Source of the DNA: Escherichia phage EC.W1-9
Sequence record: PP445227.1
Reading direction: 5' to 3' (one strand)
DNA length: 40,616 bases
In this document: positions 1-40,616 of the stretch, in pieces
How positions within the stretch are numbered: the first letter of the stretch is position 1
Layout of the letters: each line of letters opens with the position of its first letter
The notes under the pieces: generated by a model
Told to the model about the DNA's origin: nothing
Databases searched by the model: none
The model's input: only the letters and a program-made list of their open reading frames with translations
Position numbers and translations under genes: made by a program

Positions 1-164
1 GACTTAAACGCTACTACACCGGAAAAACATGTAAGCACGGACATGACAGTGAACGCTGGGTTTACAACGGACACTGTGTTGAGTGCACCATGGAATCAAA
101 CCGTCGTATCAGGGCAGAGATTAAGCAGATCATGATTAATTCCTCCCCACAACATTCAAGCTGA
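1..164 (+). CDS. 3' end of a small zinc-ribbon-like protein (5'-truncated at window edge)
   Basis: Open frame with codons starting at nt 3 (…YTGKTCKHGHDSERWVYNGHCVEC…), stop TGA 162-164; CxxH…CxxC spacing; followed by SD-like AGCGGAG and the ATG at 180. Confidence 0.4.
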   Translation, partial: LKRYYTGKTCKHGHDSERWVYNGHCVECTMESNRRIRAEIKQIMINSSPQHSS

Positions 165-179
165 TAGCGGAGATTAATC

Positions 180-995
180 ATGAGCAGACATGCAACAGAT
201 TGGGCCTGGGAGACAGATCCAGGTAGCTCATCATTAAAGCTCATACTGCTCTCGATGGCTGACAGAGCCGATGAATATAACCTCTGCTACCCCAGCATAG
301 AACGCCTCGTTAAAGACACTTGCCTGAATAAAAAAACCGTGCAGGCCGGGCTTATATCGCTCATGAAAATGGGGCTTATTTCAGATACCGGAGAGAGAAA
401 GGGAGCGACAAAAAGAGTGCGGGTTTTCTCTCTTAATATAACCAAAAACGGGAACATTAAAGGCAACCGGGAGGGGGGCAATGAACCCGAAAACGGTAAT
501 GTTACCGAAAACGGGAATATACCCAAAAACGGGATGTTGAATGATCCCAAAAACGGGATGTTGAATGATCCCAAAAACGGGATCCAGAACCAGTCATATA
601 ACCAGTCATTTAACCAAGAGAGGGAGAGCAGGACAAAAAGCGGGGATTCTGTGCCTCATGACCCCGGAGCAAACAACGCCGTGATGAATAACTTTGTTCC
701 TCCTGGTGGGCCAGGGCAATTAGGCAAATTTGTCATGCATGAACAATGGCAGCCATCAGATGACTTTCTTCGGAAAAGCTCATTGCAGGGGATCTACCTG
801 GACAGTCTGCCAACGGCACAGGAACTTGCAGAGTTCAGAATTTACTGGATGGCTGAGGGTAAGGCATACCATCAGGCACAGTGGGAGCAGAAGCTGGCAA
901 GGCGGCTGCAGATTAGCAGACAGAAGCAATCAACATTACCTGATAACAACGTTCCGCACTGGAACAGCCCTGAAGCATGGGAGGATTTCTTGTGA
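180..995 (+). CDS. Replication initiation protein, lambda O-like (N-terminal winged-helix DNA-binding domain, internal iteron-encoded repeats)
   Basis: 271-aa ORF; N-terminus LKLILLSMADRADEYNLCYPSIERL typical of phage replication initiators; middle encodes PKNGMLNDPKNG repeats from DNA iterons; lies directly upstream of a P-like gene. Confidence 0.75.
   Translation: MSRHATDWAWETDPGSSSLKLILLSMADRADEYNLCYPSIERLVKDTCLNKKTVQAGLISLMKMGLISDTGERKGATKRVRVFSLNITKNGNIKGNREGGNEPENGNVTENGNIPKNGMLNDPKNGMLNDPKNGIQNQSYNQSFNQERESRTKSGDSVPHDPGANNAVMNNFVPPGGPGQLGKFVMHEQWQPSDDFLRKSSLQGIYLDSLPTAQELAEFRIYWMAEGKAYHQAQWEQKLARRLQISRQKQSTLPDNNVPHWNSPEAWEDFL
441..615. repeat. Iteron array (candidate replication origin) inside the O-like gene
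   Basis: At least six direct repeats of core AAAACGG(G/T)A at 444, 489, 507, 525, 549, 573 (two exact 24-bp copies CCCAAAAACGGGATGTTGAATGAT), followed by duplicated ACCAGTCAT(A/T)TAAC. Confidence 0.65.
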
Positions 996-1777
996 ACAAC
1001 GTTTTTACCGCGATACAAAACCGTGACGGAGAAGCCCTTTCTCGCATGTCAGGTTATGAGCATCAGTACGTCAACAATGACAATGTGGTGAACATGTCAG
1101 CAGAGAGGCTTGTTGATGCCCTTTTTAAACAGCTGAAACAACTGTTTCCGGCGGCAGTGGTAACCAACCTGAAGACGCCAGAGCAGGAAGTTGCTGCAAA
1201 ACAGCAGTGGATTGCTGCGTTTGCCGAAGGGGGGATCCGAACCCGTGAACAGGTTTCTGCTGGTATGCGCCACGCCCGCGCCAGTGAATCTCCGTTCTGG
1301 CCGTCTCCAGGGCAATTTATCAAGTGGTGCAAAGACAGCAAGATGGTTCTTGGCGTCACCATTGACGATGTGATGGCGGAGTTTCACCGGTACAGCAAGG
1401 AAAAAAGTTTATATCCTGGTGGTCCCGAAAGATTCCCGTGGCGACATCCGGTTATGTACTGGGTCGTATGTGATACCCGCCGTGCAATGTATCAGCGCCA
1501 GCTTAGCGAGATTGAGGTTGAGAAACACGCACGCAGGCTGCTCGATGATTGGGCGAAAAAGGTGGCTTCCGGACAGCAGATACCCGATCCGGTGATCAGC
1601 ATACAGGCAAAGCCAGAGCCCATGAGTACGCCTCCGGACACAGGGAGAGACGTTTACCATCCACCAGGGCGAAGTTTCGGGTGCATGCCTAACGCCGCCA
1701 CCCTTGGGGGAATAACACCGGCGCAGTGGCTGATGGAGGAATACAGGCGGGGAAAGGCGGCAGGATTTATCAAGTAA
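992..1777 (+). CDS. P: Replication protein P-like (DnaB helicase loader)
   Basis: Segment GGIRTREQVSAGMRHARASESPFWPSPGQFIKWCKD closely parallels lambda P (NGITTMEQVNAGMRVARRQNRPFLPSPGQFVAWCRE); GTG at 992 overlaps the O stop (GTGA) with GGAGG 7 nt upstream. The track's ATG at 977 is an alternative start. Confidence 0.8.
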   Translation: MNNVFTAIQNRDGEALSRMSGYEHQYVNNDNVVNMSAERLVDALFKQLKQLFPAAVVTNLKTPEQEVAAKQQWIAAFAEGGIRTREQVSAGMRHARASESPFWPSPGQFIKWCKDSKMVLGVTIDDVMAEFHRYSKEKSLYPGGPERFPWRHPVMYWVVCDTRRAMYQRQLSEIEVEKHARRLLDDWAKKVASGQQIPDPVISIQAKPEPMSTPPDTGRDVYHPPGRSFGCMPNAATLGGITPAQWLMEEYRRGKAAGFIK

Positions 1778-1814
1778 TACCAGCGCGATAGCGCATTTTT
1801 TTACGTCTATATGA

Positions 1815-1829
1815 TTACCTGGAAGGTAA
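1815..1829. promoter_or_regulatory. Palindromic site TTACC-N5-GGTAA (ATTACCtggaaGGTAAT)
   Basis: Perfect inverted repeat in the P/DUF1064 intergenic region. Confidence 0.5.
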
Positions 1830-1876
1830 TAAAATGTTCTAATCTCTATTGATTTCATGTCTTATGTGGTTTTTAA

Positions 1877-1891
1877 TTACCTAAGGGGTAA
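1877..1891. promoter_or_regulatory. Palindromic site TTACC-N5-GGTAA
   Basis: TTACCtaaggGGTAA overlapping the SD region of the gene starting at 1895. Confidence 0.5.
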
Positions 1892-1894
1892 ATC

Positions 1895-2242
1895 ATGAGA
1901 AAACAGATACAGGCTCTTGGTCGACTCAAAACAGGCCAGATGAACAAAACAGAATCTGCGTATTGCCAGCACCTTGAGCTGCGTAAACGTGCAGGGGAAA
2001 TCGCCTGGTATCGATTCGAGGGTATCAAGCTGCGGTTAGCTAATAACACGTTCTATACGCCCGATTTCGCTGTGATGCTCGCCACCGGCGAGATGGAGCT
2101 GCACGAAGTGAAAGGGGGATTCTGGACCGATGACGCCAGAGTGAAAACCAAAGTCGCCGCAGATCAGTATCCGTTCCGAATCATCGGGGTAACGGTTAAA
2201 CCAAAGAAAGCAGGTGGTGGCTGGAACATCGAAGAGTTCTGA
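1895..2242 (+). CDS. DUF1064-family phage protein
   Basis: 115-aa ORF with good SD (AAGGGG); sequence style of the DUF1064 proteins that follow replication genes in lambdoid phages (recalled, not searched). Confidence 0.6.
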   Translation: MRKQIQALGRLKTGQMNKTESAYCQHLELRKRAGEIAWYRFEGIKLRLANNTFYTPDFAVMLATGEMELHEVKGGFWTDDARVKTKVAADQYPFRIIGVTVKPKKAGGGWNIEEF

Positions 2243-2303
2243 ATCGACGATCTATTTAGTTATCAATGTAATCAATAAGTTATGTGGATAAGCGAGGGTA
2301 AAG

Positions 2304-2783
2304 ATGGAAAGTAATATCAAAGGGTTAGTTGCCGCCGGGCATGAGATGGCTTCGGAACTGAAAGCAGAATGTGGTGCCGTTGATATGCGCAGTGTGGCAA
2401 AGCTGATCAGCGATTTGGCAACGCAACTGGAAGTGCAACTGGTGCGTGCTAATGCGCTGGCGGCGGAGAGTGCGGCAATGCATGAAACTATTGAAGCCGT
2501 TCGGAGTGTTGCGGATAACTCCAGTGGAATTGCCGGATGGCATTTGAATGGCGATATCGCTACATGGGAAGAGATTCTTCCTGAAATTAACGATATCGAA
2601 ACTCCAGCCACCGATGCTTTCCTGGCTGAAGTACGTGCGCAGGCGTTTAATGACCTTTGCTCGGCGTTCGTTAAACACGCGAATCTCGCGGGAATGGATG
2701 ATGGTGAGCTAGTGAGGCTTAAATATGCGACGGACGCCCTGCTGCATTGTGCGGAACAGCTTCGCAAAGGAGGCAACCAGTGA
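2304..2783 (+). CDS. Hypothetical protein (nin-region-like)
   Basis: 159-aa ORF, SD GAGGG upstream, same strand as the operon. Confidence 0.55.
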   Translation: MESNIKGLVAAGHEMASELKAECGAVDMRSVAKLISDLATQLEVQLVRANALAAESAAMHETIEAVRSVADNSSGIAGWHLNGDIATWEEILPEINDIETPATDAFLAEVRAQAFNDLCSAFVKHANLAGMDDGELVRLKYATDALLHCAEQLRKGGNQ

Positions 2784-3325
2784 GTGTAACGGTTGAAAAG
2801 ATTGATGTGTTGTCATTCGTTATAACCGGTGCAGAGAGACTAGATCCGGTTCGAGTGATGATTGAAAACTATGAACCTGGAAAGGGAAGAATCACCATCA
2901 CCTGCTACGGAAAAGCGTGGACTGCGGCTTGGTTTGCTATGGGCGGTGATGATGTGCAGACGTTCATTAAGCGAGTCAGCAACGACTATCTAATCGACAA
3001 TTTCGACCCTCAACTGCGAAGCACGGTCGACGATGACAACGATGCAAATCTGCTTTTCGTGAAGTCAGAAATCATAAAGTTACGAAGAGAGAGAGAAATC
3101 GACGCCGTACTGGCTCGCGAAATGTGGTACGAGGCGGAAAACGCCGATGACGTAAAAGAAAGCTGCTGCTGTTTCGGCGTCGGTAACAAACTACTGAATC
3201 TCTTTGGTGATGAGCCGTGGTATGCCAACTGGCCAACGATACCAAACCCGAAATACCAGTATCTGGAACGCGTACTTAATGCAGTGAGAGACGGTCTTAA
3301 GCAAATAGAGAAGGTGGAACCATGA
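2780..3325 (+). CDS. Hypothetical protein
   Basis: GTG at 2780 preceded by AAGGAGG and overlapping the upstream stop; the track ORF begins earlier at 2747. Confidence 0.5.
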   Translation: MSVTVEKIDVLSFVITGAERLDPVRVMIENYEPGKGRITITCYGKAWTAAWFAMGGDDVQTFIKRVSNDYLIDNFDPQLRSTVDDDNDANLLFVKSEIIKLRREREIDAVLAREMWYEAENADDVKESCCCFGVGNKLLNLFGDEPWYANWPTIPNPKYQYLERVLNAVRDGLKQIEKVEP

Positions 3326-3621
3326 CTGTATGTCTTATTGATAAACGTCGACGTGGGCAACAAATACCATCTGTTGAAATGCCGAATCACACATGGTTTT
3401 GCGTACTTGATATCGATGGCATGGATAAGTTTGTTGACACTCGTCATTACTGCGATACCGCAACAGCTACTCCGGCGAAAGCAAAGAAAATGGCTGCTCT
3501 GATAGAAAACTGGACTCCACCTGATGGTTGGTGCAATGGGAATGATCGGGATTGGCATGAAAAAATGAAGGGCTATATCTGCGATTTTTTACGTAAATGC
3601 AACGGATTCAGGGTGATGTGA
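3322..3621 (+). CDS. Hypothetical protein
   Basis: ATG overlaps upstream stop (translational coupling), SD AAGGTGG. Confidence 0.5.
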   Translation: MTVCLIDKRRRGQQIPSVEMPNHTWFCVLDIDGMDKFVDTRHYCDTATATPAKAKKMAALIENWTPPDGWCNGNDRDWHEKMKGYICDFLRKCNGFRVM

Positions 3622-3622
3622 C

Positions 3623-4387
3623 ATGAGCAAGATTGACTATCAGGCACTGCGTGCCAAGGCAGAAAAAGCAACGTGTGGTGTATGGTCGCTCGAATATGGA
3701 GAGAGCCGATTTGATGGTGATGATGCGCTAATTCATCGTGAAGTTGCTGGATATATTCCTATTTGCAGAATTGAAGGAGCGCATCCAGAAAGCGGTTTCG
3801 ATGAAGATTTCCAAATGGAACAGCAGGCCAATGCTGAATTCATCGCCGCAGCCAGTCCATCTACCGTGCTGGCACTGCTGGATGAACGGGAAAGAAACCA
3901 GCAATACATCAAACACCGTGACCAGGAGAACGAGGATATTGCGCTAACGGTAGGGAAGCTGCGTGTTGAGCTTGAGGAAGCAAAATCAAAACTCAACGAG
4001 CAACGCGAGTATTACGAAGGTGTTATCTCGGATGGAAGTAAGCGTATTGCTGAACTGGAGAAAAGCGAAGAGCAACTCATTAACGAGCGTGACCATGCTG
4101 AGTCTGCTTTAGCTGATATGTATTTTGCAGCAACCGGGGATAGGCCTGAGTGGAGTAACTGGTTCGGTTTTTCAGATGCAGTAGATGCCGTAGTTGACAG
4201 AATTGCTGATTTAGAAGCTAAACAGCCATCGCCAGTAGTACCTGAAGGACTGATTAAAGCGGTGCGTTTTTATGAGCAGGTAAAACGTGAGAACCCGCCA
4301 GTCGAAACCGGAGCATGGAAAGACGCTGTTGACTGGGTGCTCAAAGAGGCTTGCCAGGCTGTAAACATTGGCATCAAAGGAGAGTGA
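3623..4387 (+). CDS. Ead/Ea22-like protein
   Basis: 254 aa, acidic coiled-coil centre, sequence style of lambdoid Ead/Ea22 family proteins (recalled). Confidence 0.55.
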   Translation: MSKIDYQALRAKAEKATCGVWSLEYGESRFDGDDALIHREVAGYIPICRIEGAHPESGFDEDFQMEQQANAEFIAAASPSTVLALLDERERNQQYIKHRDQENEDIALTVGKLRVELEEAKSKLNEQREYYEGVISDGSKRIAELEKSEEQLINERDHAESALADMYFAATGDRPEWSNWFGFSDAVDAVVDRIADLEAKQPSPVVPEGLIKAVRFYEQVKRENPPVETGAWKDAVDWVLKEACQAVNIGIKGE

Positions 4388-4388
4388 T

Positions 4389-4904
4389 ATGGCGTTAACA
4401 CACCGCGAACTCTGTCAGATTGCGTACAAGTTCCTTAAGCGCAACGGGTTCAAGGTTTGTTTTCATGACCGCTTTATAGCTGTAACCAGTACCGGAGAAC
4501 AGCCAGATGCTATGGGATTCAGAAATTCAGCATCATGCCTGATAGAGGCGAAGTGTTCTCGTGCTGACTTGTTGGCAGATAGAAAAAAGCGTTTTCGTAA
4601 AAATCCGTCTCTTGGAATGGGCGACTGGCGATTCTTTATTAGTGAGCCAGGAATTATTTCAATTGAGGATTTACCACCTGGCTGGGGATTACTTCACGTT
4701 GTTAACGGAAGAGTACGGAAAGTACATGGGTGGCCCAAGGGTAATTGCTGTTGGGGTAATCCTGACGATAAGCCATTTACTGGAAATAAGCAGGTTGAAT
4801 GCGATTACATGTTATCTGCATTAAGGCGCATGGAGTTGAGAGGGCACCTTAATGAAATATATGACGGTGTAATTGTTAATAAGAAAGAAGGAAACGCAGC
4901 ATGA
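4389..4904 (+). CDS. Putative PD-(D/E)xK-type nuclease
   Basis: ATG at 4389 after AAGGAGAG; motif QPDAMGF…CLIEAK fits the D…E-x-K catalytic spacing. Confidence 0.45.
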   Translation: MALTHRELCQIAYKFLKRNGFKVCFHDRFIAVTSTGEQPDAMGFRNSASCLIEAKCSRADLLADRKKRFRKNPSLGMGDWRFFISEPGIISIEDLPPGWGLLHVVNGRVRKVHGWPKGNCCWGNPDDKPFTGNKQVECDYMLSALRRMELRGHLNEIYDGVIVNKKEGNAA

Positions 4905-5830
4905 TCACTATTACCAAAGAACGCCTGCTGACAATCCAGCAGTGGCGCGAAACATACGGACCTGGTAGCAACGTTGTACTGCCAGCAGAAGAAGCGGAAG
5001 AACTGGCACGAATTGCTCTGGCATCGCTGGAGCAGAATGCACTATCTGGCAACTCTCGGCTTATTCCTGGTGAAGTGTTGTCCGCAATCCGGGAGGTTGC
5101 CAAGATTCGTGCCGATTTCGATGATTTTGACGGTGACAGGCGAGGTATCGGTGATTGTCTGGATGAGGCCGAGCAAGAGCTTATCGTTACCATTAACAAA
5201 TATGCCAGTCAGTTGGCAGCAGAACCGATAGCGACTAATGACGTTCGAGAGCAGCAGACAGCCGTTCCGCCAGTTCCGGAAATACAGGATGATGTCGCGC
5301 AAGCAATTGAAAATCTCAAGCAGAAGTTAGTGGAATGCAATCGCTATAACTACTGCGCAGATGCAGTTAAAGGCGTAGAGGATGCCTGCCACGCTGCCAT
5401 GCTTCATAGTGCCGAACCTGCAAGTAATCATGAAGAGTTGCCGCTTGATTATCTCCAAGGTCAAAAAGATGGTCTTGAATGGGCTGCGCAGCTTGCAGAA
5501 GCAAATCACCCACAAACTGGCGACTGGCTTTACGATGACCCGCTGGAGGTGGCTAAAGCTATCAGAAAAGGTCCTGACATGCCCGAATTCGATGGACCAA
5601 CTCCGGCAACTCCGGATGGTTGGATAAGCTGTAGTGAGCGAATGCCGAACGATAAACAGTATGTTTGGTGTTGGGGTAAGTCTTACGGCTGGACTGAGTG
5701 CGATACCTTCGAAGGGTATTACGATTGGTCGAGAAACAAATGGTGGGCAGTTACTGACGATGGGGAAGAACCGGCATCGAAAGTAACCCACTGGATGCCG
5801 CTACCAGAACCGCCGCAGGAGGTGAAGTGA
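4901..5830 (+). CDS. DUF551-domain phage protein
   Basis: 309 aa; C-terminal DGWISCSERMP…THWMPLPEPP resembles the DUF551 signature (recalled). Confidence 0.55.
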   Translation: MITITKERLLTIQQWRETYGPGSNVVLPAEEAEELARIALASLEQNALSGNSRLIPGEVLSAIREVAKIRADFDDFDGDRRGIGDCLDEAEQELIVTINKYASQLAAEPIATNDVREQQTAVPPVPEIQDDVAQAIENLKQKLVECNRYNYCADAVKGVEDACHAAMLHSAEPASNHEELPLDYLQGQKDGLEWAAQLAEANHPQTGDWLYDDPLEVAKAIRKGPDMPEFDGPTPATPDGWISCSERMPNDKQYVWCWGKSYGWTECDTFEGYYDWSRNKWWAVTDDGEEPASKVTHWMPLPEPPQEVK

Positions 5831-5952
5831 TGAACAAGTGCAACGCTCTGCTTTATGCCATGGTGATTGGTTTCGGCCTGGTTGCTGGTATCCGGGTTTA
5901 TATTACCTGGGAGTCATTAATCAATCTGGCGTGGAGTGCGATTCGTGGCTAA
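5830..5952 (+). CDS. Small hydrophobic protein (40 aa), not in the ORF track
   Basis: ATG overlaps upstream stop (TGATG), GGAGGTGA SD; translation MNKCNALLYAMVIGFGLVAGIRVYITWESLINLAWSAIRG has one predicted TM helix. Confidence 0.45.
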   Translation: MNKCNALLYAMVIGFGLVAGIRVYITWESLINLAWSAIRG

Positions 5953-6247
5953 ATCCCCCGCAGAACGCAAAGCCGCGCAGCGCGCTCGGCAGTCCGCCGC
6001 CGGTGAGCGCAAAATTGAACTGGTGCTGGATAAGCAGGAGCAGGAAATGCTGGCGCGGAACTGCGCCGCCCGGCGCCCTGGTCGCGATCCCTATGAAATG
6101 GCCGAGTACATCGCGCTGCTGATCCGCCAGGATGATGCACGTGTGCGCGGGCGTATAAAATCGATCAGCAGAAACTTTGCGGTAAGTGCGGCGAGAGAGT
6201 TCCCGTTAATTCATGCCCGTGTAATGGTGACTCGCAATGCTGGGTGA
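5936..6247 (+). CDS. Hypothetical basic protein in a locally GC-rich segment
   Basis: 103-aa ORF from GTG; Arg/Ala-rich; start uncertain and overlaps the small ORF. Confidence 0.35.
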   Translation: MRFVAKSPAERKAAQRARQSAAGERKIELVLDKQEQEMLARNCAARRPGRDPYEMAEYIALLIRQDDARVRGRIKSISRNFAVSAAREFPLIHARVMVTRNAG

Positions 6248-6331
6248 CTAAAGGCTGGCATGAAACGAAATTAATAGTGTGACATGTCACGAGTAGATTA
6301 TGCATGATGAATTTGATGGGTTTTGAATACT

Positions 6332-6358
6332 GCCGCCAACTATGGCGGCTTTATTTTG
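6332..6358 (+). terminator. Rho-independent terminator-like hairpin upstream of the terminase genes
   Basis: GCCGCC-aactat-GGCGGC followed by TTTATTTTG. Confidence 0.55.
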
Positions 6359-6368
6359 CATGGTACTA

Positions 6369-6383
6369 TTACCACAACGGTAA
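6369..6383. promoter_or_regulatory. Palindromic site TTACC-N5-GGTAA
   Basis: TTACCacaacGGTAA; a weaker second copy TTACCatggtGGTTA at 6387-6401. Confidence 0.45.
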
Positions 6384-6400
6384 CAATTACCATGGTGGTT

Positions 6401-6997
6401 ATGATGCCTGCTGAACCTAAAACCTATAAACGCAAATCAACGCAATTTAAGCCACTAACCGCAATGCAGGAGGCTTATTGCCAGTCATACATCAAAACGC
6501 CTGAAAACCAGACTCAGGCAGCGATTAACGCAGGATTCTCCCCAAATACAGCGGCAGTTAAAGCCAGTGTCATGATGCGCGATGAACGCATTCAAAAACG
6601 GATTGCCGAGTTGATGGAGGAGCGCAACAAACGAATGCGCGTCAGTGCCGATTACGTTCTCATGCGCCTGGTGGAGATCGACCAGATGGACGTGATTGAT
6701 ATCCTCAATGACGATGGGAGCCTTAAGCCAATCCGCGAGTGGCCGAAAATCTGGCGCACTACGCTTAGTGGCTTTGATCTGTCATCGACCATCATGAACA
6801 TGAACGAGGATTCGATAGAGACAATTCTCAAAAAAATTAAATGGCCTGACAAGGTGAAGAACCTCGAACTGATTGGTAAGCACGTCGACGTCAATGCATT
6901 CAAAGAACGCCTGGATGTTAATGTGAATGTGACAATTGCTGATCGCATAGCGGCAGCCAGGAAGCGACTCAAAGAACGTCAGGATGGTAATCAGTGA
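6401..6997 (+). CDS. Terminase small subunit
   Basis: AYCQSYIKTPENQTQAAINAGFSPNTAAVKAS region typical of phage small terminase; directly upstream of the large terminase. Start taken at the ATG at 6401 rather than the TTG at 6323. Confidence 0.7.
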   Translation: MMPAEPKTYKRKSTQFKPLTAMQEAYCQSYIKTPENQTQAAINAGFSPNTAAVKASVMMRDERIQKRIAELMEERNKRMRVSADYVLMRLVEIDQMDVIDILNDDGSLKPIREWPKIWRTTLSGFDLSSTIMNMNEDSIETILKKIKWPDKVKNLELIGKHVDVNAFKERLDVNVNVTIADRIAAARKRLKERQDGNQ

Positions 6998-8463
6998 CAG
7001 ATACAGCGTTATCTCCTGAAGAGCAGTTGATCGAGGATATTGCAGGGTTCACTCACGATCCGCTTGGCTATGCCCTCTATGCGTTCCCGTGGGGGGAAGA
7101 GGGGACTGAACTGGCACATGCTACCGGCCCACGTCAGTGGCAGGCTGATGCGTTCCGAGAGATACGTGATCACCTGCAGAATCCAGAGACGCGCTATCAG
7201 CCGCTTATGCTGGCACGCGCTTCTGGTCACGGTATTGGTAAATCCGCATTCATCTCAATGCTGATCAACTGGGGCATGTCCACTTGCGAGGATTGTAAGG
7301 TCGTGGTGACCGCCAACACCGACAACCAGCTACGAACGAAGACCTGGCCGGAAATTATCAAGTGGTCGAACCTTGCTATCACGAAAGACTGGTTTACCTG
7401 TACCGCTACTGCGATGTACAGCAATGATCCTGGGCACGACAAGCGGTGGCGAGCTGACGCAATCCCCTGGTCTGAGCACAACACTGAGGCATTCGCCGGA
7501 CTACACAACGAGCGCAAACGCATCATCGTGGTATTCGATGAAGCGTCGAACATTGCGGATCTGGTGTGGGAAGTTGCTGAGGGTGCGCTTACGGACGAAG
7601 ACACTGAGATTATCTGGGTGGCGTTCGGAAACCCTACACGTAATACCGGGCGTTTTCGCGAATGTTTCCGCAAATACAAACACCGCTGGAAAACTGCGCA
7701 GATTGACAGCCGGACGGTGGAAGGTACTAACAAACAGCAGTTGCAGAAATGGGTTGATGACTACGGGGAAGACAGCGACTTCGTTAAAATCCGTGTGCGC
7801 GGCATATTCCCTGATGCATCTGAATTGCAGTTTATCCCTACCGGTCTTACTGATGAGGCAATGAAACGGGTGGTAACCGCTGCGCAGGTTGCACATGCTC
7901 CGGTGATAATCGGCGTTGACCCGGCATACTCCGGAGTTGATGACGCTGTGATATACCTGCGGCAGGGGCTGCACAGTAAGGTGCTGTGGACTGGCAACAA
8001 GACCACTGACGATCTGATAATGGCGAAGCGTATCGCTGACTTTGAAGACCAGTACCAGGCTGACGCAGTGTTCATCGACTTCGGTTACGGAACTGGTCTG
8101 AAGTCAATCGGTGACGGCTGGGGTCGTACATGGCAACTTGTTCCGTTCGGTGGCGCGTCTACTGACCCGCAGATGCTCAACAAGCGTGGGGAGATGTTCA
8201 ACTCATGCAAGACATGGCTGAGGCTGGGCGGGATGCTGGATGACCAGGAAACAGCAGACGACCTGTCGACGGCAGAGTACAAAGTTCGCGTGGACGGTAA
8301 AATCGTTATCGAACCGAAGGAAGATATCAAAGAGCGACTTGGGCGTTCGCCGGGTAAAGGTGATGCGCTGCTGCTAACGTTCGCCTTCCCGGTAGCCAAG
8401 AAAACTAATGACCCACGGCAGCAGCAGGGGAAAGCTATTACTGAGTACGATCCGTTTTCATAA
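6994..8463 (+). CDS. Terminase large subunit
   Basis: 489 aa; Walker A-like ARASGHGIGKSAF; acidic nuclease-type C-terminal half; GTG start overlaps the small-subunit stop. Confidence 0.8.
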   Translation: MTDTALSPEEQLIEDIAGFTHDPLGYALYAFPWGEEGTELAHATGPRQWQADAFREIRDHLQNPETRYQPLMLARASGHGIGKSAFISMLINWGMSTCEDCKVVVTANTDNQLRTKTWPEIIKWSNLAITKDWFTCTATAMYSNDPGHDKRWRADAIPWSEHNTEAFAGLHNERKRIIVVFDEASNIADLVWEVAEGALTDEDTEIIWVAFGNPTRNTGRFRECFRKYKHRWKTAQIDSRTVEGTNKQQLQKWVDDYGEDSDFVKIRVRGIFPDASELQFIPTGLTDEAMKRVVTAAQVAHAPVIIGVDPAYSGVDDAVIYLRQGLHSKVLWTGNKTTDDLIMAKRIADFEDQYQADAVFIDFGYGTGLKSIGDGWGRTWQLVPFGGASTDPQMLNKRGEMFNSCKTWLRLGGMLDDQETADDLSTAEYKVRVDGKIVIEPKEDIKERLGRSPGKGDALLLTFAFPVAKKTNDPRQQQGKAITEYDPFS

Positions 8464-8467
8464 AGTT

Positions 8468-9073
8468 TTAAGCAGCATTGTCTGTGTTGCGATTGTTCCT
8501 TGAGTTAAACTTATTTGCAATTCTGGTATTGGATTTTATTTTTTCTTCTGCAAGTTCTTTTTCAAGCGCCATTATTTTTTCAATAAGGGAATCTCTTTCC
8601 TGCAAAAAAGAATTCAAAGACTCTTGGTGCTTGATTAAATCATTTTTATAGAATTGAATCTCAGACTCAAACTCAACCTTAACTCTGTCGTATGTAATGT
8701 CCCTTTGTGCCTCAAGCTTACGCAATTCTATGGCGTTTTTAACATCCCTGAGGCTTTTGTTGTGTTTGAAGTTATCGATGTTCTGTAGTGGAATTTTTTG
8801 AAACATCACCACTATATTGTTAAACCATGGAACTATTACACACAGCGCGAATGCACATAAAGCTGGATATAAGAGTGAGTGGTACGCATCACTATGGGAA
8901 GATATATAATTTATTTTTTCTTCAATTCCTGACTTACTGAAGAATAAAAATAATAGTGGATTCCAGTTAAAAGAACACCACGAAAACACAAATGCCCCAA
9001 GTGCTGGGTTGCGGACTCTCTCTGACGCTGTGCTAATAGCCGATGATGCGATCTCTTTAAATTGCTCGAACAT
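8468..9073 (-). CDS. Accessory (moron) membrane protein with C-terminal coiled coil
   Basis: 201-aa ORF on the opposite strand to the late operon, visibly AT-rich; two hydrophobic helices then a Lys/Glu-rich heptad region; palindromic site 33 bp upstream. Confidence 0.6.
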   Translation of the reverse strand: MFEQFKEIASSAISTASERVRNPALGAFVFSWCSFNWNPLLFLFFSKSGIEEKINYISSHSDAYHSLLYPALCAFALCVIVPWFNNIVVMFQKIPLQNIDNFKHNKSLRDVKNAIELRKLEAQRDITYDRVKVEFESEIQFYKNDLIKHQESLNSFLQERDSLIEKIMALEKELAEEKIKSNTRIANKFNSRNNRNTDNAA

Positions 9074-9105
9074 GTCTAAACCAGATGTTAAATGTTTTTG
9101 TTATC

Positions 9106-9120
9106 TTACCTTCAAGGTAA
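9106..9120. promoter_or_regulatory. Palindromic site TTACC-N5-GGTAA
   Basis: TTACCttcaaGGTAA upstream of the minus-strand moron gene. Confidence 0.5.
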
Positions 9121-9323
9121 CGTTCAGTCACCAGGCAAAAAAATGCCCGGCGAACCGGGCGAACTGGAAGCAATGAGTTATGCCTTCCGTGGCTGTACTG
9201 GTTTACAGCATGAAGTCATCGCAATGGCGTCCTGCTGTAAAAAGGGCGGTGATAGTCCTTCAAGGGAAACAGTCACCGCCAATCCCCTGGAACTTCTGGC
9301 ATCACGGTCCTTAGGCGTGATTC

Positions 9324-9400
9324 TGGCGTGGCATGCAGGATTCGAACCTGCGACCAACCGCTTAGAAGGCGGTTGCTCTGTCCAACTGAGCTAATGCCAC
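9324..9400 (-). tRNA. tRNA-Arg (anticodon UCU)
   Basis: Reverse complement folds as a cloverleaf: acceptor GTGGCAT/ATGCCAC, D-arm GCTC…GAGC, anticodon stem ACCGC/GCGGT with loop CTTCTAA, T-arm GCAGG-TTCGAAT-CCTGC, discriminator G, encoded CCA; 77 nt. Confidence 0.85.
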
Positions 9401-9729
9401 AACGCTGAGAGCACTGGTTTGGCTCGATATCAGGTAGGGTGGAACAGCCCGCTAATATCCAATGCTCTCATCGTTGTACCCTCGTCTCTTCCGAGGCGTC
9501 ACACCGAATCGCCGGGATGGTGAATCCCCGTGCGCGGAATAAAACCGCTCGACTTGCACATTCCGGCTACCTGGTTCGTTTGCCCGAGCAAGGGAGGGTG
9601 CCCCTTAAACGTATCCAGACCGCTATCGTCGCATGTGCCATACGCCGTACTGCTCAAAATAAAAGCTCACTCCACCTGTTCAATTTAACGACAAGCCAGT
9701 CAGGTTAGTAACCGGAATGAACTCTTTGG

Positions 9730-9744
9730 TTACCTTAAAGGTAA
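9730..9744. promoter_or_regulatory. Palindromic site TTACC-N5-GGTAA
   Basis: TTACCttaaaGGTAAT upstream of the head-gene cluster. Confidence 0.5.
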
Positions 9745-9834
9745 TAATTCGTGCATTAAATGTCAACTGTCTACGATAAATAAATCATATGTGGTTAAAT
9801 TGGTAATAATTTAATTGCGTACGGAGTCATTGAT

Positions 9835-10041
9835 ATGTGCATGGGTAGCTCACCATCAGTGCCTGCAACACCAGAAGTTCAGGCAGCACCACAGGAGCAG
9901 GATGCCGCCGTTGTTGATGCCCGCGACGAAGAAACTCGTCGCCGTCGCGCTGCTGCTGGTCGTAGTTCTACGCTGCTTACCGGTTCTCAGGGCGACACAT
10001 CAACCGCTAATACCAGCGGTAAAACGCTGCTTGGTCAGTAA
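9835..10041 (+). CDS. Small hydrophilic protein
   Basis: 68-aa ORF, GGAG 7 nt upstream of the ATG; low-complexity, Arg/Ala-rich. Confidence 0.45.
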   Translation: MCMGSSPSVPATPEVQAAPQEQDAAVVDARDEETRRRRAAAGRSSTLLTGSQGDTSTANTSGKTLLGQ

Positions 10042-10055
10042 CCGGAGTCATTGAA

Positions 10056-11735
10056 ATGGCGGAAACAACTAAAGAGCGATTGAACAAACAGTTCGCACAA
10101 CTTGAAAGCGAGCGTCAATCGTTCGAGCCGCACTGGCGCGAGTTGAGTGATTACATCAACCCGCGTGGTTCCCGCTTTCTGACTTCTGAGGTCAACCGTA
10201 ACGATCGACGCAATACACGTATTATTGATTCGACCGGGACTATGGCGGCGCGCACTCTCGCCAGCGGCATGATGTCAGGCATCACAAGCCCCGCGCGTCC
10301 GTGGTTTCGCCTGGCTACGCCAGATCCTGAAATGATGGATTATGGCCCTGTTAAGTTGTGGCTTGAGGCGGTGCAGAACCGCATGAACGATATGTTCAAT
10401 AAGTCGAATCTCTATCAGTCTCTGCCGCAGTTATACGGAAGCCTCGGCACATACAGCACTGGTGCAATGGCAGTGCTGGAGGATGACGAGGACATCATTC
10501 GCACAATGCCATTCCCGATAGGCAGTTACTACCTGGCTAACTCACCTCGTGGCAGTGTGGACACCTGTTTTCGCAAGTTCTCTATGACTGTTCGTCAGCT
10601 TGTTCAGGAGTTCGGGCTAAATAACGTCAGCGAATCCGTAAAAAGCATGTGGGAAAGCGGCACCTACGAGAAGTGGATTGAAGTGATGCATTCGGTTTAC
10701 CCGAACATTGACCGCGATGCATCGAAGCTGGATAGCAAGAACAAGCCATTCAAATCGGTTTATTACGAGGTTGGTGGCGATAACGACAAGTTGTTGCGCG
10801 AGTCCGGATTCGATGAGTTTCCAATTATGGCTCCGCGCTGGGAAGTTAACGGCGAAGATGTTTATGGATCATCATGCCCGGGTATGCTGGCGCTTGGACC
10901 TGTTAAGGCATTGCAGCTTCTCCAGAAGCGCAAGTCGCAGTTGATTGATAAAGCCACCAATCCGCCGATGGTTGCTCCGACTTCCCTCAAGAATCAGCGC
11001 GCCTCCCTTCTTCCTGGCGACATCACGTATATCGATCAGATTACTGGTCAGGATGGCTTCAGGCCTGCTTATCTGGTTAACCCCAGTACAGCAGATTTGG
11101 TGGCAGACATTCAGGACACTCGTCAAATCATTAACAGCGCCTACTTCGTCGATCTGTTCATGATGTTGCAGAACATCAATACCCGCTCAATGCCTGTTGA
11201 AGCGGTGATCGAAATGAAAGAAGAAAAGCTTCTGATGTTGGGGCCGGTTCTGGAGCGTCTGAACGACGAATGTCTTAATCCTCTCATTGACCGCGCTTTC
11301 TCGATGATGGTGCGTAAAAACATGCTGCCGCCACCGCCTGACGCGATGGAAGGTATGCCCCTGAAGGTCGAATACATTTCTGTCATGGCTCAGGCGCAGA
11401 AGTCTATCGGCCTGTCCAGTCTGGCGTCCACGGTTAACTTCATTGGTCAACTTGCGCAAGCGAAACCAGAAGCTTTCGACAAACTCAACGTTGATCAGGC
11501 GATCGATGCATTCGCTGATATGTCCGGAGTGTCTCCAACCGTCATTGTTCCGCAGGAACAGGTTGAGCAGGCTCGCCAGCAACGGGCACAGCAACAACAG
11601 CAGCAACAAATGATGGCGATGGGGATGGCGGCGGCACAGGGTGCCAAGACGCTAAGCGAAGCTAAAACTTCGGATCCGAGTGTTTTGTCAGCTATGGCGA
11701 ATGCAGTTAGTGGTCAGGGTGGGCAATCACAATGA
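10056..11735 (+). CDS. Portal (head-to-tail connector), T7 gp8-like
   Basis: 559 aa, follows the terminase; Gln/Met/Ala-rich C-terminal tail (QQQQQQQMMAMGMAAAQGA) parallels the T7 gp8 C-terminus. Confidence 0.75.
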   Translation: MAETTKERLNKQFAQLESERQSFEPHWRELSDYINPRGSRFLTSEVNRNDRRNTRIIDSTGTMAARTLASGMMSGITSPARPWFRLATPDPEMMDYGPVKLWLEAVQNRMNDMFNKSNLYQSLPQLYGSLGTYSTGAMAVLEDDEDIIRTMPFPIGSYYLANSPRGSVDTCFRKFSMTVRQLVQEFGLNNVSESVKSMWESGTYEKWIEVMHSVYPNIDRDASKLDSKNKPFKSVYYEVGGDNDKLLRESGFDEFPIMAPRWEVNGEDVYGSSCPGMLALGPVKALQLLQKRKSQLIDKATNPPMVAPTSLKNQRASLLPGDITYIDQITGQDGFRPAYLVNPSTADLVADIQDTRQIINSAYFVDLFMMLQNINTRSMPVEAVIEMKEEKLLMLGPVLERLNDECLNPLIDRAFSMMVRKNMLPPPPDAMEGMPLKVEYISVMAQAQKSIGLSSLASTVNFIGQLAQAKPEAFDKLNVDQAIDAFADMSGVSPTVIVPQEQVEQARQQRAQQQQQQQMMAMGMAAAQGAKTLSEAKTSDPSVLSAMANAVSGQGGQSQ

Positions 11736-12028
11736 CAGATTACGAAGACGATCAACTGAAAGAAGAAAACGCCCGTAAGCAACGTGACATGGCACAGCGT
11801 GAAATTGATGACATTCGCTTTGTCATGAGCAGTGAACAGGGGCGTCGCGTTGTCTGGTCTGTGCTGGAGAAAGGCCGGGTGTTTTCCGCTATCTCACCGA
11901 TGGACGCTATGGCAATGGCATTTAATGAGGGGCAACGCAATCTGGCGCTGGAACTGTTTCAGCGCGTTATGGCGCATTGCCCTGAACAGTATTTGAAGAT
12001 GGCCAAAGAGGCCAGTGAACAGGAGTGA
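11732..12028 (+). CDS. Hypothetical head-module protein
   Basis: 98 aa; ATGA overlap with the portal stop. Confidence 0.55.
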   Translation: MTDYEDDQLKEENARKQRDMAQREIDDIRFVMSSEQGRRVVWSVLEKGRVFSAISPMDAMAMAFNEGQRNLALELFQRVMAHCPEQYLKMAKEASEQE

Positions 12029-12030
12029 TC

Positions 12031-12726
12031 ATGAATTTATTTGAGCGTTTGCTGTATCGCCGTCTTTGCAATGAGCAACCAGTCGATGGTGGAGCAGCTC
12101 CGGCTGCGTCAGAACCGTCAGCGCCTGCAGGTGATAACCCTGCTCCAGTTGGTGATCCATCACAACAGGAAGGTGATAAGCCACAACCTGTTGCTGATGG
12201 CGATAAACCTGCTGATGACAAAAAGCCTGAAAACGATAAGCAGGATGAAAAAAAGGACGGCGATAAACCAGAGGGTGCGCCTGAGAAGTACGAGTTTCAG
12301 GCTGCCGAAGGCGTAGAGCTGGATACAGAAGCGTTGAAGGAGTTCGAGCCGGTGGCGCGAGAACTTAACCTGACCAACGAGCAAGCGCAAAAGCTGGTTG
12401 ATGCTTATCCGAAAATTCTGGCAGGTGTTCAGCAGCGCCAGGCAGAAGCCTGGCAGAAAACAACCGAGCAGTGGGCTGCGGATGTAAAAGCTGACAAAGA
12501 AATCGGTGGCGACAAGTTGATTTCTAACCTTAGCGCCGCACAGCGTGCGCTTGACCAGTTCGGGACACCTGAACTCAAAGAATATCTGAACACCACCGGG
12601 CTGGGTAATCACCCTGATCTGGTCAAAACGTTCGTGAAAATCGGAAAGGCTATGTCTGAAGATGGCATGGTCACCGGTGGTAATGAAGGCCAGCGTAGTG
12701 CGGCCGAAGTGCTCTATGGCAAATAA
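12031..12726 (+). CDS. Scaffolding protein
   Basis: Highly acidic Pro/Asp/Glu/Lys-rich N-terminus and helical C-terminus, between portal and capsid; ATG at 12031 after AGGAG. Confidence 0.65.
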   Translation: MNLFERLLYRRLCNEQPVDGGAAPAASEPSAPAGDNPAPVGDPSQQEGDKPQPVADGDKPADDKKPENDKQDEKKDGDKPEGAPEKYEFQAAEGVELDTEALKEFEPVARELNLTNEQAQKLVDAYPKILAGVQQRQAEAWQKTTEQWAADVKADKEIGGDKLISNLSAAQRALDQFGTPELKEYLNTTGLGNHPDLVKTFVKIGKAMSEDGMVTGGNEGQRSAAEVLYGK

Positions 12727-12740
12727 GAGAGGAGATAACA

Positions 12741-13727
12741 ATGTCTGTTAAAGGCTTAACTGCGCTAACGCTGGCTGACTGGGGTAAGCGCGTCGATCCA
12801 AATGGGAAAGTCGATAAGATTATCGAGCTTCTCAATCAAACTAACCCAATTCTTCAGGATATGCCTTTTGTTGAAGGAAACCTTCCTACCGGACACCGAA
12901 CCACCATTCGTTCTGGTTTACCTTCTGCTACCTGGCGTTTGCTGAACTATGGCGTACAGCCAAGCAAATCAACCACAGTGCAGGTCACCGATTCCATTGG
13001 CATGCTGGAAACCTATGCTGAAGTCGATAAGTCTCTGGCTGATCTGAACGGTAATACTGCCGAATTCCGTCTGTCTGAAGACCGAGCATTTATTGAAGCG
13101 ATGAATCAGGCGATGGCGCAGACACTGTTTTACGGTGATTCCAGCGTTAACCCTCAGCAGTTTATGGGACTGTCCTCCCGCTATTCCAGCCTGTCTGCGG
13201 GTAATGCTCAGAACATCATTGATGCTGGTGGCACGGGTACAGATAACACTTCAATCTGGTTAGTGGTGTGGGGCGAAAACACCGTGCATGGCATCTTCCC
13301 GAAAGGACAGAAGGCTGGCATTCAGATGGAAGATAAAGGCCAGGTGACACTGGAAGATGCTAAAGGCGGCAAGTACGAAGGTTATCGTACCCATTATAAG
13401 TGGGACAACGGGCTGACATTACGTGACTGGCGCTATGTAGTTCGTATCGCAAACATTGATGTCAGTAATCTTGACGCTCCTTCTACTGCCGCGAATATCG
13501 CAAAACTGATGATTCGTGCCCTTCATCGAATCCCAAATCGTGGGATGGGACGTCCTGTTTTCTACATGAACAGAACCATTAACGAAGTGCTTGACCTGCA
13601 ATCTCTGGAGAAGAGTTCTCTGGCGATCAGCGTGAAAGAGACAGAAGGCGAATGGTGGACAGCACTTCGTGGTGTGCCGATTCGTGAAACTGACGCACTT
13701 CTGGAAACAGAAGCCCGCGTGGTGTAA
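12741..13727 (+). CDS. Major capsid protein
   Basis: 328 aa, strong SD GAGAGGAG, follows the scaffold, stem-loop immediately downstream. Confidence 0.75.
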   Translation: MSVKGLTALTLADWGKRVDPNGKVDKIIELLNQTNPILQDMPFVEGNLPTGHRTTIRSGLPSATWRLLNYGVQPSKSTTVQVTDSIGMLETYAEVDKSLADLNGNTAEFRLSEDRAFIEAMNQAMAQTLFYGDSSVNPQQFMGLSSRYSSLSAGNAQNIIDAGGTGTDNTSIWLVVWGENTVHGIFPKGQKAGIQMEDKGQVTLEDAKGGKYEGYRTHYKWDNGLTLRDWRYVVRIANIDVSNLDAPSTAANIAKLMIRALHRIPNRGMGRPVFYMNRTINEVLDLQSLEKSSLAISVKETEGEWWTALRGVPIRETDALLETEARVV

Positions 13728-13743
13728 CGCCTGTTATTAACCT

Positions 13744-13763
13744 GTGGGCCGCAACAGGCCCAC
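13744..13763 (+). other. Stem-loop downstream of the capsid gene (GTGGGCC-gcaaca-GGCCCAC)
   Basis: 7-bp perfect inverted repeat; no clear U-run, so more likely an attenuator or RNA-stability element. Confidence 0.4.
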
Positions 13764-13778
13764 TAATGGAGAAAGAAG

Positions 13779-14216
13779 ATGATCACCGACAAACTGTTGA
13801 TGTTCTCCGAAGCACAGGCGGTAACTGATACCGCGGCTTCTACTGACGTAATCGATCTCGGTCCAATTGACGGAAACCGTCGCGATATCGGTGTGGGTTA
13901 CCCGCTTGAGTTTTGGGTGCTGGTTAACGAAGCCGCCACGGCAAGTGGTGAGGCAACTGTAAACATCCAGTTGCAGACGAGTGAGAATAACAGCTCATGG
14001 TCCACTATTTATGATAGTGGCGCACTGGCAAAGGCCACCCTGACAGCAGGTAAGCGAGTTGTTTCTGCAAAGGTGCCTGCCGGTGTTCAGCGATATCTGC
14101 GTGTTAACTACTCCGTCGCAACTGGCCCACTAACGGCTGGCAAATTCACTGCGGGTATCAATCTTGATGTTGATGCCAATACGCCGTATCCGATCCGCTC
14201 AAAAGTAACTGGTTAA
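13779..14216 (+). CDS. Hypothetical virion-associated protein (possible decoration protein)
   Basis: 145 aa, Thr/Ala/Gly-rich beta-type composition, immediately after the capsid gene. Confidence 0.45.
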   Translation: MITDKLLMFSEAQAVTDTAASTDVIDLGPIDGNRRDIGVGYPLEFWVLVNEAATASGEATVNIQLQTSENNSSWSTIYDSGALAKATLTAGKRVVSAKVPAGVQRYLRVNYSVATGPLTAGKFTAGINLDVDANTPYPIRSKVTG

Positions 14217-14226
14217 GGTGATATTG

Positions 14227-14562
14227 ATGTCAGGTGAGAAACCAAGATACCGCGTTCTGCGCCTCTCTCATATCCATAACACTCTGTGGCCGGAGGGGGC
14301 AGAAATCGAATACGAAGGTGAGCCTGGTAGCGCACTGGAACCTGTTAACGATGCAGCCAGACAGGCAAAAGCAAAAGTTGCAGGAAAGGTGTCAATGGCA
14401 GCAACCAGCACCAAAATCATCAACGATGTGTCAGATGATGGTGAACTGGATAAGCTCCGTGAAGAGTACGAATTGCTCTTTAACGAGAAGCCACACCATA
14501 ACGCCAAAGCCGAAACGCTCCGCGAGAAGATCGCAGATAAGCGTAAAGAACTGGGCGTGTAA
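14227..14562 (+). CDS. Hypothetical protein
   Basis: ATG at 14227 after AAGGTGA; acidic/basic helical C-terminus. Confidence 0.45.
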   Translation: MSGEKPRYRVLRLSHIHNTLWPEGAEIEYEGEPGSALEPVNDAARQAKAKVAGKVSMAATSTKIINDVSDDGELDKLREEYELLFNEKPHHNAKAETLREKIADKRKELGV

Positions 14563-14580
14563 GCCTCGCGAATCAGACAA

Positions 14581-14601
14581 GGGGCTTCGGCCCCTTTATT
14601 G
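14581..14601 (+). terminator. Hairpin with TTCG tetraloop and short T-run
   Basis: AGGGGC-ttcg-GCCCCT followed by TTATT. Confidence 0.45.
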
Positions 14602-14618
14602 CAGGAGTATAGAAACTT

Positions 14619-15224
14619 ATGGCCTCTGTAGTAGAGATCTGCAATCGTGCGCTGTCCAATATTGGCAACAGCCGCAGTATTAACAGCCTGACGGAAGCCA
14701 GCAAGGAAGCGGGGGAATGTTCGCTGCACTTTGAGGCCTGCCGTGATGCTGTGCTTTCTGATTTTGACTGGAACTTTGCTACCAAACGCGTGGCGCTTGC
14801 AGATACGAGCAATCCACCGCCTGACTGGGAATATGCGTACCAGTACCCGTCCGATTGTCTGCGCATTACTGAAATTATGCTTCCTGGTGTACGCAATCCA
14901 ACAGCAGCAATGCGCGTTCAGTACGAAGTTGGTGCAGACACCAACGGAACAGGAAAGTTGATCTACACAGACCAGCCGCAGGCATGGCTCAAGTATGTAT
15001 CTCGCGTTTCAGATGTGAACATGTTTGATGCCATTTTTATGGAGGCGTTGGCCTGGCGTCTTGCGGCAGCCATTAACATGGCGCTGACTGGGAATGCAGA
15101 CCTCGGTACGTTTGCCCTCAATATGTACAATCGCGTGATTCTTAGTGCTGGCTCGCATAGCCAGAATGAATCACAGGAACCACAGCCACCGGTTGACGAG
15201 TTTACCATTGCGAGGTTGTCCTGA
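14619..15224 (+). CDS. Tail tubular protein A-like (T7 gp11-like adaptor)
   Basis: 201 aa (T7 gp11 is 196); N-terminal ICNRALSNIG…SINSL pattern resembles the gp11 N-terminus; immediately precedes an 823-aa gene. Confidence 0.55.
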   Translation: MASVVEICNRALSNIGNSRSINSLTEASKEAGECSLHFEACRDAVLSDFDWNFATKRVALADTSNPPPDWEYAYQYPSDCLRITEIMLPGVRNPTAAMRVQYEVGADTNGTGKLIYTDQPQAWLKYVSRVSDVNMFDAIFMEALAWRLAAAINMALTGNADLGTFALNMYNRVILSAGSHSQNESQEPQPPVDEFTIARLS

Positions 15225-17695
15225 TGGCTATCAGTTGGATCCAGCCCAGCTTTGCCGGTGGTGAGATTGGACCGTCGTTGTACGGACGTATCGACATGGC
15301 GAAGTACCAGGTGGCATTGCGCAAGTGCGATAACTTTATCGTGCGGCAGTATGGCGGCGTTGAGAATCGACCAGGTACGCGTTTTGTCGGTGCCGCAAAA
15401 TACCCAAATCGGAAATGCCGCCTGATCCCGTTCCAGTTCTCGACGGTTCAGACCTATGCTCTGGAGTTCGGACACCAGTACATGCGCGTTATCAAAGATG
15501 GTGCGTTGGTGCTGAACAGCAGCAATGTTATTTATGAAATTGCCACGCCATATACTGAAGCCGATCTGTTCCGAATTAAATTCACGCAAAGCGCCGACGT
15601 GCTTACGCTGGTTCACCCGGCATACCCGCCGAAAGAGTTGCGCCGCTACGCGCATGACAACTGGCAACTGGTTGATGTGGTAACGAAGAACGGGCCATTT
15701 GAAGATATCAATATTGACGAGTCAGTGACGGTTTATGCCAGCGCCAGCACCGGGACAATTACGTTAACGGCAAGCGCCTCTATTTTTGGCGCGGAGCAGG
15801 TAGGCAAATTGTTCTATCTGGAACAGCCTGCAGTGGATTCAGTGCCGGTATGGGAAACCAGTAAGAGTACGTCGATTGGCGATATTCGCCGTGCAGACAG
15901 TAATTACTATCGCGCCGTTACAGCAGGCAAAACAGGCACTTTGCGCCCTTCGCATACAGAAGGCACATCATGGGATGGCTGGGGCGGCTCCGGTGATGAT
16001 GATACTGGCATTGAGTGGGAGTATCTGCACAGTGGTTTTGGCATTGCCCGTATCACTGCTGTAAACGGCACTACTGCAACTGCCGAGGTGATTTCCTATA
16101 TCCCTTCGCAGGTCGTTGGCGAGGATAATGCCAGCTATAAATGGGCTAAATATGCCTGGAACAGTGTTAATGGTTATCCTGGCACTGTTGTTTATTATCA
16201 ACAACGTCTTTACTTCGCCGCATCGACTGCGTTCCCTCAGACTATCTGGGCCAGCCGTACCGGGGATTATAAGGATTTTGGCAAAAGCAATCCTACGCAG
16301 GATGACGACAGAATTATCTACACCTATGCCGGGCGTCAGGTTAATGAGATCCGCCACCTGATTGATGTTGGTTCGCTGGTGGCGCTGACTTCCGGAGGTG
16401 AGTACGTCATCACCGGCGACCAGAACAAAGTGTTAACCCCATCATCATTTGCATTCAGCTCTCAGGGATCAAATGGCTCAAGCAACGTCCCACCAATTGC
16501 TGTGGCGAATATTGCTCTGTTCGTCCAGGAGAAAGGCAGTGTTGTCCGTGATCTGGCCTACTCATTCGATGTTGACGGCTATCAGGGGAACGACCTTACT
16601 ATCCTTGCCAATCATCTTTTTCAGAAGCACAGCATTGTTGACTGGTGCTTCTCTATTGTCCCTTACTCCAGCGCCTTCTGCATTCGTGATGACGGTAAAT
16701 TACTGGTGATGACCTATTTGCGTGATCAACAGGTTTTTGCATGGGCACCACAGTCCAGTACCGGAAAATATGAAAGCACATGCAGTATCAGCGAAGGCAA
16801 TGAAGATGCGGTGTATTTCGTCATTAACCGAACCGTTAACGGGCAAACAGTGAGATACATCGAGCGACTGTCCAGCCGTTTATTTACCAGCGATGAAGAT
16901 GCTTTCTTTGTTGATTCTGGCCTTAGCTATGATGGAAGAAATACGTCTGACAGAACGATGACCATCACTGGTGGTTCTGGTGAATGGGATTACCGTGCGG
17001 AATATACAATCAGTGTTTCTGGTGGTGCGTACTTCACCAGTAGTGATGTCGGCGCGCAACTACAGTTCCCTTATACCGGAACTGATCCTGATACTGGCGA
17101 TGAAGTGTCAAAAGAATTACGTTGCGACATTATTTCTGTAACCAGCAATACCGCAGTAGTGGTTCGTGCTAACAGGAACGTCCCGCCATCCCTCAGGAAT
17201 GTGGCCACCACGAACTGGCAGATGGCGCGCCGGACATTTGGCGGCTTGTCTCATCTTGAAGGCCAGACCGTAAACATCCTCTCTGATGCGAACGTGGAAC
17301 CACAAAAAGTGGTTTCCGGAGGTGCCGTCACGCTGGAATCACCGGGGGCTGTTGTGCACATCGGCCTGCCAATAACTGCTGAATTCGAAACACTGGATAT
17401 CAACATTAACGGACAGGAAACGCTGCTGGACAAAAAACAGGTGATCCCGTCCGTTACTCTGGTTGTGAATGCCAGTCGCGGCATCTGGGCGACTACGCCC
17501 GGCGGTAAATGGTACGAATATCCACAGCGTGAATTCGAGTTCTACGATGATCCTGTTGATGATGCTACCGGAAAAGTAGAAGTGAAGCTGGACAGTAACT
17601 GGGGCAAAAACGGGCGTGTAAAAATCCGTCAGCTTGACCCGTTGCCGCTGTCTGTTCTTGCCGTTATTCCTCGCCTTACTGTTGGGGGATTCTGA
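15224..17695 (+). CDS. Tail tubular protein B-like (T7 gp12-like nozzle)
   Basis: 823 aa, beta-rich, position and size match gp12; start overlaps upstream stop. Confidence 0.55.
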   Translation: MAISWIQPSFAGGEIGPSLYGRIDMAKYQVALRKCDNFIVRQYGGVENRPGTRFVGAAKYPNRKCRLIPFQFSTVQTYALEFGHQYMRVIKDGALVLNSSNVIYEIATPYTEADLFRIKFTQSADVLTLVHPAYPPKELRRYAHDNWQLVDVVTKNGPFEDINIDESVTVYASASTGTITLTASASIFGAEQVGKLFYLEQPAVDSVPVWETSKSTSIGDIRRADSNYYRAVTAGKTGTLRPSHTEGTSWDGWGGSGDDDTGIEWEYLHSGFGIARITAVNGTTATAEVISYIPSQVVGEDNASYKWAKYAWNSVNGYPGTVVYYQQRLYFAASTAFPQTIWASRTGDYKDFGKSNPTQDDDRIIYTYAGRQVNEIRHLIDVGSLVALTSGGEYVITGDQNKVLTPSSFAFSSQGSNGSSNVPPIAVANIALFVQEKGSVVRDLAYSFDVDGYQGNDLTILANHLFQKHSIVDWCFSIVPYSSAFCIRDDGKLLVMTYLRDQQVFAWAPQSSTGKYESTCSISEGNEDAVYFVINRTVNGQTVRYIERLSSRLFTSDEDAFFVDSGLSYDGRNTSDRTMTITGGSGEWDYRAEYTISVSGGAYFTSSDVGAQLQFPYTGTDPDTGDEVSKELRCDIISVTSNTAVVVRANRNVPPSLRNVATTNWQMARRTFGGLSHLEGQTVNILSDANVEPQKVVSGGAVTLESPGAVVHIGLPITAEFETLDININGQETLLDKKQVIPSVTLVVNASRGIWATTPGGKWYEYPQREFEFYDDPVDDATGKVEVKLDSNWGKNGRVKIRQLDPLPLSVLAVIPRLTVGGF

Positions 17696-18159
17696 TGGTC
17701 GATGTTCAAATTATTCCCGCTACCGAAGAGCATCTTCAGATGATTTTGCCGGATGTTCGTCAGGCTGATATTGACGAACTGTATGCGGTATCGCTGATGA
17801 CTACCGAAGATGCGCTGCGTGTTGGTCTGCGCACTGCGACTATGGCCTGGTCAGGATTTGCGAACGGAGAACTGGTAACCATGTTTGGCGTATCTCCGGC
17901 GTCAATGATCGGTGGCAATGGTACGCCCTGGCTGGTAGGAACCAGCCGTATTGAAAAATATCAGAAGACATTTCTGCGCCACTGCCGCCCTGTATTGCAG
18001 CAGATGCTGGCAGTTTATCCGCGCCTGGAAAACTACGTCGACGAGCGAAACCATGTTGCCAAAGCATGGCTGCACTGGCTTGGATTCAGGCTTGAAGAAG
18101 CCGCGCCTTATGGTGCTCTTGGTCTTAATTTCCACAGATTTCACATGGAGAGAAAATAA
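17695..18159 (+). CDS. Virion protein (gp13 position)
   Basis: 154 aa, translationally coupled within the tail/ejection gene block. Confidence 0.4.
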   Translation: MVDVQIIPATEEHLQMILPDVRQADIDELYAVSLMTTEDALRVGLRTATMAWSGFANGELVTMFGVSPASMIGGNGTPWLVGTSRIEKYQKTFLRHCRPVLQQMLAVYPRLENYVDERNHVAKAWLHWLGFRLEEAAPYGALGLNFHRFHMERK

Positions 18160-18734
18160 TGTGCGATCCGGTTATTGCTGGTGGCGCAATGCTCGCCATG
18201 AGTGGCATTCAGGCATACACCCAGTACCAACAGGGAAAGTATGCCTCGAAGGTTGCAGAAGCGAACGCAGATATAGCCACAGCTCAGGCAAATGATGCAA
18301 TAAACAGAGGTAACGCTGAAGCTGAGCAACGACGCAGAGAGACCCGACAGCGGCTTGGTACACAGGCGGCGACAATGGGGGCTACCGGCGCTGATTTATC
18401 TACAGGTAACGCGCTGGATATATTTGGCGACACTGCCCAGTTTGGCGCTCTTGATTCGCTGACGACGGTGAATAACGCGCAACGCGAGGCTTACGGTTAT
18501 CAGGTTCAGGCTGCCAACTATAAAGCAGAAGCCAGTTCAGCCCGTAAACAGGGGAATGTAGGAGCAGCAACAACATTGCTCACTGCGCCTCTGAAGGCAT
18601 ACGGTGCGTACCAGATGTTTGGTGGGACGTGGAGTCCGTTCTCTAAAGGAAGTACATCTAGTGGTGGGACGCCAATGTTATCTAACTCAGGTTTTATGAA
18701 TTCTGACTCCCGATTCAAAATAGGAGGTTACTGA
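18159..18734 (+). CDS. Internal virion/ejection protein (T7 gp14-like position)
   Basis: 191 aa, Ala/Gln-rich low-complexity, start overlaps upstream stop. Confidence 0.45.
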   Translation: MCDPVIAGGAMLAMSGIQAYTQYQQGKYASKVAEANADIATAQANDAINRGNAEAEQRRRETRQRLGTQAATMGATGADLSTGNALDIFGDTAQFGALDSLTTVNNAQREAYGYQVQAANYKAEASSARKQGNVGAATTLLTAPLKAYGAYQMFGGTWSPFSKGSTSSGGTPMLSNSGFMNSDSRFKIGGY

Positions 18735-21481
18735 TGCCTGTTGTTCCTACTACATCCGGACGTCAGGTGCAAAGTCGTGGTGTGCAAACCGGTGGTTTTC
18801 AGATCTTCGATGTTCCTCAAGCAGATCAGGTGCTGGCGAATGTCGCAGATCAGTATGCGGTGGCATATGGTGAAGCCAGGCAGAAAGCGAATGTTGCTAT
18901 GGCCCAGGAGGCGTTACTGCAATTTAACCAATTTGCAGATGACCAGATTAACAACCCTGAAAGTGGGCTGATTTCTAAACAGGGTAAAAACGCTCTTGGT
19001 CAGAGTGACGCTGTTATGAAAAATATGCAGGAAAGGGCTCAGGCATTATTAGGCTCAATTCCTGAAAGTGAGGAAAGGAATAAATTATCCTTTCAACTCC
19101 AGCAGTCTATGCAGTCTTATTACAATCAGGCACGTCGATATGAAGTTGGGCAGTTTCAGCAATTCCAAGATCAAACGTATTTGTCAGGAAATGCATTGGC
19201 TGTCACTCAGTCTGCGGGGCTATATAGCGATAACCAAGCATTTGTCGATTTAGCCAAGCAGCGATTTGAATCTATTGATCAATACGCTGATGCGCATGGG
19301 CTTCCTGATGAGTGGCGTGTTCAGCAGAAAACTCAGCTCAAGGAACAAATGGGGCAGCAAGCATGGATAGGAAATATCGCTCAAAAATACAACGAGTTTC
19401 TTCAGGTTAATGGAGAGCCAGGGGATCTTGATGGTGTGAGTCGTGCAATATCACATGGTAATTCATTGGATGCTCGTGGTTTACGTAATAATAACCCTGG
19501 TAATATTGAAGCGAGCAAATCTAACCCGTGGGAAGGTCAGATCGGTAGCGATGGACGTTTTGCAACGTTTGCTACCCCTGAGCATGGAATCCGCGCGTTG
19601 GGTAAAAATATGTTGTCTTACCAGCGTCAAGGCTATGACACCGTTAGCGAGATTGTTAATCGCTATGCTCCGGCTAGTGATGGTAATAATACTGATGCTT
19701 ATATTAGGGCATTGTGTGGTGAGCTTGGTGTTGGGGAGAATGATCAGCTTGATATCTCTAACCCAAAGACACTAGCTGCTTTATGTGCTGGGATTATTAA
19801 ACACGAAAATGGCAGTATGCCTTATAGCACCGAACAGCTTGAAACTGGTATCTCGGCAGCCCTTGGTCTAACTAACCTTGATTCACCTAAGCGTTATACA
19901 GGCAATGCGGCATTTGATGCTATGAGCCCTCAAATGCAAATACAGGCATTGAGGCAGGCTAATGAGCTGAGAAATCAGTACCGCCAGCAGTATGCGGACC
20001 AGCTTAGCACCGTAGTTAAAGATGCATATTCAGCCCTTGATGAAGGATTGAAACCTGAGAAGTTACCTTCTGAGGACGATTTTATCCGGGCCAATGGTCC
20101 GCGCATTGGCGCTATGAAGTGGAAGGATATGCAGGCGCAGATACAATATGGAGGTGTCATTGGTGCCGCTAAAGACCTCACTCCAGAAGGACGACAAGAC
20201 ATTCTTGAACGTTTACGTCCACAGGATCCAAACGCTCCTGGATTTGCAGCTAACCAGCAACGCTGGGAGAAAATGCAGGCCAAATTTAAAGAGATGGATA
20301 GGGAGTGGGAGATTCAGCAGGGAAGAAACAGGTTCGTGTCTTCAATGCAAAATAACTTCCCGCTGGACCCGAACGACAAAAACAATCAGGCAGCGGTAGA
20401 CCGTTATTTCGCGCAGGATATCGCGCCTTCGTTTTCCATATCTGATCCGCAGAGCATCAATACACTGGTCACCGTCACAACTAAAAGCGGCATGATACCA
20501 ACTCAGGTTAAAACAATGCTTAACAGTGGAGCAACATCAAGAGATCCTGCGCTGGTTGTCCCGATGGCAAAATTCTACGGTCAGTTATTCGATAATAATC
20601 CGGCGGCAGCGGCAACACTTGATAAAAGTACGATGGCATTTTACGGCAAGGTTTACGATTATTCCCGCGCTGGCGTGCCGGAGGATAAGGCTGTTGATAT
20701 GGCTTACAGCCAGGTGTTCCAACAGGATGACCGAATGAAACAGATGCTTTCCACTGCCATGCGAGACAAAAAATATGTCGCGGCGAGGGCAACTGCTGCA
20801 CAAAATAACGCCAGCAGTCTGACTTCCTTTGGTTCGTGGTCTCCGGATATTACCGATCCAGGAAAATCAAATGCGGCCTATCAGCGAGATTACCAGACAA
20901 TTTACGATGCTAACTTTGTACAGACAGGTGGCGATGCAGAACAGGCTGAGAAAATGACCAATGCCATGATCAGAACCACCTGGGGAGTTTCTACGGTTAA
21001 TGGCAAAGCAGAGGTTATGAAGTATGCACCTGAGGCATTGTACGGAGTAAATAATGGTGCTGGTAACTGGATACAGGGGCAGTGGGAGCAGGAAAAACGC
21101 GAGCTTAAATCAAAATCCTTTGGCGGTCCTCGCAGTGATACGGACTTAATACTTGTTTCTGATGGCCTTACGGCAAGGGATAGGAGTTATGCTGTTATGG
21201 TTTTACAGCCTGACGCAAACGGAGCGATAGAACCGAGAAATTATATTGGAGAAAATGGTCTCCCTGTTCGTTTCAAGCCGGATCAGCTGACATCTCCAAT
21301 GTACAGGCAAACCATTAAGTTCCAGCAACAGCGTGTTGATGAGGCTAGAGTGCGGAGAGAAGGCAATCCGCTGCCGCAGTTCAGCAATAAAGATGGATAT
21401 ACTCCTCCAGATCTGACCAAACCATTCGGTTATGGTTCAGCCAATTACCTTCCGAGCAATATATACGCAGGGGGCAAATAA
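18734..21481 (+). CDS. Internal core/ejection protein (T7 gp15-like position)
   Basis: 915 aa, coupled starts; contains a conserved-looking block ARGLRNNNPGNIEASKSNPWEGQ…GIRALGKNMLSYQRQGYDTVSEIVNRYAP that may be a cell-wall-directed domain. Confidence 0.5.
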   Translation: MPVVPTTSGRQVQSRGVQTGGFQIFDVPQADQVLANVADQYAVAYGEARQKANVAMAQEALLQFNQFADDQINNPESGLISKQGKNALGQSDAVMKNMQERAQALLGSIPESEERNKLSFQLQQSMQSYYNQARRYEVGQFQQFQDQTYLSGNALAVTQSAGLYSDNQAFVDLAKQRFESIDQYADAHGLPDEWRVQQKTQLKEQMGQQAWIGNIAQKYNEFLQVNGEPGDLDGVSRAISHGNSLDARGLRNNNPGNIEASKSNPWEGQIGSDGRFATFATPEHGIRALGKNMLSYQRQGYDTVSEIVNRYAPASDGNNTDAYIRALCGELGVGENDQLDISNPKTLAALCAGIIKHENGSMPYSTEQLETGISAALGLTNLDSPKRYTGNAAFDAMSPQMQIQALRQANELRNQYRQQYADQLSTVVKDAYSALDEGLKPEKLPSEDDFIRANGPRIGAMKWKDMQAQIQYGGVIGAAKDLTPEGRQDILERLRPQDPNAPGFAANQQRWEKMQAKFKEMDREWEIQQGRNRFVSSMQNNFPLDPNDKNNQAAVDRYFAQDIAPSFSISDPQSINTLVTVTTKSGMIPTQVKTMLNSGATSRDPALVVPMAKFYGQLFDNNPAAAATLDKSTMAFYGKVYDYSRAGVPEDKAVDMAYSQVFQQDDRMKQMLSTAMRDKKYVAARATAAQNNASSLTSFGSWSPDITDPGKSNAAYQRDYQTIYDANFVQTGGDAEQAEKMTNAMIRTTWGVSTVNGKAEVMKYAPEALYGVNNGAGNWIQGQWEQEKRELKSKSFGGPRSDTDLILVSDGLTARDRSYAVMVLQPDANGAIEPRNYIGENGLPVRFKPDQLTSPMYRQTIKFQQQRVDEARVRREGNPLPQFSNKDGYTPPDLTKPFGYGSANYLPSNIYAGGK

Positions 21482-24400
21482 TGCCGATATATGAACAGGA
21501 TCCTAAAGAGTTGCTTGGCGAGGATATTCAGCAAATAGCAGCACCTGATGACAGTAATTTCTATATGGAAACACCTTCTTTGCTTTCTGCTGTGAACCCA
21601 TTTACCAGTGATCAACGCGTTCAAAGGTCTAGACAAGCAGCATTTCGTATAGATAACACGCTGGGTAGCTTTATTGCCAGTGCTCCTTTCAGTCAGTTTG
21701 ACAGGGTTGAAGGATATAACCCATTTGATAACGATGCAGCAGATATTAAAGGCTATGAAGATTTTGCAGATTCGTTTATCAACTCCGGTTCGCATGAAGA
21801 AACAATGGCAATTAAACATCGAATCGATCAGCAGAGAGCTGACATGGAATACAATTCAGGCTTGGGATTTGCTGGTACAGTCTCTTCTGTAGCAATGAGA
21901 TTAGCAGATCCATTCAATGCGATTTCTATGTTTATTCCGTTCGGCGCTGTCGTTCGTGGCGGTCGTATTGCAGAAACAGCCGGACGTTTTGCTTTAGCCA
22001 ATGCTGCTGGCAGTGTTGCTTCAGAGGCCGCATTGCAGGCCACTCAGGAAGCTCGCTCACCGATGGAGAGCGTATCGAACGTTGTTGTTGATGCTCTCGT
22101 TGGTGGGATCCTTGGTGCTGGTGCACAGCTACTTGCTGGACCTAGCGCGCGCGAGGCAGTGGTTAACTCAGTAGGTAATCATTTGCGAGGTATGGATTCT
22201 CCTCAAAGCATTGGTGCAGCTCAGGTTTTCAATACCACACTCGATCAGGAACAGCTTGCTGGACTTGGACTTGCTAACAAAACGTTGAGTGTCACTCCTG
22301 CTGGCCGCTTGGCGCAATCACCATCTCTTGTTTCCCGTCAGATTAACCAGCAGCTTGCCGAAAATAACTATTTCTTCGCCAAAAATGATGAGGGGTTGGC
22401 TACGTTTACGGCAGTCGAGACTAAGATTAAGCAATACGACGCCATGCTTTATAAGCAGATGGAAGCTACTCGTGATGCTTACCAGCAGTACAGCAAATCT
22501 GTCAGCGCCCGCGGCGTGAAGAGGATGAACTTTATTGATTTCAATGAAGCTGTTGGCATGGCTATGCGCCGTGGTGATCAGAGTGATATTCCTGAGGTTT
22601 CACAAGCAGCCGCCAGAATCCGCCCCATTTTTGAGACCACAAAAGCCCGTATGCAGGAATTGGGGATCCTTCCTGAGGATATCGATGTCGTGACGGCGAA
22701 GAGTTATCTTCCCCGCATTTATAAGTTCGATAAGATACTTTCCGACCGCACTGAATTCAGAGGGCGAATTGCCAACTGGATACAAGGGATTAGTGCCAAA
22801 GGTGCTGACAAAGCAGGTCAGCGAATTGAAAAGATAAATTCATTGCTAAAAACTGCAGAGGAATCAGCACCGCGCGCTGATGCTCTCGCTAGTGAAATCG
22901 CTGAAGCGGAGAAATGGTCTGGTAAAAAAATTCTACTCATGGAAGAACTGGATAAACGAAATAAGCTTATATCTCAGGAGACTGACACACAGGCGCGTCT
23001 TACAAGAATAGAAAAAGAGTTGGCCGAGACTTCATCAGAAAAACTTCAGGCAAGAATGATGAAAGAAAGCTCTGACCTTAAAACACGCCTTGATGATATA
23101 GCGCAGGCAAAGAGTGAGCTTCCTGTCTATCAGCGCCATATGGAGTTGCTGGATAATCCACGGAAATATCGTTCTGAGCTTCGCCGACTGCAAAAACGGG
23201 CAAATTCAACCACAAGGCTGAATGCAAGCCGCGAGCGAGCACTGAAGCAGATGGAGCCTCTATCCCGAGAGGAAGCAGAGGACGCTGCTGACGAGATCGT
23301 GAATAAAATAATAGGCGCACCTTCCGGGCTTGTACCAGCCGATATTATCCCAGAGAGACTCGTTGGTCGGGCTGGTTTCACTAAAAGCCGAACGCTGCTT
23401 ATTCCTGATGAGCGTATAGAAGATTTTCTTGAATCAGATGTTAACTACATCATGGAAAGTTATCTCCGGCAGGTGGCACCAGAAATTGAGCTGACTGCGC
23501 AGTTTGGCCGTAAAGATATGGGGGAGCAAATCCGTCAGGTTAGTGAGGAATATACCCGGCTAATAAAAGAGGCTAAAACACCTAAACGACGTGCAGCTCT
23601 TGAGAAGCAACGGGAGGCTGATATTAGGGATATTACGGCTATGCGTGACCGACTGCTTGGTACTTACGGCGCACCTCAAGATCCACGCAGTTTCTTTGTT
23701 CGTGCCGGGCGAGTTGCTAGGAATATTAACTTCCTCCGTTTGCTTGGTGGAATGACCGTCTCCGCTGCAACTGATCTGATGCGACCGATGATGCAGCATG
23801 GCCTGAGAAAATCTCTCGGACCAATGGTAAGCATGCTTAAAAATATGGACTCAGTGAAAATTGCAACCAGGGATTTGCGAGAAATGGCAGTTGGGCTTGA
23901 TTATGTCCTGTCTACGCGCACAAAGGCTATAGCGGATCTTACTGACCCCTATAGCCGGAGAAGCGCCGCTGAGCGAGGTCTGAACTGGATGACGCAGAAA
24001 TTCGGTAACTGGACGCTGATGAATCAGTGGAACAGCGCACTTAAATCATGGTCTGGGATGATAGTGCAGTCGAGGATACTTGACGCGGCTCGCCAAGTTT
24101 CTGCTGGTGGCACGCTCTCCAAAAGTGAAATGCGGAAGATGGCACAGGTCGGCATCAATGAAGATGTTCTGCGCCGAATCGGGGAGCAATTCGGGAAGCA
24201 CGGAGAGGATATGGACGGGCTGTTAACCGGGCATAGTCATCTGTGGGATGACCGTTTCGCTAGAGAGATTTTCCAGTCTGCAGTGCTGAAAGATGTAGAC
24301 TCAGTGATTGTAACGCCTGGCGTAGGTGATACACCGCTGTTTTTTAGTAAAGAAGGCTGGAAGATGATCACGCAGTTCAAAACGTTTATCTTCGCACAGC

Positions 24401-24870
24401 ATAACAGGGTGCTAGTATCTGGTATCCAGCAGGGCGATGCTGCATTCTATCTTGGTGCGCTTGGCACGATTGCGCTTGGCTCAATGGTCTATATGATGAA
24501 ACAGAAGTTAAGCGGTCGCGATATCGACTACAGCTGGAATAACCTTGTGAAAGAGGGGATCGACCGGGGCGGAATGCTTGGCTGGCTCTCTGAGCCGCTG
24601 AATACCGTTGAGAACATAAGCGGCGGTAGGTTTGGTCTTGGCGCGATGTTTGGTGCGCCTCCGGTATCAAGGTTTCAGAGTCGTAATGCTATTGGTGCTT
24701 TACTTGGTCCTACCTTTGATCTTGGCGGTGATGCCGCGACGGTTGCAAATGGTGTACTTAACGGAGAATTTGACAGCCAGCAAACCCACGCTGTCCGTAA
24801 AATGCTACCTTTTCAGAATCTGTGGGCGATATCACCATTACTAAATAAAGTTGAAGAGCAGATGAAATAG
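21481..24870 (+). CDS. Large internal core/ejection protein (T7 gp16-like position)
   Basis: 1129 aa, last gene of the ejection block, long coiled-coil centre. Confidence 0.5.
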   Translation: MPIYEQDPKELLGEDIQQIAAPDDSNFYMETPSLLSAVNPFTSDQRVQRSRQAAFRIDNTLGSFIASAPFSQFDRVEGYNPFDNDAADIKGYEDFADSFINSGSHEETMAIKHRIDQQRADMEYNSGLGFAGTVSSVAMRLADPFNAISMFIPFGAVVRGGRIAETAGRFALANAAGSVASEAALQATQEARSPMESVSNVVVDALVGGILGAGAQLLAGPSAREAVVNSVGNHLRGMDSPQSIGAAQVFNTTLDQEQLAGLGLANKTLSVTPAGRLAQSPSLVSRQINQQLAENNYFFAKNDEGLATFTAVETKIKQYDAMLYKQMEATRDAYQQYSKSVSARGVKRMNFIDFNEAVGMAMRRGDQSDIPEVSQAAARIRPIFETTKARMQELGILPEDIDVVTAKSYLPRIYKFDKILSDRTEFRGRIANWIQGISAKGADKAGQRIEKINSLLKTAEESAPRADALASEIAEAEKWSGKKILLMEELDKRNKLISQETDTQARLTRIEKELAETSSEKLQARMMKESSDLKTRLDDIAQAKSELPVYQRHMELLDNPRKYRSELRRLQKRANSTTRLNASRERALKQMEPLSREEAEDAADEIVNKIIGAPSGLVPADIIPERLVGRAGFTKSRTLLIPDERIEDFLESDVNYIMESYLRQVAPEIELTAQFGRKDMGEQIRQVSEEYTRLIKEAKTPKRRAALEKQREADIRDITAMRDRLLGTYGAPQDPRSFFVRAGRVARNINFLRLLGGMTVSAATDLMRPMMQHGLRKSLGPMVSMLKNMDSVKIATRDLREMAVGLDYVLSTRTKAIADLTDPYSRRSAAERGLNWMTQKFGNWTLMNQWNSALKSWSGMIVQSRILDAARQVSAGGTLSKSEMRKMAQVGINEDVLRRIGEQFGKHGEDMDGLLTGHSHLWDDRFAREIFQSAVLKDVDSVIVTPGVGDTPLFFSKEGWKMITQFKTFIFAQHNRVLVSGIQQGDAAFYLGALGTIALGSMVYMMKQKLSGRDIDYSWNNLVKEGIDRGGMLGWLSEPLNTVENISGGRFGLGAMFGAPPVSRFQSRNAIGALLGPTFDLGGDAATVANGVLNGEFDSQQTHAVRKMLPFQNLWAISPLLNKVEEQMK

Positions 24871-24871
24871 G

Positions 24872-25723
24872 ATGAAAAAAATAAATTTGTTTTTTGGCAT
24901 AGTGCTTTCAATAGTCTCTGTAAATCCTACAGCTGCCAGTTCATTGCAATGCAATAAGGATAACTTTGATGCATGCAAAACGTGCGAACAATTATCAAAG
25001 GCTATCGACTTAAAAGAACCTAATCGTGGCGATTACTATAGAGGGGCTTTATGGAATGGGCTTTACGCCTCTTATGTAATTAATTGCCCTGTGGTTGCAG
25101 AGAAGTTACTGAGCCATGGTGCTATACCATCATATGGCGGATATATGGGGTCTATGGGGGCGGTTCTGACAGGAAAATGGCCTCATAACAATGAATCAAT
25201 AAATCTTTCATGGGCAGATTTGCTTATAAAACATGGATTTGATGTTAATAGGCATACGGGGAATTATAAATCAGCTACTGAAGTATGGGCTATAGATAAA
25301 AAACAGATTGAATATAAGTCAGTTTTTGACAAGTTAATTCAATCCAGCGAAGTAAAACCACTCGATCCTTCAAGAAATTTAGAATGGTGTGCGTCTGAAG
25401 GGTATCGCTCAGTTGTCGTTTATTCCCTTAACTCATGTATAGAAAATGCTATAAAACGTTTGGATGACGGTGTTTCTTCAGCGTCTGATATTTCATCAGC
25501 AGCCGTAAATTCCTGTACTAGCGATGTAGAAAATTTCAATAAGCATTTGGCATGCAAAGCAGCTGTTAAAGAAAACTCTGATAAAGAGAGAAGCAACGTT
25601 TACCAGTTATTAACCAGTGATAGTCAAATGAATAAAAATGTTATTGATATGCTGAAGGAAAGAAATATTGAAACGGTTCTTGAATTTAGAGCTGAAAATC
25701 GATCAGCGAAAACTGCACAGTGA
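24872..25723 (+). CDS. Secreted cysteine-rich accessory protein
   Basis: N-terminal signal peptide (MKKINLFFGIVLSIVSVNPTAAS), many Cys, visibly AT-rich; followed by a terminator hairpin. Confidence 0.55.
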   Translation: MKKINLFFGIVLSIVSVNPTAASSLQCNKDNFDACKTCEQLSKAIDLKEPNRGDYYRGALWNGLYASYVINCPVVAEKLLSHGAIPSYGGYMGSMGAVLTGKWPHNNESINLSWADLLIKHGFDVNRHTGNYKSATEVWAIDKKQIEYKSVFDKLIQSSEVKPLDPSRNLEWCASEGYRSVVVYSLNSCIENAIKRLDDGVSSASDISSAAVNSCTSDVENFNKHLACKAAVKENSDKERSNVYQLLTSDSQMNKNVIDMLKERNIETVLEFRAENRSAKTAQ

Positions 25724-25730
25724 TCAAACA

Positions 25731-25755
25731 GGCCGCTTTCGCGGCCTTGTTTTTA
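25731..25755 (+). terminator. Rho-independent terminator (GGCCGC-tttc-GCGGCC + T-run)
   Basis: Hairpin then TTGTTTTTA; identical 16-nt hairpin recurs at 28984. Confidence 0.6.
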
Positions 25756-25914
25756 ACGAATGCCACCGCCGCCAGGGCGGGAATCCGCAGAACGCCCACC
25801 GCAGCGGGAGCCGTCAGCGGCAGTATCGCTGTCGTGCTGACAACGACCGGCAAAGGCCTGAGTTGAAGCTACCAGAGACAACAAAACGAACAGTGCAGCA
25901 AATGCTTTTTTCAT
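25753..25914 (-). CDS. Small secreted peptide (53 aa)
   Basis: Translation MKKAFAALFVLLSLVASTQAFA|GRCQHDSDTAADGSRCGGRSADSRPGGGGIR; signal peptide with an AFA-G cleavage-like site; weak SD. Confidence 0.4.
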   Translation of the reverse strand: MKKAFAALFVLLSLVASTQAFAGRCQHDSDTAADGSRCGGRSADSRPGGGGIR

Positions 25915-25984
25915 TGTGAAATTTCCATCTATAAGCCACCTCAATGTGGCGTCAATGAGTGTAGCACTGACTTTTGTTTCGTCC

Positions 25985-26006
25985 ACAAAAAAGCCCGCAG
26001 CGCGGG
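25985..26006 (-). terminator. Rho-independent terminator for the minus-strand operon
   Basis: On the minus strand GCCCGC-gct-GCGGGC followed by TTTTTTGT. Confidence 0.6.
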
Positions 26007-26007
26007 C

Positions 26008-26556
26008 TTACTTTTCTTCAGGTTTGTTGTCTTCAGATTTCTTCTTGATGCTTGGTTTTTGTCTAAGAACGAAAATACCAGCCACTGCAACAACTGTACC
26101 GATCACTGTGCCAGCTAGAACTTCATGACCTGTTAAACCTAATAATGTTGCACAAGCTACTGTAAAAATAGTTGCACTCAGGCCAAACCACTGCCCACGT
26201 TTATCTCTATTAATAGCCCCGTCAAGTGCCTTTTCCTCCATTTTCTGGCGGTGAGCAAACTCCTTCTCCGTCAGCTGGAAGATGCGTTCGGGGGCATCAG
26301 GTAAAATATCCTGATACCCGCGAAGCAGATAGGGGGGAGGAAGCGGACCCTGAAACGCATGGTGAGCGACAACTATCTCCTGAATTTCAGGGCGATCAAG
26401 AACTCTTGTGAAGGCATCTGGGTGTTGAATGATCTCGTTACTTAGCCCTTCCTCAACTTCCTCGAACTCAGTTTCTTCGTTATCACTTGGTTGCCCAATA
26501 GATTTTTGCATATTTGTCGAAGGACATTCCTTTAGCTTCTGGTTTTCCTCTTGCAT
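26008..26556 (-). CDS. Membrane protein (acidic N-terminal domain, two C-terminal TM helices)
   Basis: 182-aa ORF; C-terminal WFGLSATIFTVACATLLGL…TVIGTVVAVAGIFVL hydrophobic segments; sequence style reminiscent of DUF2335 proteins (recalled, uncertain). Confidence 0.5.
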   Translation of the reverse strand: MQEENQKLKECPSTNMQKSIGQPSDNEETEFEEVEEGLSNEIIQHPDAFTRVLDRPEIQEIVVAHHAFQGPLPPPYLLRGYQDILPDAPERIFQLTEKEFAHRQKMEEKALDGAINRDKRGQWFGLSATIFTVACATLLGLTGHEVLAGTVIGTVVAVAGIFVLRQKPSIKKKSEDNKPEEK

Positions 26557-26809
26557 TTGAGTTTTTCCCTGTCACTATTGCCCATTTTCCGCCAGCAGGC
26601 GCTGCAATTTTTTTTCCGTTCTTTACTATATATTCAGCATAAACACGATTTTCTGACCGTCTGAGATCGTCTCCGACCATATTCATGTCTCTTGATATAA
26701 CTTTGACGACAGAGTCTCGGTTTAAAGCCTTGGCATAGTTGGAGCCAGGAACGATACCCAAAGGGGTGCCAGACTCTATAGCCAGCTCCTTGACATATCT
26801 TCTGCTCAT
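26483..26809 (-). CDS. Hypothetical protein, first gene of a minus-strand accessory operon
   Basis: ATG at 26809 with GAGGT 4 nt upstream; palindromic site in its promoter region. Confidence 0.5.
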   Translation of the reverse strand: MSRRYVKELAIESGTPLGIVPGSNYAKALNRDSVVKVISRDMNMVGDDLRRSENRVYAEYIVKNGKKIAAPAGGKWAIVTGKNSNARGKPEAKGMSFDKYAKIYWATK

Positions 26810-26830
26810 ATGAACCTCAACCAATCGACT

Positions 26831-26845
26831 TTACCAATCGGGTAA
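26831..26845. promoter_or_regulatory. Palindromic site TTACC-N5-GGTAA
   Basis: TTACCaatcgGGTAAT about 22 bp upstream of the 26809 start. Confidence 0.5.
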
Positions 26846-26930
26846 TTTTAAACATGAGTATAATGCTTTTAACTGCAACGAGTGTAAACAATTATTGATA
26901 ATTGTAGGCACATCCCTGTGCCGCCGCCCG

Positions 26931-27623
26931 TCAGAAGAACCCTGCTTTGTCGTTGATGTACTCCGCGTGCGTCTGGATATCACGCAGGCATTTGCTCACA
27001 CCGACGATGTAGCAGAACATGGTGGTCAACTCCGCCGCCGCGCCCGATACGTCGTGCCCGTCTTCCTGTAACTGGTTTAGCAGATTCATCAGCAGTGAGT
27101 TCTCCGTCAGGCCGAGAACACCAGACGGCGAATGAATCAGGCTGCGGTAGCCGGGCTTCAGTGGGGCGCTGTAGGTTTTGTTCTCTACCTTCATTGCCTG
27201 CATCACTGCTGATGCTGTGGCGTTGGCTACCTGGTCGGCAACCATCTTTATGCGTTCTTCCTGCGGGAGCGAGTTTTTAATGTAACTTCCGGTGCGGCGG
27301 ATCTGAGGAAGAACCTCACCTGTAACCCATTCAAGAAATCTGAATGCTCTCGTTCCCTCAGTCATTGCCTCTTTGCAACGCAGAATAAGGATGTAGAGAC
27401 CTGATTCTGAAACGATGGATAGTTCTTGTATTCCACCAGGGGTCTGTATTGAATACAGCCCCTTTTTGTTCCAGCCTTTTTTATCAAGTTTTCTCGCTTG
27501 TGTAACATCAATATTCAAAGCATTGCACACATCTTTGGTGACAAACCAAGGTTCTCCGTCAATCATGAACATACGGATCTGGCAGGATGACTCAAAGGAA
27601 AAGATGGAAGGTTTGGTATTCAT
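26931..27623 (-). CDS. Antirepressor (Bro-N / KilA-N-type N-terminal domain)
   Basis: N-terminus FSFESSCQIRMFMIDGEPWFVTKDVCNALNI…GLYSIQTPGGIQELSIVSESGLYILI matches the Bro-N antirepressor fold pattern; ATG at 27623 after AAAGGTGA. Confidence 0.7.
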   Translation of the reverse strand: MNTKPSIFSFESSCQIRMFMIDGEPWFVTKDVCNALNIDVTQARKLDKKGWNKKGLYSIQTPGGIQELSIVSESGLYILILRCKEAMTEGTRAFRFLEWVTGEVLPQIRRTGSYIKNSLPQEERIKMVADQVANATASAVMQAMKVENKTYSAPLKPGYRSLIHSPSGVLGLTENSLLMNLLNQLQEDGHDVSGAAAELTTMFCYIVGVSKCLRDIQTHAEYINDKAGFF

Positions 27624-27889
27624 AGCGATCACCTTTGTAGTTAGGTTAATCACCACCGCTGAGACCAATCAGATGGTGGTGAACTGTGCAGAGTTGGTCT
27701 TACCGGCTACAAAGGAACCCGGCGCACCTTTCGGTGCCCCCACACAGCCCACCATAGAATAGGTGCGCTTTACACATAAAAAAACCGCTTATGCGGCATA
27801 TGTGCCTCTGTAGTAATCCGGGAGACCAATCCCGGCACTGGATTTTGCCAGTGCCCGATTACTATGGCACAAGAGGAGTGCAATGTAAA

Positions 27890-27904
27890 TTTACCGAAAA
27901 GGTA
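27890..27904. promoter_or_regulatory. Palindromic site TTACC-N5-GGTAA
   Basis: TTACCgaaaaGGTAAT; TATATGGTTTGAT follows about 35 bp downstream. Confidence 0.5.
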
Positions 27905-28066
27905 ATAATAAATGCATAACTCACGTTATTTCAACCCTATATGGTTTGATTTATCCCATTTCAGAAAATACCTGCCTATTTTTTTGCCAGTATGCGTATA
28001 CTTTCGATAGAATGTTTACCCTAGAGGTAGTTGGGGGTGCCCGTGAACACGAAGAGAGCTACAGTA

Positions 28067-28486
28067 ATGCAGCATTTGAGGAAATCAGAAAAAAATAAAG
28101 ACCATGAAATATTGAGTAAGGCCATTGTTCGGGCTTCCAATAATACTGTTATACCTCATGCTGAAGAGTCTGGACAGAAATTTCTTATTCGGTATTTCAC
28201 TGAAAATAGTGCAGTTGAGGAGATTTTAAAACATCAGGGAGGGGAATTTAAATGTGGAAAACTGGCAGATTATGTTCGTCGTGAAACGTCTGAACAAGAA
28301 GTATATTATGCTGATATTAATCATAAGTCAGGTGTGAAAATTGTAATAGGCTATTACACAACTCCCAAAAATGTTATGCATGAGGTCCCAAAGATGTCCG
28401 TCGAGAAATCTCATGCAATCTCGCGCAGGATGTTTGCACGCACTGCCGAAGATATGGCTCAGGAGCTCTACGACGATGCTGAATAA
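28067..28486 (+). CDS. Hypothetical protein, first gene of a two-gene accessory cassette
   Basis: ATG at 28067 after GAAGAGAG; 139 aa; overlaps the next gene by 11 nt. Confidence 0.5.
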   Translation: MQHLRKSEKNKDHEILSKAIVRASNNTVIPHAEESGQKFLIRYFTENSAVEEILKHQGGEFKCGKLADYVRRETSEQEVYYADINHKSGVKIVIGYYTTPKNVMHEVPKMSVEKSHAISRRMFARTAEDMAQELYDDAE

Positions 28487-28982
28487 ATTCCAGGGGTTGG
28501 TTCACCCTGGAATTTTTGGGAAGGACCCTGAGCTAATACCTATCAAAAACGCGTTCATAGATCACTGGCGCTACGGTCATCATAAGGATTTCGGAAAGGA
28601 CACTCTGTTTCGGGATCCACCGAAAGAAATGCTGGAATATCACATACGCCACGTTCACGTAAACATCGGAAACTATACTGACAAGTTTGGTGAGAGCGGT
28701 ACGGAACAATGCTGGAAAAACTGGGCGTCTGGGAAGAAAGACAAGACCACTAACAAGCATAAAAAGATCCCAACCAGTGACGTGTATGTGATTTATCTGG
28801 TCACATCTGAACGCCATGCCTTCCTTCTGGATTATTGGGATGAACCAGCACATAAGACAGTAGAAATTGACGAGCAGAAGCAAAAATTAGTTGTCGAGTG
28901 TGACAGAATTTTGCGGCTGAAAAAGTTAGAATCCATGCCGCGCGATGCTAGTTTGTGGGACCCAGAATTTTACGACTGTTAA
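28476..28982 (+). CDS. Hypothetical protein, possible toxin-like component (weak YafO-like motifs)
   Basis: 168 aa; motifs HVHVN and AFLLDYWDEPAHK resemble YafO-family toxin blocks as recalled from memory; followed by a terminator. Confidence 0.4.
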   Translation: MLNKFQGLVHPGIFGKDPELIPIKNAFIDHWRYGHHKDFGKDTLFRDPPKEMLEYHIRHVHVNIGNYTDKFGESGTEQCWKNWASGKKDKTTNKHKKIPTSDVYVIYLVTSERHAFLLDYWDEPAHKTVEIDEQKQKLVVECDRILRLKKLESMPRDASLWDPEFYDC

Positions 28983-28983
28983 T

Positions 28984-29008
28984 GGCCGCTTTCGCGGCCT
29001 TTTCTTTA
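28984..29008 (+). terminator. Rho-independent terminator (GGCCGC-tttc-GCGGCC + TTTTCTTTA)
   Basis: Same 16-nt hairpin as at 25731. Confidence 0.6.
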
Positions 29009-29263
29009 TGTGGTTTGTTTTCGTAATTGTTCGGCACAATAGTCGAGATGTGTTTGCAGATCCTGCATAGACATCTGTGAGCTGGTGACGTAGTTAATCA
29101 GTGCAGTCAGTTCGGCAAGTGGGCCATCGACATTAAATCCATCCTTATCGAGATCCCGGAGTAATTTCATCAAGTGCGATCCCTCCACCAGTGACCTGAC
29201 GCCTCCCGGCGTGTGAATCCTTTCGGTAAATCCGTCTTCCAGTGGATAGTGATACTGCTGCAT
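29006..29263 (-). CDS. Small protein paralogous to the antirepressor C-terminal domain
   Basis: ERIHTPGGVRSLVEGSHLMKLLRDLDKDGFNVDGPLAELTALINYV aligns by eye with the C-terminus of the 26931-27623 protein; ATG at 29263 after GGAGAAG. Confidence 0.5.
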   Translation of the reverse strand: MQQYHYPLEDGFTERIHTPGGVRSLVEGSHLMKLLRDLDKDGFNVDGPLAELTALINYVTSSQMSMQDLQTHLDYCAEQLRKQTT

Positions 29264-29339
29264 CTTATCTTCTCCATGCAATAACTGTATGTTTATACAG
29301 TAACAAATAATTTGTTTGCTATCCAGCACGTTTTGCAAA

Positions 29340-29354
29340 TTACCCGAAAGGTAA
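29340..29354. promoter_or_regulatory. Palindromic site ATTACC-N5-GGTAAT (perfect)
   Basis: In the divergent intergenic region between the 29263 gene and the tailspike. Confidence 0.55.
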
Positions 29355-29458
29355 TATCTATTGGTATTTATAGTCTTTTTATCCATATATGGTTTTTCAG
29401 GTAATAGAATAACCAGATATGCGGCGCAACGGGTGCTGCGACTATCTGGAGATTTAAC

Positions 29459-31333
29459 ATGACGGTCTCAACCGAAGTTGACCACAACGAATACACCGGT
29501 AACGGCGTTACGACATCGTTTCCGTATACTTTTCGAATTTTCAGAAAATCAGACCTGGTTGTTCAGGTGTCTGATCTGAACGGAAACGTAACAGAATTGG
29601 TCCTGGATACCGGTTATACGGTAACTGGGGCGGGCACTTATAGTGGCGGTTCTGTGGTTCTTCCGTCTCCGCTTGCTACTGGATGGCGAATTACGATAGA
29701 TCGTGTGCTTGATGTAGTGCAGGAGACAGACCTTCGCAATCAGGGAAAATTTTTCCCCGAAGTGCATGAAGATGCCTTTGACTACCTGACGATGCTGATC
29801 CAGCAATGTTTTGGGTGGTTCAGACGTGCATTGATGAAGCCCTCTCTGCTTGCAAAATATTACGATGCAAAGCAAAACAGAATTTCTAACCTTGCAGATC
29901 CATCACTTGAGCAGGATGCTGTAAATAATCGCTCAATGCGTAATTATGTCGATGCTGCAATCGCCGGGGTTGTTGGTGGTTTTGGTTGGTTTATTCAGTA
30001 TGGTTCTGGGGCTGTGTACCGAACGTTCCAGGATAAGATGAGAGACACCATTAGTGTTCGTGATTTTGGTGCAAAAGGAGACGGCATAACAGATGATACT
30101 GTAGCAATTCAAAATGCTATTAATGCAGTACCAGAAGGGGCTATACTTGGATTTTATGGTGGTGAATTTGTTTTTGATAAGGTTGAATTGTTTAAGCCAA
30201 TAACATTAGTTGGTGATGCAACGTTAATTCACAACGGATTTAGAATAAAATCTAGCAGAATCCGATCACTTTTATCTGGCGTTCAGAAATGCAAGGATTA
30301 CTCCGAGTCTTCAAGAGCATTTTATTGCTATGCAAATGAAGACCAAAGAGATTATGACGATATTCAGATTTTATTTAATAGATTTGAAGGTTTCTTTTAC
30401 TCTACGGCATTTGTTGCAAAAAACTATTATTTGGAGAATGACCCTAATTCAAGAATTGTCAAAAACACAAAAGTAATAGGGTGTACATCAGTTGCTCCTG
30501 ATTCTGTAAATGCCGGTCATTTTCAACATATAGGCGTTACAAATGCTGAAACATCACATAACTCAACTTATGGCGGACAAAATGCAACATCATACAACTT
30601 CATTAACCAGAATGGATTTGTAAGGATTATAGGAAATTATGACCATAACAATAGCTATGGTTCATGTGAGCTTGAGAACTCAATGGTGAGTAACTCAGTC
30701 ATATCAGGTAATACGTTTTCGTCATATTTATGGGTGGATGATACAAGTAATGTTACTATTTCTGGAAATACAGTTTCATCAAGGATCAAAGTAACATCGC
30801 AAACTGACGATGTTCATAATATAACCATATCAGCAAATACCACAAAACGGATTACTATAGAGCAATTTGGAGAATCTCCAACAGGTCTGGTATATGGTGC
30901 ATTAATTTCCTGCAACACTATTACTGGCGACAGTGATGGAAGTTCAGACATTTTATGTACGTCACTTGTTACAGGTGAAATTTCATCAAATTATTGTCAT
31001 GGATCAGAAAAAAATATATCAATTGTCCGCCTGGATTCTTCTGATATAACTGTTAGAAATAATAAAGGAAACAAAGGATTACTTACAATAAGTAACGATG
31101 GTGGAAGGATAATTGAATATGGCAATGATTCTATGGTTCTGTCTGGAAGCATAGATAGCAGACATATACATAATTTATTACATCCAGACACATCGTATTT
31201 AGACCTACCGGGGAAATATCTGCACGGAACTAAATATACTGGCAGTATCCCCCCGGTTCCACAGGAATTGTATCACTTCAAATACCATCAGGGGCAAGCC
31301 TTGTTTTCAGGGGTGTTTCTATATGGGTTCTAA
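29459..31333 (+). CDS. Tailspike: T7 gp17-like N-terminal adaptor domain plus right-handed beta-helix (pectate-lyase-like) domain; frame broken near the 3' end
   Basis: N-terminus EYTGNGVTTSFPYTFRIFRKSDLVV resembles the gp17 N-terminal domain; RDFGAKGDGITDDTVAIQNAI is a beta-helix hallmark; the frame ends 26 codons after a C6 run while a second frame continues. Confidence 0.7.
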   Translation: MTVSTEVDHNEYTGNGVTTSFPYTFRIFRKSDLVVQVSDLNGNVTELVLDTGYTVTGAGTYSGGSVVLPSPLATGWRITIDRVLDVVQETDLRNQGKFFPEVHEDAFDYLTMLIQQCFGWFRRALMKPSLLAKYYDAKQNRISNLADPSLEQDAVNNRSMRNYVDAAIAGVVGGFGWFIQYGSGAVYRTFQDKMRDTISVRDFGAKGDGITDDTVAIQNAINAVPEGAILGFYGGEFVFDKVELFKPITLVGDATLIHNGFRIKSSRIRSLLSGVQKCKDYSESSRAFYCYANEDQRDYDDIQILFNRFEGFFYSTAFVAKNYYLENDPNSRIVKNTKVIGCTSVAPDSVNAGHFQHIGVTNAETSHNSTYGGQNATSYNFINQNGFVRIIGNYDHNNSYGSCELENSMVSNSVISGNTFSSYLWVDDTSNVTISGNTVSSRIKVTSQTDDVHNITISANTTKRITIEQFGESPTGLVYGALISCNTITGDSDGSSDILCTSLVTGEISSNYCHGSEKNISIVRLDSSDITVRNNKGNKGLLTISNDGGRIIEYGNDSMVLSGSIDSRHIHNLLHPDTSYLDLPGKYLHGTKYTGSIPPVPQELYHFKYHQGQALFSGVFLYGF

Positions 31334-31587
31334 TTAGAGATGTTAGCAATAACAATATATCGTCATTCAGAATTGATGGTTCATATAGAGTTGTTGGTGG
31401 AAGTGTTGGTCTTAGTTTTGCTGATGCTTATTCGAAACTCGGGGTGGATGCAAACTCTATAACAGTGTCAAACAATAACAGCACTTCTGACAATATCAGC
31501 ATAGCAATTAAAAACACAGATTCATCAAAAACCCTTCAGGTTACTGTTATGCCTGAGGTTTCAAGCAGGTTAGGTATTGAGGAATAG
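31234..31587 (+). pseudogene. Alternative-frame continuation of the tailspike C-terminus
   Basis: Frame with codons at 31234… is open to TAG 31585-31587 and encodes beta-rich …GSTGIVSLQIPSGASLVFRGVSIWV…ISSFRIDGSYRVVGGSVGLSFADAYSKLGVDANSITVSNNNSTSDNISIAIKNTDSSKTLQVTVMPEVSSRLGIEE; the two frames meet at CCCCCC 31249-31254. Confidence 0.5.
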
Positions 31588-31663
31588 CATCATATATAAT
31601 TATTTTAATGTTAATGCCGTCTTCTTGTTGGCGGCTTATTTGTGAAAATGGAATGAGTTATTT

Positions 31664-31963
31664 ATGATGAATATAGATGTTGATATAACACCAATTCTTC
31701 ACGCACTTTGCGCTGTTGTCGCACAAGTTCTGGTCGGTCTTTTTACCGGAAACTGGGCTTACGGTGCGATAGCCGGTTGTACGTTCTTCATTGCGCGTGA
31801 ACACACCCAGGCAGAATATCGCTGGATAGAAAAGTTTGGGAAAGGGAAACGTATCAACATGCCGTGGTGGGGAGGTTTTGATCCGCGCGTATGGGATGTT
31901 GGAAGCCTGTTTGACTTTGTTGTTCCTGTTACTGTTTGTTTTTGTGTTTATTTCTCTATTTGA
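31664..31963 (+). CDS. Small membrane protein
   Basis: 99 aa with two hydrophobic segments; between the tailspike and the lysis cassette. Confidence 0.45.
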   Translation: MMNIDVDITPILHALCAVVAQVLVGLFTGNWAYGAIAGCTFFIAREHTQAEYRWIEKFGKGKRINMPWWGGFDPRVWDVGSLFDFVVPVTVCFCVYFSI

Positions 31964-32185
31964 CTGCTACCGCGCCATTTGATGGTGCGGAATTCAACTA
32001 ATCCTCTATATTTTGAATCATTTCTGTACTGCAATCTCTTCAGAGTTATGTAAAAGGCAAGCCTTATTATCGACATGAAAGGAAGGGGATTGACAATGCA
32101 TGGGTAACAAAAAACCATAAATGGTTTATCATGCGTAATGCCTTTACTATTCAGGAGGTAGTTATGCATATAAACGGTGGAAAAC

Positions 32186-32590
32186 ATGTCAGCTCAACTA
32201 ACCAGTGAAACTTTAAATCAGTGGCTTAGCATGAGTTCTCTGGCGGCGGTGATAGCAGGAGTTCCTCCTGAGGTTGCTTTGGGGGCTTTGGCTGGGGCGG
32301 TAATTTTTGTTACCTCTGCGGTAGAGTATCCTATTCGTCGTCGTGTACTCTTGTCGATGCTTAGCTTTCTCTGCGGCCTTCTTTTTTATAAACCAGCAGC
32401 ATCAATTCTTATCGGCATAGCCAGCCTGATCCCTACCATCACGCAGGACTCTTTTGAAAAAGGGATTGTTTTCTCAGCTGGCGCATTCGTGTCAGCAATT
32501 GTTGCTGTGCGTATTGGTATATGGCTCTATCACCGTTCCGATAATCCACGCGAGTTAATTCCGGGGAGAAAAGACGATGGTAACGCATGA
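32186..32590 (+). CDS. Holin-like membrane protein
   Basis: Three hydrophobic helices, charged C-terminus, first gene of the lysis cassette; ATG at 32186 after GGTGGA. Confidence 0.55.
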   Translation: MSAQLTSETLNQWLSMSSLAAVIAGVPPEVALGALAGAVIFVTSAVEYPIRRRVLLSMLSFLCGLLFYKPAASILIGIASLIPTITQDSFEKGIVFSAGAFVSAIVAVRIGIWLYHRSDNPRELIPGRKDDGNA

Positions 32591-32885
32591 GTTTTTTTTG
32601 CTTATCACCAATGCAGTTATTTGTACTGGCATAGCAATTCGCGTTGTCACATTCCGGCGTAACGGCTCTCAACATCGAAGATGGGGAGGGTGGCTTGCTT
32701 ATTTCCTTATTGTTGCTGCGGCCAGTATTCCTGTTCGTGTCGTCTATGCAATCTGGTTACGCACGCCAATGGCTGTGGATTTATCTGAGGTCATTATCAA
32801 CGCTGTCATGCTTGCCGCGGTTATTAAAACACGCGGTAACGTTGTTCAGATTTTCAAAATATCGAGGTCTAAACATGGAGATTAA
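32577..32885 (+). CDS. Holin/antiholin-like membrane protein
   Basis: 102 aa, three hydrophobic segments, GGGGAGAA SD, overlaps both neighbours. Confidence 0.55.
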
Positions 32886-33504
32886 ACAATTCCAGCGAGC
32901 TGCTGGTATTAGCGAGTCGCTGGCCGCACGCTGGTTCTCGCATATAACTTCTGCGATGAAAGAGTTTGGTATCAGCAAAGCAGAAGATCAGGCAATGTTT
33001 ATTGCTCAGGTCGGGCATGAGTCTGGGGGCTTCACCCGGTTGCAGGAGAATTTCAACTACAGCGTCAGCGGACTGGCTAACTTTGTTCGGGCTGGGCGTC
33101 TCACTCAGGGACAGGCCAACGCATTGGGGCGACGCGCAGGCGAACCACCATTGCCACTTGAGCGCCAGAGAGCGATTGCCAATCTGGTGTACAGCAAACG
33201 CATGGGGAACAATGCCCCCGGCGATGGCTGGAATTACCGTGGCCGCGGACTTATCCAGATTACCGGTTTGAATAACTATCGTGATTGCGGAAACGGCCTG
33301 AAAGTGGACCTGCTGGAGAATCCTGAACTGTTGGCGCAGGACGAATACGCGGCTCGTAGCGCGGCGTGGTTCTTCTCCAGCAAAGGTTGCATGAAGTATA
33401 CCGGCGATATTGCACGTGTAACTCTGATTATCAATGGTGGCAGGAATGGCATCGACGACCGGCGCGCGCGGTACGTCACTGCCAGTAAGGTGCTGGCTGT
33501 ATGA
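32875..33504 (+). CDS. Endolysin, glycoside hydrolase family 19-like
   Basis: [10 protein letters not shown]…[12 protein letters not shown] pattern typical of GH19 phage endolysins; ATG at 32875 chosen over the upstream track start. Confidence 0.7.
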
Positions 33505-33983
33505 TCTGGTCATTCGTAAAAGCATACCGTAAACAGTTGATTATCATGGCGGTGCTTGCTGTTCTGGTCATATCAGGAGTTGTTGCCTGGAATGTGCACG
33601 GCAGTCGTCAGTACGACGCTGGGTATGCACAGGCGAAAGAAGACCGCAAAACAGAAGATGAGAGAGTTCGTCAGCACTACGAACAGGAGAAATCGATCAA
33701 TGAACGTGAAGCGCAGCAGAGGATCGACCAGGCGCGCAATGATGCTCTTGATGCTGCCGCTCGCGCTGGCCGGTTGCAGCAACAGCTCGTTGCCATCCGT
33801 GAGCAGCTCAGGCACTATAACGCCATTGTCGGCGCTGGGTCGTCAGCCGCAGACACCGGAGTTTTGCTTGCCGACGTGTTCAGCAAATCTCTCGAGAGAA
33901 ATAGACAACTGGCAGAGTATGCTGACCGGGCAGCCGAAGCCGGAAGAGTCTGCGAAAAACAGTACGACACCCTGACCAGATAG
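33501..33983 (+). CDS. i-spanin (Rz-like)
   Basis: N-terminal TM helix then Gln/Arg/Glu-rich coiled coil; ATGA overlap with the endolysin stop. Confidence 0.7.
33739..33975 (+). CDS. o-spanin (Rz1-like lipoprotein) embedded in the +1 frame of the i-spanin gene
   Basis: [17 protein letters not shown]… lipobox LAGC, Pro-rich mature part, wholly nested in the Rz-like gene. Confidence 0.65.
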   Translation: MMLLMLPLALAGCSNSSLPSVSSSGTITPLSALGRQPQTPEFCLPTCSANLSREIDNWQSMLTGQPKPEESAKNSTTP

Positions 33984-34155
33984 CATGGCATTTTTCATGG
34001 TACTGATTTCCGGTGACGGTATATAAAACGGTACGAGAAAAATTCATATTTGGAAAAATGTTATCACTCAATTGGTTATGGTATCCGTAAATAATTGAGT
34101 GGGAATGATTAACAGCTAACTCATAGCAAATCATTCCTATTCAGATGCCAACTCA

Positions 34156-34187
34156 ACCCTCTGTTTTTGCAGAGGGTTTTTGTTTTT
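34156..34187 (+). terminator. Rho-independent terminator after the lysis genes
   Basis: ACCCTCTG-tttttg-CAGAGGGT followed by TTTTTGTTTTT. Confidence 0.65.
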
Positions 34188-34243
34188 ATGTATTCATTTC
34201 TATTCACTCTACACCATATTTTTCGGCGGTACAGGTGACGGTA

Positions 34244-34258
34244 TTACCTTAAAGGTAT
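34244..34258. promoter_or_regulatory. Palindromic site TTACC-N5-GGTAt (imperfect)
   Basis: ATTACCttaaaGGTATA upstream of the integrase. Confidence 0.4.
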
Positions 34259-34300
34259 ACTCTCATACCGTCATGAAAATGGTTTCTATACGGGTGAATT

Positions 34301-35551
34301 GTGCTTACCGATACAAAATTAAAAAACCTCAAGCCGCAGGACAAACTGTACAAGGTCTCCGATCGTGACGGGCTGTATGTAGCTGTGCTTACGTCAGGCA
34401 CGGTCTCATTTCGTTATGACTACCGTATCAACGGTCGCCGCGAAACACTGGTAATCGGGCAGTATGGGCGTGACGGTATCAGCCTGGCAGAAGCGCGGGA
34501 AGAACTGATTGCTGCAAAGAAGCTGCTTAAAGCAGGCCAGTCACCGGCTGCGGCTAAACGTGACGGTATCAAAAAGATTCGTGGTGCCGAAACGTTTGCG
34601 GTACATACCGACAGTTATATGAAACACGTCATCCTGGCTGAAAGTACCCGCGCAATGAAGCAGGCAGTGATCGACCGTGACATACTTCCGGTTCTTGGCA
34701 ACAAAATGATGGCTGAAATTACCACATCGATGGTTCGTGATTTGTGTGACCGGATTGTCGAACGCGGTGGCCGGGCAACAGCAGTGCAGGCCAGGGAGAT
34801 CATCAGCAGCGTATACCGTCACGCCAATGACCGTGGTCATGGTTTGTTTAATCCTGCGGCTGACATTAAGCCTTCGTCTATCGCCATATTTAAACCACGA
34901 GAGCGAACACTGACACCAGAAGAAATTGGCCTGTTCTTCCGCACGTTGGATGCCATTGGTGCTATGGGCACTATGAAAATGGCTTTAAAACTGGTGCTTA
35001 TCACTATGGTTCGTAAGGGCGAATTCACCAATGCAACGTGGGATGAAATAGATTTTAAAAAATGGACATGGACAATTCCTTCAGACCGCATGAAGGGAAG
35101 CCGGGCGCATGTTATTTACCTGCCTAAACAGGCTCAGGATATATTGGTCGGGTTGCAGATGTGCGCTGGTGGAAGTGAATATCTGGTTCCTGGTCGTTAC
35201 AATTTCCGGAAGCCATTATCTAATGCCGCGCTGAACTCTCTGATCGACAGAACGGTGAAAATAATAAATGAAGATGGTGAGCATATTCAGGATTTCACCG
35301 TACACGATATGCGCCGTACAGCCAGTACGTTGTTGCATGAGGCTGGTTATCCTTCAGACTGGATTGAAAAGGCTCTGGCACATGAGCAGAAAGGTGTGCG
35401 CGCCGTATATAACAAAGCGGAATACGCCAGACAGCGCGCCTACATGTTGCAGCAGTGGGCCGATATGATAGATTCCTGGATTAACGGGGAGCATACGGAT
35501 CTGATTCCGTTCTCCCCGTCGAAGTTTGAGAAGTGGATGGCGAGGGAATAA
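34301..35551 (+). CDS. int: Tyrosine integrase
   Basis: N-terminus (M)LTDTKLKNLKP…DGLYVAV typical of the DUF4102-type integrase arm domain; C-terminal catalytic region with HDMRRT and AHEQ…VRAVYNKAEY (Tyr) signatures. Confidence 0.85.
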   Translation: MLTDTKLKNLKPQDKLYKVSDRDGLYVAVLTSGTVSFRYDYRINGRRETLVIGQYGRDGISLAEAREELIAAKKLLKAGQSPAAAKRDGIKKIRGAETFAVHTDSYMKHVILAESTRAMKQAVIDRDILPVLGNKMMAEITTSMVRDLCDRIVERGGRATAVQAREIISSVYRHANDRGHGLFNPAADIKPSSIAIFKPRERTLTPEEIGLFFRTLDAIGAMGTMKMALKLVLITMVRKGEFTNATWDEIDFKKWTWTIPSDRMKGSRAHVIYLPKQAQDILVGLQMCAGGSEYLVPGRYNFRKPLSNAALNSLIDRTVKIINEDGEHIQDFTVHDMRRTASTLLHEAGYPSDWIEKALAHEQKGVRAVYNKAEYARQRAYMLQQWADMIDSWINGEHTDLIPFSPSKFEKWMARE

Positions 35552-35554
35552 CGT

Positions 35555-35749
35555 TTAATTATTCTGCTGATTTTCTTCCATCTCGGCTTCTGCTGCCAGT
35601 GATTCAATTTTATCTGTGAATATTGCTGACAGTGTTGCAAATTCAGCATCAGTGACAGCGGGAATTGGAACAAACCTGATCCCGCTGTGTGCAAGCATGT
35701 TTGCAGTTTCAAGGCATTTCCTTAAATCTGCTGGTGATGCCCTGTTCAT
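35555..35749 (-). CDS. Small hypothetical protein, last gene of the leftward operon
   Basis: ATGA overlap with the methyltransferase stop; 64 aa. Confidence 0.45.
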   Translation of the reverse strand: MNRASPADLRKCLETANMLAHSGIRFVPIPAVTDAEFATLSAIFTDKIESLAAEAEMEENQQNN

Positions 35750-36396
35750 GCTGCACGCTCCCGCCCCTGGTTGTCTGTTGGTGACAGCGGAGCATTGCTG
35801 AATGCATTTGTTAATCTGGCAATATCCAACGCGTATCCAGGGTGTAGTTGCACTGCCGGGTCTTCGCACTGATTACCCCAAACATCGAAACCATGAGACG
35901 ACTGGCGGGCGAACAGTTCAATGCGAGAAACATCGCCTAACAATTGCACAAGTTTTTCACGAACGATATCTGGTTTTCTTGAATGCTCAAGCCGCGGTGC
36001 GGTAAATGACTGAACGATCCCTGCATTAATGCGCGTAGGTAGTTTTCCCTTTACTGCAAACAGGCAATCTTCACTATTGGCGCGAGTCATGTGACCCATA
36101 CCCATAACCAGTTTATCTGGTTGTCGACTACCACATTTTATCCACGTGAATCCCTTCATGGTCATCAGACGGAATCCCCAGGCCTCAACAACTTTTAGTG
36201 CTTCGAGTGGTTGTGTTGGCACCCACCACATGGCCAACAGACAGTTTTCATCGGCCAAATCCCACACAGGAAGGCGGCAGATATCCAGCACACTCATAAC
36301 CGGATATTTAAAACCGGCACCGCGATTACCATCTGCGGCTTTGTCCCGGTATACCCAGGGTGGATCTGCATAGATTAGTGTGTATTTCTTAGTCAT
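35746..36396 (-). CDS. MT-A70-family DNA N6-adenine methyltransferase
   Basis: Catalytic DPPW motif (LIYADPPWVY); ATG at 36396 after GGGGTGG. Confidence 0.75.
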   Translation of the reverse strand: MTKKYTLIYADPPWVYRDKAADGNRGAGFKYPVMSVLDICRLPVWDLADENCLLAMWWVPTQPLEALKVVEAWGFRLMTMKGFTWIKCGSRQPDKLVMGMGHMTRANSEDCLFAVKGKLPTRINAGIVQSFTAPRLEHSRKPDIVREKLVQLLGDVSRIELFARQSSHGFDVWGNQCEDPAVQLHPGYALDIARLTNAFSNAPLSPTDNQGRERAA

Positions 36397-36640
36397 AAAC
36401 CACCCCACAACATCCTATGCCGCTATAGTCGCCACGGCGAAGGCCGTTACCTTTTGTGATACATTGGTCCCTGCGAACCGCGATCCTTGCACGCTCAACA
36501 TCACCAGAAGCAACATCCATACACTGAAGCCAAAGGTGAGCGGCAATGCGGAACTGCCCTTTTTTCTCTCTTTCAATCGCGCGTTTTTCGATCTCTATCG
36601 CCGCAGGAGTAACGGCGACAATCTTTGACGGACTGCGCAT
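36389..36640 (-). CDS. Hypothetical small protein
   Basis: Start taken at the ATG at 36640 (AAGGT upstream); overlaps the methyltransferase start by 8 nt. Confidence 0.4.
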   Translation of the reverse strand: MRSPSKIVAVTPAAIEIEKRAIEREKKGQFRIAAHLWLQCMDVASGDVERARIAVRRDQCITKGNGLRRGDYSGIGCCGVVYD

Positions 36641-36797
36641 TGAAACCTTGTTCATGTGATATTTTTCAAGTCGGCTTAACTTTCTCACTTAATCCAACCC
36701 TCTCTGAAAATTAATGCCAGCAGATAAAGCCATGCTGAAACAGAGGCCAGGAATAAGTACCATCCTGACCATTTGCTCCAGTGCCTTAGCAGCACAC

Positions 36798-37046
36798 TCA
36801 TGCCGCGTTGCTCACGGGACGATATACACGTTGCTGAACAGGAGGTTTTTTACCCTGGAACTCTGCCGGGCTTGCTGCCTGACGTTCATCAAGCCAACGC
36901 TCAACTTCATCACGGTTCCATGCGCAGCGTTTATCGGTGATATACCAGCGTTTAGGAAATTCCCCTGCGCGCTCCATACGGTCGATAGTGCTCCATGACA
37001 GTGGAACCACCGCCAGGAGTTCCTTCTTACCTAATGCACCTTTCAT
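36798..37046 (-). CDS. AlpA/Xis-like small DNA-binding protein
   Basis: KKELLAVVPLSWSTIDRMERAGEFPKRWYI matches the AlpA-type HTH pattern; GAGAGG SD. Confidence 0.65.
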   Translation of the reverse strand: MKGALGKKELLAVVPLSWSTIDRMERAGEFPKRWYITDKRCAWNRDEVERWLDERQAASPAEFQGKKPPVQQRVYRPVSNAA

Positions 37047-37095
37047 AAATACCTCTCTTGGTTGCAGTGCGGCGCGCGTGGCGCCGCGGTGGTGG

Positions 37096-38037
37096 TTACA
37101 TAGATGTTTCGTTTAATTCTTCCCGACGAACGCTGTAAACGTCGGTGGCTTTTGCCAGCAGTTCGTCATCATCTGAAAGTTTTTGTGCAATGTATTTGTA
37201 AGCCTTATCCAGTTCGGAGACAGTGCTGTAATTCATCGCTGCGCTGGTAAAGGCCATCAGCATTTCTTCTGGATCACGGCTGTCCGATTTACGCGTTTGC
37301 TCATCAGGCTTTTTCGCTGGTTTAGCGTTGATCAGACTGTTCATTCCCGCAGCAGTGGTCGTTTGCGGAGTAATGTCTCGCTCAACGCGCGGTGCCGTTT
37401 CCTGTAATTCGTCTGGGGTGTAGACGCCCATGATTACGTCAGGACAGTGCAGGCGAGACCAGCGTTTTGTCGCAAGGTATGCGAGTTGTTGTTTCGGATC
37501 ACTGGCCCAAAGTGTGGAGTTTCTTACCTGTGCTTGAGACAGCATTAACTCAAGCACTCGAGGTTGATCCTCGCCCTTCATGGTTGCCCATACGCGAACA
37601 CCGCAGCCTTCTTCGTCTTTTAGAGTCCAGCCTGGTGCGATATATGGATTGCCGTTTTTGGATGTTTTCTCAACAAACTTACCGATCACGCGTTCCCACG
37701 GCCCGAACCACTCGTAGTTGATGCGATCTTTTGTTGGCGACATCGTTGAGATAACTGCGTTTACTAATTGGGCTTCATAACCTAGCGTGCCGTTCACAAC
37801 ATGGGTTTTCTGAGCCACGGCAAACGGGTTCATTCCCCACTGCGCAGCCTGCATTGCCACGGCCATGCAATCAGCTGGTTTCCCGGCGAGGTGCGCCGGT
37901 ACCGTTACGCGGCTTTGCGCCATTACCTCGGCGAATTTCATCAGTTGGTTCAAGCCGTCTGGGCTGAAAATAGTTGCAGCAGTTCCAGCGATTGCTGTGT
38001 CTACTGGTGCGTTGATGTTTGCGATGTCGTTGCTCAT
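37096..38037 (-). CDS. recT: RecT-family single-strand annealing protein
   Basis: RecT-like length and sequence pattern; ATG at 38037 overlaps the upstream exonuclease stop (ATGA). Confidence 0.7.
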   Translation of the reverse strand: MSNDIANINAPVDTAIAGTAATIFSPDGLNQLMKFAEVMAQSRVTVPAHLAGKPADCMAVAMQAAQWGMNPFAVAQKTHVVNGTLGYEAQLVNAVISTMSPTKDRINYEWFGPWERVIGKFVEKTSKNGNPYIAPGWTLKDEEGCGVRVWATMKGEDQPRVLELMLSQAQVRNSTLWASDPKQQLAYLATKRWSRLHCPDVIMGVYTPDELQETAPRVERDITPQTTTAAGMNSLINAKPAKKPDEQTRKSDSRDPEEMLMAFTSAAMNYSTVSELDKAYKYIAQKLSDDDELLAKATDVYSVRREELNETSM

Positions 38038-38855
38038 ATGTACATATCCTGTTTGCGTGCCCACTCAGGGCGTTTAATGATTTCCACACCGCCCCATTCA
38101 TCATTGATGCGGCATTCGTGATAGGTATTCAGATCCCGGCGGAACAGAGCGTGCCCGGCATCGACATCCTGCGCATCCAGCTCGAACACGCGTACCGGAT
38201 ACCGACCACAATCAATGCTTTCGCTCACGGCAAGAAAGAAAAAACCATGCGGCTGACCAGTAACCCTCATTGCGCCTTCGCGGTACATTGCGTCCTGCAC
38301 GTGGTAGCGGAATTCCTCGATGTGGCGTGCAAAACGGTCCATATCTGCAACCTTTTTCACGTCGACGATCACGTTGTGCTCGTTCAGCCATTTGTCTGGA
38401 CGAATTCGGCACAACTCCCCCGTCTCTTCATCGTTCCAGTACATTGATGCTTCGCAGTAACCAGGTGCTTCCAGCATCCAGCGTGCCGCCGGGTGAGCCA
38501 TTGCGCTATCACGCATCAGCTCCAGTTTCCGCCACTGCTCGGCATCAAGTACCGTAATCCCCATATCCGCCACATCACGAAGAAATTCCTCTTCGTCAGC
38601 TTTACCTTGTTTCGTCCGACGATCGAATTTCGGTGAAACAATGAAGCGTTTGTCGAACTCTCCAGGCTCCAGAAGCAGACAGTGCAATGCGGTTCCCATA
38701 TCCAGTGCAGACTTTTTCTCTTCGTCTTCTGGTGCTGCCTGAACCCATTTAAGAAGCGCCGGATTCTTGGCAACCATGTCCAGTTGCGACTTACTCACGC
38801 CGTCACCGGCGTGGTAGTCTTCGTTGCTGATGTCGAAATAAATTCCCGGTTTCAT
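38034..38855 (-). CDS. RecE-like 5'-3' exonuclease (PD-(D/E)xK, exonuclease VIII C-terminal domain type)
   Basis: N-terminus GIYFDISNEDYHAGDGVSKSQLD and later D…E-x-K motifs resemble the RecE nuclease domain; paired with RecT. Confidence 0.65.
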   Translation of the reverse strand: MKPGIYFDISNEDYHAGDGVSKSQLDMVAKNPALLKWVQAAPEDEEKKSALDMGTALHCLLLEPGEFDKRFIVSPKFDRRTKQGKADEEEFLRDVADMGITVLDAEQWRKLELMRDSAMAHPAARWMLEAPGYCEASMYWNDEETGELCRIRPDKWLNEHNVIVDVKKVADMDRFARHIEEFRYHVQDAMYREGAMRVTGQPHGFFFLAVSESIDCGRYPVRVFELDAQDVDAGHALFRRDLNTYHECRINDEWGGVEIIKRPEWARKQDMYI

Positions 38856-39151
38856 GCCGCGTCCCTCTGTCCATCAAGCTGATCCGCCAGATCCCAGCGG
38901 GCGATAATTGCCATTGCCTCTCGCCGATAGGCATCCATCAGTTCTTCGAACTCAGGGCTGTCTTTAGCAGCCTCCAGTACTTCCTGGCGAACGCCTTTAA
39001 CTGTTACAACGTCGAAAGTTGATGCCAGTTGATGAAGCCGGATACTCTCAATCAGTTCAACTTGTCGGTCATATAGCTGTTCTGACAGACGGTAGTCCTT
39101 GTCGAATGCCAGCATGATTTTTTGAAGATTTTTCTGCTGATTAACGTTCAT
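38852..39151 (-). CDS. Hypothetical protein
   Basis: ATG at 39151 preceded by GGGAGGG; overlaps the RecE start (ATGA). Confidence 0.5.
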   Translation of the reverse strand: MNVNQQKNLQKIMLAFDKDYRLSEQLYDRQVELIESIRLHQLASTFDVVTVKGVRQEVLEAAKDSPEFEELMDAYRREAMAIIARWDLADQLDGQRDAA

Positions 39152-39153
39152 TA

Positions 39154-39306
39154 TCAGCCCTCCCATATCTCGTTATCGTTGGCCACATCGCGAGCTTCTT
39201 TGCTGACGAAAGCCCACTTAATGCCTTCCTGTAAGGTGCGGAACTTCCAGCTCATGAATCCGCATGCAGTAACGCAGTACCAACCGTTGATGATTTTCCA
39301 CTGCAT
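39154..39306 (-). CDS. Small Cys/Trp-rich protein (50 aa), first gene of the leftward operon; not in the ORF track
   Basis: Translation MQWKIINGWYCVTACGFMSWKFRTLQEGIKWAFVSKEARDVANDNEIWEG; SD GAGGTAA upstream; stop 2 nt before the next gene's SD-ATG. Confidence 0.45.
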   Translation of the reverse strand: MQWKIINGWYCVTACGFMSWKFRTLQEGIKWAFVSKEARDVANDNEIWEG

Positions 39307-39325
39307 AACTTGTTACCTCGGTCTG

Positions 39326-39340
39326 TTACCGTTGAGGTAA
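39326..39340. promoter_or_regulatory. Palindromic site TTACC-N5-GGTAA
   Basis: TTACCgttgaGGTAAT 20 bp upstream of the leftward operon's first gene; an extra TTACC half-site at 39313. Confidence 0.5.
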
Positions 39341-39387
39341 TAATTATGCGTATATGGTTTGATGTCAATAGATATGAGTTAAAAAAA

Positions 39388-39402
39388 TTACCCGTTAGGT
39401 AA
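39388..39402. promoter_or_regulatory. Palindromic site ATTACC-N5-GGTAAT (perfect)
   Basis: Second site in the same control region. Confidence 0.5.
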
Positions 39403-39414
39403 TCGAATAGGCAA

Positions 39415-39438
39415 TAAAAAAGCCGCCATAAGGCGGCT
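39415..39438 (-). terminator. Rho-independent terminator after the repressor-like gene
   Basis: On the minus strand GCCGCC-ttat-GGCGGC followed by TTTTTT. Confidence 0.65.
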
Positions 39439-39459
39439 TACTTACTGAAAAATATGGTT

Positions 39460-40044
39460 TTATTGTTTGTTTTTTTCGTTCTGGTTGATGACAAATTCAA
39501 TGTAACTTTCGATCTTTGCTTTCTCGGTTTCGGGTAACAATGCGTAGCGCGAGCGATCATAGTTGATGGTCGCAGGGTCGTGCGGGTGAATCAGTAATTC
39601 ATAGCCGTGACGCCCGAATGCGGATGCAACATTCTCCAGGGTGGAAATGGAAACGCTGACCTCATTGTTTAACAGGCGGCTGATTGTCACCTGGGCTACG
39701 CCGGATGCGCGGTGAAGTTTTCCCTGTGTTGAAAGGTCGCGGCTTTCGCTCATCCAGCGTTCCAGGTTGTGAGCCGCCAGCTGGCCAATGTCGCTTGGGC
39801 CGACAGGCTGAAAACCTTCCTGAGAAAGCGAGCGATCGATATCAAGCCAGTTACGGGGTTTATTGGCGGCAGCTTCAATTTTTCGCGCAACCTGATCGCC
39901 GATAACCTTCTTACCAAGAGCCCAGCGGTTTACCAGATTTGCCTGAGTTCCAAGTTTTTCAGCCATCCGCGTCTGAACACCATTGAATTCACGGTCGATC
40001 AAGTCGTTGAGATTTTGCCTGCGGACGTCCTGGATACTTTTCAT
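39460..40044 (-). CDS. Repressor-like DNA-binding protein with two HTH-like segments
   Basis: 194 aa; segments LGTQANLVNRWALGKKVIGDQVARKIE and SGVAQVTISRLLNNEVSVSISTLENVASAFG look like XRE-type HTH units; divergent from a Cro-like gene across a triple-site region; no S24 peptidase motif noticed. Confidence 0.5.
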   Translation of the reverse strand: MKSIQDVRRQNLNDLIDREFNGVQTRMAEKLGTQANLVNRWALGKKVIGDQVARKIEAAANKPRNWLDIDRSLSQEGFQPVGPSDIGQLAAHNLERWMSESRDLSTQGKLHRASGVAQVTISRLLNNEVSVSISTLENVASAFGRHGYELLIHPHDPATINYDRSRYALLPETEKAKIESYIEFVINQNEKNKQ

Positions 40045-40098
40045 TTTCTGGAAAATCGCCTCATATATGAATCAGTAGATGATTCAATTTAAAGCAAT

Positions 40099-40113
40099 AT
40101 TACCCAACAGGTA
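40099..40113. promoter_or_regulatory. Operator-like site 1 of the divergent control region (ATTACCcaacaGGTAAA)
   Basis: TTACC-N5-GGTAA between the repressor-like and Cro-like genes. Confidence 0.55.
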
Positions 40114-40115
40114 AA

Positions 40116-40130
40116 TGCACCTCATGGGTA
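40116..40130. promoter_or_regulatory. Operator-like site 2 (GCACCtcatgGGTAA, imperfect)
   Basis: Centre 17 bp from site 1. Confidence 0.35.
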
Positions 40131-40146
40131 ACTATCCTTGATTTTT

Positions 40147-40161
40147 GTTACCTTATGGGTG
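40147..40161. promoter_or_regulatory. Operator-like site 3 (TTACCttatgGGTGA, imperfect)
   Basis: Centre 31 bp from site 2; triplet arrangement. Confidence 0.45.
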
Positions 40162-40198
40162 AATATTTATTATCTGAAATAAATATCAGGCAATAGCT

Positions 40199-40429
40199 AT
40201 GAGCGATAACGGACATTTCGATTTCAAAAAGCACTGGCTTGCACTTACTCCGGATGAGCGTGAAGCCTTCGCACAGGAAGCCGGAACGACGAGTCACTAT
40301 ATCCAGACTCACTTAACAGGTAAGCGCAAAATGCCAGGTAAAGTATTGATGAATGGGCTTTTTAAAGCCTGTAAAACAAGACAATGGCTGCGCTCAAAAG
40401 CAGAACTGGCATACTTCTTCTACTCATGA
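40199..40429 (+). CDS. Cro-like small DNA-binding protein
   Basis: 76 aa, transcribed divergently from the repressor-like gene, followed by a terminator; possible HTH in FAQEAGTTSHYIQTHLTGKR. Confidence 0.45.
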   Translation: MSDNGHFDFKKHWLALTPDEREAFAQEAGTTSHYIQTHLTGKRKMPGKVLMNGLFKACKTRQWLRSKAELAYFFYS

Positions 40430-40461
40430 TATCCAGCTACAACCCTCTGTAGACCGCCACC

Positions 40462-40483
40462 CGGCGGTCTTTTCATATCTATT
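40462..40483 (+). terminator. Rho-independent terminator downstream of the Cro-like gene
   Basis: GACCGCC-accc-GGCGGTC followed by TTTT. Confidence 0.6.
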
Positions 40484-40484
40484 C

Positions 40485-40499
40485 GTACCTCAAAGGTAA
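40485..40499. promoter_or_regulatory. Palindromic site gTACC-N5-GGTAAT (imperfect)
   Basis: Directly after the terminator; AACCAAATATGGTT follows. Confidence 0.4.
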
Positions 40500-40579
40500 T
40501 AAAAAACCAAATATGGTTGATATTTTTTTTGTGTCAGCACAAAATGACCGTAATCCCAATACTAATAACAGGGCTTACC

Positions 40580-40616
40580 ATGGAAATCATTACACGTATT
40601 GATGCCGCAAAGCGCG
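40580..40616 (+). CDS. 5' end of a gene truncated by the window edge (MEIITRIDAAKR…)
   Basis: ATG at 40580; the frame runs off the window and is in phase with the partial ORF at nt 1-164 if the sequence is circular. Confidence 0.4.
   Translation, partial: MEIITRIDAAKR

Follow-up and report, generated by a model that had tools for sequence, protein, structure and literature searches.

What is the non-coding DNA that adjoins a phage-borne tRNA gene, and is it more than that gene's leader? The locus lies in a stretch of 40,616 nucleotides from Escherichia phage EC.W1-9 (PP445227.1; hereafter the window), which is a 40.6-kb phiV10/epsilon15-like (Uetakevirus) genome. Positions 8400–10100 are 100% identical to about 23 complete E. 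coli chromosomes, and 9137–10100 are 96% identical to phage phiV10. A sequence-only reading of the window had described a complete tRNA-Arg(UCU) gene with an encoded CCA, carried as cargo far from the integrase, beside a GC-richer segment (9401–9834) lacking a convincing ORF and possibly holding the tRNA promoter or a structured RNA.

9324–9400, minus strand: tRNA-Arg(UCU) gene with encoded CCA, found by ARAGORN and by Rfam RF00005.

The tRNA gene was confirmed. ARAGORN returned exactly one tRNA over the whole window, with anticodon tct (position 35) in a 7-nt anticodon loop, CUUCUAA. The RF00005 match scored 73.3 bits against a gathering threshold of 29 (E = 2.5e-14), and the plus-strand tgg at 9324–9326 is the encoded 3′ CCA (9326–9324 on the minus strand). 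The gene is flanked by terL (6994–8463) on one side and the portal gene (10056–11735) on the other, about 25 kb from the integrase (34301–35548; Arm-DNA-bind_3 plus Phage_integrase), and an identical copy is present in the phiV10 virion genome; it is thus cargo and not an att remnant, as had been claimed. It shares 72–73 of 77 bases with its Salmonella and Klebsiella relatives, 53 of 77 with the Stx-phage argN, 58 of 77 with argO and 64 of 77 with E. coli argU, identities that place it in a separate phage lineage. The gene has already been annotated in O157 typing phages 9 and 10, SPN9TCW, phiv142-3 and ZX5 (PMC9782041), and is without annotation in the phiV10 RefSeq record. tRNA-Arg(UCU) is therefore a known cargo gene of phiV10-like phages.

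AGA averages about 2–3 per 1000 codons in E. coli, against 9.06 per 1000 in a rough collection of 39 ORFs from the window. Most simply, the tRNA supplements decoding of a codon that is several-fold commoner in the phage than in its host. The AGA-rich genes were the early and accessory genes and those for internal/injection-type proteins and the tailspike, while terL, portal and capsid carry 0–1 AGA each, with none in terL or portal. The suggestion that the tRNA may aid late or accessory genes is therefore only partly right in naming the late ones.

The PGAP annotation is empty from the tRNA up to a 68-aa gene at 9835. Within this segment a G+C content of 0.55–0.57 is confined to 9401–9660 and is similar to that of the adjoining coding DNA; it is about 0.40 at 9660–9834 and 0.31–0.40 in the accessory gene beyond the tRNA. 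The description of the segment as GC-richer is accordingly right for 9401–9660 relative to the accessory gene and to 9660–9834, but not relative to neighbouring coding DNA, and the segment falls into two parts, one holding the structured RNA and the other, AT-rich, holding the promoter and operator signals. Coding for a small protein was ruled out on both strands. The spacings between conserved blocks across homologues take all three residues modulo 3 (13/12/7 for one interval, 8/16/8 for another), which leaves no conserved coding frame, and the chance ORFs of different loci read an invariant 18-mer in three different frames. What homologues do share over the GC-richer part is a pattern of base pairing, with the following elements.

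9476–9654, minus strand (that of the tRNA): conserved structured RNA module of about 175 nt, defined by covariance model R1 and pairing counts.
9647–9643/9631–9627, minus strand: helix P1, with the invariant 11-nt loop UAUGGCACAUG.
9622–9620/9566–9564, minus strand: helix P2a.
9618–9615/9574–9571, minus strand: helix P2b, enclosing a variable insert.
Within the module, minus strand: invariant 19-nt stretch GGUAGCCGGAAUGUGCAAG.
Minus strand: helix P3, variable.
9528–9524/9518–9514, minus strand: helix P4.
9496–9492/9484–9480, minus strand: helix P5, with loop GAAGAGA.
9638–9633/9561–9556, minus strand: candidate pseudoknot PK1, GCACAU/AUGUGC.
9522–9519/9505–9502, minus strand: candidate pseudoknot PK2, CACC/GGUG.

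The fold was drawn by hand on the minus strand and tested on 24, then on 62 distinct sequences. In the 62 sequences, 96.2% of pair cells were canonical, compared with 26–40% when the partners were slid, and 141 cells showed double changes, compared with 2–21 in the slid controls. Compensatory changes occurred in 11 of the 32 pairs. A stem-loop picked out earlier, GGGAT (9514–9518)/ATCCC (9524–9528), proved real: it is the covarying helix P4. Candidate PK2 has a single covariation, C-G to A-U, seen in the lambdoid clade; candidate PK1 never varies, so covariation cannot test it. R1 scored 150.4 bits on the module and, with filters off, found no second copy in the window. Single-sequence folding of 9401–9660 was no better than that of shuffles (z = −0.81); the module was detected by covariation, and thermodynamics alone would have missed it. 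Rfam 15 gave no match at E ≤ 10 over 9401–9834, and likewise none for a lambdoid copy. Weak matches to RyhB, sau-6072 and anti-hemB at 9137–9213 cover only a terminator beyond the tRNA, and a match to Plastid-ycf2 is the antisense of the tRNA. We conclude that 9476–9654 is a discrete structured RNA module supported by covariation.

The strand of this RNA is fixed by three observations. G.U cells number 33 on the tRNA strand and 14 on the opposite strand, the tRNA is co-oriented with the module at all 46 loci that have one nearby, and the module's strand is that of the surrounding operons. These observations also bear on whether selection acts on the DNA itself, as a recombination linker at the module boundaries or a protein-binding site. 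The terL-to-portal intergenic region is a mosaic in an alignment of seven relatives, and the module boundaries are sharp at mosaic junctions between unrelated flanks. In epsilon15 and a Klebsiella phage the tRNA is missing while the flanking non-coding blocks are kept, and epsilon15 has lost the larger part of the module, along with the tRNA, to a deletion whose ends are short direct repeats. Sharp boundaries and such a deletion would suit a DNA-level role; however, compensatory changes in five helices preserve pairing and not sequence, the G.U pairs are biased to one strand, and the orientation always follows the operon and the tRNAs, so that we regard such a role as very improbable.

The distribution of the module is far wider than that of the tRNA. 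A scan of IMG/VR keyed on one invariant 18-mer gave more than 120 loci, most of which share only window positions 9461–9648, at about 79% identity and with unrelated flanks; when the P1 loop served as the key of a second search, this 18-mer came back unchanged. Because the 18-mer was the first key by which loci were collected, the invariance of PK1 carries an ascertainment caveat. The module is present in P1, P7, D6, SJ46 and RCS47, in Stx2a and Stx2c phages, mEp460 and other lambdoid phages (where it separates the gene for the cI-like repressor from the early-left genes), and in Klebsiella, Enterobacter and Salmonella phages. No record examined has an annotated feature beneath it. Matches to it occur in 1839 of 5426 complete E. 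coli genomes (about 34%), 554 of the matching places lying on plasmids. Among one genome per species, the P1-loop-keyed scan found it only in Enterobacterales, bar one 1.7-kb contig binned as Bacillota; a pattern match in Gemmatimonadaceae was not a full module (11 bits).

If the segment served the tRNA gene solely as its promoter and 5′ leader, helping its transcription, folding or RNase P processing, module and tRNA should travel together. In all tRNA-bearing Uetakevirus members a predicted promoter and the module do lie upstream of the tRNA on the same strand. However, 84 of 130 module loci have no nearby tRNA, which makes the module independent and not merely a tRNA leader. The others have tRNA-Arg(UCU) 72–129 nt downstream (28 loci), tRNA(CAU) 15 nt upstream (16 loci) or tRNA-Ile 444 nt downstream (2 loci), and the flanks comprise at least 19 distinct upstream and about five main downstream types. 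In P1 the module follows the tRNA instead of preceding it, and the Klebsiella phage ST11-OXA245phi3.2 keeps the module with the tRNA absent. The leader explanation, to which we give little credence, is largely refuted by this distribution.

The window places the module within a longer series of predicted signals on the minus strand.

9738–9773, minus strand: predicted sigma-70 promoter (TTGACA at 9766–9761, 17 nt, TACCTT at 9743–9738).
9773–9744, minus strand: alternative promoter in the consensus scan (TAGACA, 18 nt, AATTAT).
9730–9744, no strand: operator-type palindrome O1, TTACCTTAAAGGTAA, overlapping the −10/start of the predicted promoter.
9655–9729, minus strand: untranslated leader from the predicted start to the module, of lineage-specific sequence.
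9399–9477, minus strand: long hairpin P6 (arms 9477–9459 and 9417–9399), stopping at the tRNA 5′ end.
9239–9280, minus strand: terminator-like hairpin T1, GGCGGUGA, a 20-nt loop and UCACCGCC, then CUUUUU; −17.7 kcal/mol.
9202–9241, minus strand: conserved hairpin in the T1–T2 interval.
9137–9160, minus strand: intrinsic terminator T2, GCCCGG-UUCG-CCGGGC, then U7.
9106–9120, no strand: operator-type palindrome O2, TTACCTTCAAGGTAA, between T2 and the accessory gene.
8468–9073, minus strand: variable accessory (moron) gene of 201 aa, phrog_4780, function unknown, low G+C.

Of the two earlier guesses for the segment, promoter or structured RNA, both are thus borne out, the former as a prediction on the tRNA strand. 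The −35 element reads TGTCAA on the plus strand and is conserved in the E. coli and Salmonella relatives; it is GGTCAA in Klebsiella. The motif TTACCT-N3-AGGTAA occurs 18 times in the window with at most two mismatches, against 0.85 expected; the copies cluster near an HTH repressor-like gene (39463–40044), and the epsilon15 record labels the site homologous to O1 a repressor binding site. Leader positions 9708–9719 are complementary to module positions 9559–9570.

The P6 arms are 19 nt long and 89% complementary, and in ST11-OXA245phi3.2 they carry compensatory changes (CAACGAGTAGCTCAC/GTGAGCTACCCGTTG); the P6 loop varies among relatives in sequence and length. P6 follows the module in lambdoid phages too and is missing from P1-like phages. 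In SPN9TCW and the lambdoid phages, remnants resembling a tRNA T-arm are present in its loop. A degenerate second tRNA in the lambdoid loop was considered and rejected, the T-arm-like strings giving no match to the tRNA model at E ≤ 10.

One further hairpin separates the tRNA from T1. The T1 stem is conserved among relatives with A-U to G-C changes, and was missed by a standard terminator scan (loops of at most 8 nt) because of its 20-nt loop. The T2 stem covaries (GCCCAC/GUGGGC and GCCCGC/GCGGGC in relatives), and its epsilon15 equivalent is annotated as a rho-independent terminator; the fold of 9130–9323, which takes in both terminators, has z = −2.54. No promoter-like site was found by the promoter scan between T2 and the ATG of the accessory gene. 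The accessory product has no Pfam match. The same slot holds a Tad2-like gene (PF11195, anti-defence) in the Klebsiella phage ST512-KPC3phi13.3 and a gene of the N4 gp49/Sf6 gp66 family in phiV10.

The setting of the module in other phages was also compared. In the lambdoid phages it follows a cI-like repressor gene at a distance of 100–250 nt. At least eight types of this repressor are represented, and beyond cI lies a divergent cro-like gene, so that the module occupies the position of PL, nutL and N in lambda. OL-like half-sites that recur in the cI-cro region lie upstream of the module. In Stx2a_WGPS2 the cI terminator and operator-like half-sites precede the module, and an untranslated leader of about 780 nt precedes the first early-left gene. 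No N gene is annotated in the two lambdoid members checked; in Stx2a_WGPS2 this covers the interval from int to the Q-like gene. Over the 24 kb from int to the lysis genes of this phage, R1 with filters off found a single module copy and none after PR. A boxA-like sequence, CGCUCUUUUUACAA, was seen in the tail of the terminator downstream of the module in Stx2a_WGPS2. At one locus the module is duplicated in tandem on the early-left strand, before the early-left genes; a gene on the opposite strand follows each copy, the two being sieB and a gene for a membrane protein. The P1 copy is flanked by trnI and ban and shares the strand of the C1-controlled ban operon, 15 nt after tRNA-Ile and 2.3 kb from Pban; no terminator was found between it and ban. 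In roughly half of the distinct contexts, intrinsic terminators were predicted 150–660 nt past the module (two of them in the window), and these precede the first gene wherever that gene was located; the other half have no predicted downstream terminator.

To account for these settings, we tentatively propose that the module acts in cis as a processive antiterminator, resembling the put RNAs of phage HK022 in action but not homologous to them. We infer antitermination from where the module lies, the lack of an annotated N in the lambdoids checked, the terminators that follow the module and the way in which it is conserved; the promoter, its repressor control and co-transcription are likewise predictions. 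The proposed steps are as follows. A minus-strand non-coding early transcription unit would run from the predicted promoter (~9766–9738), under repressor control through the operator at 9730–9744, through leader, module, P6, tRNA, T1 and T2 to the accessory gene, the tRNA being one element of this unit and providing AGA decoding capacity. The module RNA would fold on the nascent transcript and bind the polymerase that made it, which would then resist intrinsic and Rho-dependent termination. Transcription would thereby cross T1 and T2 in the window, and the long untranslated early-left leader and its terminator in the N-less lambdoids. The module is exchanged among temperate enterobacterial phages as an independent unit.

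Several observations favour antitermination. The module follows predicted repressor-controlled early promoters in three unrelated phage groups, and its invariant unpaired stretches and its restriction to Enterobacterales fit binding to a conserved host machine. The long gene-free leader of Stx2a_WGPS2, the predicted downstream terminators, the tandem copies at one locus and the lack of a promoter-like site between T2 and the accessory gene point the same way. Others count against it: there is no similarity to put, the lambdoid copy is single and on the PL side with none after PR, the P1 copy sits mid-operon, 2.3 kb from Pban, with no terminator found before ban, and about half of the contexts lack a predicted downstream terminator. 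In addition, epsilon15 is viable without most of the module and the tRNA, so the function of the module is dispensable.

The module's abutment to tRNAs (15 nt in P1; P6 reaching the tRNA 5′ end here) would equally fit a stable RNA processed from the transcript, and the main alternative, which we hold to be possible but somewhat unlikely, is a stable non-coding RNA acting in trans. Such an RNA, for which RNAs C and D of T4 offer the classic parallel, would be cut out of the early transcript by tRNA-processing enzymes (RNase P here, 3′-trailer processing after the P1 tRNA-Ile). It might then bind or sequester a factor of the host, serving perhaps as a sponge or anti-defence decoy. The fixed distances at the 46 of 130 loci with a co-oriented tRNA, the T-arm-like remnants in the P6 loop, the compact fold with its two candidate pseudoknots and invariant loops, the accessory or anti-defence cargo of the adjoining slot and the viability of epsilon15 can all be read in this way. 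However, most loci have no tRNA, the P1 module has neither its own terminator nor an obvious 3′-end signal, and action in trans does not need the strict placement of the module in the nutL/N slot of lambdoid early-left operons.

The highly conserved junction and loop nucleotides, the candidate pseudoknots and the position in a 5′ leader with terminators after it would also suit a riboswitch-like leader that senses a host metabolite or signalling nucleotide and tunes early transcription. The terminators, however, are 150–660 nt distant and clear of the fold, which leaves no evident expression platform; the P1 copy is in mid-operon, and the module is unlike any aptamer in Rfam 15. We consider there to be only a slim chance that this explanation is correct.

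The tRNA is routine, but the RNA beside it is not: it is backed by covariation and has copies in P1, in Stx phages and in about one complete E. coli genome in three, yet neither Rfam 15 nor any annotation examined includes it. As far as these tools show, it is an undescribed family of regulatory or structured RNA from phage early operons. Searches of the literature on RNA antiterminators, lambdoid phages without N and sRNAs of prophages yielded no description of it, a full-text search with invariant 14–16-mers returned only unrelated C. elegans papers, and the sRNAs Pas, AgvB and AsxR lie elsewhere in prophages. A put-like RNA, as yet unidentified, has been proposed for a related N-less lambdoid with early-left genes of the yfbR/yfdQ/yfdP type (PMC12315714). 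If the module is an antiterminator, it would explain early-left expression in N-less lambdoids, left open by that 2025 study, would give a second case, of unrelated structure, of RNA polymerase being reprogrammed by an RNA, and would bear on Stx prophage induction. It is conceivable, though rather speculative, that it represents a new class of polymerase-modifying RNA that replaces N in many lambdoids, Stx2a and Stx2c phages included, and that P1-like phage-plasmids and epsilon15-like podophages have borrowed to pass tRNA genes, terminators and accessory cassettes. If it is instead a stable RNA acting in trans, it would be an early phage RNA of very wide occurrence.

Comparison with known systems sets the tRNA and the module apart. 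Other phage-borne tRNA genes include the tRNA-Arg(UCU) of T4, ileZ-argN-argO of Stx phages and trnI, trnT and trnA of P1; like these, the window tRNA is complete and reads a codon rare in the host but frequent in the phage, and in itself it is in no way different. The T4 tRNA cluster also encodes the stable RNAs C and D, of unknown function, and GOLLD and ROOL are large structured RNAs adjoining tRNA genes in prophages. The module resembles all four as a structured non-coding RNA co-oriented beside phage tRNA genes. It is not homologous to GOLLD or ROOL, since Rfam 15 includes both and gave no match; it is also much smaller than these two, and in most copies it is not beside a tRNA.

Among elements that act on the polymerase, a lambda-type nut site was rejected, since there is no boxA in the module and no N gene is annotated in the two lambdoids examined. 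The RfaH ops element (GGCGGTAGnnTG) and the module's invariant stretch have GGTAGC in common. The flanks of this hexamer differ, being CCA or GCG before it (GGC in ops) and CGG after it (nTG in ops). Positions C3 and T11 are essential in ops; both are missing from the module, where only GGTAGC matches, and identity with ops was therefore rejected.

The put RNAs of HK022 are cis-acting processive antiterminators of an N-less lambdoid phage, with an enterobacterial host range (PMC9378689). Homology to them was rejected: local alignments of the module with put scored 20–26, within the range of shuffles (mean 22.6 ± 4.3), while putL against putR scored 52, and R1 had no match in the HK022 loci at E ≤ 1. 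The module also differs from put in size and architecture (about 175 nt with two candidate pseudoknots and five helices, where put has about 70 nt and two stem-loops), in number (one copy per phage on the PL side, against one each after PL and PR) and in range, as it occurs in P1-like and epsilon15-like phages as well; antitermination, which put exerts in cis by binding the zinc-binding domain of the RNA polymerase beta′ subunit, is for the module a proposal. Like put, however, the module is non-coding and structured, lies early after a promoter that is here predicted to be repressor-controlled, occurs in lambdoids without an annotated N and with terminators downstream, and is limited to enterobacterial hosts.

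Epsilon15 has neither the tRNA-Arg(UCU) gene nor the greater part of the structured RNA module that adjoins it (epsilon15 2167-2297 against window 9250-9620). Because the epsilon15 junction lies within the short direct repeat GCATCAAGGGAA, of which SPN9TCW has two copies, sequence comparison suggests that this stretch was deleted by recombination from repeat to repeat. Strings resembling a tRNA T arm (GGTTCAATTCC and GTTCGATTC) are present inside the loop of P6, the long hairpin next to the module, in lambdoid phages and in SPN9TCW (Stx2a_WGPS2 2890-3010 (-) and SPN9TCW 2880-2995 (-)). The tRNA model gave no match in the P6 loop of either. Decayed tRNA genes may account for these strings, which lie where phiV10-like phages have their tRNA-Arg. 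In phiV10 itself, the RefSeq record (NC_007804) leaves the tRNA-Arg unannotated and has a hypothetical protein, PhiV10p04 (2672-2923), overlapping it on the opposite strand. This is probably a spurious ORF, as is the window ORF at 9092-9394.

The position 3' of T2, the intrinsic terminator downstream of the tRNA, is a hot spot for accessory genes. The gene found there varies among close relatives; in the window it lies at 8468-9073 (-) and has a G+C of 0.31-0.40.

Genes in the slot after T2
Window and BUCT711: phrog_4780
phiV10: N4 gp49/Sf6 gp66 family
SPN9TCW: protease/lipoprotein-like phrog
A Klebsiella phage: Tad2-like gene

The module itself is found twice in tandem at a lambdoid locus from IMG/VR, at 3996-4159 and 4803-4964 (-), with scores of 150 and 113 bits. 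After the first copy comes a SieB-family gene on the opposite strand, after the second a gene for a membrane protein; positions that are invariant elsewhere are altered in the second copy. Within the module, the invariant GUAGCCGGAAUG (9559-9570) has a 12-nt complement in the phiV10-type leader (9708-9719), which is missing in the Salmonella and Klebsiella relatives. It could represent an alternative pairing, or chance.

The window as a whole, 40.6 kb, reads like a circularly permuted phage genome rather than a prophage with host flanks, since the integrase (34301-35548) lies mid-window, while the window begins among early genes and finishes near the repressor. The following features lie elsewhere in this genome or are spread across it.

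Features outside the tRNA region or spread over the window
26934-27668 (-): Bro-N antirepressor-like gene, with the C4/isrK RNA pair directly upstream
27672-27854 (-): C4 antisense RNA (78.6 bits) and isrK Hfq-binding RNA (74.7 bits), adjoining (Rfam)
1815, 1877, 9106, 9730, 26831-29354, 34244 and 39326-40499: palindrome TTACCT-N3-AGGTAA, by sequence count

The palindrome occurs 18 times in the window against 0.85 expected, with copies genome-wide and a cluster near an HTH repressor-like gene (39463-40044).

The terminator 3' of the module in Stx2a_WGPS2 (2690-2740 (-)) has the tail CGCUCUUUUUACAA, which is similar to the boxA consensus from rrn and nut sites. The segment 26934-27854 looks like a P1/P7-type immI region within a podophage, and the scattered palindromes are reminiscent of the dispersed C1 operators of P1.

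What the first reader, a model, noticed from the sequence alone, without database searches (positions are those of the whole stretch)
18734..21481. gp15-position ejection protein carries a conserved-looking NNPGN-containing block that may be a cell-wall-directed domain
Residues around 235-330 (…ARGLRNNNPGNIEASKSNPWEGQIGSDGRFATFATPEHGIRALGKNMLSYQRQGYDTVSEIVNRYAPASDGNN…) look like a compact globular domain inside an otherwise low-complexity internal core protein. In T7 the lytic transglycosylase sits on gp16, not gp15, so this would be a relocated or novel peptidoglycan-active module. I do not recognise the family.
Basis: inference. Interest (0 to 1): 0.35.

Follow-up and report, generated by a model that had tools for sequence, protein, structure and literature searches.

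The report
Cell-wall-cutting domain in phage ejection protein
The block is a real enzyme domain of a known but poorly catalogued family (Enc34-type peptidoglycan hydrolase) inside the "gp15-position" DNA-ejection protein of an epsilon15-like temperate phage, where it most likely cuts the cell wall during infection; related phages are already annotated this way, so it is ordinary.

Summary

The protein is full-length PHROG 1044 ("endolysin"). Its N-terminal half, domain included, is homologous to epsilon15 gp15 ("putative lytic transglycosylase"). The downstream gp16 homologue lacks the T7 transglycosylase domain. The window has its own holin / GH19 endolysin / spanin-like cassette. In phage TL-2011b the collinear protein carries an SLT domain at the same site, so the site holds an exchangeable lytic module.

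Verdict: a virion-borne entry hydrolase, and a new member of a known kind. The rest of the protein is helical, not low-complexity. Lytic domains on gp15-position proteins are already documented (SP6, K1E, K1-5).

The parts
18734..21481 (+). 915-aa internal virion / ejection protein in the gp15 position. Full-length member of PHROG 1044.
   Evidence: ORF. phrog_1044 matches residues 1-903 at E=0. Start overlaps the upstream stop (TGATG at 18732-18736), with AGGAGG at 18722-18727.
18833..19411 (+). N-terminal helical region (residues ~34-226). Residues 1-45 are poorly predicted.
   Evidence: AF2 full-length model: helices H34-73, H90-107, H113-163, H167-188, H192-226. Residues 1-60 are ~90% identical to TL-2011b gp37.
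19412..19471 (+). Linker (residues 227-246) before the enzyme domain.
   Evidence: pLDDT <50 at residues 241-246. Relatives of 1013-1074 aa carry about 100 extra residues at this point.
19472..19933 (+). Enc34-type (PHA02564) glycoside-hydrolase domain, residues 247-400. The structured core is ~247-377.
19484..19504 (+). RNNNPGN motif (R251-N257), the family's N-terminal signature.
   Evidence: N254, G256 and N257 are invariant and R251, N252, N253 and P255 are >=90% conserved in 71 domain homologues. N252-N257 are invariant in 45 full-length homologues. Codons checked.
19664..19666 (+). Tyr311, aligned with Enc34 Trp79 (aromatic residue in the substrate groove).
   Evidence: Alignment (chain numbering is native +1). 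Role of Trp79 from PMC8943055. The family consensus at this position is W, in the motif INRWAP.
19700..19702 (+). Tyr323, aligned with Enc34 Tyr95.
   Evidence: Alignment. Invariant in A1 (Y89) and in A2 (Y323).
19805..19807 (+). Glu358 (GAA), aligned with the proposed catalytic Glu131 of Enc34.
   Evidence: Alignment. Invariant in A1 (E124) and in A2 (E358). Codon checked.
19928..21364 (+). C-terminal helical plus small beta region (residues ~399-877), the presumed tunnel/core scaffold.
   Evidence: AF2 secondary structure. Collinear with TL-2011b gp37, up to 55% identity at residues 721-780. After Enc34, the next three Foldseek hits are entries of the T7 gp15-gp16 core/tunnel complex (7k5c_A E 2.3e-4, 7eyb_A, 6yt5_A).
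18159..18734 (+). gp14-like internal virion protein (191 aa).
   Evidence: Pfam PF24072 T7_gp14 E 4.4e-8. phrog_418 E 1e-72.
17695..18159 (+). gp13-position internal virion protein (154 aa).
   Evidence: phrog_308 'internal virion protein' E 1e-62. Weak match to Phage_T7_Gp13, E 0.088, below the Pfam cut-off.
21481..24870 (+). gp16 homologue (1129 aa) without an N-terminal lytic domain.
   Evidence: phrog_342 E 1.6e-232, starting at profile position 192. T7 gp16 covers positions 4-1227 of the same profile, and its residues 5-139 hit transglycosylase PHROGs that this protein does not hit. No SLT or lysozyme Pfam hit. TAATG overlap at 21479-21483.
32177..33983 (+). Separate lysis cassette: two holin-family genes (32177-32590, 32577-32885), a GH19-type endolysin (probable start 32875, end 33504) and a DUF2514 protein, which I read as spanin-like (33501-33983).
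   Evidence: Pfam Phage_holin_8, Phage_holin_3_7, Glyco_hydro_19 and DUF2514. Internal ATG at 32875. Shows that the ejection-protein domain is not the phage's lysis endolysin.

Best explanation
The 915-aa protein is the gp15-position internal virion (ejection) protein of an epsilon15/TL-2011b-like temperate podophage. An Enc34-type (PHA02564) lysozyme-superfamily glycoside-hydrolase domain (residues ~247-377) is set between an N-terminal helical region and a C-terminal helical scaffold. A poorly predicted linker precedes it. The proposed mechanism is as follows. The protein is packaged in the capsid core with the gp14-like and gp16-like proteins. At infection it is ejected through the tail into the periplasm. 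There the domain locally hydrolyses glycan strands of the peptidoglycan, using Glu358 as the catalytic acid and Tyr323 and Tyr311 to position the substrate. The bond cut is probably the GlcNAc-MurNAc bond, by analogy with M4Lys and Enc34. The helical parts, together with the gp16 homologue, would then assemble the trans-envelope DNA conduit. In this lineage the wall-cutting function sits on the gp15-position protein, and the gp16 homologue has no lytic domain. Shown here: domain identity, fold, conservation of the catalytic residues, gene context, absence of a lytic domain on gp16, and a separate lysis cassette. Inferred: enzymatic activity, bond specificity, presence in the virion, ejection, and tunnel formation.
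For: Catalytic residues: E358 and Y323 are invariant in 71 domain homologues and in 45 full-length homologues. Enc34 Glu131/Tyr95/Trp79 are the proposed catalytic signature, and the Enc34 domain is muralytic in turbidity assays (PMC8943055). The homologous M4Lys domain degrades purified peptidoglycan, with GlcNAc release seen by MS (PMC7143992).
Virion/entry role: the gene lies in a run of adjacent or overlapping genes from tail to gp16-like (tail / gp13-like / gp14-like / this ORF / gp16-like); the TGATG and TAATG overlaps either side of this ORF were read directly. The same domain forms the N-terminus of Kayfunavirus gp16 ('internal virion protein D', 'DNA ejectosome component'). The epsilon15 gp15 homologue is annotated 'putative lytic transglycosylase'.
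Same-site swap: TL-2011b gp37 is collinear with this protein (BLASTP E 5e-104) but has Pfam SLT at residues 263-342, where this protein has the Enc34-type domain.
Other context: the gp16 homologue lacks the lytic domain. A separate holin / GH19 endolysin / DUF2514 cassette is present. The domain is the best-conserved part versus epsilon15 gp15, at 60-80% identity against 20-38% in the flanking N-terminal half.
Against: Bond specificity in this family is unsettled: M4Lys data suggested both glucosaminidase and endopeptidase activity, and no sugar-bound Enc34 structure exists. Trp79 is Tyr here, which is conservative but not identical. Sequence-level homology of the non-enzymatic parts to T7 gp15 is not demonstrable. 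There is no PF26212 hit, hhalign gives E 0.21 and BLASTP gives only E 0.002 over 70 residues. The Foldseek hits to T7 gp15 have low TM-scores (0.15-0.19). The tunnel-forming role therefore rests mainly on gene order.
Confidence: 0.85

Rival explanations
1. The domain is a catalytically inactive descendant of a hydrolase. It would serve only as a peptidoglycan-binding or structural anchor for the ejection tunnel.
For: Many homologues carry uncurated names such as 'structural protein P5', 'virion protein' or 'capsid and scaffold protein'. Trp79 of Enc34 is Tyr here. No activity was measured.
Against: The proposed catalytic Glu and the Tyr are invariant across 71 domain and 45 full-length homologues. 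The domain is the most conserved segment of the protein. The site is occupied by a canonical SLT domain with an intact E-S / GKYQLMP / AYNWG-type motif in TL-2011b, which argues that the site is selected for cleavage. No other virion-module protein scanned carries a lytic domain.
Confidence: 0.07
2. The protein is the phage's endolysin, or an auxiliary lysin acting from within at the end of the lytic cycle, as the PHROG label 'endolysin / lysis' suggests.
For: phrog_1044 is labelled 'endolysin' in category 'lysis'. RefSeq annotates TL-2011b gp37 as 'endolysin'. The characterised family members Enc34 ORF39 and M4Lys are true endolysins.
Against: The window has a complete separate lysis cassette: two holin-family genes, a GH19 endolysin and DUF2514. 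The gene sits between gp14-like and gp16-like internal virion genes and overlaps both. The protein is 915 aa and mostly helical scaffold, and it lacks the C-terminal transmembrane domain that characterises the Enc34/M4Lys endolysins (PMC8943055).
Confidence: 0.03
3. The block is a new, previously undescribed cell-wall-active family that has uniquely moved to gp15.
For: No Pfam-A or NCBIfam model matches it. The nearest full-length relative found is only 88% identical.
Against: A solved structure (7Q47) and biochemistry exist for the family. About 19,000 cluster representatives carry the domain. Epsilon15 gp15, phiV10, SPN1S and Tyrion share this N-terminal half including the domain. Lytic domains on gp15-position proteins are documented (PMC8954989; SP6).
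Confidence: 0.02

Closest known systems
Hafnia phage Enc34 ORF39 endolysin catalytic domain (PDB 7Q47; CDD PHA02564 'V virion protein' family) and Salmonella phage BSPM4 M4Lys
   Different: Those proteins are ~200-aa lysis-cassette endolysins with a C-terminal transmembrane domain. Here the domain is inserted in the middle of a 915-aa virion ejection protein with no such domain, and the phage has another (GH19) endolysin. Trp79 is Tyr.
Salmonella phage epsilon15 gp15 (842 aa, 'putative lytic transglycosylase'; PHROG 992) and its phiV10, SPN1S and Tyrion homologues
   Same: Same gene position after the gp14-like gene. Residues 1-516 are homologous at 44% identity, and the Enc34-type domain is at the same place at 60-80% identity.
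   Different: The C-terminal half (after ~516) is unrelated at the sequence level. Epsilon15 has two further large genes (gp16, gp17), whereas this window has one gp16 homologue of PHROG 342.
Escherichia phage TL-2011b gp37 (905 aa; PHROG 1044)
   Same: Collinear full-length homologue (E 5e-104), with a near-identical first 60 residues and the same neighbours. Its gp16 homologue also starts at about profile position 200 of PHROG 342.
   Different: It carries a Pfam SLT (GH23 lytic transglycosylase) domain at residues 263-342 in place of the Enc34-type domain. This is a same-site module exchange.
Kayfunavirus (K1F, SH3) gp16 'internal virion protein D', which is the likely source type of PDB 9VVP Gp29
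   Same: The same Enc34-type domain (46-48% identity, E 5e-35) is used as the lytic module of an ejection protein.
   Different: There it is the N-terminus of the gp16 homologue, the position of the SLT domain in T7, and not an internal insertion in the gp15-position protein.
T7 gp15 / gp16 ejectosome (PDB 7K5C), and SP6 and K1E/K1-5 gp15-like proteins
   Same: Gene order gp14-gp15-gp16. One ejection protein carries a peptidoglycan-cleaving module. The SP6 gp15-position protein also carries the lytic domain (Phage_lysozyme at residues 770-905), and K1E/K1-5 are reported likewise (PMC8954989).
   Different: T7 has the module (SLT) on gp16-N. SP6 uses a GH24 lysozyme near the C-terminus. Sequence homology of this protein to T7 gp15 is not demonstrable. 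Only Foldseek gives weak support.

Membership tests
Enc34-type / PHA02564 glycoside-hydrolase domain | Significant sequence similarity to the Enc34 ORF39 catalytic domain | tested here: met
   phmmer 7q47_A E 3.7e-15 over residues 247-362. tblastn hits to BSPM4 and Chi-like phage endolysins.
Enc34-type / PHA02564 glycoside-hydrolase domain | Distinctive mainly helical fold superposable on 7Q47 | tested here: met
Enc34-type / PHA02564 glycoside-hydrolase domain | Catalytic Glu (Enc34 Glu131) | tested here: met
   Glu358 aligns with it. Invariant in A1 and A2.
Enc34-type / PHA02564 glycoside-hydrolase domain | Conserved Tyr95 and an aromatic residue at Trp79 | tested here: met
   Tyr323 is invariant. 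Tyr311 replaces Trp, so the aromatic character is retained.
Enc34-type / PHA02564 glycoside-hydrolase domain | Peptidoglycan-degrading activity | not testable with these tools
   Shown only for Enc34 ORF39deltaC and M4LysdeltaTMD (PMC8943055, PMC7143992).
epsilon15 gp15 / TL-2011b gp37 ejection-protein family (PHROG 1044 / 992) | Full-length profile match and the same gene neighbourhood | tested here: met
   phrog_1044 matches residues 1-903 to profile positions 1-900 of 900, E=0. phrog_992 matches residues 1-523 at E 2.5e-106. Neighbours are phrog_418 (gp14-like) and phrog_342 (gp16), the same order as in TL-2011b and epsilon15.
T7 gp15 (Pfam PF26212, PHROG 1339; periplasmic tunnel protein) | Position between the gp14 and gp16 homologues | tested here: met
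   PF24072 T7_gp14 upstream. phrog_342, the family of T7 gp16, downstream.
T7 gp15 (Pfam PF26212, PHROG 1339; periplasmic tunnel protein) | Sequence or profile match to the gp15 family | tested here: not met
   No Pfam hit at E<=0.1. T7 gp15 belongs to phrog_1339, which this protein does not hit. hhalign E 0.074 and 0.21. BLASTP best E 0.002 over 70 residues.
T7 gp15 (Pfam PF26212, PHROG 1339; periplasmic tunnel protein) | Fold similarity to solved gp15 | tested here: inconclusive
   Foldseek: 7k5c_A E 2.3e-4 (prob 1.00), 7eyb_A E 2.2e-3, 6yt5_A E 5.7e-3, but TM only 0.11-0.19. That these chains are gp15 is inferred from their modelled lengths (642-650 residues).
SLT / GH23 lytic transglycosylase (T7 gp16-N type) | Match to Pfam SLT (PF01464) with the E-S ... 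GLMQ ... AYNxG motifs | tested here: not met
Canonical lysis-cassette endolysin | Encoded next to holin and spanin genes, as a small soluble or SAR/TMD enzyme | tested here: not met
   The lysis cassette lies at 32177-33983 with its own GH19 enzyme. This gene is in the virion module, about 11 kb upstream.

The most novel reading that the evidence does not exclude
The slot at residues ~230-400 of this ejection-protein scaffold may be a true exchange cassette. It would accept mechanistically different wall-cutting modules: an Enc34-type hydrolase, probably an N-acetylglucosaminidase, here and in epsilon15, and an SLT lytic transglycosylase in TL-2011b. The choice of module could adapt the phage to host-specific peptidoglycan chemistry or growth state. 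It would also mean that in this lineage the tunnel-forming protein itself opens the wall, rather than gp16, which implies a different order of events during ejection than in T7.
Probability: 0.2. Interest if true: 0.4.

Novelty: new member of a known kind. Interest (0 to 1): 0.15.

Why it matters
The practical value is mainly in annotation. A domain family with about 19,000 clusters at 50% identity, a crystal structure and two biochemically tested members still has no Pfam or NCBIfam model. As a result, large virion proteins in many Enterobacterales prophages remain 'hypothetical' or are mislabelled 'endolysin', 'head protein' or 'structural protein P5'. Biologically, this locus adds a clean example of a wider pattern: podophage ejection proteins carry an interchangeable wall-cutting module whose type (SLT, GH24, Enc34-type) and carrier (gp15- or gp16-position protein) vary between lineages. 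The domain could also be mined as a Gram-negative-directed enzybiotic. None of this changes current understanding.

Tried and rejected
1. Pfam-A and NCBIfam scans of the ORF returned nothing. This is a library gap, not evidence of novelty.
2. I first guessed that 7Q47 was Pae87 (Muramidase, PF11860). Reading PMC8972805 showed that Pae87 is 7Q4S/7Q4T and belongs to another family, so I dropped that idea. 7Q47 is Enc34 ORF39.
3. No paper mentions 9VVP. I inferred its identity from tblastn: 99% identity to an E. coli Kayfunavirus-like 'DNA ejectosome component' and 95.6% to SH3 gp16, which is also 1295 aa.
4. I tried to prove homology to T7 gp15 by BLASTP, profile-sequence hhalign and profile-profile hhalign. 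None was significant, and only Foldseek gave weak support.
5. I tested whether the 821-834-aa and 1013-1074-aa relatives lack the domain. All those examined retain it; they differ in the C-terminal half or have a ~100-aa insertion upstream of the domain.
6. I tested whether the SP6 gp15-position lysozyme is the same domain. It is not; it is Pfam Phage_lysozyme.
7. The Guichard 2013 and Chang 2010 epsilon15 papers are not held in the library. Virion presence of epsilon15 gp15 therefore rests on secondary citations and on my own recollection of that literature.
Full report
OBSERVATION. The window holds an ATG-started ORF at 18734-21481 (+) encoding 915 aa. The start overlaps the stop of the upstream gene (TGATG at 18732-18736), with AGGAGG seven bases upstream. 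The stop overlaps the start of the next gene (TAATG at 21479-21483). The genes at 15224-17695, 17695-18159, 18159-18734, 18734-21481, 21481-24870 and 24872-25723 are adjacent or share their boundary base.

WHAT THE BLOCK IS. Pfam-A and NCBIfam give no hit for the ORF. PHROGs places the whole protein in phrog_1044 (residues 1-903 against profile 1-900/900, E=0, labelled 'endolysin'). It also matches residues ~243-395 to segments of several large virion-protein families: phrog_873, phrog_2276 'tape measure' and phrog_7182 'tail injection transglycosylase'.

A sequence search of PDB chains finds two matches:
- 9vvp_L 'Gp29' (1295 aa), chain residues 3-150 against ORF residues 247-399, E 5.2e-35.
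- 7q47_A 'Endolysin', ORF residues 247-362, E 3.7e-15.

7Q47 is the catalytic domain of the Hafnia phage Enc34 ORF39 endolysin, of CDD family PHA02564. That domain is muralytic and has an all-helical fold resembling the alpha-lobe of lysozyme. Its proposed catalytic signature is Glu131, Tyr95 and Trp79, shared with GH73/GH23 enzymes (PMC8943055). The related M4Lys 'virion protein domain' degrades purified peptidoglycan, and mass spectrometry indicated N-acetylglucosaminidase activity and possibly endopeptidase activity (PMC7143992).

In the alignment the chain numbering is native +1. The three Enc34 residues correspond to Glu358 (IIKHENGS), Tyr323 (TDAYIRAL) and Tyr311 (NRYAP) of the ORF; the codons were verified. 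In an alignment of 71 domain homologues, G249, N254, G256, N257, W266, G268, G285, R287, A312, P313, T320, Y323 and E358 are invariant. In 45 full-length homologues, N252-N257, Y323 and E358 are invariant.

HOW COMMON IT IS. A profile of the domain finds 19,027 representatives of 50%-identity clusters at E<=1e-3, and 13,550 at E<=1e-10. The architectures vary:
- stand-alone proteins of ~140-230 aa, often labelled 'structural protein P5' or 'virion protein';
- N-terminal placement in larger proteins;
- C-terminal placement in 700-900-aa proteins;
- internal placement at ~230-500 in 550-1270-aa proteins, as here.
Among isolated phages, tblastn finds the domain in about 750-800 records. These include Kayfunavirus gp16, D3112/DMS3-like 'V' proteins, Chi-like phage endolysins, Bp-AMP1, NO16/autolykivirus-like phages and some Microviridae.

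THE CARRIER PROTEIN AND ITS CONTEXT. Upstream lie a phrog_376 tail protein (823 aa), a phrog_308 internal virion protein, and a gp14-like protein (Pfam T7_gp14, E 4.4e-8; phrog_418).

Downstream lies a 1129-aa protein matching phrog_342 at E 1.6e-232. This is the family that contains T7 gp16. The match begins only at profile position 192. T7 gp16 covers profile positions 4-1227, and its residues 5-139 hit transglycosylase PHROGs that the window protein does not hit. The gp16 homologue therefore lacks a lytic domain.

The ORF occupies the gp15 position, but sequence homology to T7 gp15 is not demonstrable:
- T7 gp15 belongs to phrog_1339 and Pfam PF26212, neither of which is hit.
- BLASTP gives only E 0.002 over 70 residues.
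- hhalign gives E 0.074 and 0.21.
The full-length AF2 model (pLDDT 77.2) is mostly long helices, with low-confidence stretches at residues 1-45, 241-246 and 877-915. After Enc34, its next three Foldseek hits are entries of the T7 gp15-gp16 core/tunnel complex (7k5c_A E 2.3e-4, prob 1.00; 7eyb_A E 2.2e-3; 6yt5_A E 5.7e-3), but the TM-scores are only 0.11-0.19. This is weak structural support for remote gp15 homology. The published view is that gp15-like proteins are matched mostly by size and synteny (PMC8954989). The protein is not low-complexity (entropy 3.2-3.9 bits per 30 aa).

RELATIVES.
- Full-length homologues at 35-88% identity are abundant in Enterobacterales genomes, which I read as prophages, including Klebsiella, Serratia, Salmonella, E. 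coli, Yersinia, Providencia and Proteus.
- Two Klebsiella phages, Kp4865-1 and ST512-KPC3phi13.3, are ~81% identical at the protein level over the full length.
- Epsilon15 gp15 (842 aa, annotated 'putative lytic transglycosylase; HHpred SltB') shares residues 1-516 (44% identity). So do the phiV10, SPN1S and Tyrion homologues. The domain is 60-80% identical to epsilon15 gp15, against 20-38% in the flanking N-terminal half.
- TL-2011b gp37 (905 aa) is also a full-length phrog_1044 member and is collinear with the window protein (BLASTP E 5e-104). It has a Pfam SLT domain at residues 263-342, exactly where the window protein has the Enc34-type domain. The alignment across that stretch is meaningless, while the flanks align. 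Its gp16 homologue also starts at profile position ~203. This is a same-site exchange between two different wall-cutting modules.
- In Kayfunavirus SH3 the Enc34-type domain is instead the N-terminus of gp16 (1295 aa, phrog_342 positions 51-1229). That is the likely identity of 9VVP Gp29.
- In SP6 the gp15-position protein carries a Phage_lysozyme domain at residues 770-905, which is unrelated in sequence to this domain.
- A review already notes lysozyme activity on K1E/K1-5 gp15-like proteins and calls domain swapping across ejection proteins thematic (PMC8954989).

NOT THE LYSIS ENZYME. The window encodes its own lysis cassette:
- Phage_holin_8 (32177-32590)
- Phage_holin_3_7 (32577-32885)
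- a Glyco_hydro_19 endolysin (probable start 32875, end 33504)
- a DUF2514 protein, which I read as spanin-like (33501-33983)
An integrase follows at 34301-35551. The phage is therefore temperate, and the 915-aa protein is not needed as the endolysin.

MECHANISM (shown versus inferred). Shown: domain family, fold, conserved catalytic residues, insertion after a low-confidence linker, virion-module context, no lytic domain on gp16, and a separate lysis cassette. Inferred from T7 and epsilon15 biology and from Enc34/M4Lys biochemistry: the protein is packaged in the capsid core and ejected after the gp14-like protein; its domain hydrolyses glycan strands locally, probably at the GlcNAc-MurNAc bond; the helical parts and the gp16 homologue build the DNA conduit. 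My confidence in this explanation is 0.85.
The rivals are unlikely:
- Inactive binding module (0.07): the invariant Glu and Tyr, and the SLT replacement at the same site, argue against it.
- True or auxiliary endolysin (0.03): the gene context and the separate lysis cassette argue against it.
- Novel family uniquely relocated to gp15 (0.02): already refuted.

NOVELTY AND VERDICT. The claim of novelty is not. The family is structurally and biochemically characterised. The same architecture exists in epsilon15 and its relatives and is annotated as lytic. Lytic modules on gp15-position proteins are documented. This is a new member of a known kind. The only mildly interesting points are the same-site SLT / Enc34-type module exchange and the database gap. 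Interest 0.15.

Noticed in passing
L001 8981-11698 (TL-2011b gp37) versus window 19412-19933: A collinear homologue in the same PHROG carries a Pfam SLT domain at residues 263-342, exactly where the window protein has the Enc34-type domain. This is a same-site exchange between two different peptidoglycan-cleaving modules.
   Followed up: partly
window 21481-24870: The gp16 homologue (phrog_342) starts at profile position 192, so it lacks the N-terminal lytic transglycosylase domain of T7 gp16. TL-2011b gp38 is the same. It also has a marginal Pfam hit to baculovirus DUF919 at residues 530-575 (E 5e-5), which I think is probably a spurious helical match.
   Followed up: partly
whole domain family: A family with about 19,000 clusters at 50% identity, a crystal structure (7Q47) and two biochemically tested members has no Pfam-A or NCBIfam model in the copies searched. 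Homologues carry inconsistent names: 'structural protein P5', 'virion protein', 'capsid and scaffold protein', 'head protein', 'endolysin' and 'peptidoglycan transglycosylase'.
   Followed up: yes
proteins P0199, P0203, P0221, P0226 (1015-1074 aa; also P0206, 1013 aa, by length only) and P0216, P0227, P0240 (821-834 aa): Mosaic variants of the scaffold. The long forms have about 100 extra residues between the N-terminal region and the enzyme domain, with no Pfam hit in the two scanned (P0199, P0221). The short forms share residues 1-~500/540, domain included, but have an unrelated C-terminal half.
   Followed up: partly
window 32177-35551: Lysis cassette with two holin-family genes, a GH19 endolysin (probable start 32875) and a DUF2514 protein, followed by a tyrosine integrase (34301-35551). 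The window is a temperate phage or prophage. RecT (37096-38064), a Bro-N protein (26931-27668) and replication O/P-like genes (180-1777) are also present.
   Followed up: partly
window 29459-31333: A 624-aa protein with a pectate-lyase-like beta-helix domain (PF12708, E 1e-11). I read it as a probable tailspike or depolymerase that determines host specificity.
   Followed up: no
proteins P0002 and P0188: Two close homologues (77% identity over the domain, 57% over the full length) are labelled Clostridium perfringens in NCBI/UniRef. All other relatives are Enterobacterales, so this is likely assembly contamination or mislabelling.
   Followed up: no
hits H41, H43, H44, H91: The same hydrolase domain occurs in some Microviridae genomes ('P5-like structural protein', 'similar to VP3') and in small tailless vibriophages (NO16-like, autolykivirus-like). 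The module therefore crosses very different virus realms.
   Followed up: no

Follow-up and report, generated by a model that had tools for sequence, protein, structure and literature searches.

The 4.4 kb at positions 24872-29263 of the window, by which we mean the whole 40,616-nt stretch analysed, are a mosaic of a conserved regulatory core and cargo, not a single island. Judging from its sequence, and with a probability of about 70%, we read the region as a regulatory and hypervariable segment of a prophage with two layers, an induction circuit and exchangeable cargo. The parts are all of known kinds, and the novelty lies in their wiring together.

Identity of the prophage

The window holds, in circular form, an E. 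coli prophage of the Uetakevirus type (epsilon15/phiV10-like) whose integration site is guaA, and the published attP core is the point where the window departs from the integrated copy. The top DNA matches are the Uetakeviruses ZX5, TL-2011b, and phiV10. About 20 complete E. coli genomes carry the region at 100% identity, and in these PGAP calls the same genes as the first-pass annotation, whose open reading frames, Bro-N gene, ATTACC site, and 16-nt hairpin were all confirmed, as were the overlapping frames of the two two-gene cassettes (Table 1). P22 immI and sieA occupy the same position. The region is a positional analogue of P22 immI, in line with the P22-like location suggested earlier, and TL-2011b has an Arc/Ant pair and a sar RNA there. 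We propose that it is also a functional analogue of the immI regions of P22 and P1.

Table 1. Features of the region and its right flank, in window coordinates.
Feature	Position	Strand	Description
Gene A	24872-25723	+	283 aa, signal-peptide-like N-terminus, conserved Cys; last late-operon gene
Terminator hairpin 1	25731-25746	+	GGCCGCTTTCGCGGCC, then T-run; late-operon terminator
Gene B	25753-25914	-	53-aa peptide, signal sequence, two-Cys Gly/Arg-rich mature part
Bidirectional terminator hairpin	25991-26009		AAGCCCGCAGCGCGGGCTT; left boundary of slot 3
Gene C	26008-26556	-	DUF2335 protein; second gene of D-C cassette
Slot 3	26009-26883		Flanks antirepressor unit; holds D-C in the window
Gene D	26483-26809	-	108-aa basic protein; overlaps C
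D-C promoter and operator	26831-26888	-	-10 TAAAAT (26850-26845) fused to palindrome TTACCAATCGGGTAA (26831-26845)
Gene E, Bro-N antirepressor	26931-27623	-	Pfam Bro-N, 51.3 bits (cutoff 25.6)
Antirepressor leader	27624-27671	-	C4 targets a2 UUGGUCU (27668-27662) and b2 CUACAAAGG (27640-27632)
C4 antisense RNA	27672-27759	-	Rfam RF01695, 78.6 bits (cutoff 45)
IsrK-type sRNA	27778-27854	-	Rfam RF01394, 74.7 bits (cutoff 50); own terminator
Antirepressor unit promoter	27891-27934	-	-35 TTGAAA, -10 TATTAT; palindrome TTACCGAAAAGGTAA (27891-27905) fused to -10
Slot 5	27911/27915-28984/29006		Flanks antirepressor unit; holds F-G in the window
F-G promoter	27984-28030	+	TTGCCA-18-TAGAAT; operator-like palindrome TTACCCTAGAGGTAG (28016-28030)
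Gene F	28043-28486	+	Putative antitoxin; 147 aa (PGAP start) or 139 aa (ATG 28067)
Gene G	28476-28982	+	Divergent YafO-family toxin (putative), 168 aa; start overlaps F stop
Terminator hairpin 2	28984-28999	+	Same as hairpin 1; right boundary of slot 5
Gene H	29006-29263	-	85-aa epsilon15 gp19-like protein; candidate SOS-induced antirepressor
LexA box	29283-29302	-	TACTGTATAAACATACAGTT; 19-38 nt upstream of H ATG, CTGT-N8-ACAG core 21-36 nt upstream
Palindrome	29340-29354		TTACCCGAAAGGTAA; between H promoter region and tailspike gene

Conserved core and exchangeable cassettes

The core consists of the IsrK/C4/Bro-N unit, a single minus-strand unit, and the 85-aa gene H. The cargo, which some relatives have and others lack, is made up of a periplasmic protein encoded in the late operon (gene A), the 53-aa peptide (gene B), the DUF2335 membrane-protein operon (D-C) and the YafO-family pair (F-G). 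GC content distinguishes the two: the cargo is AT-richer (gene A 37.0%, gene F 39.4%, F-G cassette 41.8%, D-C cassette 44.1% GC), whereas the core is backbone-like (Bro-N gene 49.2%, gene H 47.7%). The AT-richness first ascribed to the whole island thus holds for the cargo but not for the Bro-N gene and H, and overall it is modest and uneven (44.2% GC against 49.6% in the late operon).

Related phages and prophages differ here by whole cassettes, in line with the variable content anticipated previously, and within this phage group the region is the hypervariable stretch. Some part of it occurs in 570 of 5426 E. coli genomes and at least 80% of it in 27; the F-G cassette was found in 58 of the same genomes and the D-C cassette in 72. 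Blastn breakpoints lie at 25728, 25992-26009, 26883-26896, 27911-27915, and 28984-29006, and every one coincides with a hairpin or a promoter element. In relatives, slot 3 holds a DUF2335 gene with a 108-aa gene, a YafO gene with either a 108-aa or a 59-aa gene, a 210-aa gene, or nothing, and slot 5 has either F-G or a 242-aa gene, or is empty (25 nt); the left boundary of slot 5 falls between the -10 and -35 elements of the IsrK-C4-antirepressor promoter. The cassettes are indeed promoter-gene-terminator modules, each with a sigma-70 promoter and its own operator-like palindrome, one or two genes, and a hairpin terminator, and a GGCCGC/GCGGCC stem is common to the terminators that recur at cassette ends.

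There are exactly two copies of the hairpin GGCCGCTTTCGCGGCC, at 25731 and 28984 (0.02 expected; two matches in 0 of 100 shuffles), and both score as terminator-like. The copy at 25731 is conserved as the late-operon terminator in all relatives, and homology to phiV10, ZX5, and TL-2011b begins beside it, at 25728. Since the last virion gene stops 1 nt before the ATG of gene A and this hairpin ends the late operon, gene A is not the independent unit that it had been taken for. Its protein has an ankyrin-like N-terminal half and a C-terminal half resembling a helical bundle; no fold or family could be assigned to A, D, or F. Gene B, a match to phrog_14503 ("membrane associated protein, moron"), lacks a nearby operator palindrome; strain PAR carries a deletion of it, and phiV10 does not have the gene. 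For both A and B, "secreted" refers to signal-peptide-like N-termini judged by eye.

Gene C matches Pfam DUF2335 (57.2 bits, cutoff 25) and phrog_3996, and its protein has two C-terminal hydrophobic, TM-like stretches, again judged by eye. Gene D has few relatives (only 7 homologue clusters) and its AF2 model (pLDDT 41) gives no usable fold. Among close relatives D is invariably upstream of C, and the pair is kept in 27 IMG/VR loci. The cassette is found in either slot and, together with gene B, also in an unrelated myovirus-type prophage.

The first-pass annotation had proposed one acquired accessory or defence island that interrupts the late operon, with units expressed in the lysogen for immunity, exclusion, or defence. 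The position shared with P22 immI/sieA would suit such an island, as would AT-richer, variable cargo with its own promoters and terminators, a toxin-antitoxin pair beside a membrane protein (typical defence or exclusion cargo), and a gene B that lacks an operator and could be constitutive. We nevertheless consider it unlikely, since the cargo varies as three or four separate units around a conserved core of backbone GC, gene A belongs to the late operon, PADLOC found no known defence system in the region, and an early-promoter palindrome at the cargo promoters predicts repression in the lysogen.

The antirepressor unit

The order within the minus-strand unit is promoter, IsrK sRNA, C4 antisense RNA, and Bro-N antirepressor. 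The b' element of C4 (CCUUUGUAG, 27715-27707) is complementary to b2 across the Shine-Dalgarno sequence of the leader, and a' (AGACCAA, 27700-27694) is complementary to a2. IsrK carries mimics of both leader targets, a1 (27829-27823) and b1 (27813-27805), as potential decoys, and the Rfam c4-a1b1 model (RF03163) scores 39.9 bits, under its cutoff of 46.7. The three copies change together across relatives, with at least six types of b and two of a, and all 16 relatives checked have the IsrK/C4 pair. At the sequence level, C4 pairing is evidenced by this complementarity and three-way covariation. The direction of regulation would follow by analogy with P1 immI and the Gifsy-1 isrK locus, where the isrK-orf45-anrP mechanism has been described (PMC4825925). 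P1 and Gifsy-1 use a leader ORF (icd/orf45) for coupling, whereas the window has no such ORF.

Gene E is 80% identical to ZX5 ORF4, with a single difference from residue 107 onward. Over-expression of ORF4 lowered lysogen counts about 1000-fold (PMC9782041).

A candidate SOS-induced antirepressor

Gene H encodes, as a protein of its own, a paralogue of the C-terminal domain of the antirepressor; it is 42% identical to E residues 149-222 (E-value 8e-20). The gene is kept in all relatives, and phrog_450 matches both H and E. This domain of E recurs unchanged in a second antirepressor, the P22-type Ant of TL-2011b. The LexA box upstream of H matches the consensus at 17 of 20 positions, is the only site in the window with at least 15, and its score was reached by 1 of 300 shuffles. 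In relatives its CTGT and ACAG are conserved while the spacers vary; in more distant ones, ATGT replaces CTGT in one half. Small antirepressors under LexA control have precedent (PMC3121763). From the paralogy and the LexA box, H is a candidate SOS-induced antirepressor.

Alternatively, H could be SOS-induced with another role, such as a DinI-like modulator or a tailspike or assembly factor, leaving induction to the Bro-N antirepressor alone or to unrecognised repressor cleavage. H adjoins the tailspike gene, phrog_450 is annotated as "unknown function", and no similarity is detectable between H and the characterised LexA-controlled antirepressors Tum, GfoA, and AntC. However, H and the tailspike gene are divergently transcribed, H is homologous to a domain common to two otherwise unlike antirepressors from phages that share one repressor, and Pfam finds only an HTH domain, without a self-cleavage (S24) domain, in that repressor. 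We regard another role as improbable, and an antirepressor function for H remains the preferred reading. The LexA box and two Rfam-level RNAs had gone unnoticed in the earlier annotation.

The presumed operator and the induction circuit

The repressor is a 194-aa HTH protein, 100% identical to ZX5 ORF21, whose over-expression abolished free phage and lowered lysis-gene transcription by 99.97-99.99% (PMC9782041). The palindrome ATTACC-N5-GGTAAT, with an expectation of 0.6 sites in the window, is found 17 times. It flanks the repressor gene, lying between cI and cro and also at the leftward early promoter; at the latter, TACC is fused to the -10 (AATTAT), in the arrangement that the island promoters also have. 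It lies beside the -10 of every alternative cassette and of the Bro-N antirepressor promoter, with at least six sites in one fixed register with the -10 hexamer. The ATTACC site noted upstream of the membrane-protein operon is half of one such palindrome (TTACC-N5-GGTAA), and the F-G copy TTACCCTAGAGGTAG, with one mismatch, begins 2 nt past the -10. Half-sites are invariant and spacers variable, whether orthologous sites or unrelated cassettes are compared.

We presume from this pattern that the palindrome is the operator of the repressor. Operator half-sites against the -10 in every cassette, as around the repressor gene, argue for cargo that is tied to the phage repressor and silent in the lysogen, contrary to the lysogenic expression suggested earlier. 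Single palindrome sites may repress weakly, and Cro or another factor could bind the palindrome instead of or beside the repressor. A further variant, that such a factor binds or that the palindromes serve mainly as homology patches for exchange by RecT and a nuclease, with cargo effectively constitutive, draws on the RecT and PD-(D/E)XK nuclease encoded by the phage, the one slot boundary (27911-27915) 6-10 nt from a palindrome and the D-C palindrome retained in the unrelated prophage, but it is quite improbable given the OR/OL-like positions around the repressor gene, the fixed -10 register, which recombination leaves unexplained, cassette boundaries that lie mostly at terminator hairpins, and half-sites kept across cassettes with 50-78% protein identity.

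Under the repressor-operator reading, a repressor without an S24 domain would be inactivated by antirepressors. DNA damage would induce the LexA-controlled H, which would bind the repressor; the E promoter, its -10 fused to the operator palindrome, would fire only once repressor falls. C4, cut from the same transcript as E, would gate E by pairing a' and b' with the leader, and the a1 and b1 decoys in IsrK would titrate C4. The cargo would be switched on at infection or induction and may serve exclusion or host shut-off early in lytic growth rather than lysogenic conversion of the classical kind. A lysogen-silent toxin-antitoxin pair offers no obvious benefit, which counts against this reading.

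A putative YafO-family pair

The F-G cassette looks like a putative toxin-antitoxin pair, in which an antitoxin of no known family accompanies a divergent YafO-family, ribosome-dependent mRNase toxin. The F protein has an acidic C-terminus and matches phrog_9503, with no Pfam or PDB match. PGAP names G as YafO-family, and Pfam YafO_toxin is matched by 12 of 13 members of its family, though not by G itself. The similarity of G to K-12 YafO is weak (hhalign E-value 0.0012, probability 19%), and its identity to YafO-annotated paralogues is 31% and 47%. This affinity, also missed in the first-pass annotation, gives the only recognisable function among the cargo.

Conserved core and exchangeable cassettes

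The region encodes eight proteins, A to H, and has the gene for the last large internal virion protein (21481-24870) on its left and the tailspike gene (from 29459) on its right. All open reading frames listed in the first-pass annotation were found, and PGAP calls the same genes. That annotation had read the whole region as acquired cargo. The cargo is indeed variable and modular, terminators are common and the position is immI-like, but about half of the region is the phage’s own conserved induction machinery, and the operator described below had not been recognized. Gene A, taken to be a separate unit, belongs to the late operon, since it starts 1 nt past the upstream stop and the promoter scan found none of its own. 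The reported AT-richness holds for the cargo (GC content of A 37.0%, F 39.4%, the F-G cassette 41.8% and the D-C cassette 44.1%) but is uneven, as the Bro-N gene (49.2%) and H (47.7%) are near the late operon (49.6%). Base composition alone already separates cargo from core.

Comparison with six relatives by blastn revealed sharp breakpoints, which were then read at the sequence level. Homology to phiV10, ZX5 and TL-2011b starts at 25728 with the first hairpin, which is the conserved late-operon terminator in these three phages. The 16-nt hairpin is present in exactly two copies in the window, against 0.02 expected, and both resemble intrinsic terminators. Terminators with a GGCCGC...GCGGCC stem and a TTTC or TCTT loop recur at cassette ends, so the duplicated terminator is a lineage-specific exact copy of one of these.

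Two exchangeable positions, slot 3 and slot 5, flank a conserved unit consisting of the small RNA IsrK, the antisense RNA C4 and the antirepressor gene E. Slot 3 holds D-C in the window. In other genomes it is empty, holds a lone 210-aa gene, or contains a YafO-family toxin paired with a protein of 108 aa or 59 aa. Slot 5 holds F-G in the window, a 242-aa gene in strain PAR and only 25 nt in ZX5 and phiV10. Among IMG/VR relatives the D-C cassette is found in either slot. A copy of B, C and D with 88% identity sits at the end of an unrelated myovirus-type prophage with an invertible tail-fibre segment (E. coli STEFF_1, next to yfhH; locus L012, 3700-4860), where it carries a variant of the first terminator and the operator palindrome. 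The B+C+D module passes between phage types.

Features of the region and associated elements of the EC.W1-9 genome
Feature	Position	Strand	Description
A	24872-25723	+	late-operon gene
B	25753-25914	-	
C	26008-26556	-	DUF2335 protein
D	26483-26809	-	companion of C
E	26931-27623	-	putative Bro-N antirepressor
F	28043/28067-28486	+	predicted antitoxin
G	28476-28982	+	predicted YafO-family toxin
H	29006-29263	-	85 aa, proposed antirepressor
Slot 3	25991-26009 to ~26883		from bidirectional terminator to just past the hairpin behind the antirepressor gene
Slot 5	27911/27915 to 28984/29006		
IsrK sRNA	27854-27778	-	Rfam RF01394, 74.7 bits (gathering score 50)
IsrK terminator			GCCGCATAAGCGGT+U7, own terminator of IsrK
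C4 antisense RNA	27759-27672	-	Rfam RF01695, full length, 78.6 bits (threshold 45)
LexA box	29283-29302		sole strong consensus match in the window
Palindromes outside the region	1815, 1877, 6369, 6387, 9106, 9730, 32310, 34244, 39326, 39388, 40100, 40148, 40485		TTACC-N5-GGTAA, at most 1 mismatch
Integrase gene	34301-35551		
Repressor gene	39460-40044	-	194-aa HTH protein

A Bro-N antirepressor with a putative RNA gate

The Bro-N domain ascribed to E was borne out (Pfam PF02498, 51.3 bits against a cutoff of 25.6). E is 80% identical to ZX5 ORF4, with a single difference from residue 107 onward. Over-expression of ORF4 reduced lysogeny, lowering prophage counts ~1000-fold (PMC9782041). By its domain and, by analogy, the activity of this close homolog, E can be classed as a Bro-N antirepressor.

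Two structured RNAs, IsrK and C4, are encoded on the same strand between the promoter and the start of E. The Rfam c4-a1b1 target model reaches 39.9 bits over the IsrK region, under its cutoff of 46.7. The C4 element b' (CCUUUGUAG) is fully complementary to b2 (CUACAAAGG) in the E leader, which covers the Shine-Dalgarno sequence 9-17 nt before the AUG, and the element a' (AGACCAA) is complementary to a2 (UUGGUCU) at the leader start. Upstream copies of both targets, a1 (UUGGUCU) and b1 (CUACAGAGG), are located inside IsrK. These pairings were identified by an explicit search for complementary stretches; RNAduplex applied to the whole RNAs returned uninformative long pairings.

Two types can be told apart among six aligned relatives: when one copy of a changes between them, so do the other two, and the same applies to b. 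At least six b-types (CUACAAAGG, CUAAAAGG, CUAAGUGG, CUAGUAGG, GUCACAGG and CUAAACGG/CUAAGCGG) and two a-types occur in several a/b combinations among 16 loci that carry both IsrK and C4. Complementarity is never lost, and b2 lies on the Shine-Dalgarno sequence in all of them. The window has no ORF of at least 10 codons ending near the antirepressor ATG that would correspond to icd or orf45, and the annotated 37-aa leader ORF of ZX5 is not conserved. Weak Rfam matches to Trp-leader and RT-7 in the region are at chance level.

Two IMG/VR relatives (L031 and L032) encode H, D, C and B without the Bro-N antirepressor, indicating that the large antirepressor is dispensable. H is found in every relative whose locus spans its position.

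A candidate LexA-controlled antirepressor

The LexA box, located 19-38 nt upstream of the H start codon, matches the consensus at 17 of 20 positions, a score reached by 1 in 300 shuffles. Relatives with H identities down to 83% have invariant CTGT and ACAG halves around a variable spacer; in more distant relatives one of the halves reads ATGT. Two further CTGT-N8-ACAG matches in the window (9193 and 13742) were dismissed, as they score below 15/20 against the LexA consensus.

H aligns with residues 149-222 of the Bro-N antirepressor (42% identity, E 8e-20). The C-terminal domain of E is identical in the second, P22-type Ant of TL-2011b; the last 80 aa of the two proteins are the same, suggesting domain shuffling of the presumed repressor-binding module. 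The TL-2011b locus (L002, 2769-3953) and another locus (L018) encode this additional P22-type Arc and Ant pair together with a sar antisense RNA in the same region. The sar RNA of the Arc/Ant-bearing relatives scores 44.8 bits in Rfam against a threshold of 43.

The repressor is 98.5-100% identical across these phages. Pfam profile searches identified only HTH_3 and HTH_26 domains (residues 104-148) and no Peptidase_S24 autocleavage domain. In Gifsy prophages, in 186 and in N15, the repressor is not cleavable; a small antirepressor that is under LexA control and maps outside the immunity region inactivates it (PMC3121763). Since H is a paralog of an antirepressor domain and, as in these phages, is preceded by a LexA box and coexists with a repressor that has no recognizable S24 domain, we propose that H is a LexA-controlled antirepressor acting on the repressor, so that an SOS response would lead through H to repressor loss. 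The promoters with the operator described below would then be derepressed, among them that of the IsrK-C4-antirepressor unit, which would render the switch irreversible.

A presumed phage operator fused to promoters

The ATTACC site reported upstream of D is present and is one half of a palindrome, TTACC-N5-GGTAA (26831-26845). The palindrome occurs at 17 sites with at most one mismatch in the whole window, 11 of them exact, against 0.6 expected; four sites lie within the studied region. Genome-wide, most abut a -10 hexamer, and they precede the replication, terminase, head, integrase and early-left units. This layout of many single operators is P1-like, not a lambda-like cascade. A tRNA-Arg gene (9324-9400, minus strand) located between the terminase and head regions has a palindrome on either side, at 9106 and 9730.

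Two palindromes lie between the repressor gene and a cro-like gene divergent from it; of these, one occupies the stretch separating the -35 and -10 of a rightward promoter. Two more are found at the leftward early promoter, whose -10 hexamer AATTAT continues straight into TACC. A common register, in which the last AT of the -10 is the AT of ATTACC, is seen at 1877, 6369, 9730, 26831 (TAAAAT) and 27891 (TATTAT), and at 28016 the palindrome begins 2 nt past TAGAAT. Each alternative cassette in the relatives has its own palindrome upstream of the first gene, irrespective of the genes it carries. The 5-nt spacer differs from cassette to cassette. Even D-C cassettes whose proteins are 50-78% identical retain the palindrome.

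The repressor is 100% identical to ZX5 ORF21, whose over-expression abolished free phage and lysis-gene transcription (PMC9782041). We infer that the repressor binds the palindrome and would thereby silence the promoters of the region. Because the operator is fused to the -10, the D-C and F-G cassettes are predicted to be unexpressed in a repressed prophage.

Proposed two-stage induction switch

Taken jointly, these features may constitute a two-stage induction switch, first H and then the RNA-gated E, with operator-tagged cargo released upon loss of the repressor. We give this reading roughly one chance in three. The SOS response would trigger the LexA-controlled minimal antirepressor H, which would begin induction by removing the repressor and derepressing the palindrome-controlled promoters. 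The full antirepressor E, gated by RNA and bearing the same presumed repressor-binding domain as H, would amplify induction. C4 and IsrK specificities may have diversified combinatorially to give the at least six b-types and two a-types. Unrelated toxin-antitoxin pairs and membrane proteins would each have acquired and retained the phage operator on their promoter, so that the cargo would stay silent under the prophage repressor and be freed as a set once the repressor is inactivated. The cargo could then be an induction- or infection-coupled arsenal rather than a set of lysogenic-conversion genes.

The components are of known kinds: immI with C4, IsrK, LexA-controlled antirepressors, morons and YafO toxin-antitoxin pairs. 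What appears to be new is the combination of a stand-alone LexA-controlled copy of an antirepressor domain with an RNA-gated Bro-N antirepressor, many co-varying specificities and operator-tagged cassettes. It would provide a concrete circuit for induction of epsilon15-type prophages, from LexA through a small to an RNA-gated antirepressor, against a repressor with no recognizable cleavage domain. The co-varying C4/IsrK types offer a natural test set for RNA-based heteroimmunity beyond P1 and P7. If the cargo is truly under the phage operator, the common assumption that cassettes at this position are defence genes expressed in the lysogen would need qualifying, and screens for prophage defence would have to cover derepressed conditions.

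Comparison with known systems

The immI regions of P1 and P7 consist of the c4 antisense RNA, icd and ant, transcribed from promoter P51b under the C1 repressor, which has many dispersed operators; the two phages differ in immI specificity type. The window likewise has a C4-family RNA processed from the transcript under its control, an a'/b' pair with a2/b2 targets over the ribosome-binding site upstream of an antirepressor and a1/b1 upstream, a presumed operator of the main repressor at the promoter with others dispersed genome-wide, and specificity types that vary among relatives. Unlike immI, it has no icd-like leader ORF and b2 lies on the antirepressor’s own Shine-Dalgarno sequence. It further differs in its Bro-N antirepressor, in having a1/b1 within an IsrK-type sRNA that ends in a terminator, in belonging to an epsilon15-group podovirus, and in the at least six b-types and two a-types seen in that group.

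The P22 immI region (mnt-arc-ant with sar RNA) and sieA lie between the ejection-protein genes and the tailspike gene. The window shares this map position, where its relative TL-2011b encodes Arc, Ant and sar RNA, but it has neither Mnt nor Arc, and its predicted control is by the main-repressor operator, C4/IsrK RNAs and LexA.

The cassettes resemble lambdoid morons in being autonomous promoter-gene-terminator units of deviant GC content whose presence varies even among closely related phages. A classical moron is expressed while the prophage is repressed, whereas each cassette here bears the phage’s own presumed operator against its -10.

In Salmonella Gifsy-1 (isrK-orf45-anrP), the transcript that reads through IsrK is itself the target of short IsrK, and a processed RNA has been noted downstream (PMC4825925). 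The isrK-orf45(STnc1160)-anrP-isrJ arrangement is similar to the window in that IsrK with a leaky terminator comes first, then a processed structured RNA to which IsrK is complementary, and then an antirepressor-like gene; the Gifsy-1 locus is implicated in prophage induction (PMC4825925). The window differs in having no orf45 coupling ORF, no isrJ match and no known AntQ target, and in the operator palindrome at its IsrK promoter.

Like 186 Tum, Gifsy GfoA/GftA/GfhA and N15 AntC, H is small, preceded by a LexA box, encoded outside the immunity region and paired with a repressor that has no recognizable cleavage domain. Unlike them, it has a second, larger antirepressor beside it in its own phage, whose C-terminal domain is its paralog, and no sequence similarity to these proteins was detected.

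Cargo genes

The F-G cassette is organized like E. coli yafN-yafO, a two-gene operon with overlapping genes and the predicted antitoxin first. G is named a YafO-family toxin by PGAP, and it is 47% and 31% identical to YafO-annotated toxins in slot 3 of other genomes. G itself has no match to Pfam YafO_toxin (PF13957) even at E up to 10, nor to NCBIfam, but 12 of its 13 aligned relatives match PF13957 (best E 8e-6), among them TL-2011b gp44 (26.3 bits against 25). With hhalign, G aligned weakly with K-12 YafO over the whole domain (E 0.0012, probability 19%). G differs from YafO in being longer, with an inserted segment containing Cys and Trp, and in falling below Pfam detection itself. F, which overlaps the start of G and has an acidic C-terminus, has no relatives in Pfam, NCBIfam or PDB and is therefore not YafN-like (Phd/YefM). 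The phage operator at the F-G promoter is another departure from yafN-yafO.

C is a DUF2335 protein (Pfam PF10097, 57.2 bits against a gathering score of 25) with two hydrophobic, TM-like stretches at its C-terminus, judged by eye. The four papers that name this uncharacterized family each do so a single time, in passing. Distant homologs (30-38% identity) are encoded just upstream of terminase genes on unrelated phage contigs (L043, 3772-4402; L045, 1300-1912), each behind a conserved overlapping 65-67-aa ORF unlike D, a different two-gene arrangement whose neighborhoods gave no functional lead. D has very few relatives and is the constant companion of C among close relatives. Its predicted structure (pLDDT 41, from an alignment of only 4 sequences) gave no usable fold. 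In strain Combat2C1, slot 3 is filled by a YafO toxin with a 108-aa partner, to which D is unrelated; a role of D as a shared antitoxin was therefore rejected. A candidate promoter for B (TTGACG-16-TATAGA, 25955-25928, by eye) is only 13 nt from the ATG and is not claimed.

A is found only in prophages of Enterobacterales; none of 50,697 deposited phage genomes carries it. Its predicted structure suggests an ankyrin-like N-terminal half followed by a helical bundle, with no informative structural neighbor. PDB sequence searches with A, D and F returned chance-level matches only, and an NCBIfam search returned nothing. Defence cargo had been suggested for this position; PADLOC-DB 2.0 yielded no meaningful match to a known defence system with any of the eight proteins, the lone match having an E of 0.039.

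Phage identity, integration and distribution

The best matches to the 4.9 kb around the region are the Uetakeviruses (epsilon15/phiV10 group) vB_EcoP_ZX5, TL-2011b and phiV10. The same stretch is present at full length and 100% identity in ~20 complete E. coli genomes, for example Ecol_881, ECONIH1 and ST648. The Ecol_881 prophage is inserted at the 3' end of guaA, and identity between it and the window stops directly after ATTGAGTGGGAATGATT (window ~34094-34110), the published attP core of ZX5 and phiV10 (PMC9782041). The window thus represents the circular or excised form of the phage.

Some part of the region was found in 570 of 5426 E. coli genomes and at least 80% of it in 27; the F-G cassette occurs in 58 and the D-C cassette in 72. 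Prophages of this group are present in about one-tenth of complete E. coli genomes, including ExPEC lineages such as IHE3034, APEC O18 and ST648. The tailspikes of these prophages set serotype specificity. The tailspike gene (29459-31333/31588) has a run of seven C at ~31248-31254 in the window versus eight in the otherwise identical Ecol_881 prophage, which cuts the ORF to 624 aa from 709 aa. The difference could be a frameshift, a homopolymer sequencing error or phase variation.

Follow-up and report, generated by a model that had tools for sequence, protein, structure and literature searches.

The mechanism of the c4 RNA of phages P1 and P7 was reportedly described by Citron & Schuster in 1990 and by Heinrich et al. 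in 1995. Kim & Ryu are said to have found in 2013 that LexA controls the ant gene of phage SPC32H, and the PDB entries 5D50 and 5D4Z are the SPC32H Rep/Ant structures of Kim et al. from 2016. According to PMC9638917, which cites the SPC32H work, the Rep tetramer is broken by the Ant tetramer. Work on Gifsy-1 (Hershko-Shalev et al. 2016; PMC4825925) has described IsrK read-through, an activated anrP and, further downstream, an RNA that is processed; the authors explained the activation by the binding of IsrK to the mRNA near the upstream ORF, orf45. The APSE-7 record LR794151.1 carries isrK, C4 and BRO-N as annotated features, a' and b' included (PMC7313666).

Here we describe a locus of Escherichia phage EC.W1-9 (PP445227.1), the whole 40,616-nt record of which is referred to as the window. 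By type, the window is an E. coli prophage of the phiV10/epsilon15-like group (Uetakevirus). The structured leader of its Bro-N antirepressor gene consists of IsrK and C4, two already catalogued phage small RNAs. The layout of the locus is that of P1/P7 immI and of the Gifsy-1 isrK region, and APSE phages have already been annotated with the same layout. The locus is a known kind of control module and brings no new principle.

IsrK and C4 in the leader of the Bro-N/Ant gene

The original prediction described a structured 270-bp leader having four hairpins and a repeated decamer on the antirepressor's own strand. All of these were found by direct reading of the sequence:

27651-27657 and 27675-27681: hairpin CACCACC ... 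GGTGGTG
27721-27739: hairpin GGCGCACC-tttc-GGTGCCC
27818-27835: hairpin CCGGGA-gaccaa-TCCCGG
27834-27855: hairpin GGCACTGG-attttg-CCAGTGCC
27661-27670 and 27822-27831: duplicated decamer GAGACCAATC, corresponding to the b2 and b1 copies described below

RNA structure prediction, proposed at the time as a check, gave -99.4 kcal/mol for the leader (27854..27624, minus strand) against -73.1 ± 4.6 kcal/mol for 200 shuffles (z = -5.7), so the leader is far more stable than its shuffled versions. The structure therefore stands, and the length does not: counted from the predicted start at 27854, the leader is 231 nt long.

On the minus strand, the Rfam covariance models isrK and C4 both exceeded their gathering scores (E values of about 1e-14). 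The features of the module are as follows.

27861..27889, minus strand: IsrK/C4/ant promoter, with -35 TTTACA (27889..27884), a 17-nt spacer containing TG, and -10 CATAGT (27866..27861)
27778..27854, minus strand: IsrK RNA (Rfam RF01394, 74.7 bits against a gathering score of 50)
27854..27835, minus strand: IsrK hairpin 1
27834..27819, minus strand: IsrK hairpin 2, its loop carrying b1
27829..27823, minus strand: b1, UUGGUCU, in the loop of IsrK hairpin 2
27813..27805, minus strand: a1, CUACAGAGG, inside IsrK, 9 nt downstream of b1
27797..27778, minus strand: intrinsic terminator (27797..27784 plus the T-run in the terminator scan)
27672..27759, minus strand: C4 antisense RNA (Rfam RF01695, 78.6 bits against a gathering score of 45)
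27715..27707, minus strand: a', CCUUUGUAG, in the loop of C4 hairpin 2
27700..27694, minus strand: b', AGACCAA, in a single-stranded joint of C4
27651..27681, minus strand: alternative hairpin CACCACC...GGUGGUG, with b2 UUGGUCU (27668..27662) in its loop
27640..27632, minus strand: a2 target, CUACAAAGG, overlapping the ant Shine-Dalgarno AAGGUGA (27635..27629); element span 27629..27640
26931..27623, minus strand: second antirepressor, 230 aa, ATG at 27623..27621, Bro-N plus an SPC32H-Ant-like C-terminal domain

The promoter is nearly invariant among 90 aligned leader variants, and the transcription start predicted by the promoter scan, G27854, is also the nucleotide at which the isrK model begins. 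IsrK is equivalent to the c4-a1b1 motif followed by a terminator; the c4-a1b1 model itself (RF03163) reached 39.9 bits, below its gathering score of 46.7. The stem of the terminator varies in sequence between leader types with its pairing retained. In the window, an AUG after a1 opens a frame of 9 codons that extends across the terminator. Ribosome-mediated attenuation was considered on this account and rejected: no other leader type has the AUG, and one close variant carries ACG in its place.

The C4 match covers the full-length model (E = 6.7e-14), and the RNA folds into a 17-bp outer stem and two inner hairpins. Compensatory changes occur at five pairs of the outer stem, where 98.8% of the cells are paired (90 sequences), and the 3' end of C4, ...CACCACCA, is invariant in all the leader variants aligned. 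One and the same segment serves as the 5' arm of the alternative b2 hairpin and as the 3' strand of the outer stem of C4, so that only one of the two structures can form at a time. Since the arms of the b2 hairpin never vary, covariation is uninformative on its stem.

The isrK and C4 pair was also detected by the Rfam models in phiV10 and ZX5, and is absent from the SPC32H locus. The leader is matched by 236 phage records, which include Stx phages, where it lies upstream of 'ant'. Among 5426 complete E. coli genomes, 556 (about 1 in 10) match the 2.66-kb stretch at least in part, and 40 of these 556 have the full arrangement at a coverage of at least 80%. RefSeq has no RNA gene annotated at the IsrK/C4 position. 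In the Rfam search we found no match to isrJ in the window. A plus-strand RT-7 match was dismissed as weak (18.5 bits against 116.8).

Pairing elements and their covariation

The a' element of C4 forms nine Watson-Crick pairs with a2 (-12.0 kcal/mol) and is also complementary to a1 inside IsrK; likewise, b' is complementary to b2 (7 bp) and to b1. We examined these elements in 146 related loci and observed that the three copies of each covary, with five a types and three b types in at least eight combinations. The a1/a'/a2 and b1/b'/b2 types reassort among the relatives. Duplex energies were computed element by element, because everything unfolds when complete C4 is run in RNAduplex against the complete leader or IsrK, and nothing is learned from it; in each row of the type matrix, the cognate duplex came out as the most stable. 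The a2 of each of the five a types either overlaps the Shine-Dalgarno or lies directly against it. The window and phiV10, the latter of types aII and bII, differ in both their a and their b types, and b types are common to Uetakevirus leaders and Stx phages.

These data bear on the earlier suggestion of an antisense or small-RNA control. Small-RNA control is supported by the two curated families and their covarying pairing elements, and an antisense RNA of the sar type, made from the opposite strand, is not. The analogy to sar control of P22 ant is not supported, since the regulator here lies upstream of its target on the same strand, is co-transcribed with it and uses short a'/b' elements as in P1 c4. 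We judge it very improbable that a sar-like RNA from the opposite strand controls ant while the small paralogue at 29006-29263 competes with or modulates the large antirepressor. The plus strand of the leader does fold well (z = -5.5) and has one 9-of-12 promoter-like match at 27538-27566, and both proteins carry a common domain. However, the complement of any hairpin set is expected to fold well, and about five promoter-like matches of such quality are expected by chance in the region. Furthermore, the isrK and C4 models match the minus strand only, the T-run of the terminator is on the minus strand and no plus-strand terminator was found in the terminator scan, no Arc/Mnt-like genes or families are nearby, and the small protein, whose orthologue is an antirepressor of known structure, has its own promoter, predicted to be controlled by LexA (see below).

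CDS annotations overlap C4 in ZX5 ('ash family protein') and in VT2-Sakai (orf34), from which the leader could be read as coding for a small protein instead of RNAs. This, too, we consider very improbable. The only ORF over C4 in the window is closed after 24 codons, and relatives break the frame by indels, for example by a 1-nt indel at the a' loop between close relatives, whereas the stem substitutions are compensatory at the RNA level. The ZX5 CDS (1779-1892) overlaps the ZX5 Rfam match to C4 (1821-1906); at least one phage record carries a spurious 'ash family protein' over C4. An icd-like conserved ORF between C4 and ant was not found, nor does the leader hold an orf45-type upstream ORF coupled to the antirepressor, the mini-ORF over the terminator being not conserved. 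A coding ORF in the leader, whether 'Ash' or an analogue of orf45 or icd, was thus rejected for lack of conservation.

Two antirepressors, the repressor and its predicted operators

The Bro-N/Ant protein contains a Bro-N domain at residues 16-106 (Pfam, 1.9e-13) and a C-terminal Ant domain at residues 149-225 (27179..26949) that matches PDB 5D50_E (E = 9e-14). It falls into phrog_130, 'anti-repressor Ant' (4e-51). The start of its gene, with the ATG at 27623..27621, is corrected relative to the original prediction. Among the relatives, the N-terminal domains on the Bro-N side are mosaic and the C-terminal Ant domain is nearly identical. ORF4 of ZX5 is annotated at the position of this gene in a region 95% identical in DNA, and its overexpression lowered lysogeny about 1000-fold (PMC9782041). 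Two cargo genes and two genes downstream of ant had no match in Pfam, NCBIfam or PADLOC; PHROGs placed all four, three in families of unknown function and one as 'membrane protein'.

The remaining components of the switch are listed here.

29006..29263, minus strand: small antirepressor Ant, 85 aa, orthologue of SPC32H Ant
29283..29302, no strand: LexA (SOS) box TACTGTATAAACATACAGTT, CTGT-N8-ACAG, between the putative -10 and the Shine-Dalgarno of the small ant
29340..29354, no strand: predicted repressor operator TTACCCGAAAGGTAA, upstream of the small ant's putative -35 TTGCAA (29338..29333) at a distance of 1 nt
27891..27905, no strand: palindrome TTACC-N5-GGTAA, a predicted repressor operator upstream of the IsrK/ant promoter that stops 1 nt short of the -35
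39460..40044, minus strand: prophage repressor Rep, 194 aa, with no domains other than HTH; presumably both antirepressors act on it

The product of the small gene is 42% identical to residues 149-222 of the Bro-N/Ant protein (E = 8e-20), in agreement with the earlier claim that it is a paralogue of the C-terminal domain of the antirepressor. Thirty positions are invariant across the small Ants of the window, SPC32H and phiV10 and the C-terminal domain of the fusion. Its proposed role as a competitor or modulator is not supported: it is the orthologue of the crystallised SPC32H antirepressor (88% identity to KC911856, 'ant: anti-repressor protein'; E = 1.3e-47 to PDB 5D50_E), with an operator/-35/LexA-box promoter laid out as in SPC32H. 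RefSeq labels this SOS antirepressor 'hypothetical'. If anything, the accessory copy is the Bro-N fusion, as Salmonella relatives such as SPC32H carry the small gene only. The fusion protein may bind this Rep as well, through a domain that is only 42% identical to the small Ant.

The LexA box matches the consensus TACTGTATATATATACAGTA at 17 of 20 positions (manual count), and LexA would be expected to bind at 29283-29302. CTGT-N8-ACAG is present upstream of the small ant in 118 of 119 related loci, 114 of which have close variants of the box in the window, and the same promoter position is occupied in SPC32H. The -10 of this promoter is weak (ACAAAT). The spacing of operator and -35 is identical at the small ant promoter, at the IsrK promoter and in SPC32H. 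The window contains 17 copies of the operator motif (0.61 expected), two of them between the rep and cro-like genes; at 27891-27905 the half-sites are kept in 88 of 90 aligned leader variants and the spacer is variable. This motif is probably what Rep binds. The LexA box, the operators and the intrinsic terminator inside the leader had all been missed in the original prediction.

Rep matches PDB 5D50_A, 'Repressor', over its full length (residues 1-190; E = 4e-42) and is 100% identical to the Rep of phiV10 and of ZX5. No S24/LexA-like peptidase domain was found in it with Pfam, which returned HTH families only. The expectation of a repressor without autocleavage was thus upheld in a homologue of SPC32H Rep, and the antirepressor-driven induction that had been anticipated is supported.

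We consider it quite likely that the switch is composed of a non-self-cleaving Rep and two antirepressors with a common Ant domain, one of them controlled by LexA and Rep and the other by Rep and C4/IsrK. The small ant would serve as the SOS input, as its promoter combines a Rep operator with a near-consensus LexA box; because of this combination, cleavage of LexA after DNA damage should release Ant, inactivating Rep. The module at 26931-27905 would be of the P1-immI type, its promoter having a predicted Rep operator abutting the -35. Transcription is expected to make IsrK first, with the target copies b1 and a1, and most transcripts should stop at the intrinsic terminator, those reading through continuing into C4 and then into the Bro-N/Ant gene. 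By analogy with P1, C4 is probably active after excision from its precursor by RNase P, at which the invariant 3' end hints. Pairing with a2 through a' over 9 bp and with b2 through b' over 7 bp, it would cover the ant Shine-Dalgarno and block translation directly. When the whole leader is folded at minimum energy, a1/b1 are paired in cis with a'/b' and the Shine-Dalgarno stays almost unpaired, so that unprocessed read-through RNA might be translatable and repression would depend on processed C4 acting in trans. Since IsrK holds the same two target sequences as the ant leader, it could act as a decoy. The IsrK:C4 ratio would then set the threshold, which we offer as a reading of the Gifsy-1 result that extra IsrK turns the antirepressor on.

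The same elements could also follow the logic described for Gifsy-1, in which the read-through mRNA would be translationally inactive, IsrK would be a trans-activator opening it, and C4 would be mainly a structural part of the mRNA and not a diffusible repressor. We find this doubtful. The homologous locus was tested, and IsrK in trans activated anrP translation about 100-fold (PMC4825925); the 74.7-bit match to the isrK model and the alternative structures that the C4 outer stem and the b2 hairpin make possible are in line with it. However, an orf45-like ORF for translational coupling is lacking, the sole frame over C4 being the unconserved one, and a2 lies directly on the ant Shine-Dalgarno. 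The three-way covariation would be expected of a C4 repressor and its decoy, and activation through titration fits it equally; this logic is largely compatible with that of a C4 repressor.

The purpose of the Bro-N/Ant protein may be another one than the induction of its own prophage. It could be an anti-immunity weapon at superinfection, or against the repressors of other resident prophages, with the C4 a/b types defining who silences whom; we entertain this tentatively. Rep is the same protein in the window, phiV10 and ZX5, yet the a and b types of the window and phiV10 differ. The c1 repressors of P1 and P7 are likewise interchangeable, and their immI regions differ. The phiV10 GenBank record DQ126339.2 names the Bro-N/Ant protein 'putative anti-immunity protein', and trans-acting antirepressors are known in Salmonella (PMC3121763). 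On the other hand, the overexpressed ZX5 ORF4 acted on its own phage, and a role in anti-immunity would refine that of the module without contradicting the C4/IsrK mechanism.

An extension of this idea, which we regard as rather unlikely, is a population-level RNA heteroimmunity among E. coli Uetakevirus prophages of identical Rep. It would be based on a reassorting RNA 'barcode' of at least five a by three b types, each written three times (in IsrK, C4 and the ant leader), and C4 would silence an incoming Bro-N/Ant gene only if both parts match. If this were true, a mismatched invader would express its antirepressor, inactivate the common Rep, break immunity and induce the resident, the LexA-controlled small Ant still being the ordinary SOS route. 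The b types common with Stx phages would extend such cross-talk to Shiga-toxin prophages.

Comparison with known systems

The practical value of recognising the C4/IsrK module lies in annotation and in understanding how such prophages get induced: it would account for the inducibility of a phiV10-type prophage whose repressor cannot cleave itself, and it reveals two separate inputs. The natural a/b variants are a ready-made panel of compensatory mutants. Such a panel could address an old open point in P1, the role of the upstream a1/b1 copy (here IsrK), and could reconcile 'C4 represses' of P1 with 'IsrK activates' of Gifsy-1.

In P22 immI (ant, sar, Arc, Mnt), as proposed here, antirepressor synthesis is limited by a small RNA pairing at the ribosome-binding site. 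Unlike the window RNA, which is on the same strand and pairs through elements of 7-9 nt only, sar comes from the opposite strand and is fully complementary; Arc and Mnt are absent from the neighbouring genes of the window, and P22_AR_N is matched below threshold only (17.7 bits against 30.7). The CI RNA of P4, with its seqA and seqC (cited also in PMC4825925), resembles the window C4 in being processed from the leader of its own operon and in pairing with repeated upstream and downstream targets, but it terminates transcription of replication genes and involves neither an antirepressor nor occlusion of a ribosome-binding site.

The SPC32H Rep/Ant/LexA system is close at the protein level, the small Ant being 88% identical and Rep homologous over its full length though only 42% identical. 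In both phages the small ant adjoins the tailspike gene, and the operator/-35/LexA-box promoter is the same. In contrast to SPC32H, which lacks the IsrK-C4-Bro-N/Ant module, the window has the Ant domain twice, once fused to Bro-N. In the APSE phages of Hamiltonella, which belong to another phage genus, order and spacing are identical, with isrK, C4 with a'/b', and a BRO-N protein about 55 nt downstream.

In the Gifsy-1 region (isrK - orf45 (STnc1160) - anrP), IsrK has the two hairpins and the terminator known from the window. As is predicted for the window, read-through there leads into a C4-like element and on to the antirepressor, and one promoter gives a short and a long isoform. The window differs in having no conserved orf45-type upstream ORF and no isrJ match, and the predicted Rep operator of its promoter ties the module to the repressor of the same prophage.

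With respect to P1/P7 immI (c4 - icd - ant1/ant2; RF01695/RF03163), the window has no icd-like ORF, and since a2 is on the Shine-Dalgarno of the antirepressor gene itself, unlike in P1, no translational coupling or Rho step would be required. Its antirepressor, a Bro-N protein with an SPC32H-Ant domain, is unrelated to P1 Ant, its a1/b1 copy is part of a small RNA with a terminator of its own (IsrK), and its phage is a small, chromosomally integrated podovirus. The C4 fold is common to the two systems: a' is exposed in the loop of a hairpin, and b' occupies the single strand next to it. Both have their targets upstream (a1/b1) and downstream (a2/b2) on one transcript, the downstream copy being at a ribosome-binding site. 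In both, the cargo is an antirepressor, the promoter has an operator motif of the main repressor (a predicted one in the window), scattered genome-wide like the C1 operators of P1, and natural a/b specificity variants occur beside an identical primary repressor.

Leader RNAs of the Bro-N antirepressor gene

The antirepressor gene, ant, occupies 26931-27623 of the minus strand, with its ATG at 27623, and is preceded by a 231-nt leader (27854..27624). The four hairpins and the duplicated decamer of the original prediction were all found in this leader, at most one base off. The leader folds with an energy of -99.4 kcal/mol, compared to -73.1 ± 4.6 for shuffled sequences (z = -5.7). Its complement folds nearly as well, and therefore the folding energy alone cannot tell which strand is relevant. 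Rfam models of isrK and of C4 antisense RNA matched on the antirepressor strand, each above its gathering score. The motif 'a1, b1 targets of C4' matched the 5' part of IsrK at a relaxed threshold only (39.9 bits, below the cut-off of 46.7).

Features of the leader
27854..27778, minus (antirepressor) strand: isrK, 74.7 bits (gathering score 50)
27759..27672, minus (antirepressor) strand: C4 antisense RNA, 78.6 bits (gathering score 45)
IsrK promoter: sigma-70-like, TTTACA, 17 nt with TG, CATAGT; predicted start G27854
27797..27778, minus strand: IsrK intrinsic terminator
IsrK hairpin 1: GGCACTGG/CCAGTGCC
IsrK hairpin 2: CCGGGA/TCCCGG
C4 first inner hairpin: GGCGCACC/GGTGCCC
CACCACC/GGTGGTG: 3' strand of the C4 outer stem paired with its complement downstream
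Duplicated GAGACCAATC: the b1 and b2 target pair
b1, UUGGUCU: loop of IsrK hairpin 2
a1, CUACAGAGG: in IsrK, 9 nt downstream of b1; one G-U pair with a'
a', CCUUUGUAG: loop of the second C4 hairpin
b', AGACCAA: single strand adjoining the second C4 hairpin
b2, UUGGUCU, 27668..27662: complementary to b'
a2, CUACAAAGG, 27640..27632: complementary to a' without mismatch

The predicted start G27854 coincides with the first position of the isrK model, and a2 overlaps the ant Shine-Dalgarno (SD) sequence AAGGUGA, five bases ahead of the AUG. The same a1b1/a'b'/a2b2 arrangement has reportedly been described for the immI operon of phages P1 and P7. Just 3' of a1, the minus-strand CACAU (27799-27804) covaries with AUGUG (27771-27776) just 3' of the terminator T-run, the same columns reading GCGCAU/AUGCGU in other leader types; by implication, the terminator of IsrK is enclosed by a helix in the read-through RNA.

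Covariation of the pairing elements

Using the two proteins of the locus, we took 160 loci from IMG/VR and extracted the leader from 146 of them (89 distinct sequences). The pairing elements fell into five a types and three b types, and within each type the three copies change together. The a and b types reassort in at least eight combinations.

Pairing-element types among the 146 loci (a1/a'/a2 or b1/b'/b2)
a, window: CUACAGAGG/CCUUUGUAG/CUACAAAGG
a: CUAAAAGG/CCUUUUAG/CUAAAAGG
a: CUAAGUGG/CCACUUAG/CUAAGUGG
a: CUAGUAGG/CCUACUAG/CUAGUAG
a: GUCACAG/CCCUGUGAC/GUCACAGG
b, window: UUGGUCU/AGACCAA/UUGGUCU
b: UUGGCGU/ACGCCAA/UUGGCGU
b: UUUGCAC/GUGCAAA/UUUGCAC

In a cross-type matrix, the cognate a'/a2, a'/a1, b'/b2 and b'/b1 duplexes were the most stable in every row. 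The C4 outer stem carries compensatory changes at five pairs among the relatives, and the IsrK terminator stem differs in sequence among leader types with its pairing kept. The covariation of the elements, together with the compensatory stem changes, indicates that the RNA-RNA interactions of the leader are under selection and that the element is an RNA rather than the 'ash family protein' coding sequence annotated in ZX5. The one exception is a natural recombinant (leader variant L119, two IMG/VR contigs), in which b1 UUGGCGU mismatches b'/b2 AGACCAA/UUGGUCU, and which offers a ready-made test of the role of the upstream a1/b1 copy. Small-RNA control of the antirepressor, as originally proposed, is thus upheld by the Rfam matches and the covarying elements; the sar-type mechanism is not, since isrK and C4 both lie on the antirepressor strand.

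Coding sequences are annotated over the C4 RNA as 'ash family protein' in ZX5 (MW722083.1, positions 1779-1892 of the extracted locus) and as 'orf34' in the Stx2 phage VT2-Sakai (1563-1736). The 'ash' frame is closed after 24 codons in the window, and the a' loops of close relatives differ by an indel of 1 nt; both calls are probably misannotations. In RefSeq E. coli records no ncRNA is annotated at the locus, and the small antirepressor is called 'hypothetical protein'.

The phiV10 locus (NC_007804.2, 1607-2424) has a deletion in the -35 region of the IsrK promoter, and a frameshift truncates its Bro-N protein within the Ant domain (194 aa); its C4 and IsrK still score above gathering. The phiV10 copy of the module looks decayed. 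The C4 of VT2-Sakai (AP000363.1, about 1500-1740) has the b' type of phiV10 (UACGCCAAC) but not its a' type. In O157 strains, Stx and Uetakevirus prophages might conceivably engage in partial RNA cross-talk.

Two antirepressors and a putative Rep operator

The product of ant has a Bro-N domain at residues 16-106, and its residues 149-225 match the crystallised Ant chain 5D50_E (E = 9e-14). The small gene (29006-29263, minus strand; 85 aa) is paralogous to this C-terminal domain, as predicted (E = 8e-20, with 42% of 74 residues identical). The small Ants and the C-terminal domain of the ant product have 30 invariant positions in common. The proposed competitor role of the small gene did not hold: its product is 88% identical to 'ant: anti-repressor protein' of Salmonella phage SPC32H (KC911856.1) and matches 5D50_E at E = 1.3e-47. 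The 39460-40044 protein gave a full-length match (E = 4e-42) to the Rep chain of the 5D50 complex, and all of its domains are of the HTH kind. This SPC32H-type pair of Ant and Rep supports the earlier suggestion of antirepressor-driven induction. According to a paper that cites the SPC32H work, two Rep dimers are bound by a tetramer of Ant, which breaks up the tetramer that binds DNA (PMC9638917). Between the window and SPC32H the cognate Reps are only 42% identical; this comparison shows much stronger conservation of the antirepressor than of the repressor that it presumably targets.

Upstream of the small ant, its SD and putative -10 are separated by TACTGTATAAACATACAGTT, which by hand count shares 17 of 20 bases with the LexA-box consensus. 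Of 119 related loci, 118 retain a CTGT-N8-ACAG box. The layout of operator, -35 and LexA box is the same at the ant promoter of SPC32H, which is reportedly under LexA control. A phage-borne tRNA-Arg (anticodon TCT; 9324-9400, minus strand) lies near another CTGT-N8-ACAG match (9193-9208) and near the putative Rep-operator sites at 9106 and 9730.

The window holds 17 copies of the 15-bp palindrome TTACC-N5-GGTAA (11 of them perfect; 0.61 expected), starting at 1815, 1877, 6369, 6387, 9106, 9730, 26831, 27891, 28016, 29340, 32310, 34244, 39326, 39388, 40100, 40148 and 40485. Nearly all sites are intergenic or at gene starts; several are paired 48-62 bp apart, the rep/cro region included. Rep and the cro-like gene have two sites between them. 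The site at 27891-27905 ends 1 nt upstream of the IsrK promoter -35, and that at 29340-29354 has the equivalent position at the small ant promoter. Relatives nearly always conserve the half-sites, with a variable spacer. We infer the palindrome to be the operator of Rep, which would repress both antirepressor promoters. The dispersal of the sites over the whole prophage looks like that of P1, where C1 operators are scattered and one of them is at the immI promoter; we know of no description of such dispersal for Uetakeviruses.

The minus-strand order of small gene, structured leader and Bro-N gene is kept in phiV10 and ZX5, and the tailspike gene adjoins the small ant divergently. In the window, two plus-strand genes (28031-28982) that are not present in phiV10 or ZX5 separate the small gene from the leader. 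Sequence similarity among relatives ends exactly at the operator beside the IsrK promoter, which suggests that the insertion site may be a cargo slot.

Genes and sites flanking the module
27984-28013: promoter of the insertion, followed by an operator-like site (28016-28030; the putative Rep operator with one mismatch)
28031-28982, plus strand, first gene: 151-aa protein of unknown function, phrog_9503; overlaps the second
28031-28982, plus strand, second gene: 168 aa; RefSeq name 'type II toxin-antitoxin system YafO family toxin'
26483-26824, minus strand: downstream of ant; 113-aa protein, phrog_10654
26008-26556, minus strand: DUF2335 membrane protein, overlapping the 26483-26824 gene

Pfam, NCBIfam and PADLOC scans of both inserted proteins gave no match. 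A separate putative Rep-operator site (26831-26845) and promoter-like matches lie between ant and its downstream gene pair.

Distribution, proposed mechanism and known systems

The 2.66-kb stretch around the locus is 91-95% identical to phiV10, vB_EcoP_ZX5, TL-2011b and other Uetakevirus (epsilon15-like) phages over the half or so that aligns. Some match was present in 556 of 5426 complete E. coli genomes and the whole arrangement in 40; chromosomal prophages 100% identical to the stretch are among them. The leader matches 236 phage records, including many Stx-converting phages, where it is upstream of 'ant', SfV ('immunity region'), a Yersinia phage and APSE-7. The APSE-7 record annotates isrK, C4, a', b' and then a BRO-N gene, in the order of the window, an arrangement described in PMC7313666. 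The protein under C4 control has a nearly identical C-terminal Ant domain in relatives, but its N-terminal part is mosaic: there are several variants of Bro-N, an N domain of unrelated sequence and, in one case, an unrelated protein of 168 aa. ZX5 ORF4 is annotated at this position, and its overexpression reduced lysogeny roughly 1000-fold (PMC9782041). SPC32H is entirely without the IsrK-C4-fusion module, which is thus an accessory second antirepression circuit.

In the lysogen, Rep would hold both ant promoters low, with LexA adding a block on the small ant. On DNA damage LexA would be removed, and the small Ant made would disassemble Rep. From the second promoter, most transcripts would stop as IsrK; read-through RNA would give C4, which would occlude the fusion-gene SD through a2/b2, and IsrK, carrying the same targets, would titrate C4. 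When the full leader is folded at minimum energy, a'/b' are taken up in cis by a1/b1 and the SD is nearly free, so that repression probably needs processed C4 in trans. This fits the homologous Gifsy-1 locus, where extra IsrK strongly activated the antirepressor AnrP; experiments there also showed read-through of the IsrK terminator and a processed RNA downstream of IsrK (PMC4825925). Rep is 100% identical among the window, phiV10 and ZX5, whereas neither the a nor the b type of the window is that of phiV10; at the population level, the RNA layer may therefore amount to a second, polymorphic immunity specificity, as in P1 versus P7.

Every component of the locus belongs to a described family, and its main uses are annotation correction and a natural series of compensatory mutants. 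Compared to the type systems, which have an icd or orf45 ORF, the window module has no such ORF and is predicted to act by direct SD occlusion. It also differs in that the Ant domain is fused to Bro-N, and in that the C4-controlled fusion coexists with a small Ant under putative LexA control.

Follow-up and report, generated by a model that had tools for sequence, protein, structure and literature searches.

In Escherichia coli K-12, the protein YafO is toxic, YafN rescues cells from it, and it acts by cutting translated mRNA (PMC2814082). A 2025 review describes the corresponding family, PF_YafO, as small (~1,000 members) and encoded antitoxin-first, and attaches a caveat to its ribosome dependence (PMC11980606). 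The locus described here pairs a gene for a distant relative of YafO with an upstream gene of a different kind, and it lies within a 40,616-nucleotide stretch of Escherichia phage EC.W1-9 (PP445227.1), the whole of which we refer to as the window. To all appearances the window is a complete prophage, of the phiV10/epsilon15 type (genus Uetakevirus).

The two-gene region is an exchangeable cargo cassette within this phiV10/epsilon15-type prophage. Its flanks share 92-97% identity with phiV10, TL-2011b, ZX5 and related phages, and in an identical E. coli segment in RefSeq it is surrounded by tail genes, a Bro-N antirepressor, a tailspike and lysis genes. Homology to phiV10 ends at ~27949 and restarts at ~29007, and the inserted DNA, 1,069 bp (~1.07 kb) in length, lies between the arms of a direct repeat that is present in a single copy at the empty phiV10 site. 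The features that frame the insert are the following.

27938-27952, plus strand: left arm of the flanking direct repeat, TATATGGTTTGATTT, identical at 13/15 positions to 29007-29021
28984-29009, plus strand: intrinsic terminator, GGCCGC-TTTC-GCGGCC (a 6-bp all-GC hairpin) followed by a T-run
29007-29021, plus strand: right arm of the flanking direct repeat, TATGTGGTTTGTTTT, matching the left arm at 13/15 positions

The motif TATRTGGTT, contained in the flanking repeat, occurs six times in the window, on the plus strand only, where 0.43 copies are expected. The element TATATGGTTTGAT, which a reading made from the sequence alone (hereafter the sequence-only reading) had placed with the regulatory DNA of the pair, is indeed present at 27938-27950; it is, rather, the left arm of the flanking repeat and a recurrent element of the phage backbone. 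The same reading had reported a strong terminator behind the pair, and this was found at 28984-29009. The terminator is common to TL-2011b, where it stands behind different cargo, and it is missing at the empty phiV10 site. TL-2011b carries unrelated cargo in the slot, within the same left frame and before the same terminator, and it encodes another YafO-like protein, 32% identical, on the opposite side of the antirepressor gene; in other relatives that second position is taken by HicA/DUF1902. The cassette itself is missing from phiV10 and the majority of its relatives. It is oriented against both neighbouring genes, and its immediate left neighbours are an isrK-like RNA and a C4 antisense RNA (both Rfam) and the Bro-N antirepressor gene.

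The cassette encodes two proteins, and the features within its coding region are listed below.

28043-28486 (147 aa, GTG start) or 28067-28486 (139 aa, ATG start), plus strand: gene 1, putative antitoxin (PHROG 9503)
28076-28375, plus strand: hypervariable N-terminal ~100 residues of gene 1, recombinationally swapped
28385-28483, plus strand: conserved 33-residue C-terminal tail of gene 1, VPKMSVEKSHAISRRMFARTAEDMAQELYDDAE, near-invariant in 25 proteins
28476-28982, plus strand: gene 2, 168 aa, YafO-superfamily toxin by homology, RelE/HigB fold (RefSeq WP_024946528.1)
28485-28515, plus strand: perfect 11-bp RNA hairpin that takes in the stop codon of gene 1 and codons 4-14 of gene 2, candidate device for translational coupling

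The gene 2 protein is identical to WP_024946528.1, which RefSeq names "type II toxin-antitoxin system YafO family toxin"; the headline toxin call is therefore not new. As a single sequence, the protein matched nothing in Pfam, NCBIfam or PADLOC, and the Pfam YafO_toxin family (PF13957) did not appear even at E ≤ 10; it matches PHROG 1651, a group of unknown function. BLASTP against K-12 YafO aligned 54 residues only, 31% of them identical, in the region of the FG(K/R)D and H-x-H blocks, and a single-sequence hhalign comparison of the two proteins returned an uninformative probability of 7%. Close relatives of gene 2 are few, just 14 among 5.8 billion clusters. The Pfam check that the sequence-only reading had proposed gave a split result, as gene 2 itself is unmatched while PF13957 is matched by 10/10 full-length close relatives (41-79% identical to gene 2) with scores of 17.6-25.4 bits. 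The Pfam gathering threshold for this family is 25 bits, a cut-off that one of the ten (P0005) attains.

An exhaustive profile search extended the family to 71 gene 2 relatives, and PF13957 was found at E ≤ 0.01 in 32 of the 53 aligned members of this extended family. To compare family with family, a "long" profile made from the 26 strongest long members, with K-12 YafO left out, was aligned by hhalign with an independent YafO alignment, giving a probability of 96% and an E value of 3.5e-9 over residues 8-146 of the former and 2-129 of the 132 positions of the latter. A profile of eleven sequences, gene 2 and its ten closest relatives, matched YafO with 62% probability (E 7.7e-5). On these sequence comparisons, gene 2 is a genuine but remote member of the YafO superfamily that lies below the curated Pfam threshold. 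The sequence-only reading had suggested a likeness to YafO-type toxins from the blocks HVHVN and AFLLDYWDEPAHK; both are present in gene 2, and the resemblance is upheld by the family-level Pfam matches, the profile-profile match and the RelE/HigB fold.

The top structural matches of gene 2 are HigB and RelE toxins, which place it in the RelE/BECR fold. Sequence identity to toxins of the HigB/RelE family, such as HigB2 (PDB 5mje), is just 7-16%, and a search of PDB sequences with the gene 2 family gave nothing relevant. In the joint alignment of gene 2 with YafO, residues F27, G40 (of FGKD), H61, Y107 and H126 are invariant, and His, Arg, Tyr and Trp positions are strongly kept among gene 2 relatives that are 41-100% identical. 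Residues H61, Y107 and H126, together with other conserved His, Tyr and Arg residues, are likely to form the catalytic set of gene 2. Relative to YafO, gene 2 has an insertion of ~35 residues containing conserved Cys and Trp residues, as well as a C-terminal extension, and with a pI of 6.8 the protein is not basic; given these differences, the target of gene 2 could differ from that of YafO. An antisense ORF at 28533-28883 was considered as a gene and rejected, as nothing supports it.

Two start codons are available to gene 1. RefSeq places the start at GTG 28043, and this is the likelier of the two because homologues have an ATG at the equivalent position, where one of them, L008, also has a GGAGG Shine-Dalgarno sequence. 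The sequence-only reading had seen no recognisable family in this protein, and we reached the same result: searches of Pfam, NCBIfam, PADLOC and PDB sequences assigned gene 1 to no family, and its PHROG, 9503, is annotated as function unknown. BLASTP of gene 1 against YafN found nothing, no DNA-binding domain was detected in it, and searches of the other partner variants against Pfam and PHROG revealed no domain. The AF2 model of gene 1 is of low confidence (pLDDT 46) and unreliable except for a predicted C-terminal helix at residues 112-137.

Comparison of 25 gene 1 relatives divides the protein into two parts. The C-terminal stretch, VPKMSVEKSxAISRRMFARTAEDMAQELYDDAE, is nearly invariant across the 25, while the ~100 residues that precede it are 35-50% identical or unalignable. 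In loci with promoters that are 92-93% identical and toxin genes that are 99% identical, the middle of gene 1 is 65-70% identical, which is approximately the background level, and two variants have identical promoters yet gene 1 N-termini that are only 38% identical. The variable segments of gene 1 also reassort against toxin alleles. The constant tail is the predicted toxin-neutralising helix.

The ORFs at 28067-28486 and 28476-28982 share 11 nt, as the sequence-only reading had reported for two genes of 139 and 168 aa, and they have the layout of a type II toxin-antitoxin locus, namely two small, co-oriented, adjacent genes with the antitoxin first and overlapping frames. That reading had pointed to this layout, and it proved to be general, as an upstream partner is kept in 45/45 related loci, always in the antitoxin-then-toxin order. 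In 44 of the 45 loci the partner and toxin genes overlap, by either 11 or 14 nt, and in L056, the most remote, a 5-nt gap separates them. The tails fall into three clades that parallel three toxin clades, and have a common C-terminal pattern, KMS...S..[IL]S...[FY]D..E. Among six representative pairs, which are non-independent so that the values are descriptive, tail identity and toxin identity gave a Spearman coefficient of 0.71, compared to 0.08 for N-terminal identity. The part of an antitoxin that binds the toxin would be expected to co-vary with it as the tail does, and gene 1 is probably the antitoxin to gene 2. The toxin-antitoxin reading, which rests on homology and co-variation, is well supported. 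An argument from charge complementarity between tail and toxin was dropped in view of the toxin pI of 6.8.

At the junction of the two genes, an AGGAG sequence precedes the start codon of gene 2 at the rather wide distance of 10 nt, and the 11-bp hairpin at 28485-28515 follows. In the L008/L031 lineage, two of the hairpin pairs show compensatory changes, those in the 3' arm being synonymous. These compensatory changes suggest selection for a structure that ties gene 2 translation to ribosomes completing gene 1. The hairpin was found in clade A only, a small sample, and is missing from clades B and C; we therefore give it as a feature of clade A alone.

Upstream of gene 1, a putative promoter and two copies of a palindrome were located, as follows.

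27891-27905, no strand assigned: inverted repeat of the sequence-only reading, TTACC-GAAAA-GGTAA, putative operator DNA of the phage backbone, outside the insert
27984-28013, plus strand: putative cassette promoter, sigma-70-type, TTGCCA-18 nt-TAGAAT, 10/12 matches, in cassette-specific DNA
28016-28030, no strand assigned: palindrome copy at the cassette promoter, TTACC-CTAGA-GGTAG, one mismatch, 3 nt past the -10 element

The sequence-only reading had given the pair a regulatory site of its own, with the sequence ATTACC-N5-GGTAAT. The actual sequence is tTTACC-GAAAA-GGTAAt, with perfect 5-bp arms (TTACC/GGTAA), and the ownership did not hold: the repeat at 27891-27905 lies ~160 nt upstream of gene 1 and is also found in phiV10 and TL-2011b, both of which are without this cassette, so that we rejected it as the cassette's own operator and regard it as backbone DNA. 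It abuts the -10 element of a leftward promoter (27934-27905), which would drive the isrK-like RNA, the C4 antisense RNA and the Bro-N antirepressor gene, and it serves this divergent promoter as one of 17 copies of the motif. The second copy, at 28016-28030, had been missed by the sequence-only reading.

The palindrome TTACC-N5-GGTAA, with one mismatch at most, is a phage-wide motif: its 17 copies in the window compare with 0.61 expected, eight of the 17 overlap promoter-like sites (0.9 expected), and pairs of sites stand on either side of a double-HTH repressor gene at 39460-40044. It is also the sole palindrome at the cassette promoter. This promoter is conserved among clade A relatives, and a site equivalent to the operator is found at the -10 element in diverged cassettes of clades A, B and C. 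The clade A copy always carries the GGTAG mismatch, and four variants (L008, L012, L031 and L032) are without a palindrome at the cassette promoter. In ZX5, overexpression of the homologous repressor and of the Bro-N antirepressor affects lysis and lysogeny (PMC9782041). The palindrome is probably the operator of the prophage repressor. As it covers the transcription start of the cassette, expression of the pair is probably tied to the prophage repressor and not to antitoxin control alone, and this casts some doubt on expression of the pair in a lysogen. Tight binding of the repressor at the palindrome might keep both genes switched off in lysogens, and an addiction or defence module would not normally behave in that way.

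The cassette was found in 58 of 5,426 complete E. coli genomes, in every case on the chromosome, and its flanks in 544 of the same 5,426. The carriers include clinically common E. coli lineages (strains ST648, IHE3034 and APEC O18), so that test strains should be easy to obtain. No close homologue of gene 2 was found in deposited phage genomes, and a scan of genome contigs yielded one locus only. The 45 related loci come from E. coli, Klebsiella, Pluralibacter, Serratia and IMG/VR viral contigs. In one genome gene 2 is frameshifted by a 1-nt deletion, possibly a sequencing error, and gene 1 is intact.

The explanation that we favour, and hold to be probable though by a good way not assured, is that the cassette is a type II toxin-antitoxin-like module, composed of an mRNA endonuclease of the YafO/RelE fold and a new antitoxin that neutralises it through a C-terminal helix, the whole being exchangeable cargo under the probable control of the prophage repressor. 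In this module both genes would be co-transcribed from the internal sigma-70 promoter of the cassette, with transcription stopping at the strong terminator, and their translation would be linked by the 11-nt overlap and, in clade A, by the junction hairpin. By homology, the gene 2 product would stop translation by cutting mRNA; the conserved C-terminal helix of gene 1 (~33 residues) is inferred to bind and neutralise it, and the N-terminal ~100 residues of gene 1 would constitute an exchangeable module. Prophage stabilisation may be among the roles of such a pair. Against this explanation stands the view that there is no toxin-antitoxin pair here at all, and that gene 2 is a decayed or repurposed, non-toxic RelE-fold protein with gene 1 as an unrelated operon-mate. 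Gene 2 does fall under every curated family threshold, its insertion is large relative to YafO, and in one genome gene 1 is intact beside a frameshifted gene 2; a real toxin-antitoxin pair would, however, be expected to decay in just this way, by losing its toxin and keeping its antitoxin. The strong conservation of His, Arg, Tyr and Trp positions and the strictly kept gene pairing, in which the tail co-varies with the toxin, make a non-toxic, repurposed gene 2 unlikely, and we consider this view highly improbable.

The remaining explanations accept an RNase and differ in what it is for. The pair could be an abortive-infection or anti-phage module expressed from the prophage, a use which the sequence-only reading had also suggested, in which the variable N-terminus of gene 1 senses a product of the invader, or is itself the target of one, and thereby releases the YafO-like RNase, which would then shut translation down. 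The cargo slot adjoins other toxin-antitoxin cargo (HicA/DUF1902 in relatives and the second YafO-like gene in TL-2011b), defensive uses of RelE-superfamily toxins are on record (PMC11980606), and a hypervariable N-terminal module that recombines on a constant toxin and tail would fit an arms race, although this variability is equally compatible with neutral module shuffling. Direct support for defence was not obtained: neither protein has a match in PADLOC-DB 2.0 (0 families at E ≤ 1), and the probable repressor operator over the promoter start in most variants speaks against strong expression in the lysogen. We regard a defensive role as unlikely, if less so than the other alternatives. Another explanation is a function in the lytic cycle, whereby the pair would be derepressed along with the antirepressor operon upon induction or infection, the RNase degrading host or competitor mRNA or enforcing commitment to lysis and gene 1 acting as its timer or inhibitor. 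The palindrome stands at the start of both divergent promoters, leftward for isrK/C4/ant and rightward for the cassette, it flanks the repressor gene, and the operator position is retained in diverged cassettes. Yet the GGTAG mismatch of clade A may permit leaky expression, the site is missing in L008, L012, L031 and L032, and most phages of the group do without the cassette; a lytic function strikes us as decidedly unlikely. A further idea, speculative and in our estimate quite unlikely, is a modular sensor-antitoxin in which the constant helix restrains the YafO-like RNase, the swapped N-terminal module sets the trigger and the repressor operator gates the unit. Were it true, the trigger would be a protein of an invading phage or a step in the prophage's own induction, and the locus would represent a diversity-swapping toxin-antitoxin immunity cassette within an epsilon15-like immunity region.

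For the toxin-antitoxin-like module that we favour, the new elements are a partner family with a constant tail and a swapped body, a long-form YafO branch and an operator at the promoter, and the novelty is modest. If correct, the module would provide YafO-type toxins with a new family of antitoxins, whose defining feature is a ~33-residue C-terminal motif (KMS-x4-S-x2-[IL]S ... [FY]D-x2-E) set on interchangeable N-terminal modules, and would add a long-form branch to the YafO family, which is small and structurally unsolved. It would also present a toxin-antitoxin promoter apparently under a prophage repressor operator, which bears on whether such cargo acts in lysogenic or lytic growth. Standard toxin-antitoxin biology is not contradicted, and the advance is incremental.

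YafN-YafO of K-12 is the nearest known system. Gene 2 is homologous to YafO across nearly the full length of the latter, the FG[KR]D, H-x-H, Y and [AP]H positions are common to both, and the two loci have the same antitoxin-then-toxin order with a short overlap; the arrest of translation through cutting of mRNA, established for YafO (PMC2814082), may by analogy extend to gene 2. The differences concern size, partner and control. YafO has 132 residues and gene 2 has 168, with the insertion located after the HVHV strand. YafN is of the Phd/YefM type, while gene 1 is not and belongs to no known family. Finally, YafN-YafO lies in the dinB operon under LexA control, whereas the present pair is prophage cargo with a probable phage operator at its promoter. 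HigBA is more distant, as its gene order is reversed relative to the cassette, which is also without an HTH antitoxin.

The surroundings of the cassette have parallels of their own. The immI region of P1 consists of the c4 antisense RNA, icd and ant under the control of C1 operators, and such operators are scattered over the P1 genome. The cassette neighbourhood, with its isrK-like RNA, C4 RNA, Bro-N antirepressor and a repressor-type palindrome of which many further copies are spread through the phage genome, resembles both P1-type immI and the isrK-anrP region of Gifsy-1, a likeness that concerns the neighbourhood and the regulatory motif and not the two cassette genes. Like phage morons, the cassette is an autonomous promoter-gene-terminator insert between backbone genes that can be replaced by other cargo. 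Unlike morons, it sits in a frame (operator copy, terminator and TATRTGGTTTG repeat) that stays constant while the cargo changes, and in contrast to constitutive moron promoters, its promoter appears to be wired into the repressor network of the phage.

The palindrome TTACC-N5-GGTAA, counted with at most one mismatch, is found at 17 sites in the window where 0.61 would be expected, a ~28-fold excess, and eight of the 17 overlap promoter-like sequences. One copy (27891) lies just outside the putative toxin-antitoxin cassette and another (28016) inside it; others are associated with the repressor and integrase genes.

Palindrome sites, a second repeat and associated genes
1815, 1877, 6369, 6387, 9106, 9730, 26831, 27891, 28016: TTACC-N5-GGTAA, sites 1-9
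29340, 32310, 34244, 39326, 39388, 40100, 40148, 40485: TTACC-N5-GGTAA, sites 10-17
1863, 9788, 27938, 29007, 29386, 39351, plus strand: TATRTGGTT
39460-40044, minus strand: double-HTH repressor gene, with paired palindromes on both sides
34301-35551: tyrosine integrase gene, preceded by the one-mismatch palindrome at 34244

Judged from the sequence, the 17 sites are probably the operator set of the prophage repressor, and the protein that acts at them may also control the integrase gene. The second repeat, TATRTGGTT, is present in six copies, all on the plus strand (0.43 expected), five of which lie 10-43 nt downstream of a palindrome; two of the copies (27938 and 39351) carry the exact 13-mer TATATGGTTTGAT. 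Candidate roles for this repeat are those of a promoter element, a boundary for recombination or a site of protein binding.

To the right of the cassette is an 85-aa homologue of phiV10 gp24, encoded on the minus strand (29263-29006), with the LexA-box-like sequence CTGTATGTTTATACAG (29285-29300) immediately upstream of the gene, and its product may be an SOS-controlled induction factor. The prophage also contains a tRNA gene (9327-9400, minus strand; Rfam RF00005, 73.3 bits).

Within the cassette, gene 1 is mosaic. Among related loci L005, L008 and L020-L031, its middle (28076-28375) is substituted by unrelated sequence while the 5′ and 3′ ends are conserved, and the mid-segment variants reassort relative to the 94% and 99% toxin alleles. 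In E. coli strain 755 (NZ_CP183129.1), a 1-base deletion at the equivalent of 28705 frameshifts gene 2 past residue 76, with gene 1 intact and annotated; the deletion is either a natural knockout of the toxin or an artefact of the assembly.

The segment to the left of the cassette harbors two RNA matches, which are located directly upstream of the Bro-N antirepressor gene. Toxin-antitoxin-like cargo also accumulates in the slot on the far side of that gene.

Antirepressor neighbourhood and cargo slot
27778-27854, minus strand: isrK Hfq-binding RNA (Rfam, 74.7 bits, above gathering score)
27797-27784, minus strand: intrinsic terminator, overlapping the isrK-like match at its 3′ end
27672-27759, minus strand: C4 antisense RNA (Rfam, 78.6 bits, above gathering score)
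27623-26931, minus strand: Bro-N antirepressor gene
26008-26556, minus strand: DUF2335 membrane protein, the window's slot occupant
Phage TL-2011b (L002) 1381-1926, minus strand: a further YafO-like gene (32% identity, E 2e-15)
TL-2011b 1901-2080, minus strand: 59-aa ORF upstream of that gene
Klebsiella relatives (L013) 1906-2364: HicA with DUF1902, same slot

The isrK/C4/Bro-N antirepressor arrangement is similar to that of the Gifsy-1 isrK-anrP region and to that of the P1 immI region. In P1 the operators are likewise dispersed over the genome, as are the TTACC-N5-GGTAA sites here.

Follow-up and report, generated by a model that had tools for sequence, protein, structure and literature searches.

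A one-nucleotide deletion in a C7 tract probably inactivates the tailspike gene of a Uetakevirus prophage

In the window, by which I mean the whole stretch of 40,616 nucleotides analysed here, the tailspike gene is a Uetakevirus tailspike gene by descent, yet it is a frameshifted allele, and the likely explanation is a genuine and heritable deletion that shortened a run of seven C residues to six and cost the protein its C-terminal domain, in other words an ordinary inactivating mutation of a prophage tailspike. Of the four causes that a first-pass annotation of the sequence had proposed for the break, a pseudogenising mutation is the best supported, phase variation draws weak support, sequencing or assembly error is unlikely and a programmed frameshift is unsupported. 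The truncated allele is not new to the databases, since RefSeq already has it as WP_072224373.1, annotated as an ordinary CDS under the name 'glycosyl hydrolase family 28-related protein' with no frameshift flag. The practical consequence is that this accession passes as a normal protein but is a frameshift-truncated tailspike, and that the 709-aa form should be used for host-range prediction, depolymerase mining and prophage-activity calls.

The truncated reading frame runs from 29459 to 31333 on the plus strand and encodes 624 amino acids, 599 of them native and the last 25 out of frame, before it ends at a TAA. It departs from the native frame at a CCCCCC homopolymer (31249..31254, plus strand), the site of the one-nucleotide deletion, where C7 is both the ancestral and the majority state; Pro599 is the last native residue, and the product terminates in ...GSIPPVPQELYHFKYHQGQALFSGVFLYGF* by way of an aberrant stretch of 25 codons (VPQELYHFKYHQGQALFSGVFLYGF) with the premature stop behind it (31256..31333, plus strand). 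The divergence at the C run and the atypical tail behind it had been noticed in the first-pass annotation, and the coordinates agree with it. The orphaned coding sequence of the C-terminal domain, G600 to E709, consists of 110 native codons and a TAG at 31255..31587 on the plus strand and is readable only in the -1 frame, which has a TAA at 31231-31233, is open from 31234 as had been claimed, and stops at 31585-31587. No single reading frame runs through the C-terminal domain, the break lying at 31249-31254, and the two frames joined at the C run give exactly the intact 709-aa homologue P0001 (WP_024946529.1). The -1 frame is not a chance open reading frame, because its translation matches the C-terminus of intact homologues at 100% identity, and a comparison with 1.84 billion cluster representatives finds it at 35-60% identity as the very C-terminal end of proteins of 550-800 aa. 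The earlier suggestion that this downstream frame is tailspike-like and rich in beta strands was borne out by the alignment to intact tailspikes, in which it is the -1 frame that matches as the genuine tailspike C-terminus, and by a model in which it forms a beta-sandwich; furthermore, none of the diverged homologues ends at the 31333 stop with unlike sequence downstream, and all of them read through.

The intact state of the gene is represented by phiv142-3 Orf6 (QGF19612.1) and WP_024946529.1, which possess C7 and a single 2130-nt frame encoding 709 aa, whereas in the window the tract is C6 and the frame is split. They are the same gene (99.4-100% DNA identity, with 99.4% for phiv142-3, whose taxonomy line reads Uetakevirus), they encode the same anchor, beta-helix and C-terminal domain, and they share the window gene's location upstream of the holin/endolysin cassette. 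The proposed one-nucleotide indel in the C homopolymer is thereby located, intact homologues having C7 and the window C6 in sequences that are otherwise alike, and the C6 allele carries no compensating downstream change relative to the intact orthologues. The full gene was found in 32 of 5426 complete E. coli genomes, 30 with C7 and two with C6, the latter being IR53017 from China and CUVET19-970 from Thailand; tract length is the sole difference between the window's gene and the copies in the 19 complete genomes listed at 100.0% identity. In addition, a scan of IMG/VR and metagenome copies for tract lengths N5-9 returned C7 in 12/12 and no other length. Two draft assemblies with C6 match IR53017 at 100% identity over 21.9 kb, and across NCBI, ENA and Logan the exact 624-aa product occurs on 55 contigs and the exact 709-aa product on 713, counts that include several assemblies of the same isolates. 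With two complete genomes and several drafts carrying it, the C6 allele is heritable, and the allele as called in these assemblies is very probably real.

The lost domain is best appreciated against the architecture of the whole protein. The N-terminal virion-anchor domain (approximately residues 1-180; 29459..29998, plus strand) is of the Uetakevirus, epsilon15/phiV10-like type: the first 582 bases of the gene have 98% DNA identity to other Uetakeviruses such as vB_EcoP_ZX5, and in a PDB sequence search the domain aligns with Dpo31/Dpo36 tailspike residues 1-184 (E=3e-32). It is followed by a right-handed parallel beta-helix, the catalytic and receptor-binding body (approximately residues 197-563; 30047..31147, plus strand), where Pfam PF12708, a pectate-lyase-like beta-helix, matches residues 198-255 (E=1e-11), AlphaFold2 pLDDT is mostly >90 over residues 200-560, and the best Foldseek matches are the tailspikes of Sf6, an Acinetobacter phage and HK620. 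The 110 residues beyond the deletion were modelled by AlphaFold2 with a pLDDT of 85.9, and G600-E709 is predicted to form an eight-stranded beta-sandwich. This domain is kept as the extreme C-terminus of 15 representative clusters, with R618, G662, N686, P699 and R704 invariant among related proteins. The PDB sequence search gave no match covering it, and a fold search with the domain alone gave only weak matches (E 2e-3 to 2e-2, best 1.7e-3; TM 0.50-0.55), those to the C-terminal domains of T4 gp9, the Kp9 tail fibre and the vB_ApiP_P1 tailspike being suggestive only. Two Pfam readings were considered and set aside, a Coat_P identity for the C-terminal 110 aa because it was sub-threshold (E=0.067), and a sialidase reading from a match to the endosialidase N-terminal extension because it fell below the cut-off (E=1e-3). 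The same order of anchor, beta-helix and C-terminal beta-sandwich is found in the tailspikes of Sf6, HK620 and P22 and in Acinetobacter and Klebsiella phage depolymerases (2vbk, 4xkw, 6e1r, 7xy1), although their sequence identity to the window's tailspike is only 10-15%. The receptor-binding module occurs in hosts of several O serogroups, and its target may be something other than O-antigen (PMC10408124).

The course of events that best accommodates these observations would begin with a one-nucleotide deletion in the C7 run, the most slippage-prone G/C tract of the phage, after which translation would exit the native frame behind Pro599, add 25 unrelated residues and stop, giving a product of approximately 69 kDa as compared with 77 kDa for the intact protein. 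Such a product would keep the virion-anchor domain and the beta-helix and be without the whole conserved C-terminal beta-sandwich, and because this domain is removed the tailspike is probably defective, either in assembly or in being poorly functional, by analogy with other tailspikes and depolymerases. The LEC domain of KP32gp38 is a C-terminal module needed for trimerisation or function (PMC13082707), and the C-terminus of the P22 tailspike acts as an auto-chaperone (PMC3357383). KP34gp57 with C-terminal trimming yields monomers that keep enzymatic activity (PMC10653864), so some residual glycanase activity of the truncated product is conceivable as well. The prophage would then probably be unable to make fully infectious particles, a sign of early prophage decay, and full-length protein would arise in trace amounts at most, through spontaneous -1 slippage on C_CCC_CCG (of the order of 0.1%) or reversion of the tract. 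If so, it is a clean case in which a prophage has lost a receptor-binding gene to mutation at the position where that gene is most prone to slippage.

The instability of the tract is also visible in a second phage type. The receptor-binding module, which spans the beta-helix and C-terminal domain and reaches into the beginning of the next ORF downstream (30042..31908, plus strand), has 97.9% DNA identity to the tailspike of a P22-like prophage, and IR53017 and CUVET19-970 each hold this second copy with C7 in the same 60-nt context. These P22-like (Lederbergvirus-type) tailspikes of 663 aa (WP_052273607.1, P0067) share the C7 tract and are 96-98% identical to the window's in the beta-helix, the C-terminal domain and the downstream small ORF; however, they possess another N-terminal head-binding domain (PF09008) and therefore fit a different virion. 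In IR53017 the P22-like prophage sits at another integration site, adjoining bioA-ybhB, and its tailspike is intact in genomes whose Uetakevirus copy is broken. The P22-like lineage has frameshift alleles of its own, namely a C6 (assemblies L011-L014) marked by the linked SNP GGAACTG instead of GGAATTG, and a C8 (L015 and L016), so that C6/C7/C8 tract-length polymorphism exists on at least three independent backgrounds and the tract, with independent C6 and C8 alleles in the paralogue, is a hot spot for indels. All other G/C runs of the 40.6-kb element are at most six bases long, and C7, the ancestral state, would exceed them all. In three genomes the P22-like copy is inactivated by an IS1 insertion, and the uninterrupted P22-like copies in complete genomes are frameshifted in 0/7. 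The parallel C6, C8 and IS1 events in the paralogue fit gradual prophage domestication or decay and not a new mechanism.

The same polymorphism could be read as a phase-variable contingency locus, in which hypermutation of the C run would reversibly switch the tailspike, or a linked phenotype of the lysogen, ON at C7 and OFF at C6 or C8. The tract has indeed changed in length independently three times (C6 twice, C8 once) across two phage lineages with this module in common, no other G/C run of the phage is as long, and there is a precedent in the polyG tracts of receptor-binding protein genes in Campylobacter phages. Sorensen et al. 2021 reportedly described hypermutable polyG tracts of this kind in Fletchervirus, tracts said to be longer than 7 nt and to switch at a high frequency that was demonstrated experimentally. 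There too a G/C homopolymer lies in a receptor-binding gene and its length shifts the reading frame; however, the tract discussed here is 7 nt, short for a contingency locus, its variants are rare, and any switching would be hypothetical. OFF alleles occur in 2/32 complete genomes with the Uetakevirus copy and are absent from the seven uninterrupted P22-like copies and the 12 from IMG/VR and metagenomes, so that length polymorphism among relatives is present but neither a sufficiently long tract nor common OFF variants accompany it. Neutral decay at the most mutable site would be expected to leave such a pattern, and the IS1 insertions into the same gene in three genomes point to erosion of the prophage in general and not to a dedicated switch. 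The ON and OFF states could nevertheless matter to the host, because phiv142-3 orf6, the intact orthologue, is transcribed in lysogens and has a reported effect on growth in serum and in iron-limited medium (PMC7724020). Considering both sides, a contingency locus is unlikely. It is quite improbable, too, that the C7 tract, conserved in a module common to two unrelated temperate podovirus lineages, is a low-frequency, reversible C6/C7/C8 switch whose C6 state is leaky through C_CCC_CCG, although such a switch would modulate a tailspike with reported effects on the fitness of lysogens in serum and when iron is limiting. On this reading a C6 allele could also be repaired through recombination, the P22-like prophage in the same host supplying its 1.87-kb copy of 97.9% identity.

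There is similarly little chance that the true sequence is C7 and that one C was under-called, as happens in long-read consensus, even though long reads are classically prone to such a loss in a homopolymer, from C7 to C6, L009 among the C6 assemblies is visibly noisy with 19 gap openings in 20 kb, and some contigs break exactly at the tract, leaving the partial proteins P0128 and P0131 that end in ...GSIP(P). The two complete C6 genomes come from different laboratories as well as different countries, they are joined by the clean drafts that match over 21.9 kb, and the contigs with the exact 624-aa product derive from several sources, short-read Logan assemblies included. Moreover, both of these complete assemblies show C7 in the paralogous copy, where the 60-nt context is identical, which argues against systematic homopolymer miscalling, and it is this internal C7 copy together with the independent assemblies showing C6 that makes sequencing or assembly error unlikely.

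Programmed recoding, in which the C6 allele would be expressed by -1 ribosomal frameshifting or transcriptional slippage on C_CCC_CCG to give the 69- and 77-kDa products in a set ratio, is very improbable, being unsupported both because homologues have a single frame and because a stimulatory element is lacking. The deletion did create an in-frame X_XXZ_ZZN heptamer, C_CCC_CCG (31249..31255, plus strand), in the correct register, and a -1 slip there restores the wild-type 709-aa protein exactly. In E. coli, C_CC.C_CC.G belongs to the heptamers that shift by -1 at >0.10% with no stimulator present, over a background of approximately 0.055% (PMC4066793), so slippage at about 0.1% could occur and restore the wild-type protein, but this is far below the tailspike need of a virion burst. 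The two-frame arrangement is not conserved, homologues at 35-99% identity encoding the C-terminal domain in frame with the body. The 85 nt downstream (31256-31340) fold no better than shuffled sequence (z = -0.48; 55/200 shuffles fold at least as well), and no GGAGG-like, Shine-Dalgarno-like motif occurs upstream in AAATATACTGGCAGTAT. The dnaX (A_AAA_AAG), IS911 and IS3 transposase sites likewise use a zero-frame X_XXZ_ZZN heptamer at which a -1 shift leads to a longer functional product; unlike them, the window has neither a downstream hairpin or pseudoknot nor an upstream Shine-Dalgarno-like stimulator, its arrangement is not kept in homologues, and its CCN-type heptamer has low intrinsic efficiency.

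Returning to the inactivating deletion as the preferred reading, all 40,616 bases of the window match, at 100% identity and circularly permuted, the Uetakevirus prophage between guaA and yfgI in E. coli IR53017, and the window would represent the excised, circularly permuted form of this phiv142-3-like prophage, probably from an E. coli chromosomal background shared with a strain named ST648. By the annotation of IR53017 and phiv142-3, the tailspike gene follows the antirepressor/moron region and precedes the holin-endolysin-Rz cassette. Directly downstream of it lies a conserved hydrophobic ORF of 99 aa (31664..31963, plus strand), for which Pfam gave no match and which accompanies the receptor-binding module in the two phage types alike. 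A literature search on strains IR53017 and CUVET19-970 found no papers. Over 18.5 kb of the prophage and 25 kb of flanking chromosome, C6 and C7 genomes are 100% identical, so that a SNP comparison aimed at a single C6 clone found no informative site there, and the drafts L007 and L008 are identical to IR53017. Only two observations hint at a common subclone: the two complete C6 genomes have near-equal prophage coordinates (1,528,573 vs 1,528,301), and they differ by a single SNP in 7 kb at the second prophage.

The gene concerned encodes the tailspike of a temperate podovirus in the genus Uetakevirus (epsilon15/phiV10-like), and its plus-strand reading frame at 29459-31333 yields a 624-aa product ending in ...GSIPPVPQELYHFKYHQGQALFSGVFLYGF*, made up of 599 native residues followed by 25 read out of frame. 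Another 110 native residues exist only in the -1 frame of the same strand, which opens at 31234 directly after a TAA, reads ...PPGSTGIVSLQIPSGASLVFRGVSIWVLIRDVSNNN...SRLGIEE* and closes with the stop at 31585-31587. The first-pass annotation had placed this break at a CCCCCC run (31249-31254, plus strand) inside the ORF and ascribed it to a 1-nt indel; the geometry is borne out by the sequence and the indel is supported, given that the two frames spliced at the run reproduce the intact 709-aa reference WP_024946529.1 exactly and that intact relatives carry seven Cs (C7). The truncated form is already in RefSeq as WP_072224373.1 (624 aa) without a frameshift flag. RefSeq calls the truncated ORF an ordinary CDS, 'glycosyl hydrolase family 28-related protein', not a frameshifted pseudogene, and leaves the orphaned coding sequence of the C-terminus (31255-31587, plus strand) without annotation.

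The nearest phage record, Escherichia phage phiv142-3, is 99.4% identical across the whole query but longer by one base, and Orf6 there forms a single 2130-nt ORF. The full gene is present in 32 of 5426 complete E. coli genomes; only two of these, IR53017 (human, Beijing) and CUVET19-970 (dog, Bangkok), agree with the window at every base and so carry a broken (OFF) allele of this Uetakevirus copy, while in the remaining 30 the gene is one base longer. Direct inspection gave C6 in the window and in these two genomes and C7 in phiv142-3 and FDAARGOS_497, and a search of IMG/VR and JGI/ENA metagenome contigs with a pattern tolerating 5-9 bases at the tract returned C7 in 12 of 12 copies. Because 30 of 32 genomes are one base longer, the intact protein has 709 aa and all 12 of those copies are C7, this length is the ancestral as well as the majority state, and the window carries a 1-nt deletion from it. 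The known intact gene is phiv142-3 orf6, of which the window holds a frameshifted allele; that orthologue is transcribed in lysogens, and APEC DE142 grows less in serum and in iron-limited medium when it is deleted (PMC7724020). Near-identical receptor-binding proteins have been found in hosts of serogroups O1, O5, O51 and O102 (PMC10408124).

Both complete C6 genomes also carry a second copy of the 1.87-kb receptor-binding module on a P22-like prophage beside bioA-ybhB (2948-4813 in the extracted sequences L029/L030; 3481061-3483131 in IR53017; 3532458-3534528 in CUVET19-970), intact at C7 and 97.9% identical to window positions 30042-31908 across 1868 nt. The protein search showed that 663-aa proteins combine a P22-type head-binding domain with the receptor-binding part (~residues 181-709), the latter at 96-98% identity. 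The same specificity module is therefore present in two unrelated podovirus prophages of one chromosome, and recombinational repair could potentially use the second copy as its template.

The best explanation, which I regard as very likely, is that the tailspike has been truncated by a genuine, heritable C7-to-C6 deletion. At the assembly level a real C6 allele is favoured: the exact 624-aa product lies on 55 contigs, as against 713 for the exact 709-aa product (NCBI, ENA, Logan), the two complete C6 genomes differ in both laboratory and country of origin, and two drafts (GCA_048333955.1 and GCA_053371015.1) are 100% identical to IR53017 across 21.9 kb, C6 included. A systematic homopolymer miscall is disfavoured because it should hit both module copies, yet the second reads C7 within those same assemblies. 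The C6 call in L009, a plainly noisy assembly, was given no weight as support for C6. The sequences compared are identical between C6 and C7 genomes; that the Uetakevirus C6 carriers IR53017 and CUVET19-970 share a subclone is suggested by nearly identical chromosomal coordinates of the prophage and by their differing at just one SNP along 7 kb of the second prophage. Two partial proteins from draft assemblies, P0128 (...GSIPPGSTG) and P0131 (...GSIP), end exactly at the homopolymer, and contig breaks at or next to the tract could stem from assembly-graph ambiguity between two near-identical copies or from tract heterogeneity.

The deletion also creates an in-frame heptamer, C_CCC_CCG (31249-31255), at which a -1 shift would give the exact wild-type protein, and this motif is listed as weakly shifty, with >0.10% -1 frameshifting in E. 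coli when no stimulator is present (as C_CC.C_CC.G) against a background of ~0.055% (Sharma et al., PMC4066793), so that trace full-length protein from the C6 allele is plausible. A low-rate reversible tract switch, which the heptamer might make leaky and the co-resident paralogue might repair, seems to me highly improbable. A designed ratio of two products is not plausible, and programmed recoding, an option raised in the first-pass annotation, finds no support beyond the heptamer: any stimulatory RNA fold in the 85 nt downstream is no better than shuffles (z = -0.48), a search upstream found no SD-like element, and all homologues keep the protein in a single reading frame.

AlphaFold2 places a beta-helix at ~residues 197-562 of the intact protein (pLDDT mostly >90), then a short linker and a C-terminal beta-sandwich at ~592-703 (pLDDT mostly 85-94), and on this model the frameshift at residue 599/600 takes away essentially the whole C-terminal domain. 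The best structural neighbours of the whole model are the Sf6, Acinetobacter-phage and HK620 tailspikes; the domain modelled alone has eight strands (pLDDT 85.9) and weak fold matches to the C-terminal domains of T4 gp9, the Klebsiella phage Kp9 fibre and the vB_ApiP_P1 tailspike (E 2e-3 to 2e-2, TM 0.50-0.55). A complete HMMER search of 1.84 billion cluster representatives located it in 15 clusters, at the extreme C-terminus of full-length members (550-800 aa) and with several invariant positions, so it appears to be a conserved functional module and not a dispensable tail. In other phage receptor-binding proteins such modules can drive trimerisation or serve as auto-chaperones: KP34gp57 trimmed at its C-terminus loses trimerisation and keeps enzyme activity (PMC10653864), and the P22 tailspike C-terminus has an auto-chaperone function (PMC3357383). 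From these roles and the loss of a conserved domain, I infer that the 68.8-kDa product would be defective in trimer assembly and virion function.

Pseudogenisation of prophage genes by homopolymer indels is common, and the kind of event is already known. All other G/C runs in the phage are of six bases or fewer, and the ancestral C7 would be its longest G/C homopolymer. The same tract is the site of a frameshift in several paralogues of the 663-aa type: P0129 and P0130 (578 aa) carry the same ...PPVPQELYHF... tail, and P0132 (580 aa) and P0133 (581 aa) end ...PPRFHRNCITSNTIRGKPCFQGCFYMGSN. In DNA, the P22-like copy is C6 in four Logan assemblies (L011-L014) and C8 in GCA_036688445.1 and SRR27535585, both lengths marked by a linked SNP 12 nt downstream (GGAACTG, not GGAATTG). 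Because C6 and C8 both occur on this P22-like allele, apart from the Uetakevirus C6, the tract has undergone no fewer than three independent length changes. Such variants are nonetheless uncommon: going by the length of their alignments, the ten complete genomes that have a P22-like copy all seem to be C7, and in three of them (SCZE5, ECJXMCRH7, XH993) IS1A breaks the gene, leaving a 509-aa product (P0134), which is another independent inactivation of the same receptor-binding gene. Knock-outs that recur by such different routes resemble the ordinary decay of structural genes in prophages, focused at the most mutable site.

The IR53017 prophage, between guaA and yfgI, is 100% identical to all 40,616 bases of the window, which is its circular permutation (1-34110 the right part, 34094-40616 the left); the 17-bp overlap at 34094-34110 is presumably the att core, and the integrase follows directly. 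Many genomes, that of the strain named ST648 among them, have an identical 25-kb chromosomal flank. PGAP marks four consecutive small genes in the IR53017 record (window ~4389-6282, plus strand) as frameshifted or incomplete, a DUF551 fragment among them, which suggests further prophage erosion. A phage-borne tRNA-Arg (anticodon TCT; 9324-9400, minus strand) lies between the terminase region and the portal gene. The moron found between the antirepressor region and the tailspike consists of a gene that RefSeq annotates as a YafO-family type II toxin (28476-28982, plus strand, without a Pfam match and overlapped by an ORF at 28371-28982), accompanied upstream by a small partner ORF. In the Uetakevirus and the P22-like setting alike, the tailspike is followed directly by a 99-aa hydrophobic ORF (31664-31963, plus strand), also without a Pfam match, which appears to travel with the receptor-binding module and could be a membrane or exclusion protein.
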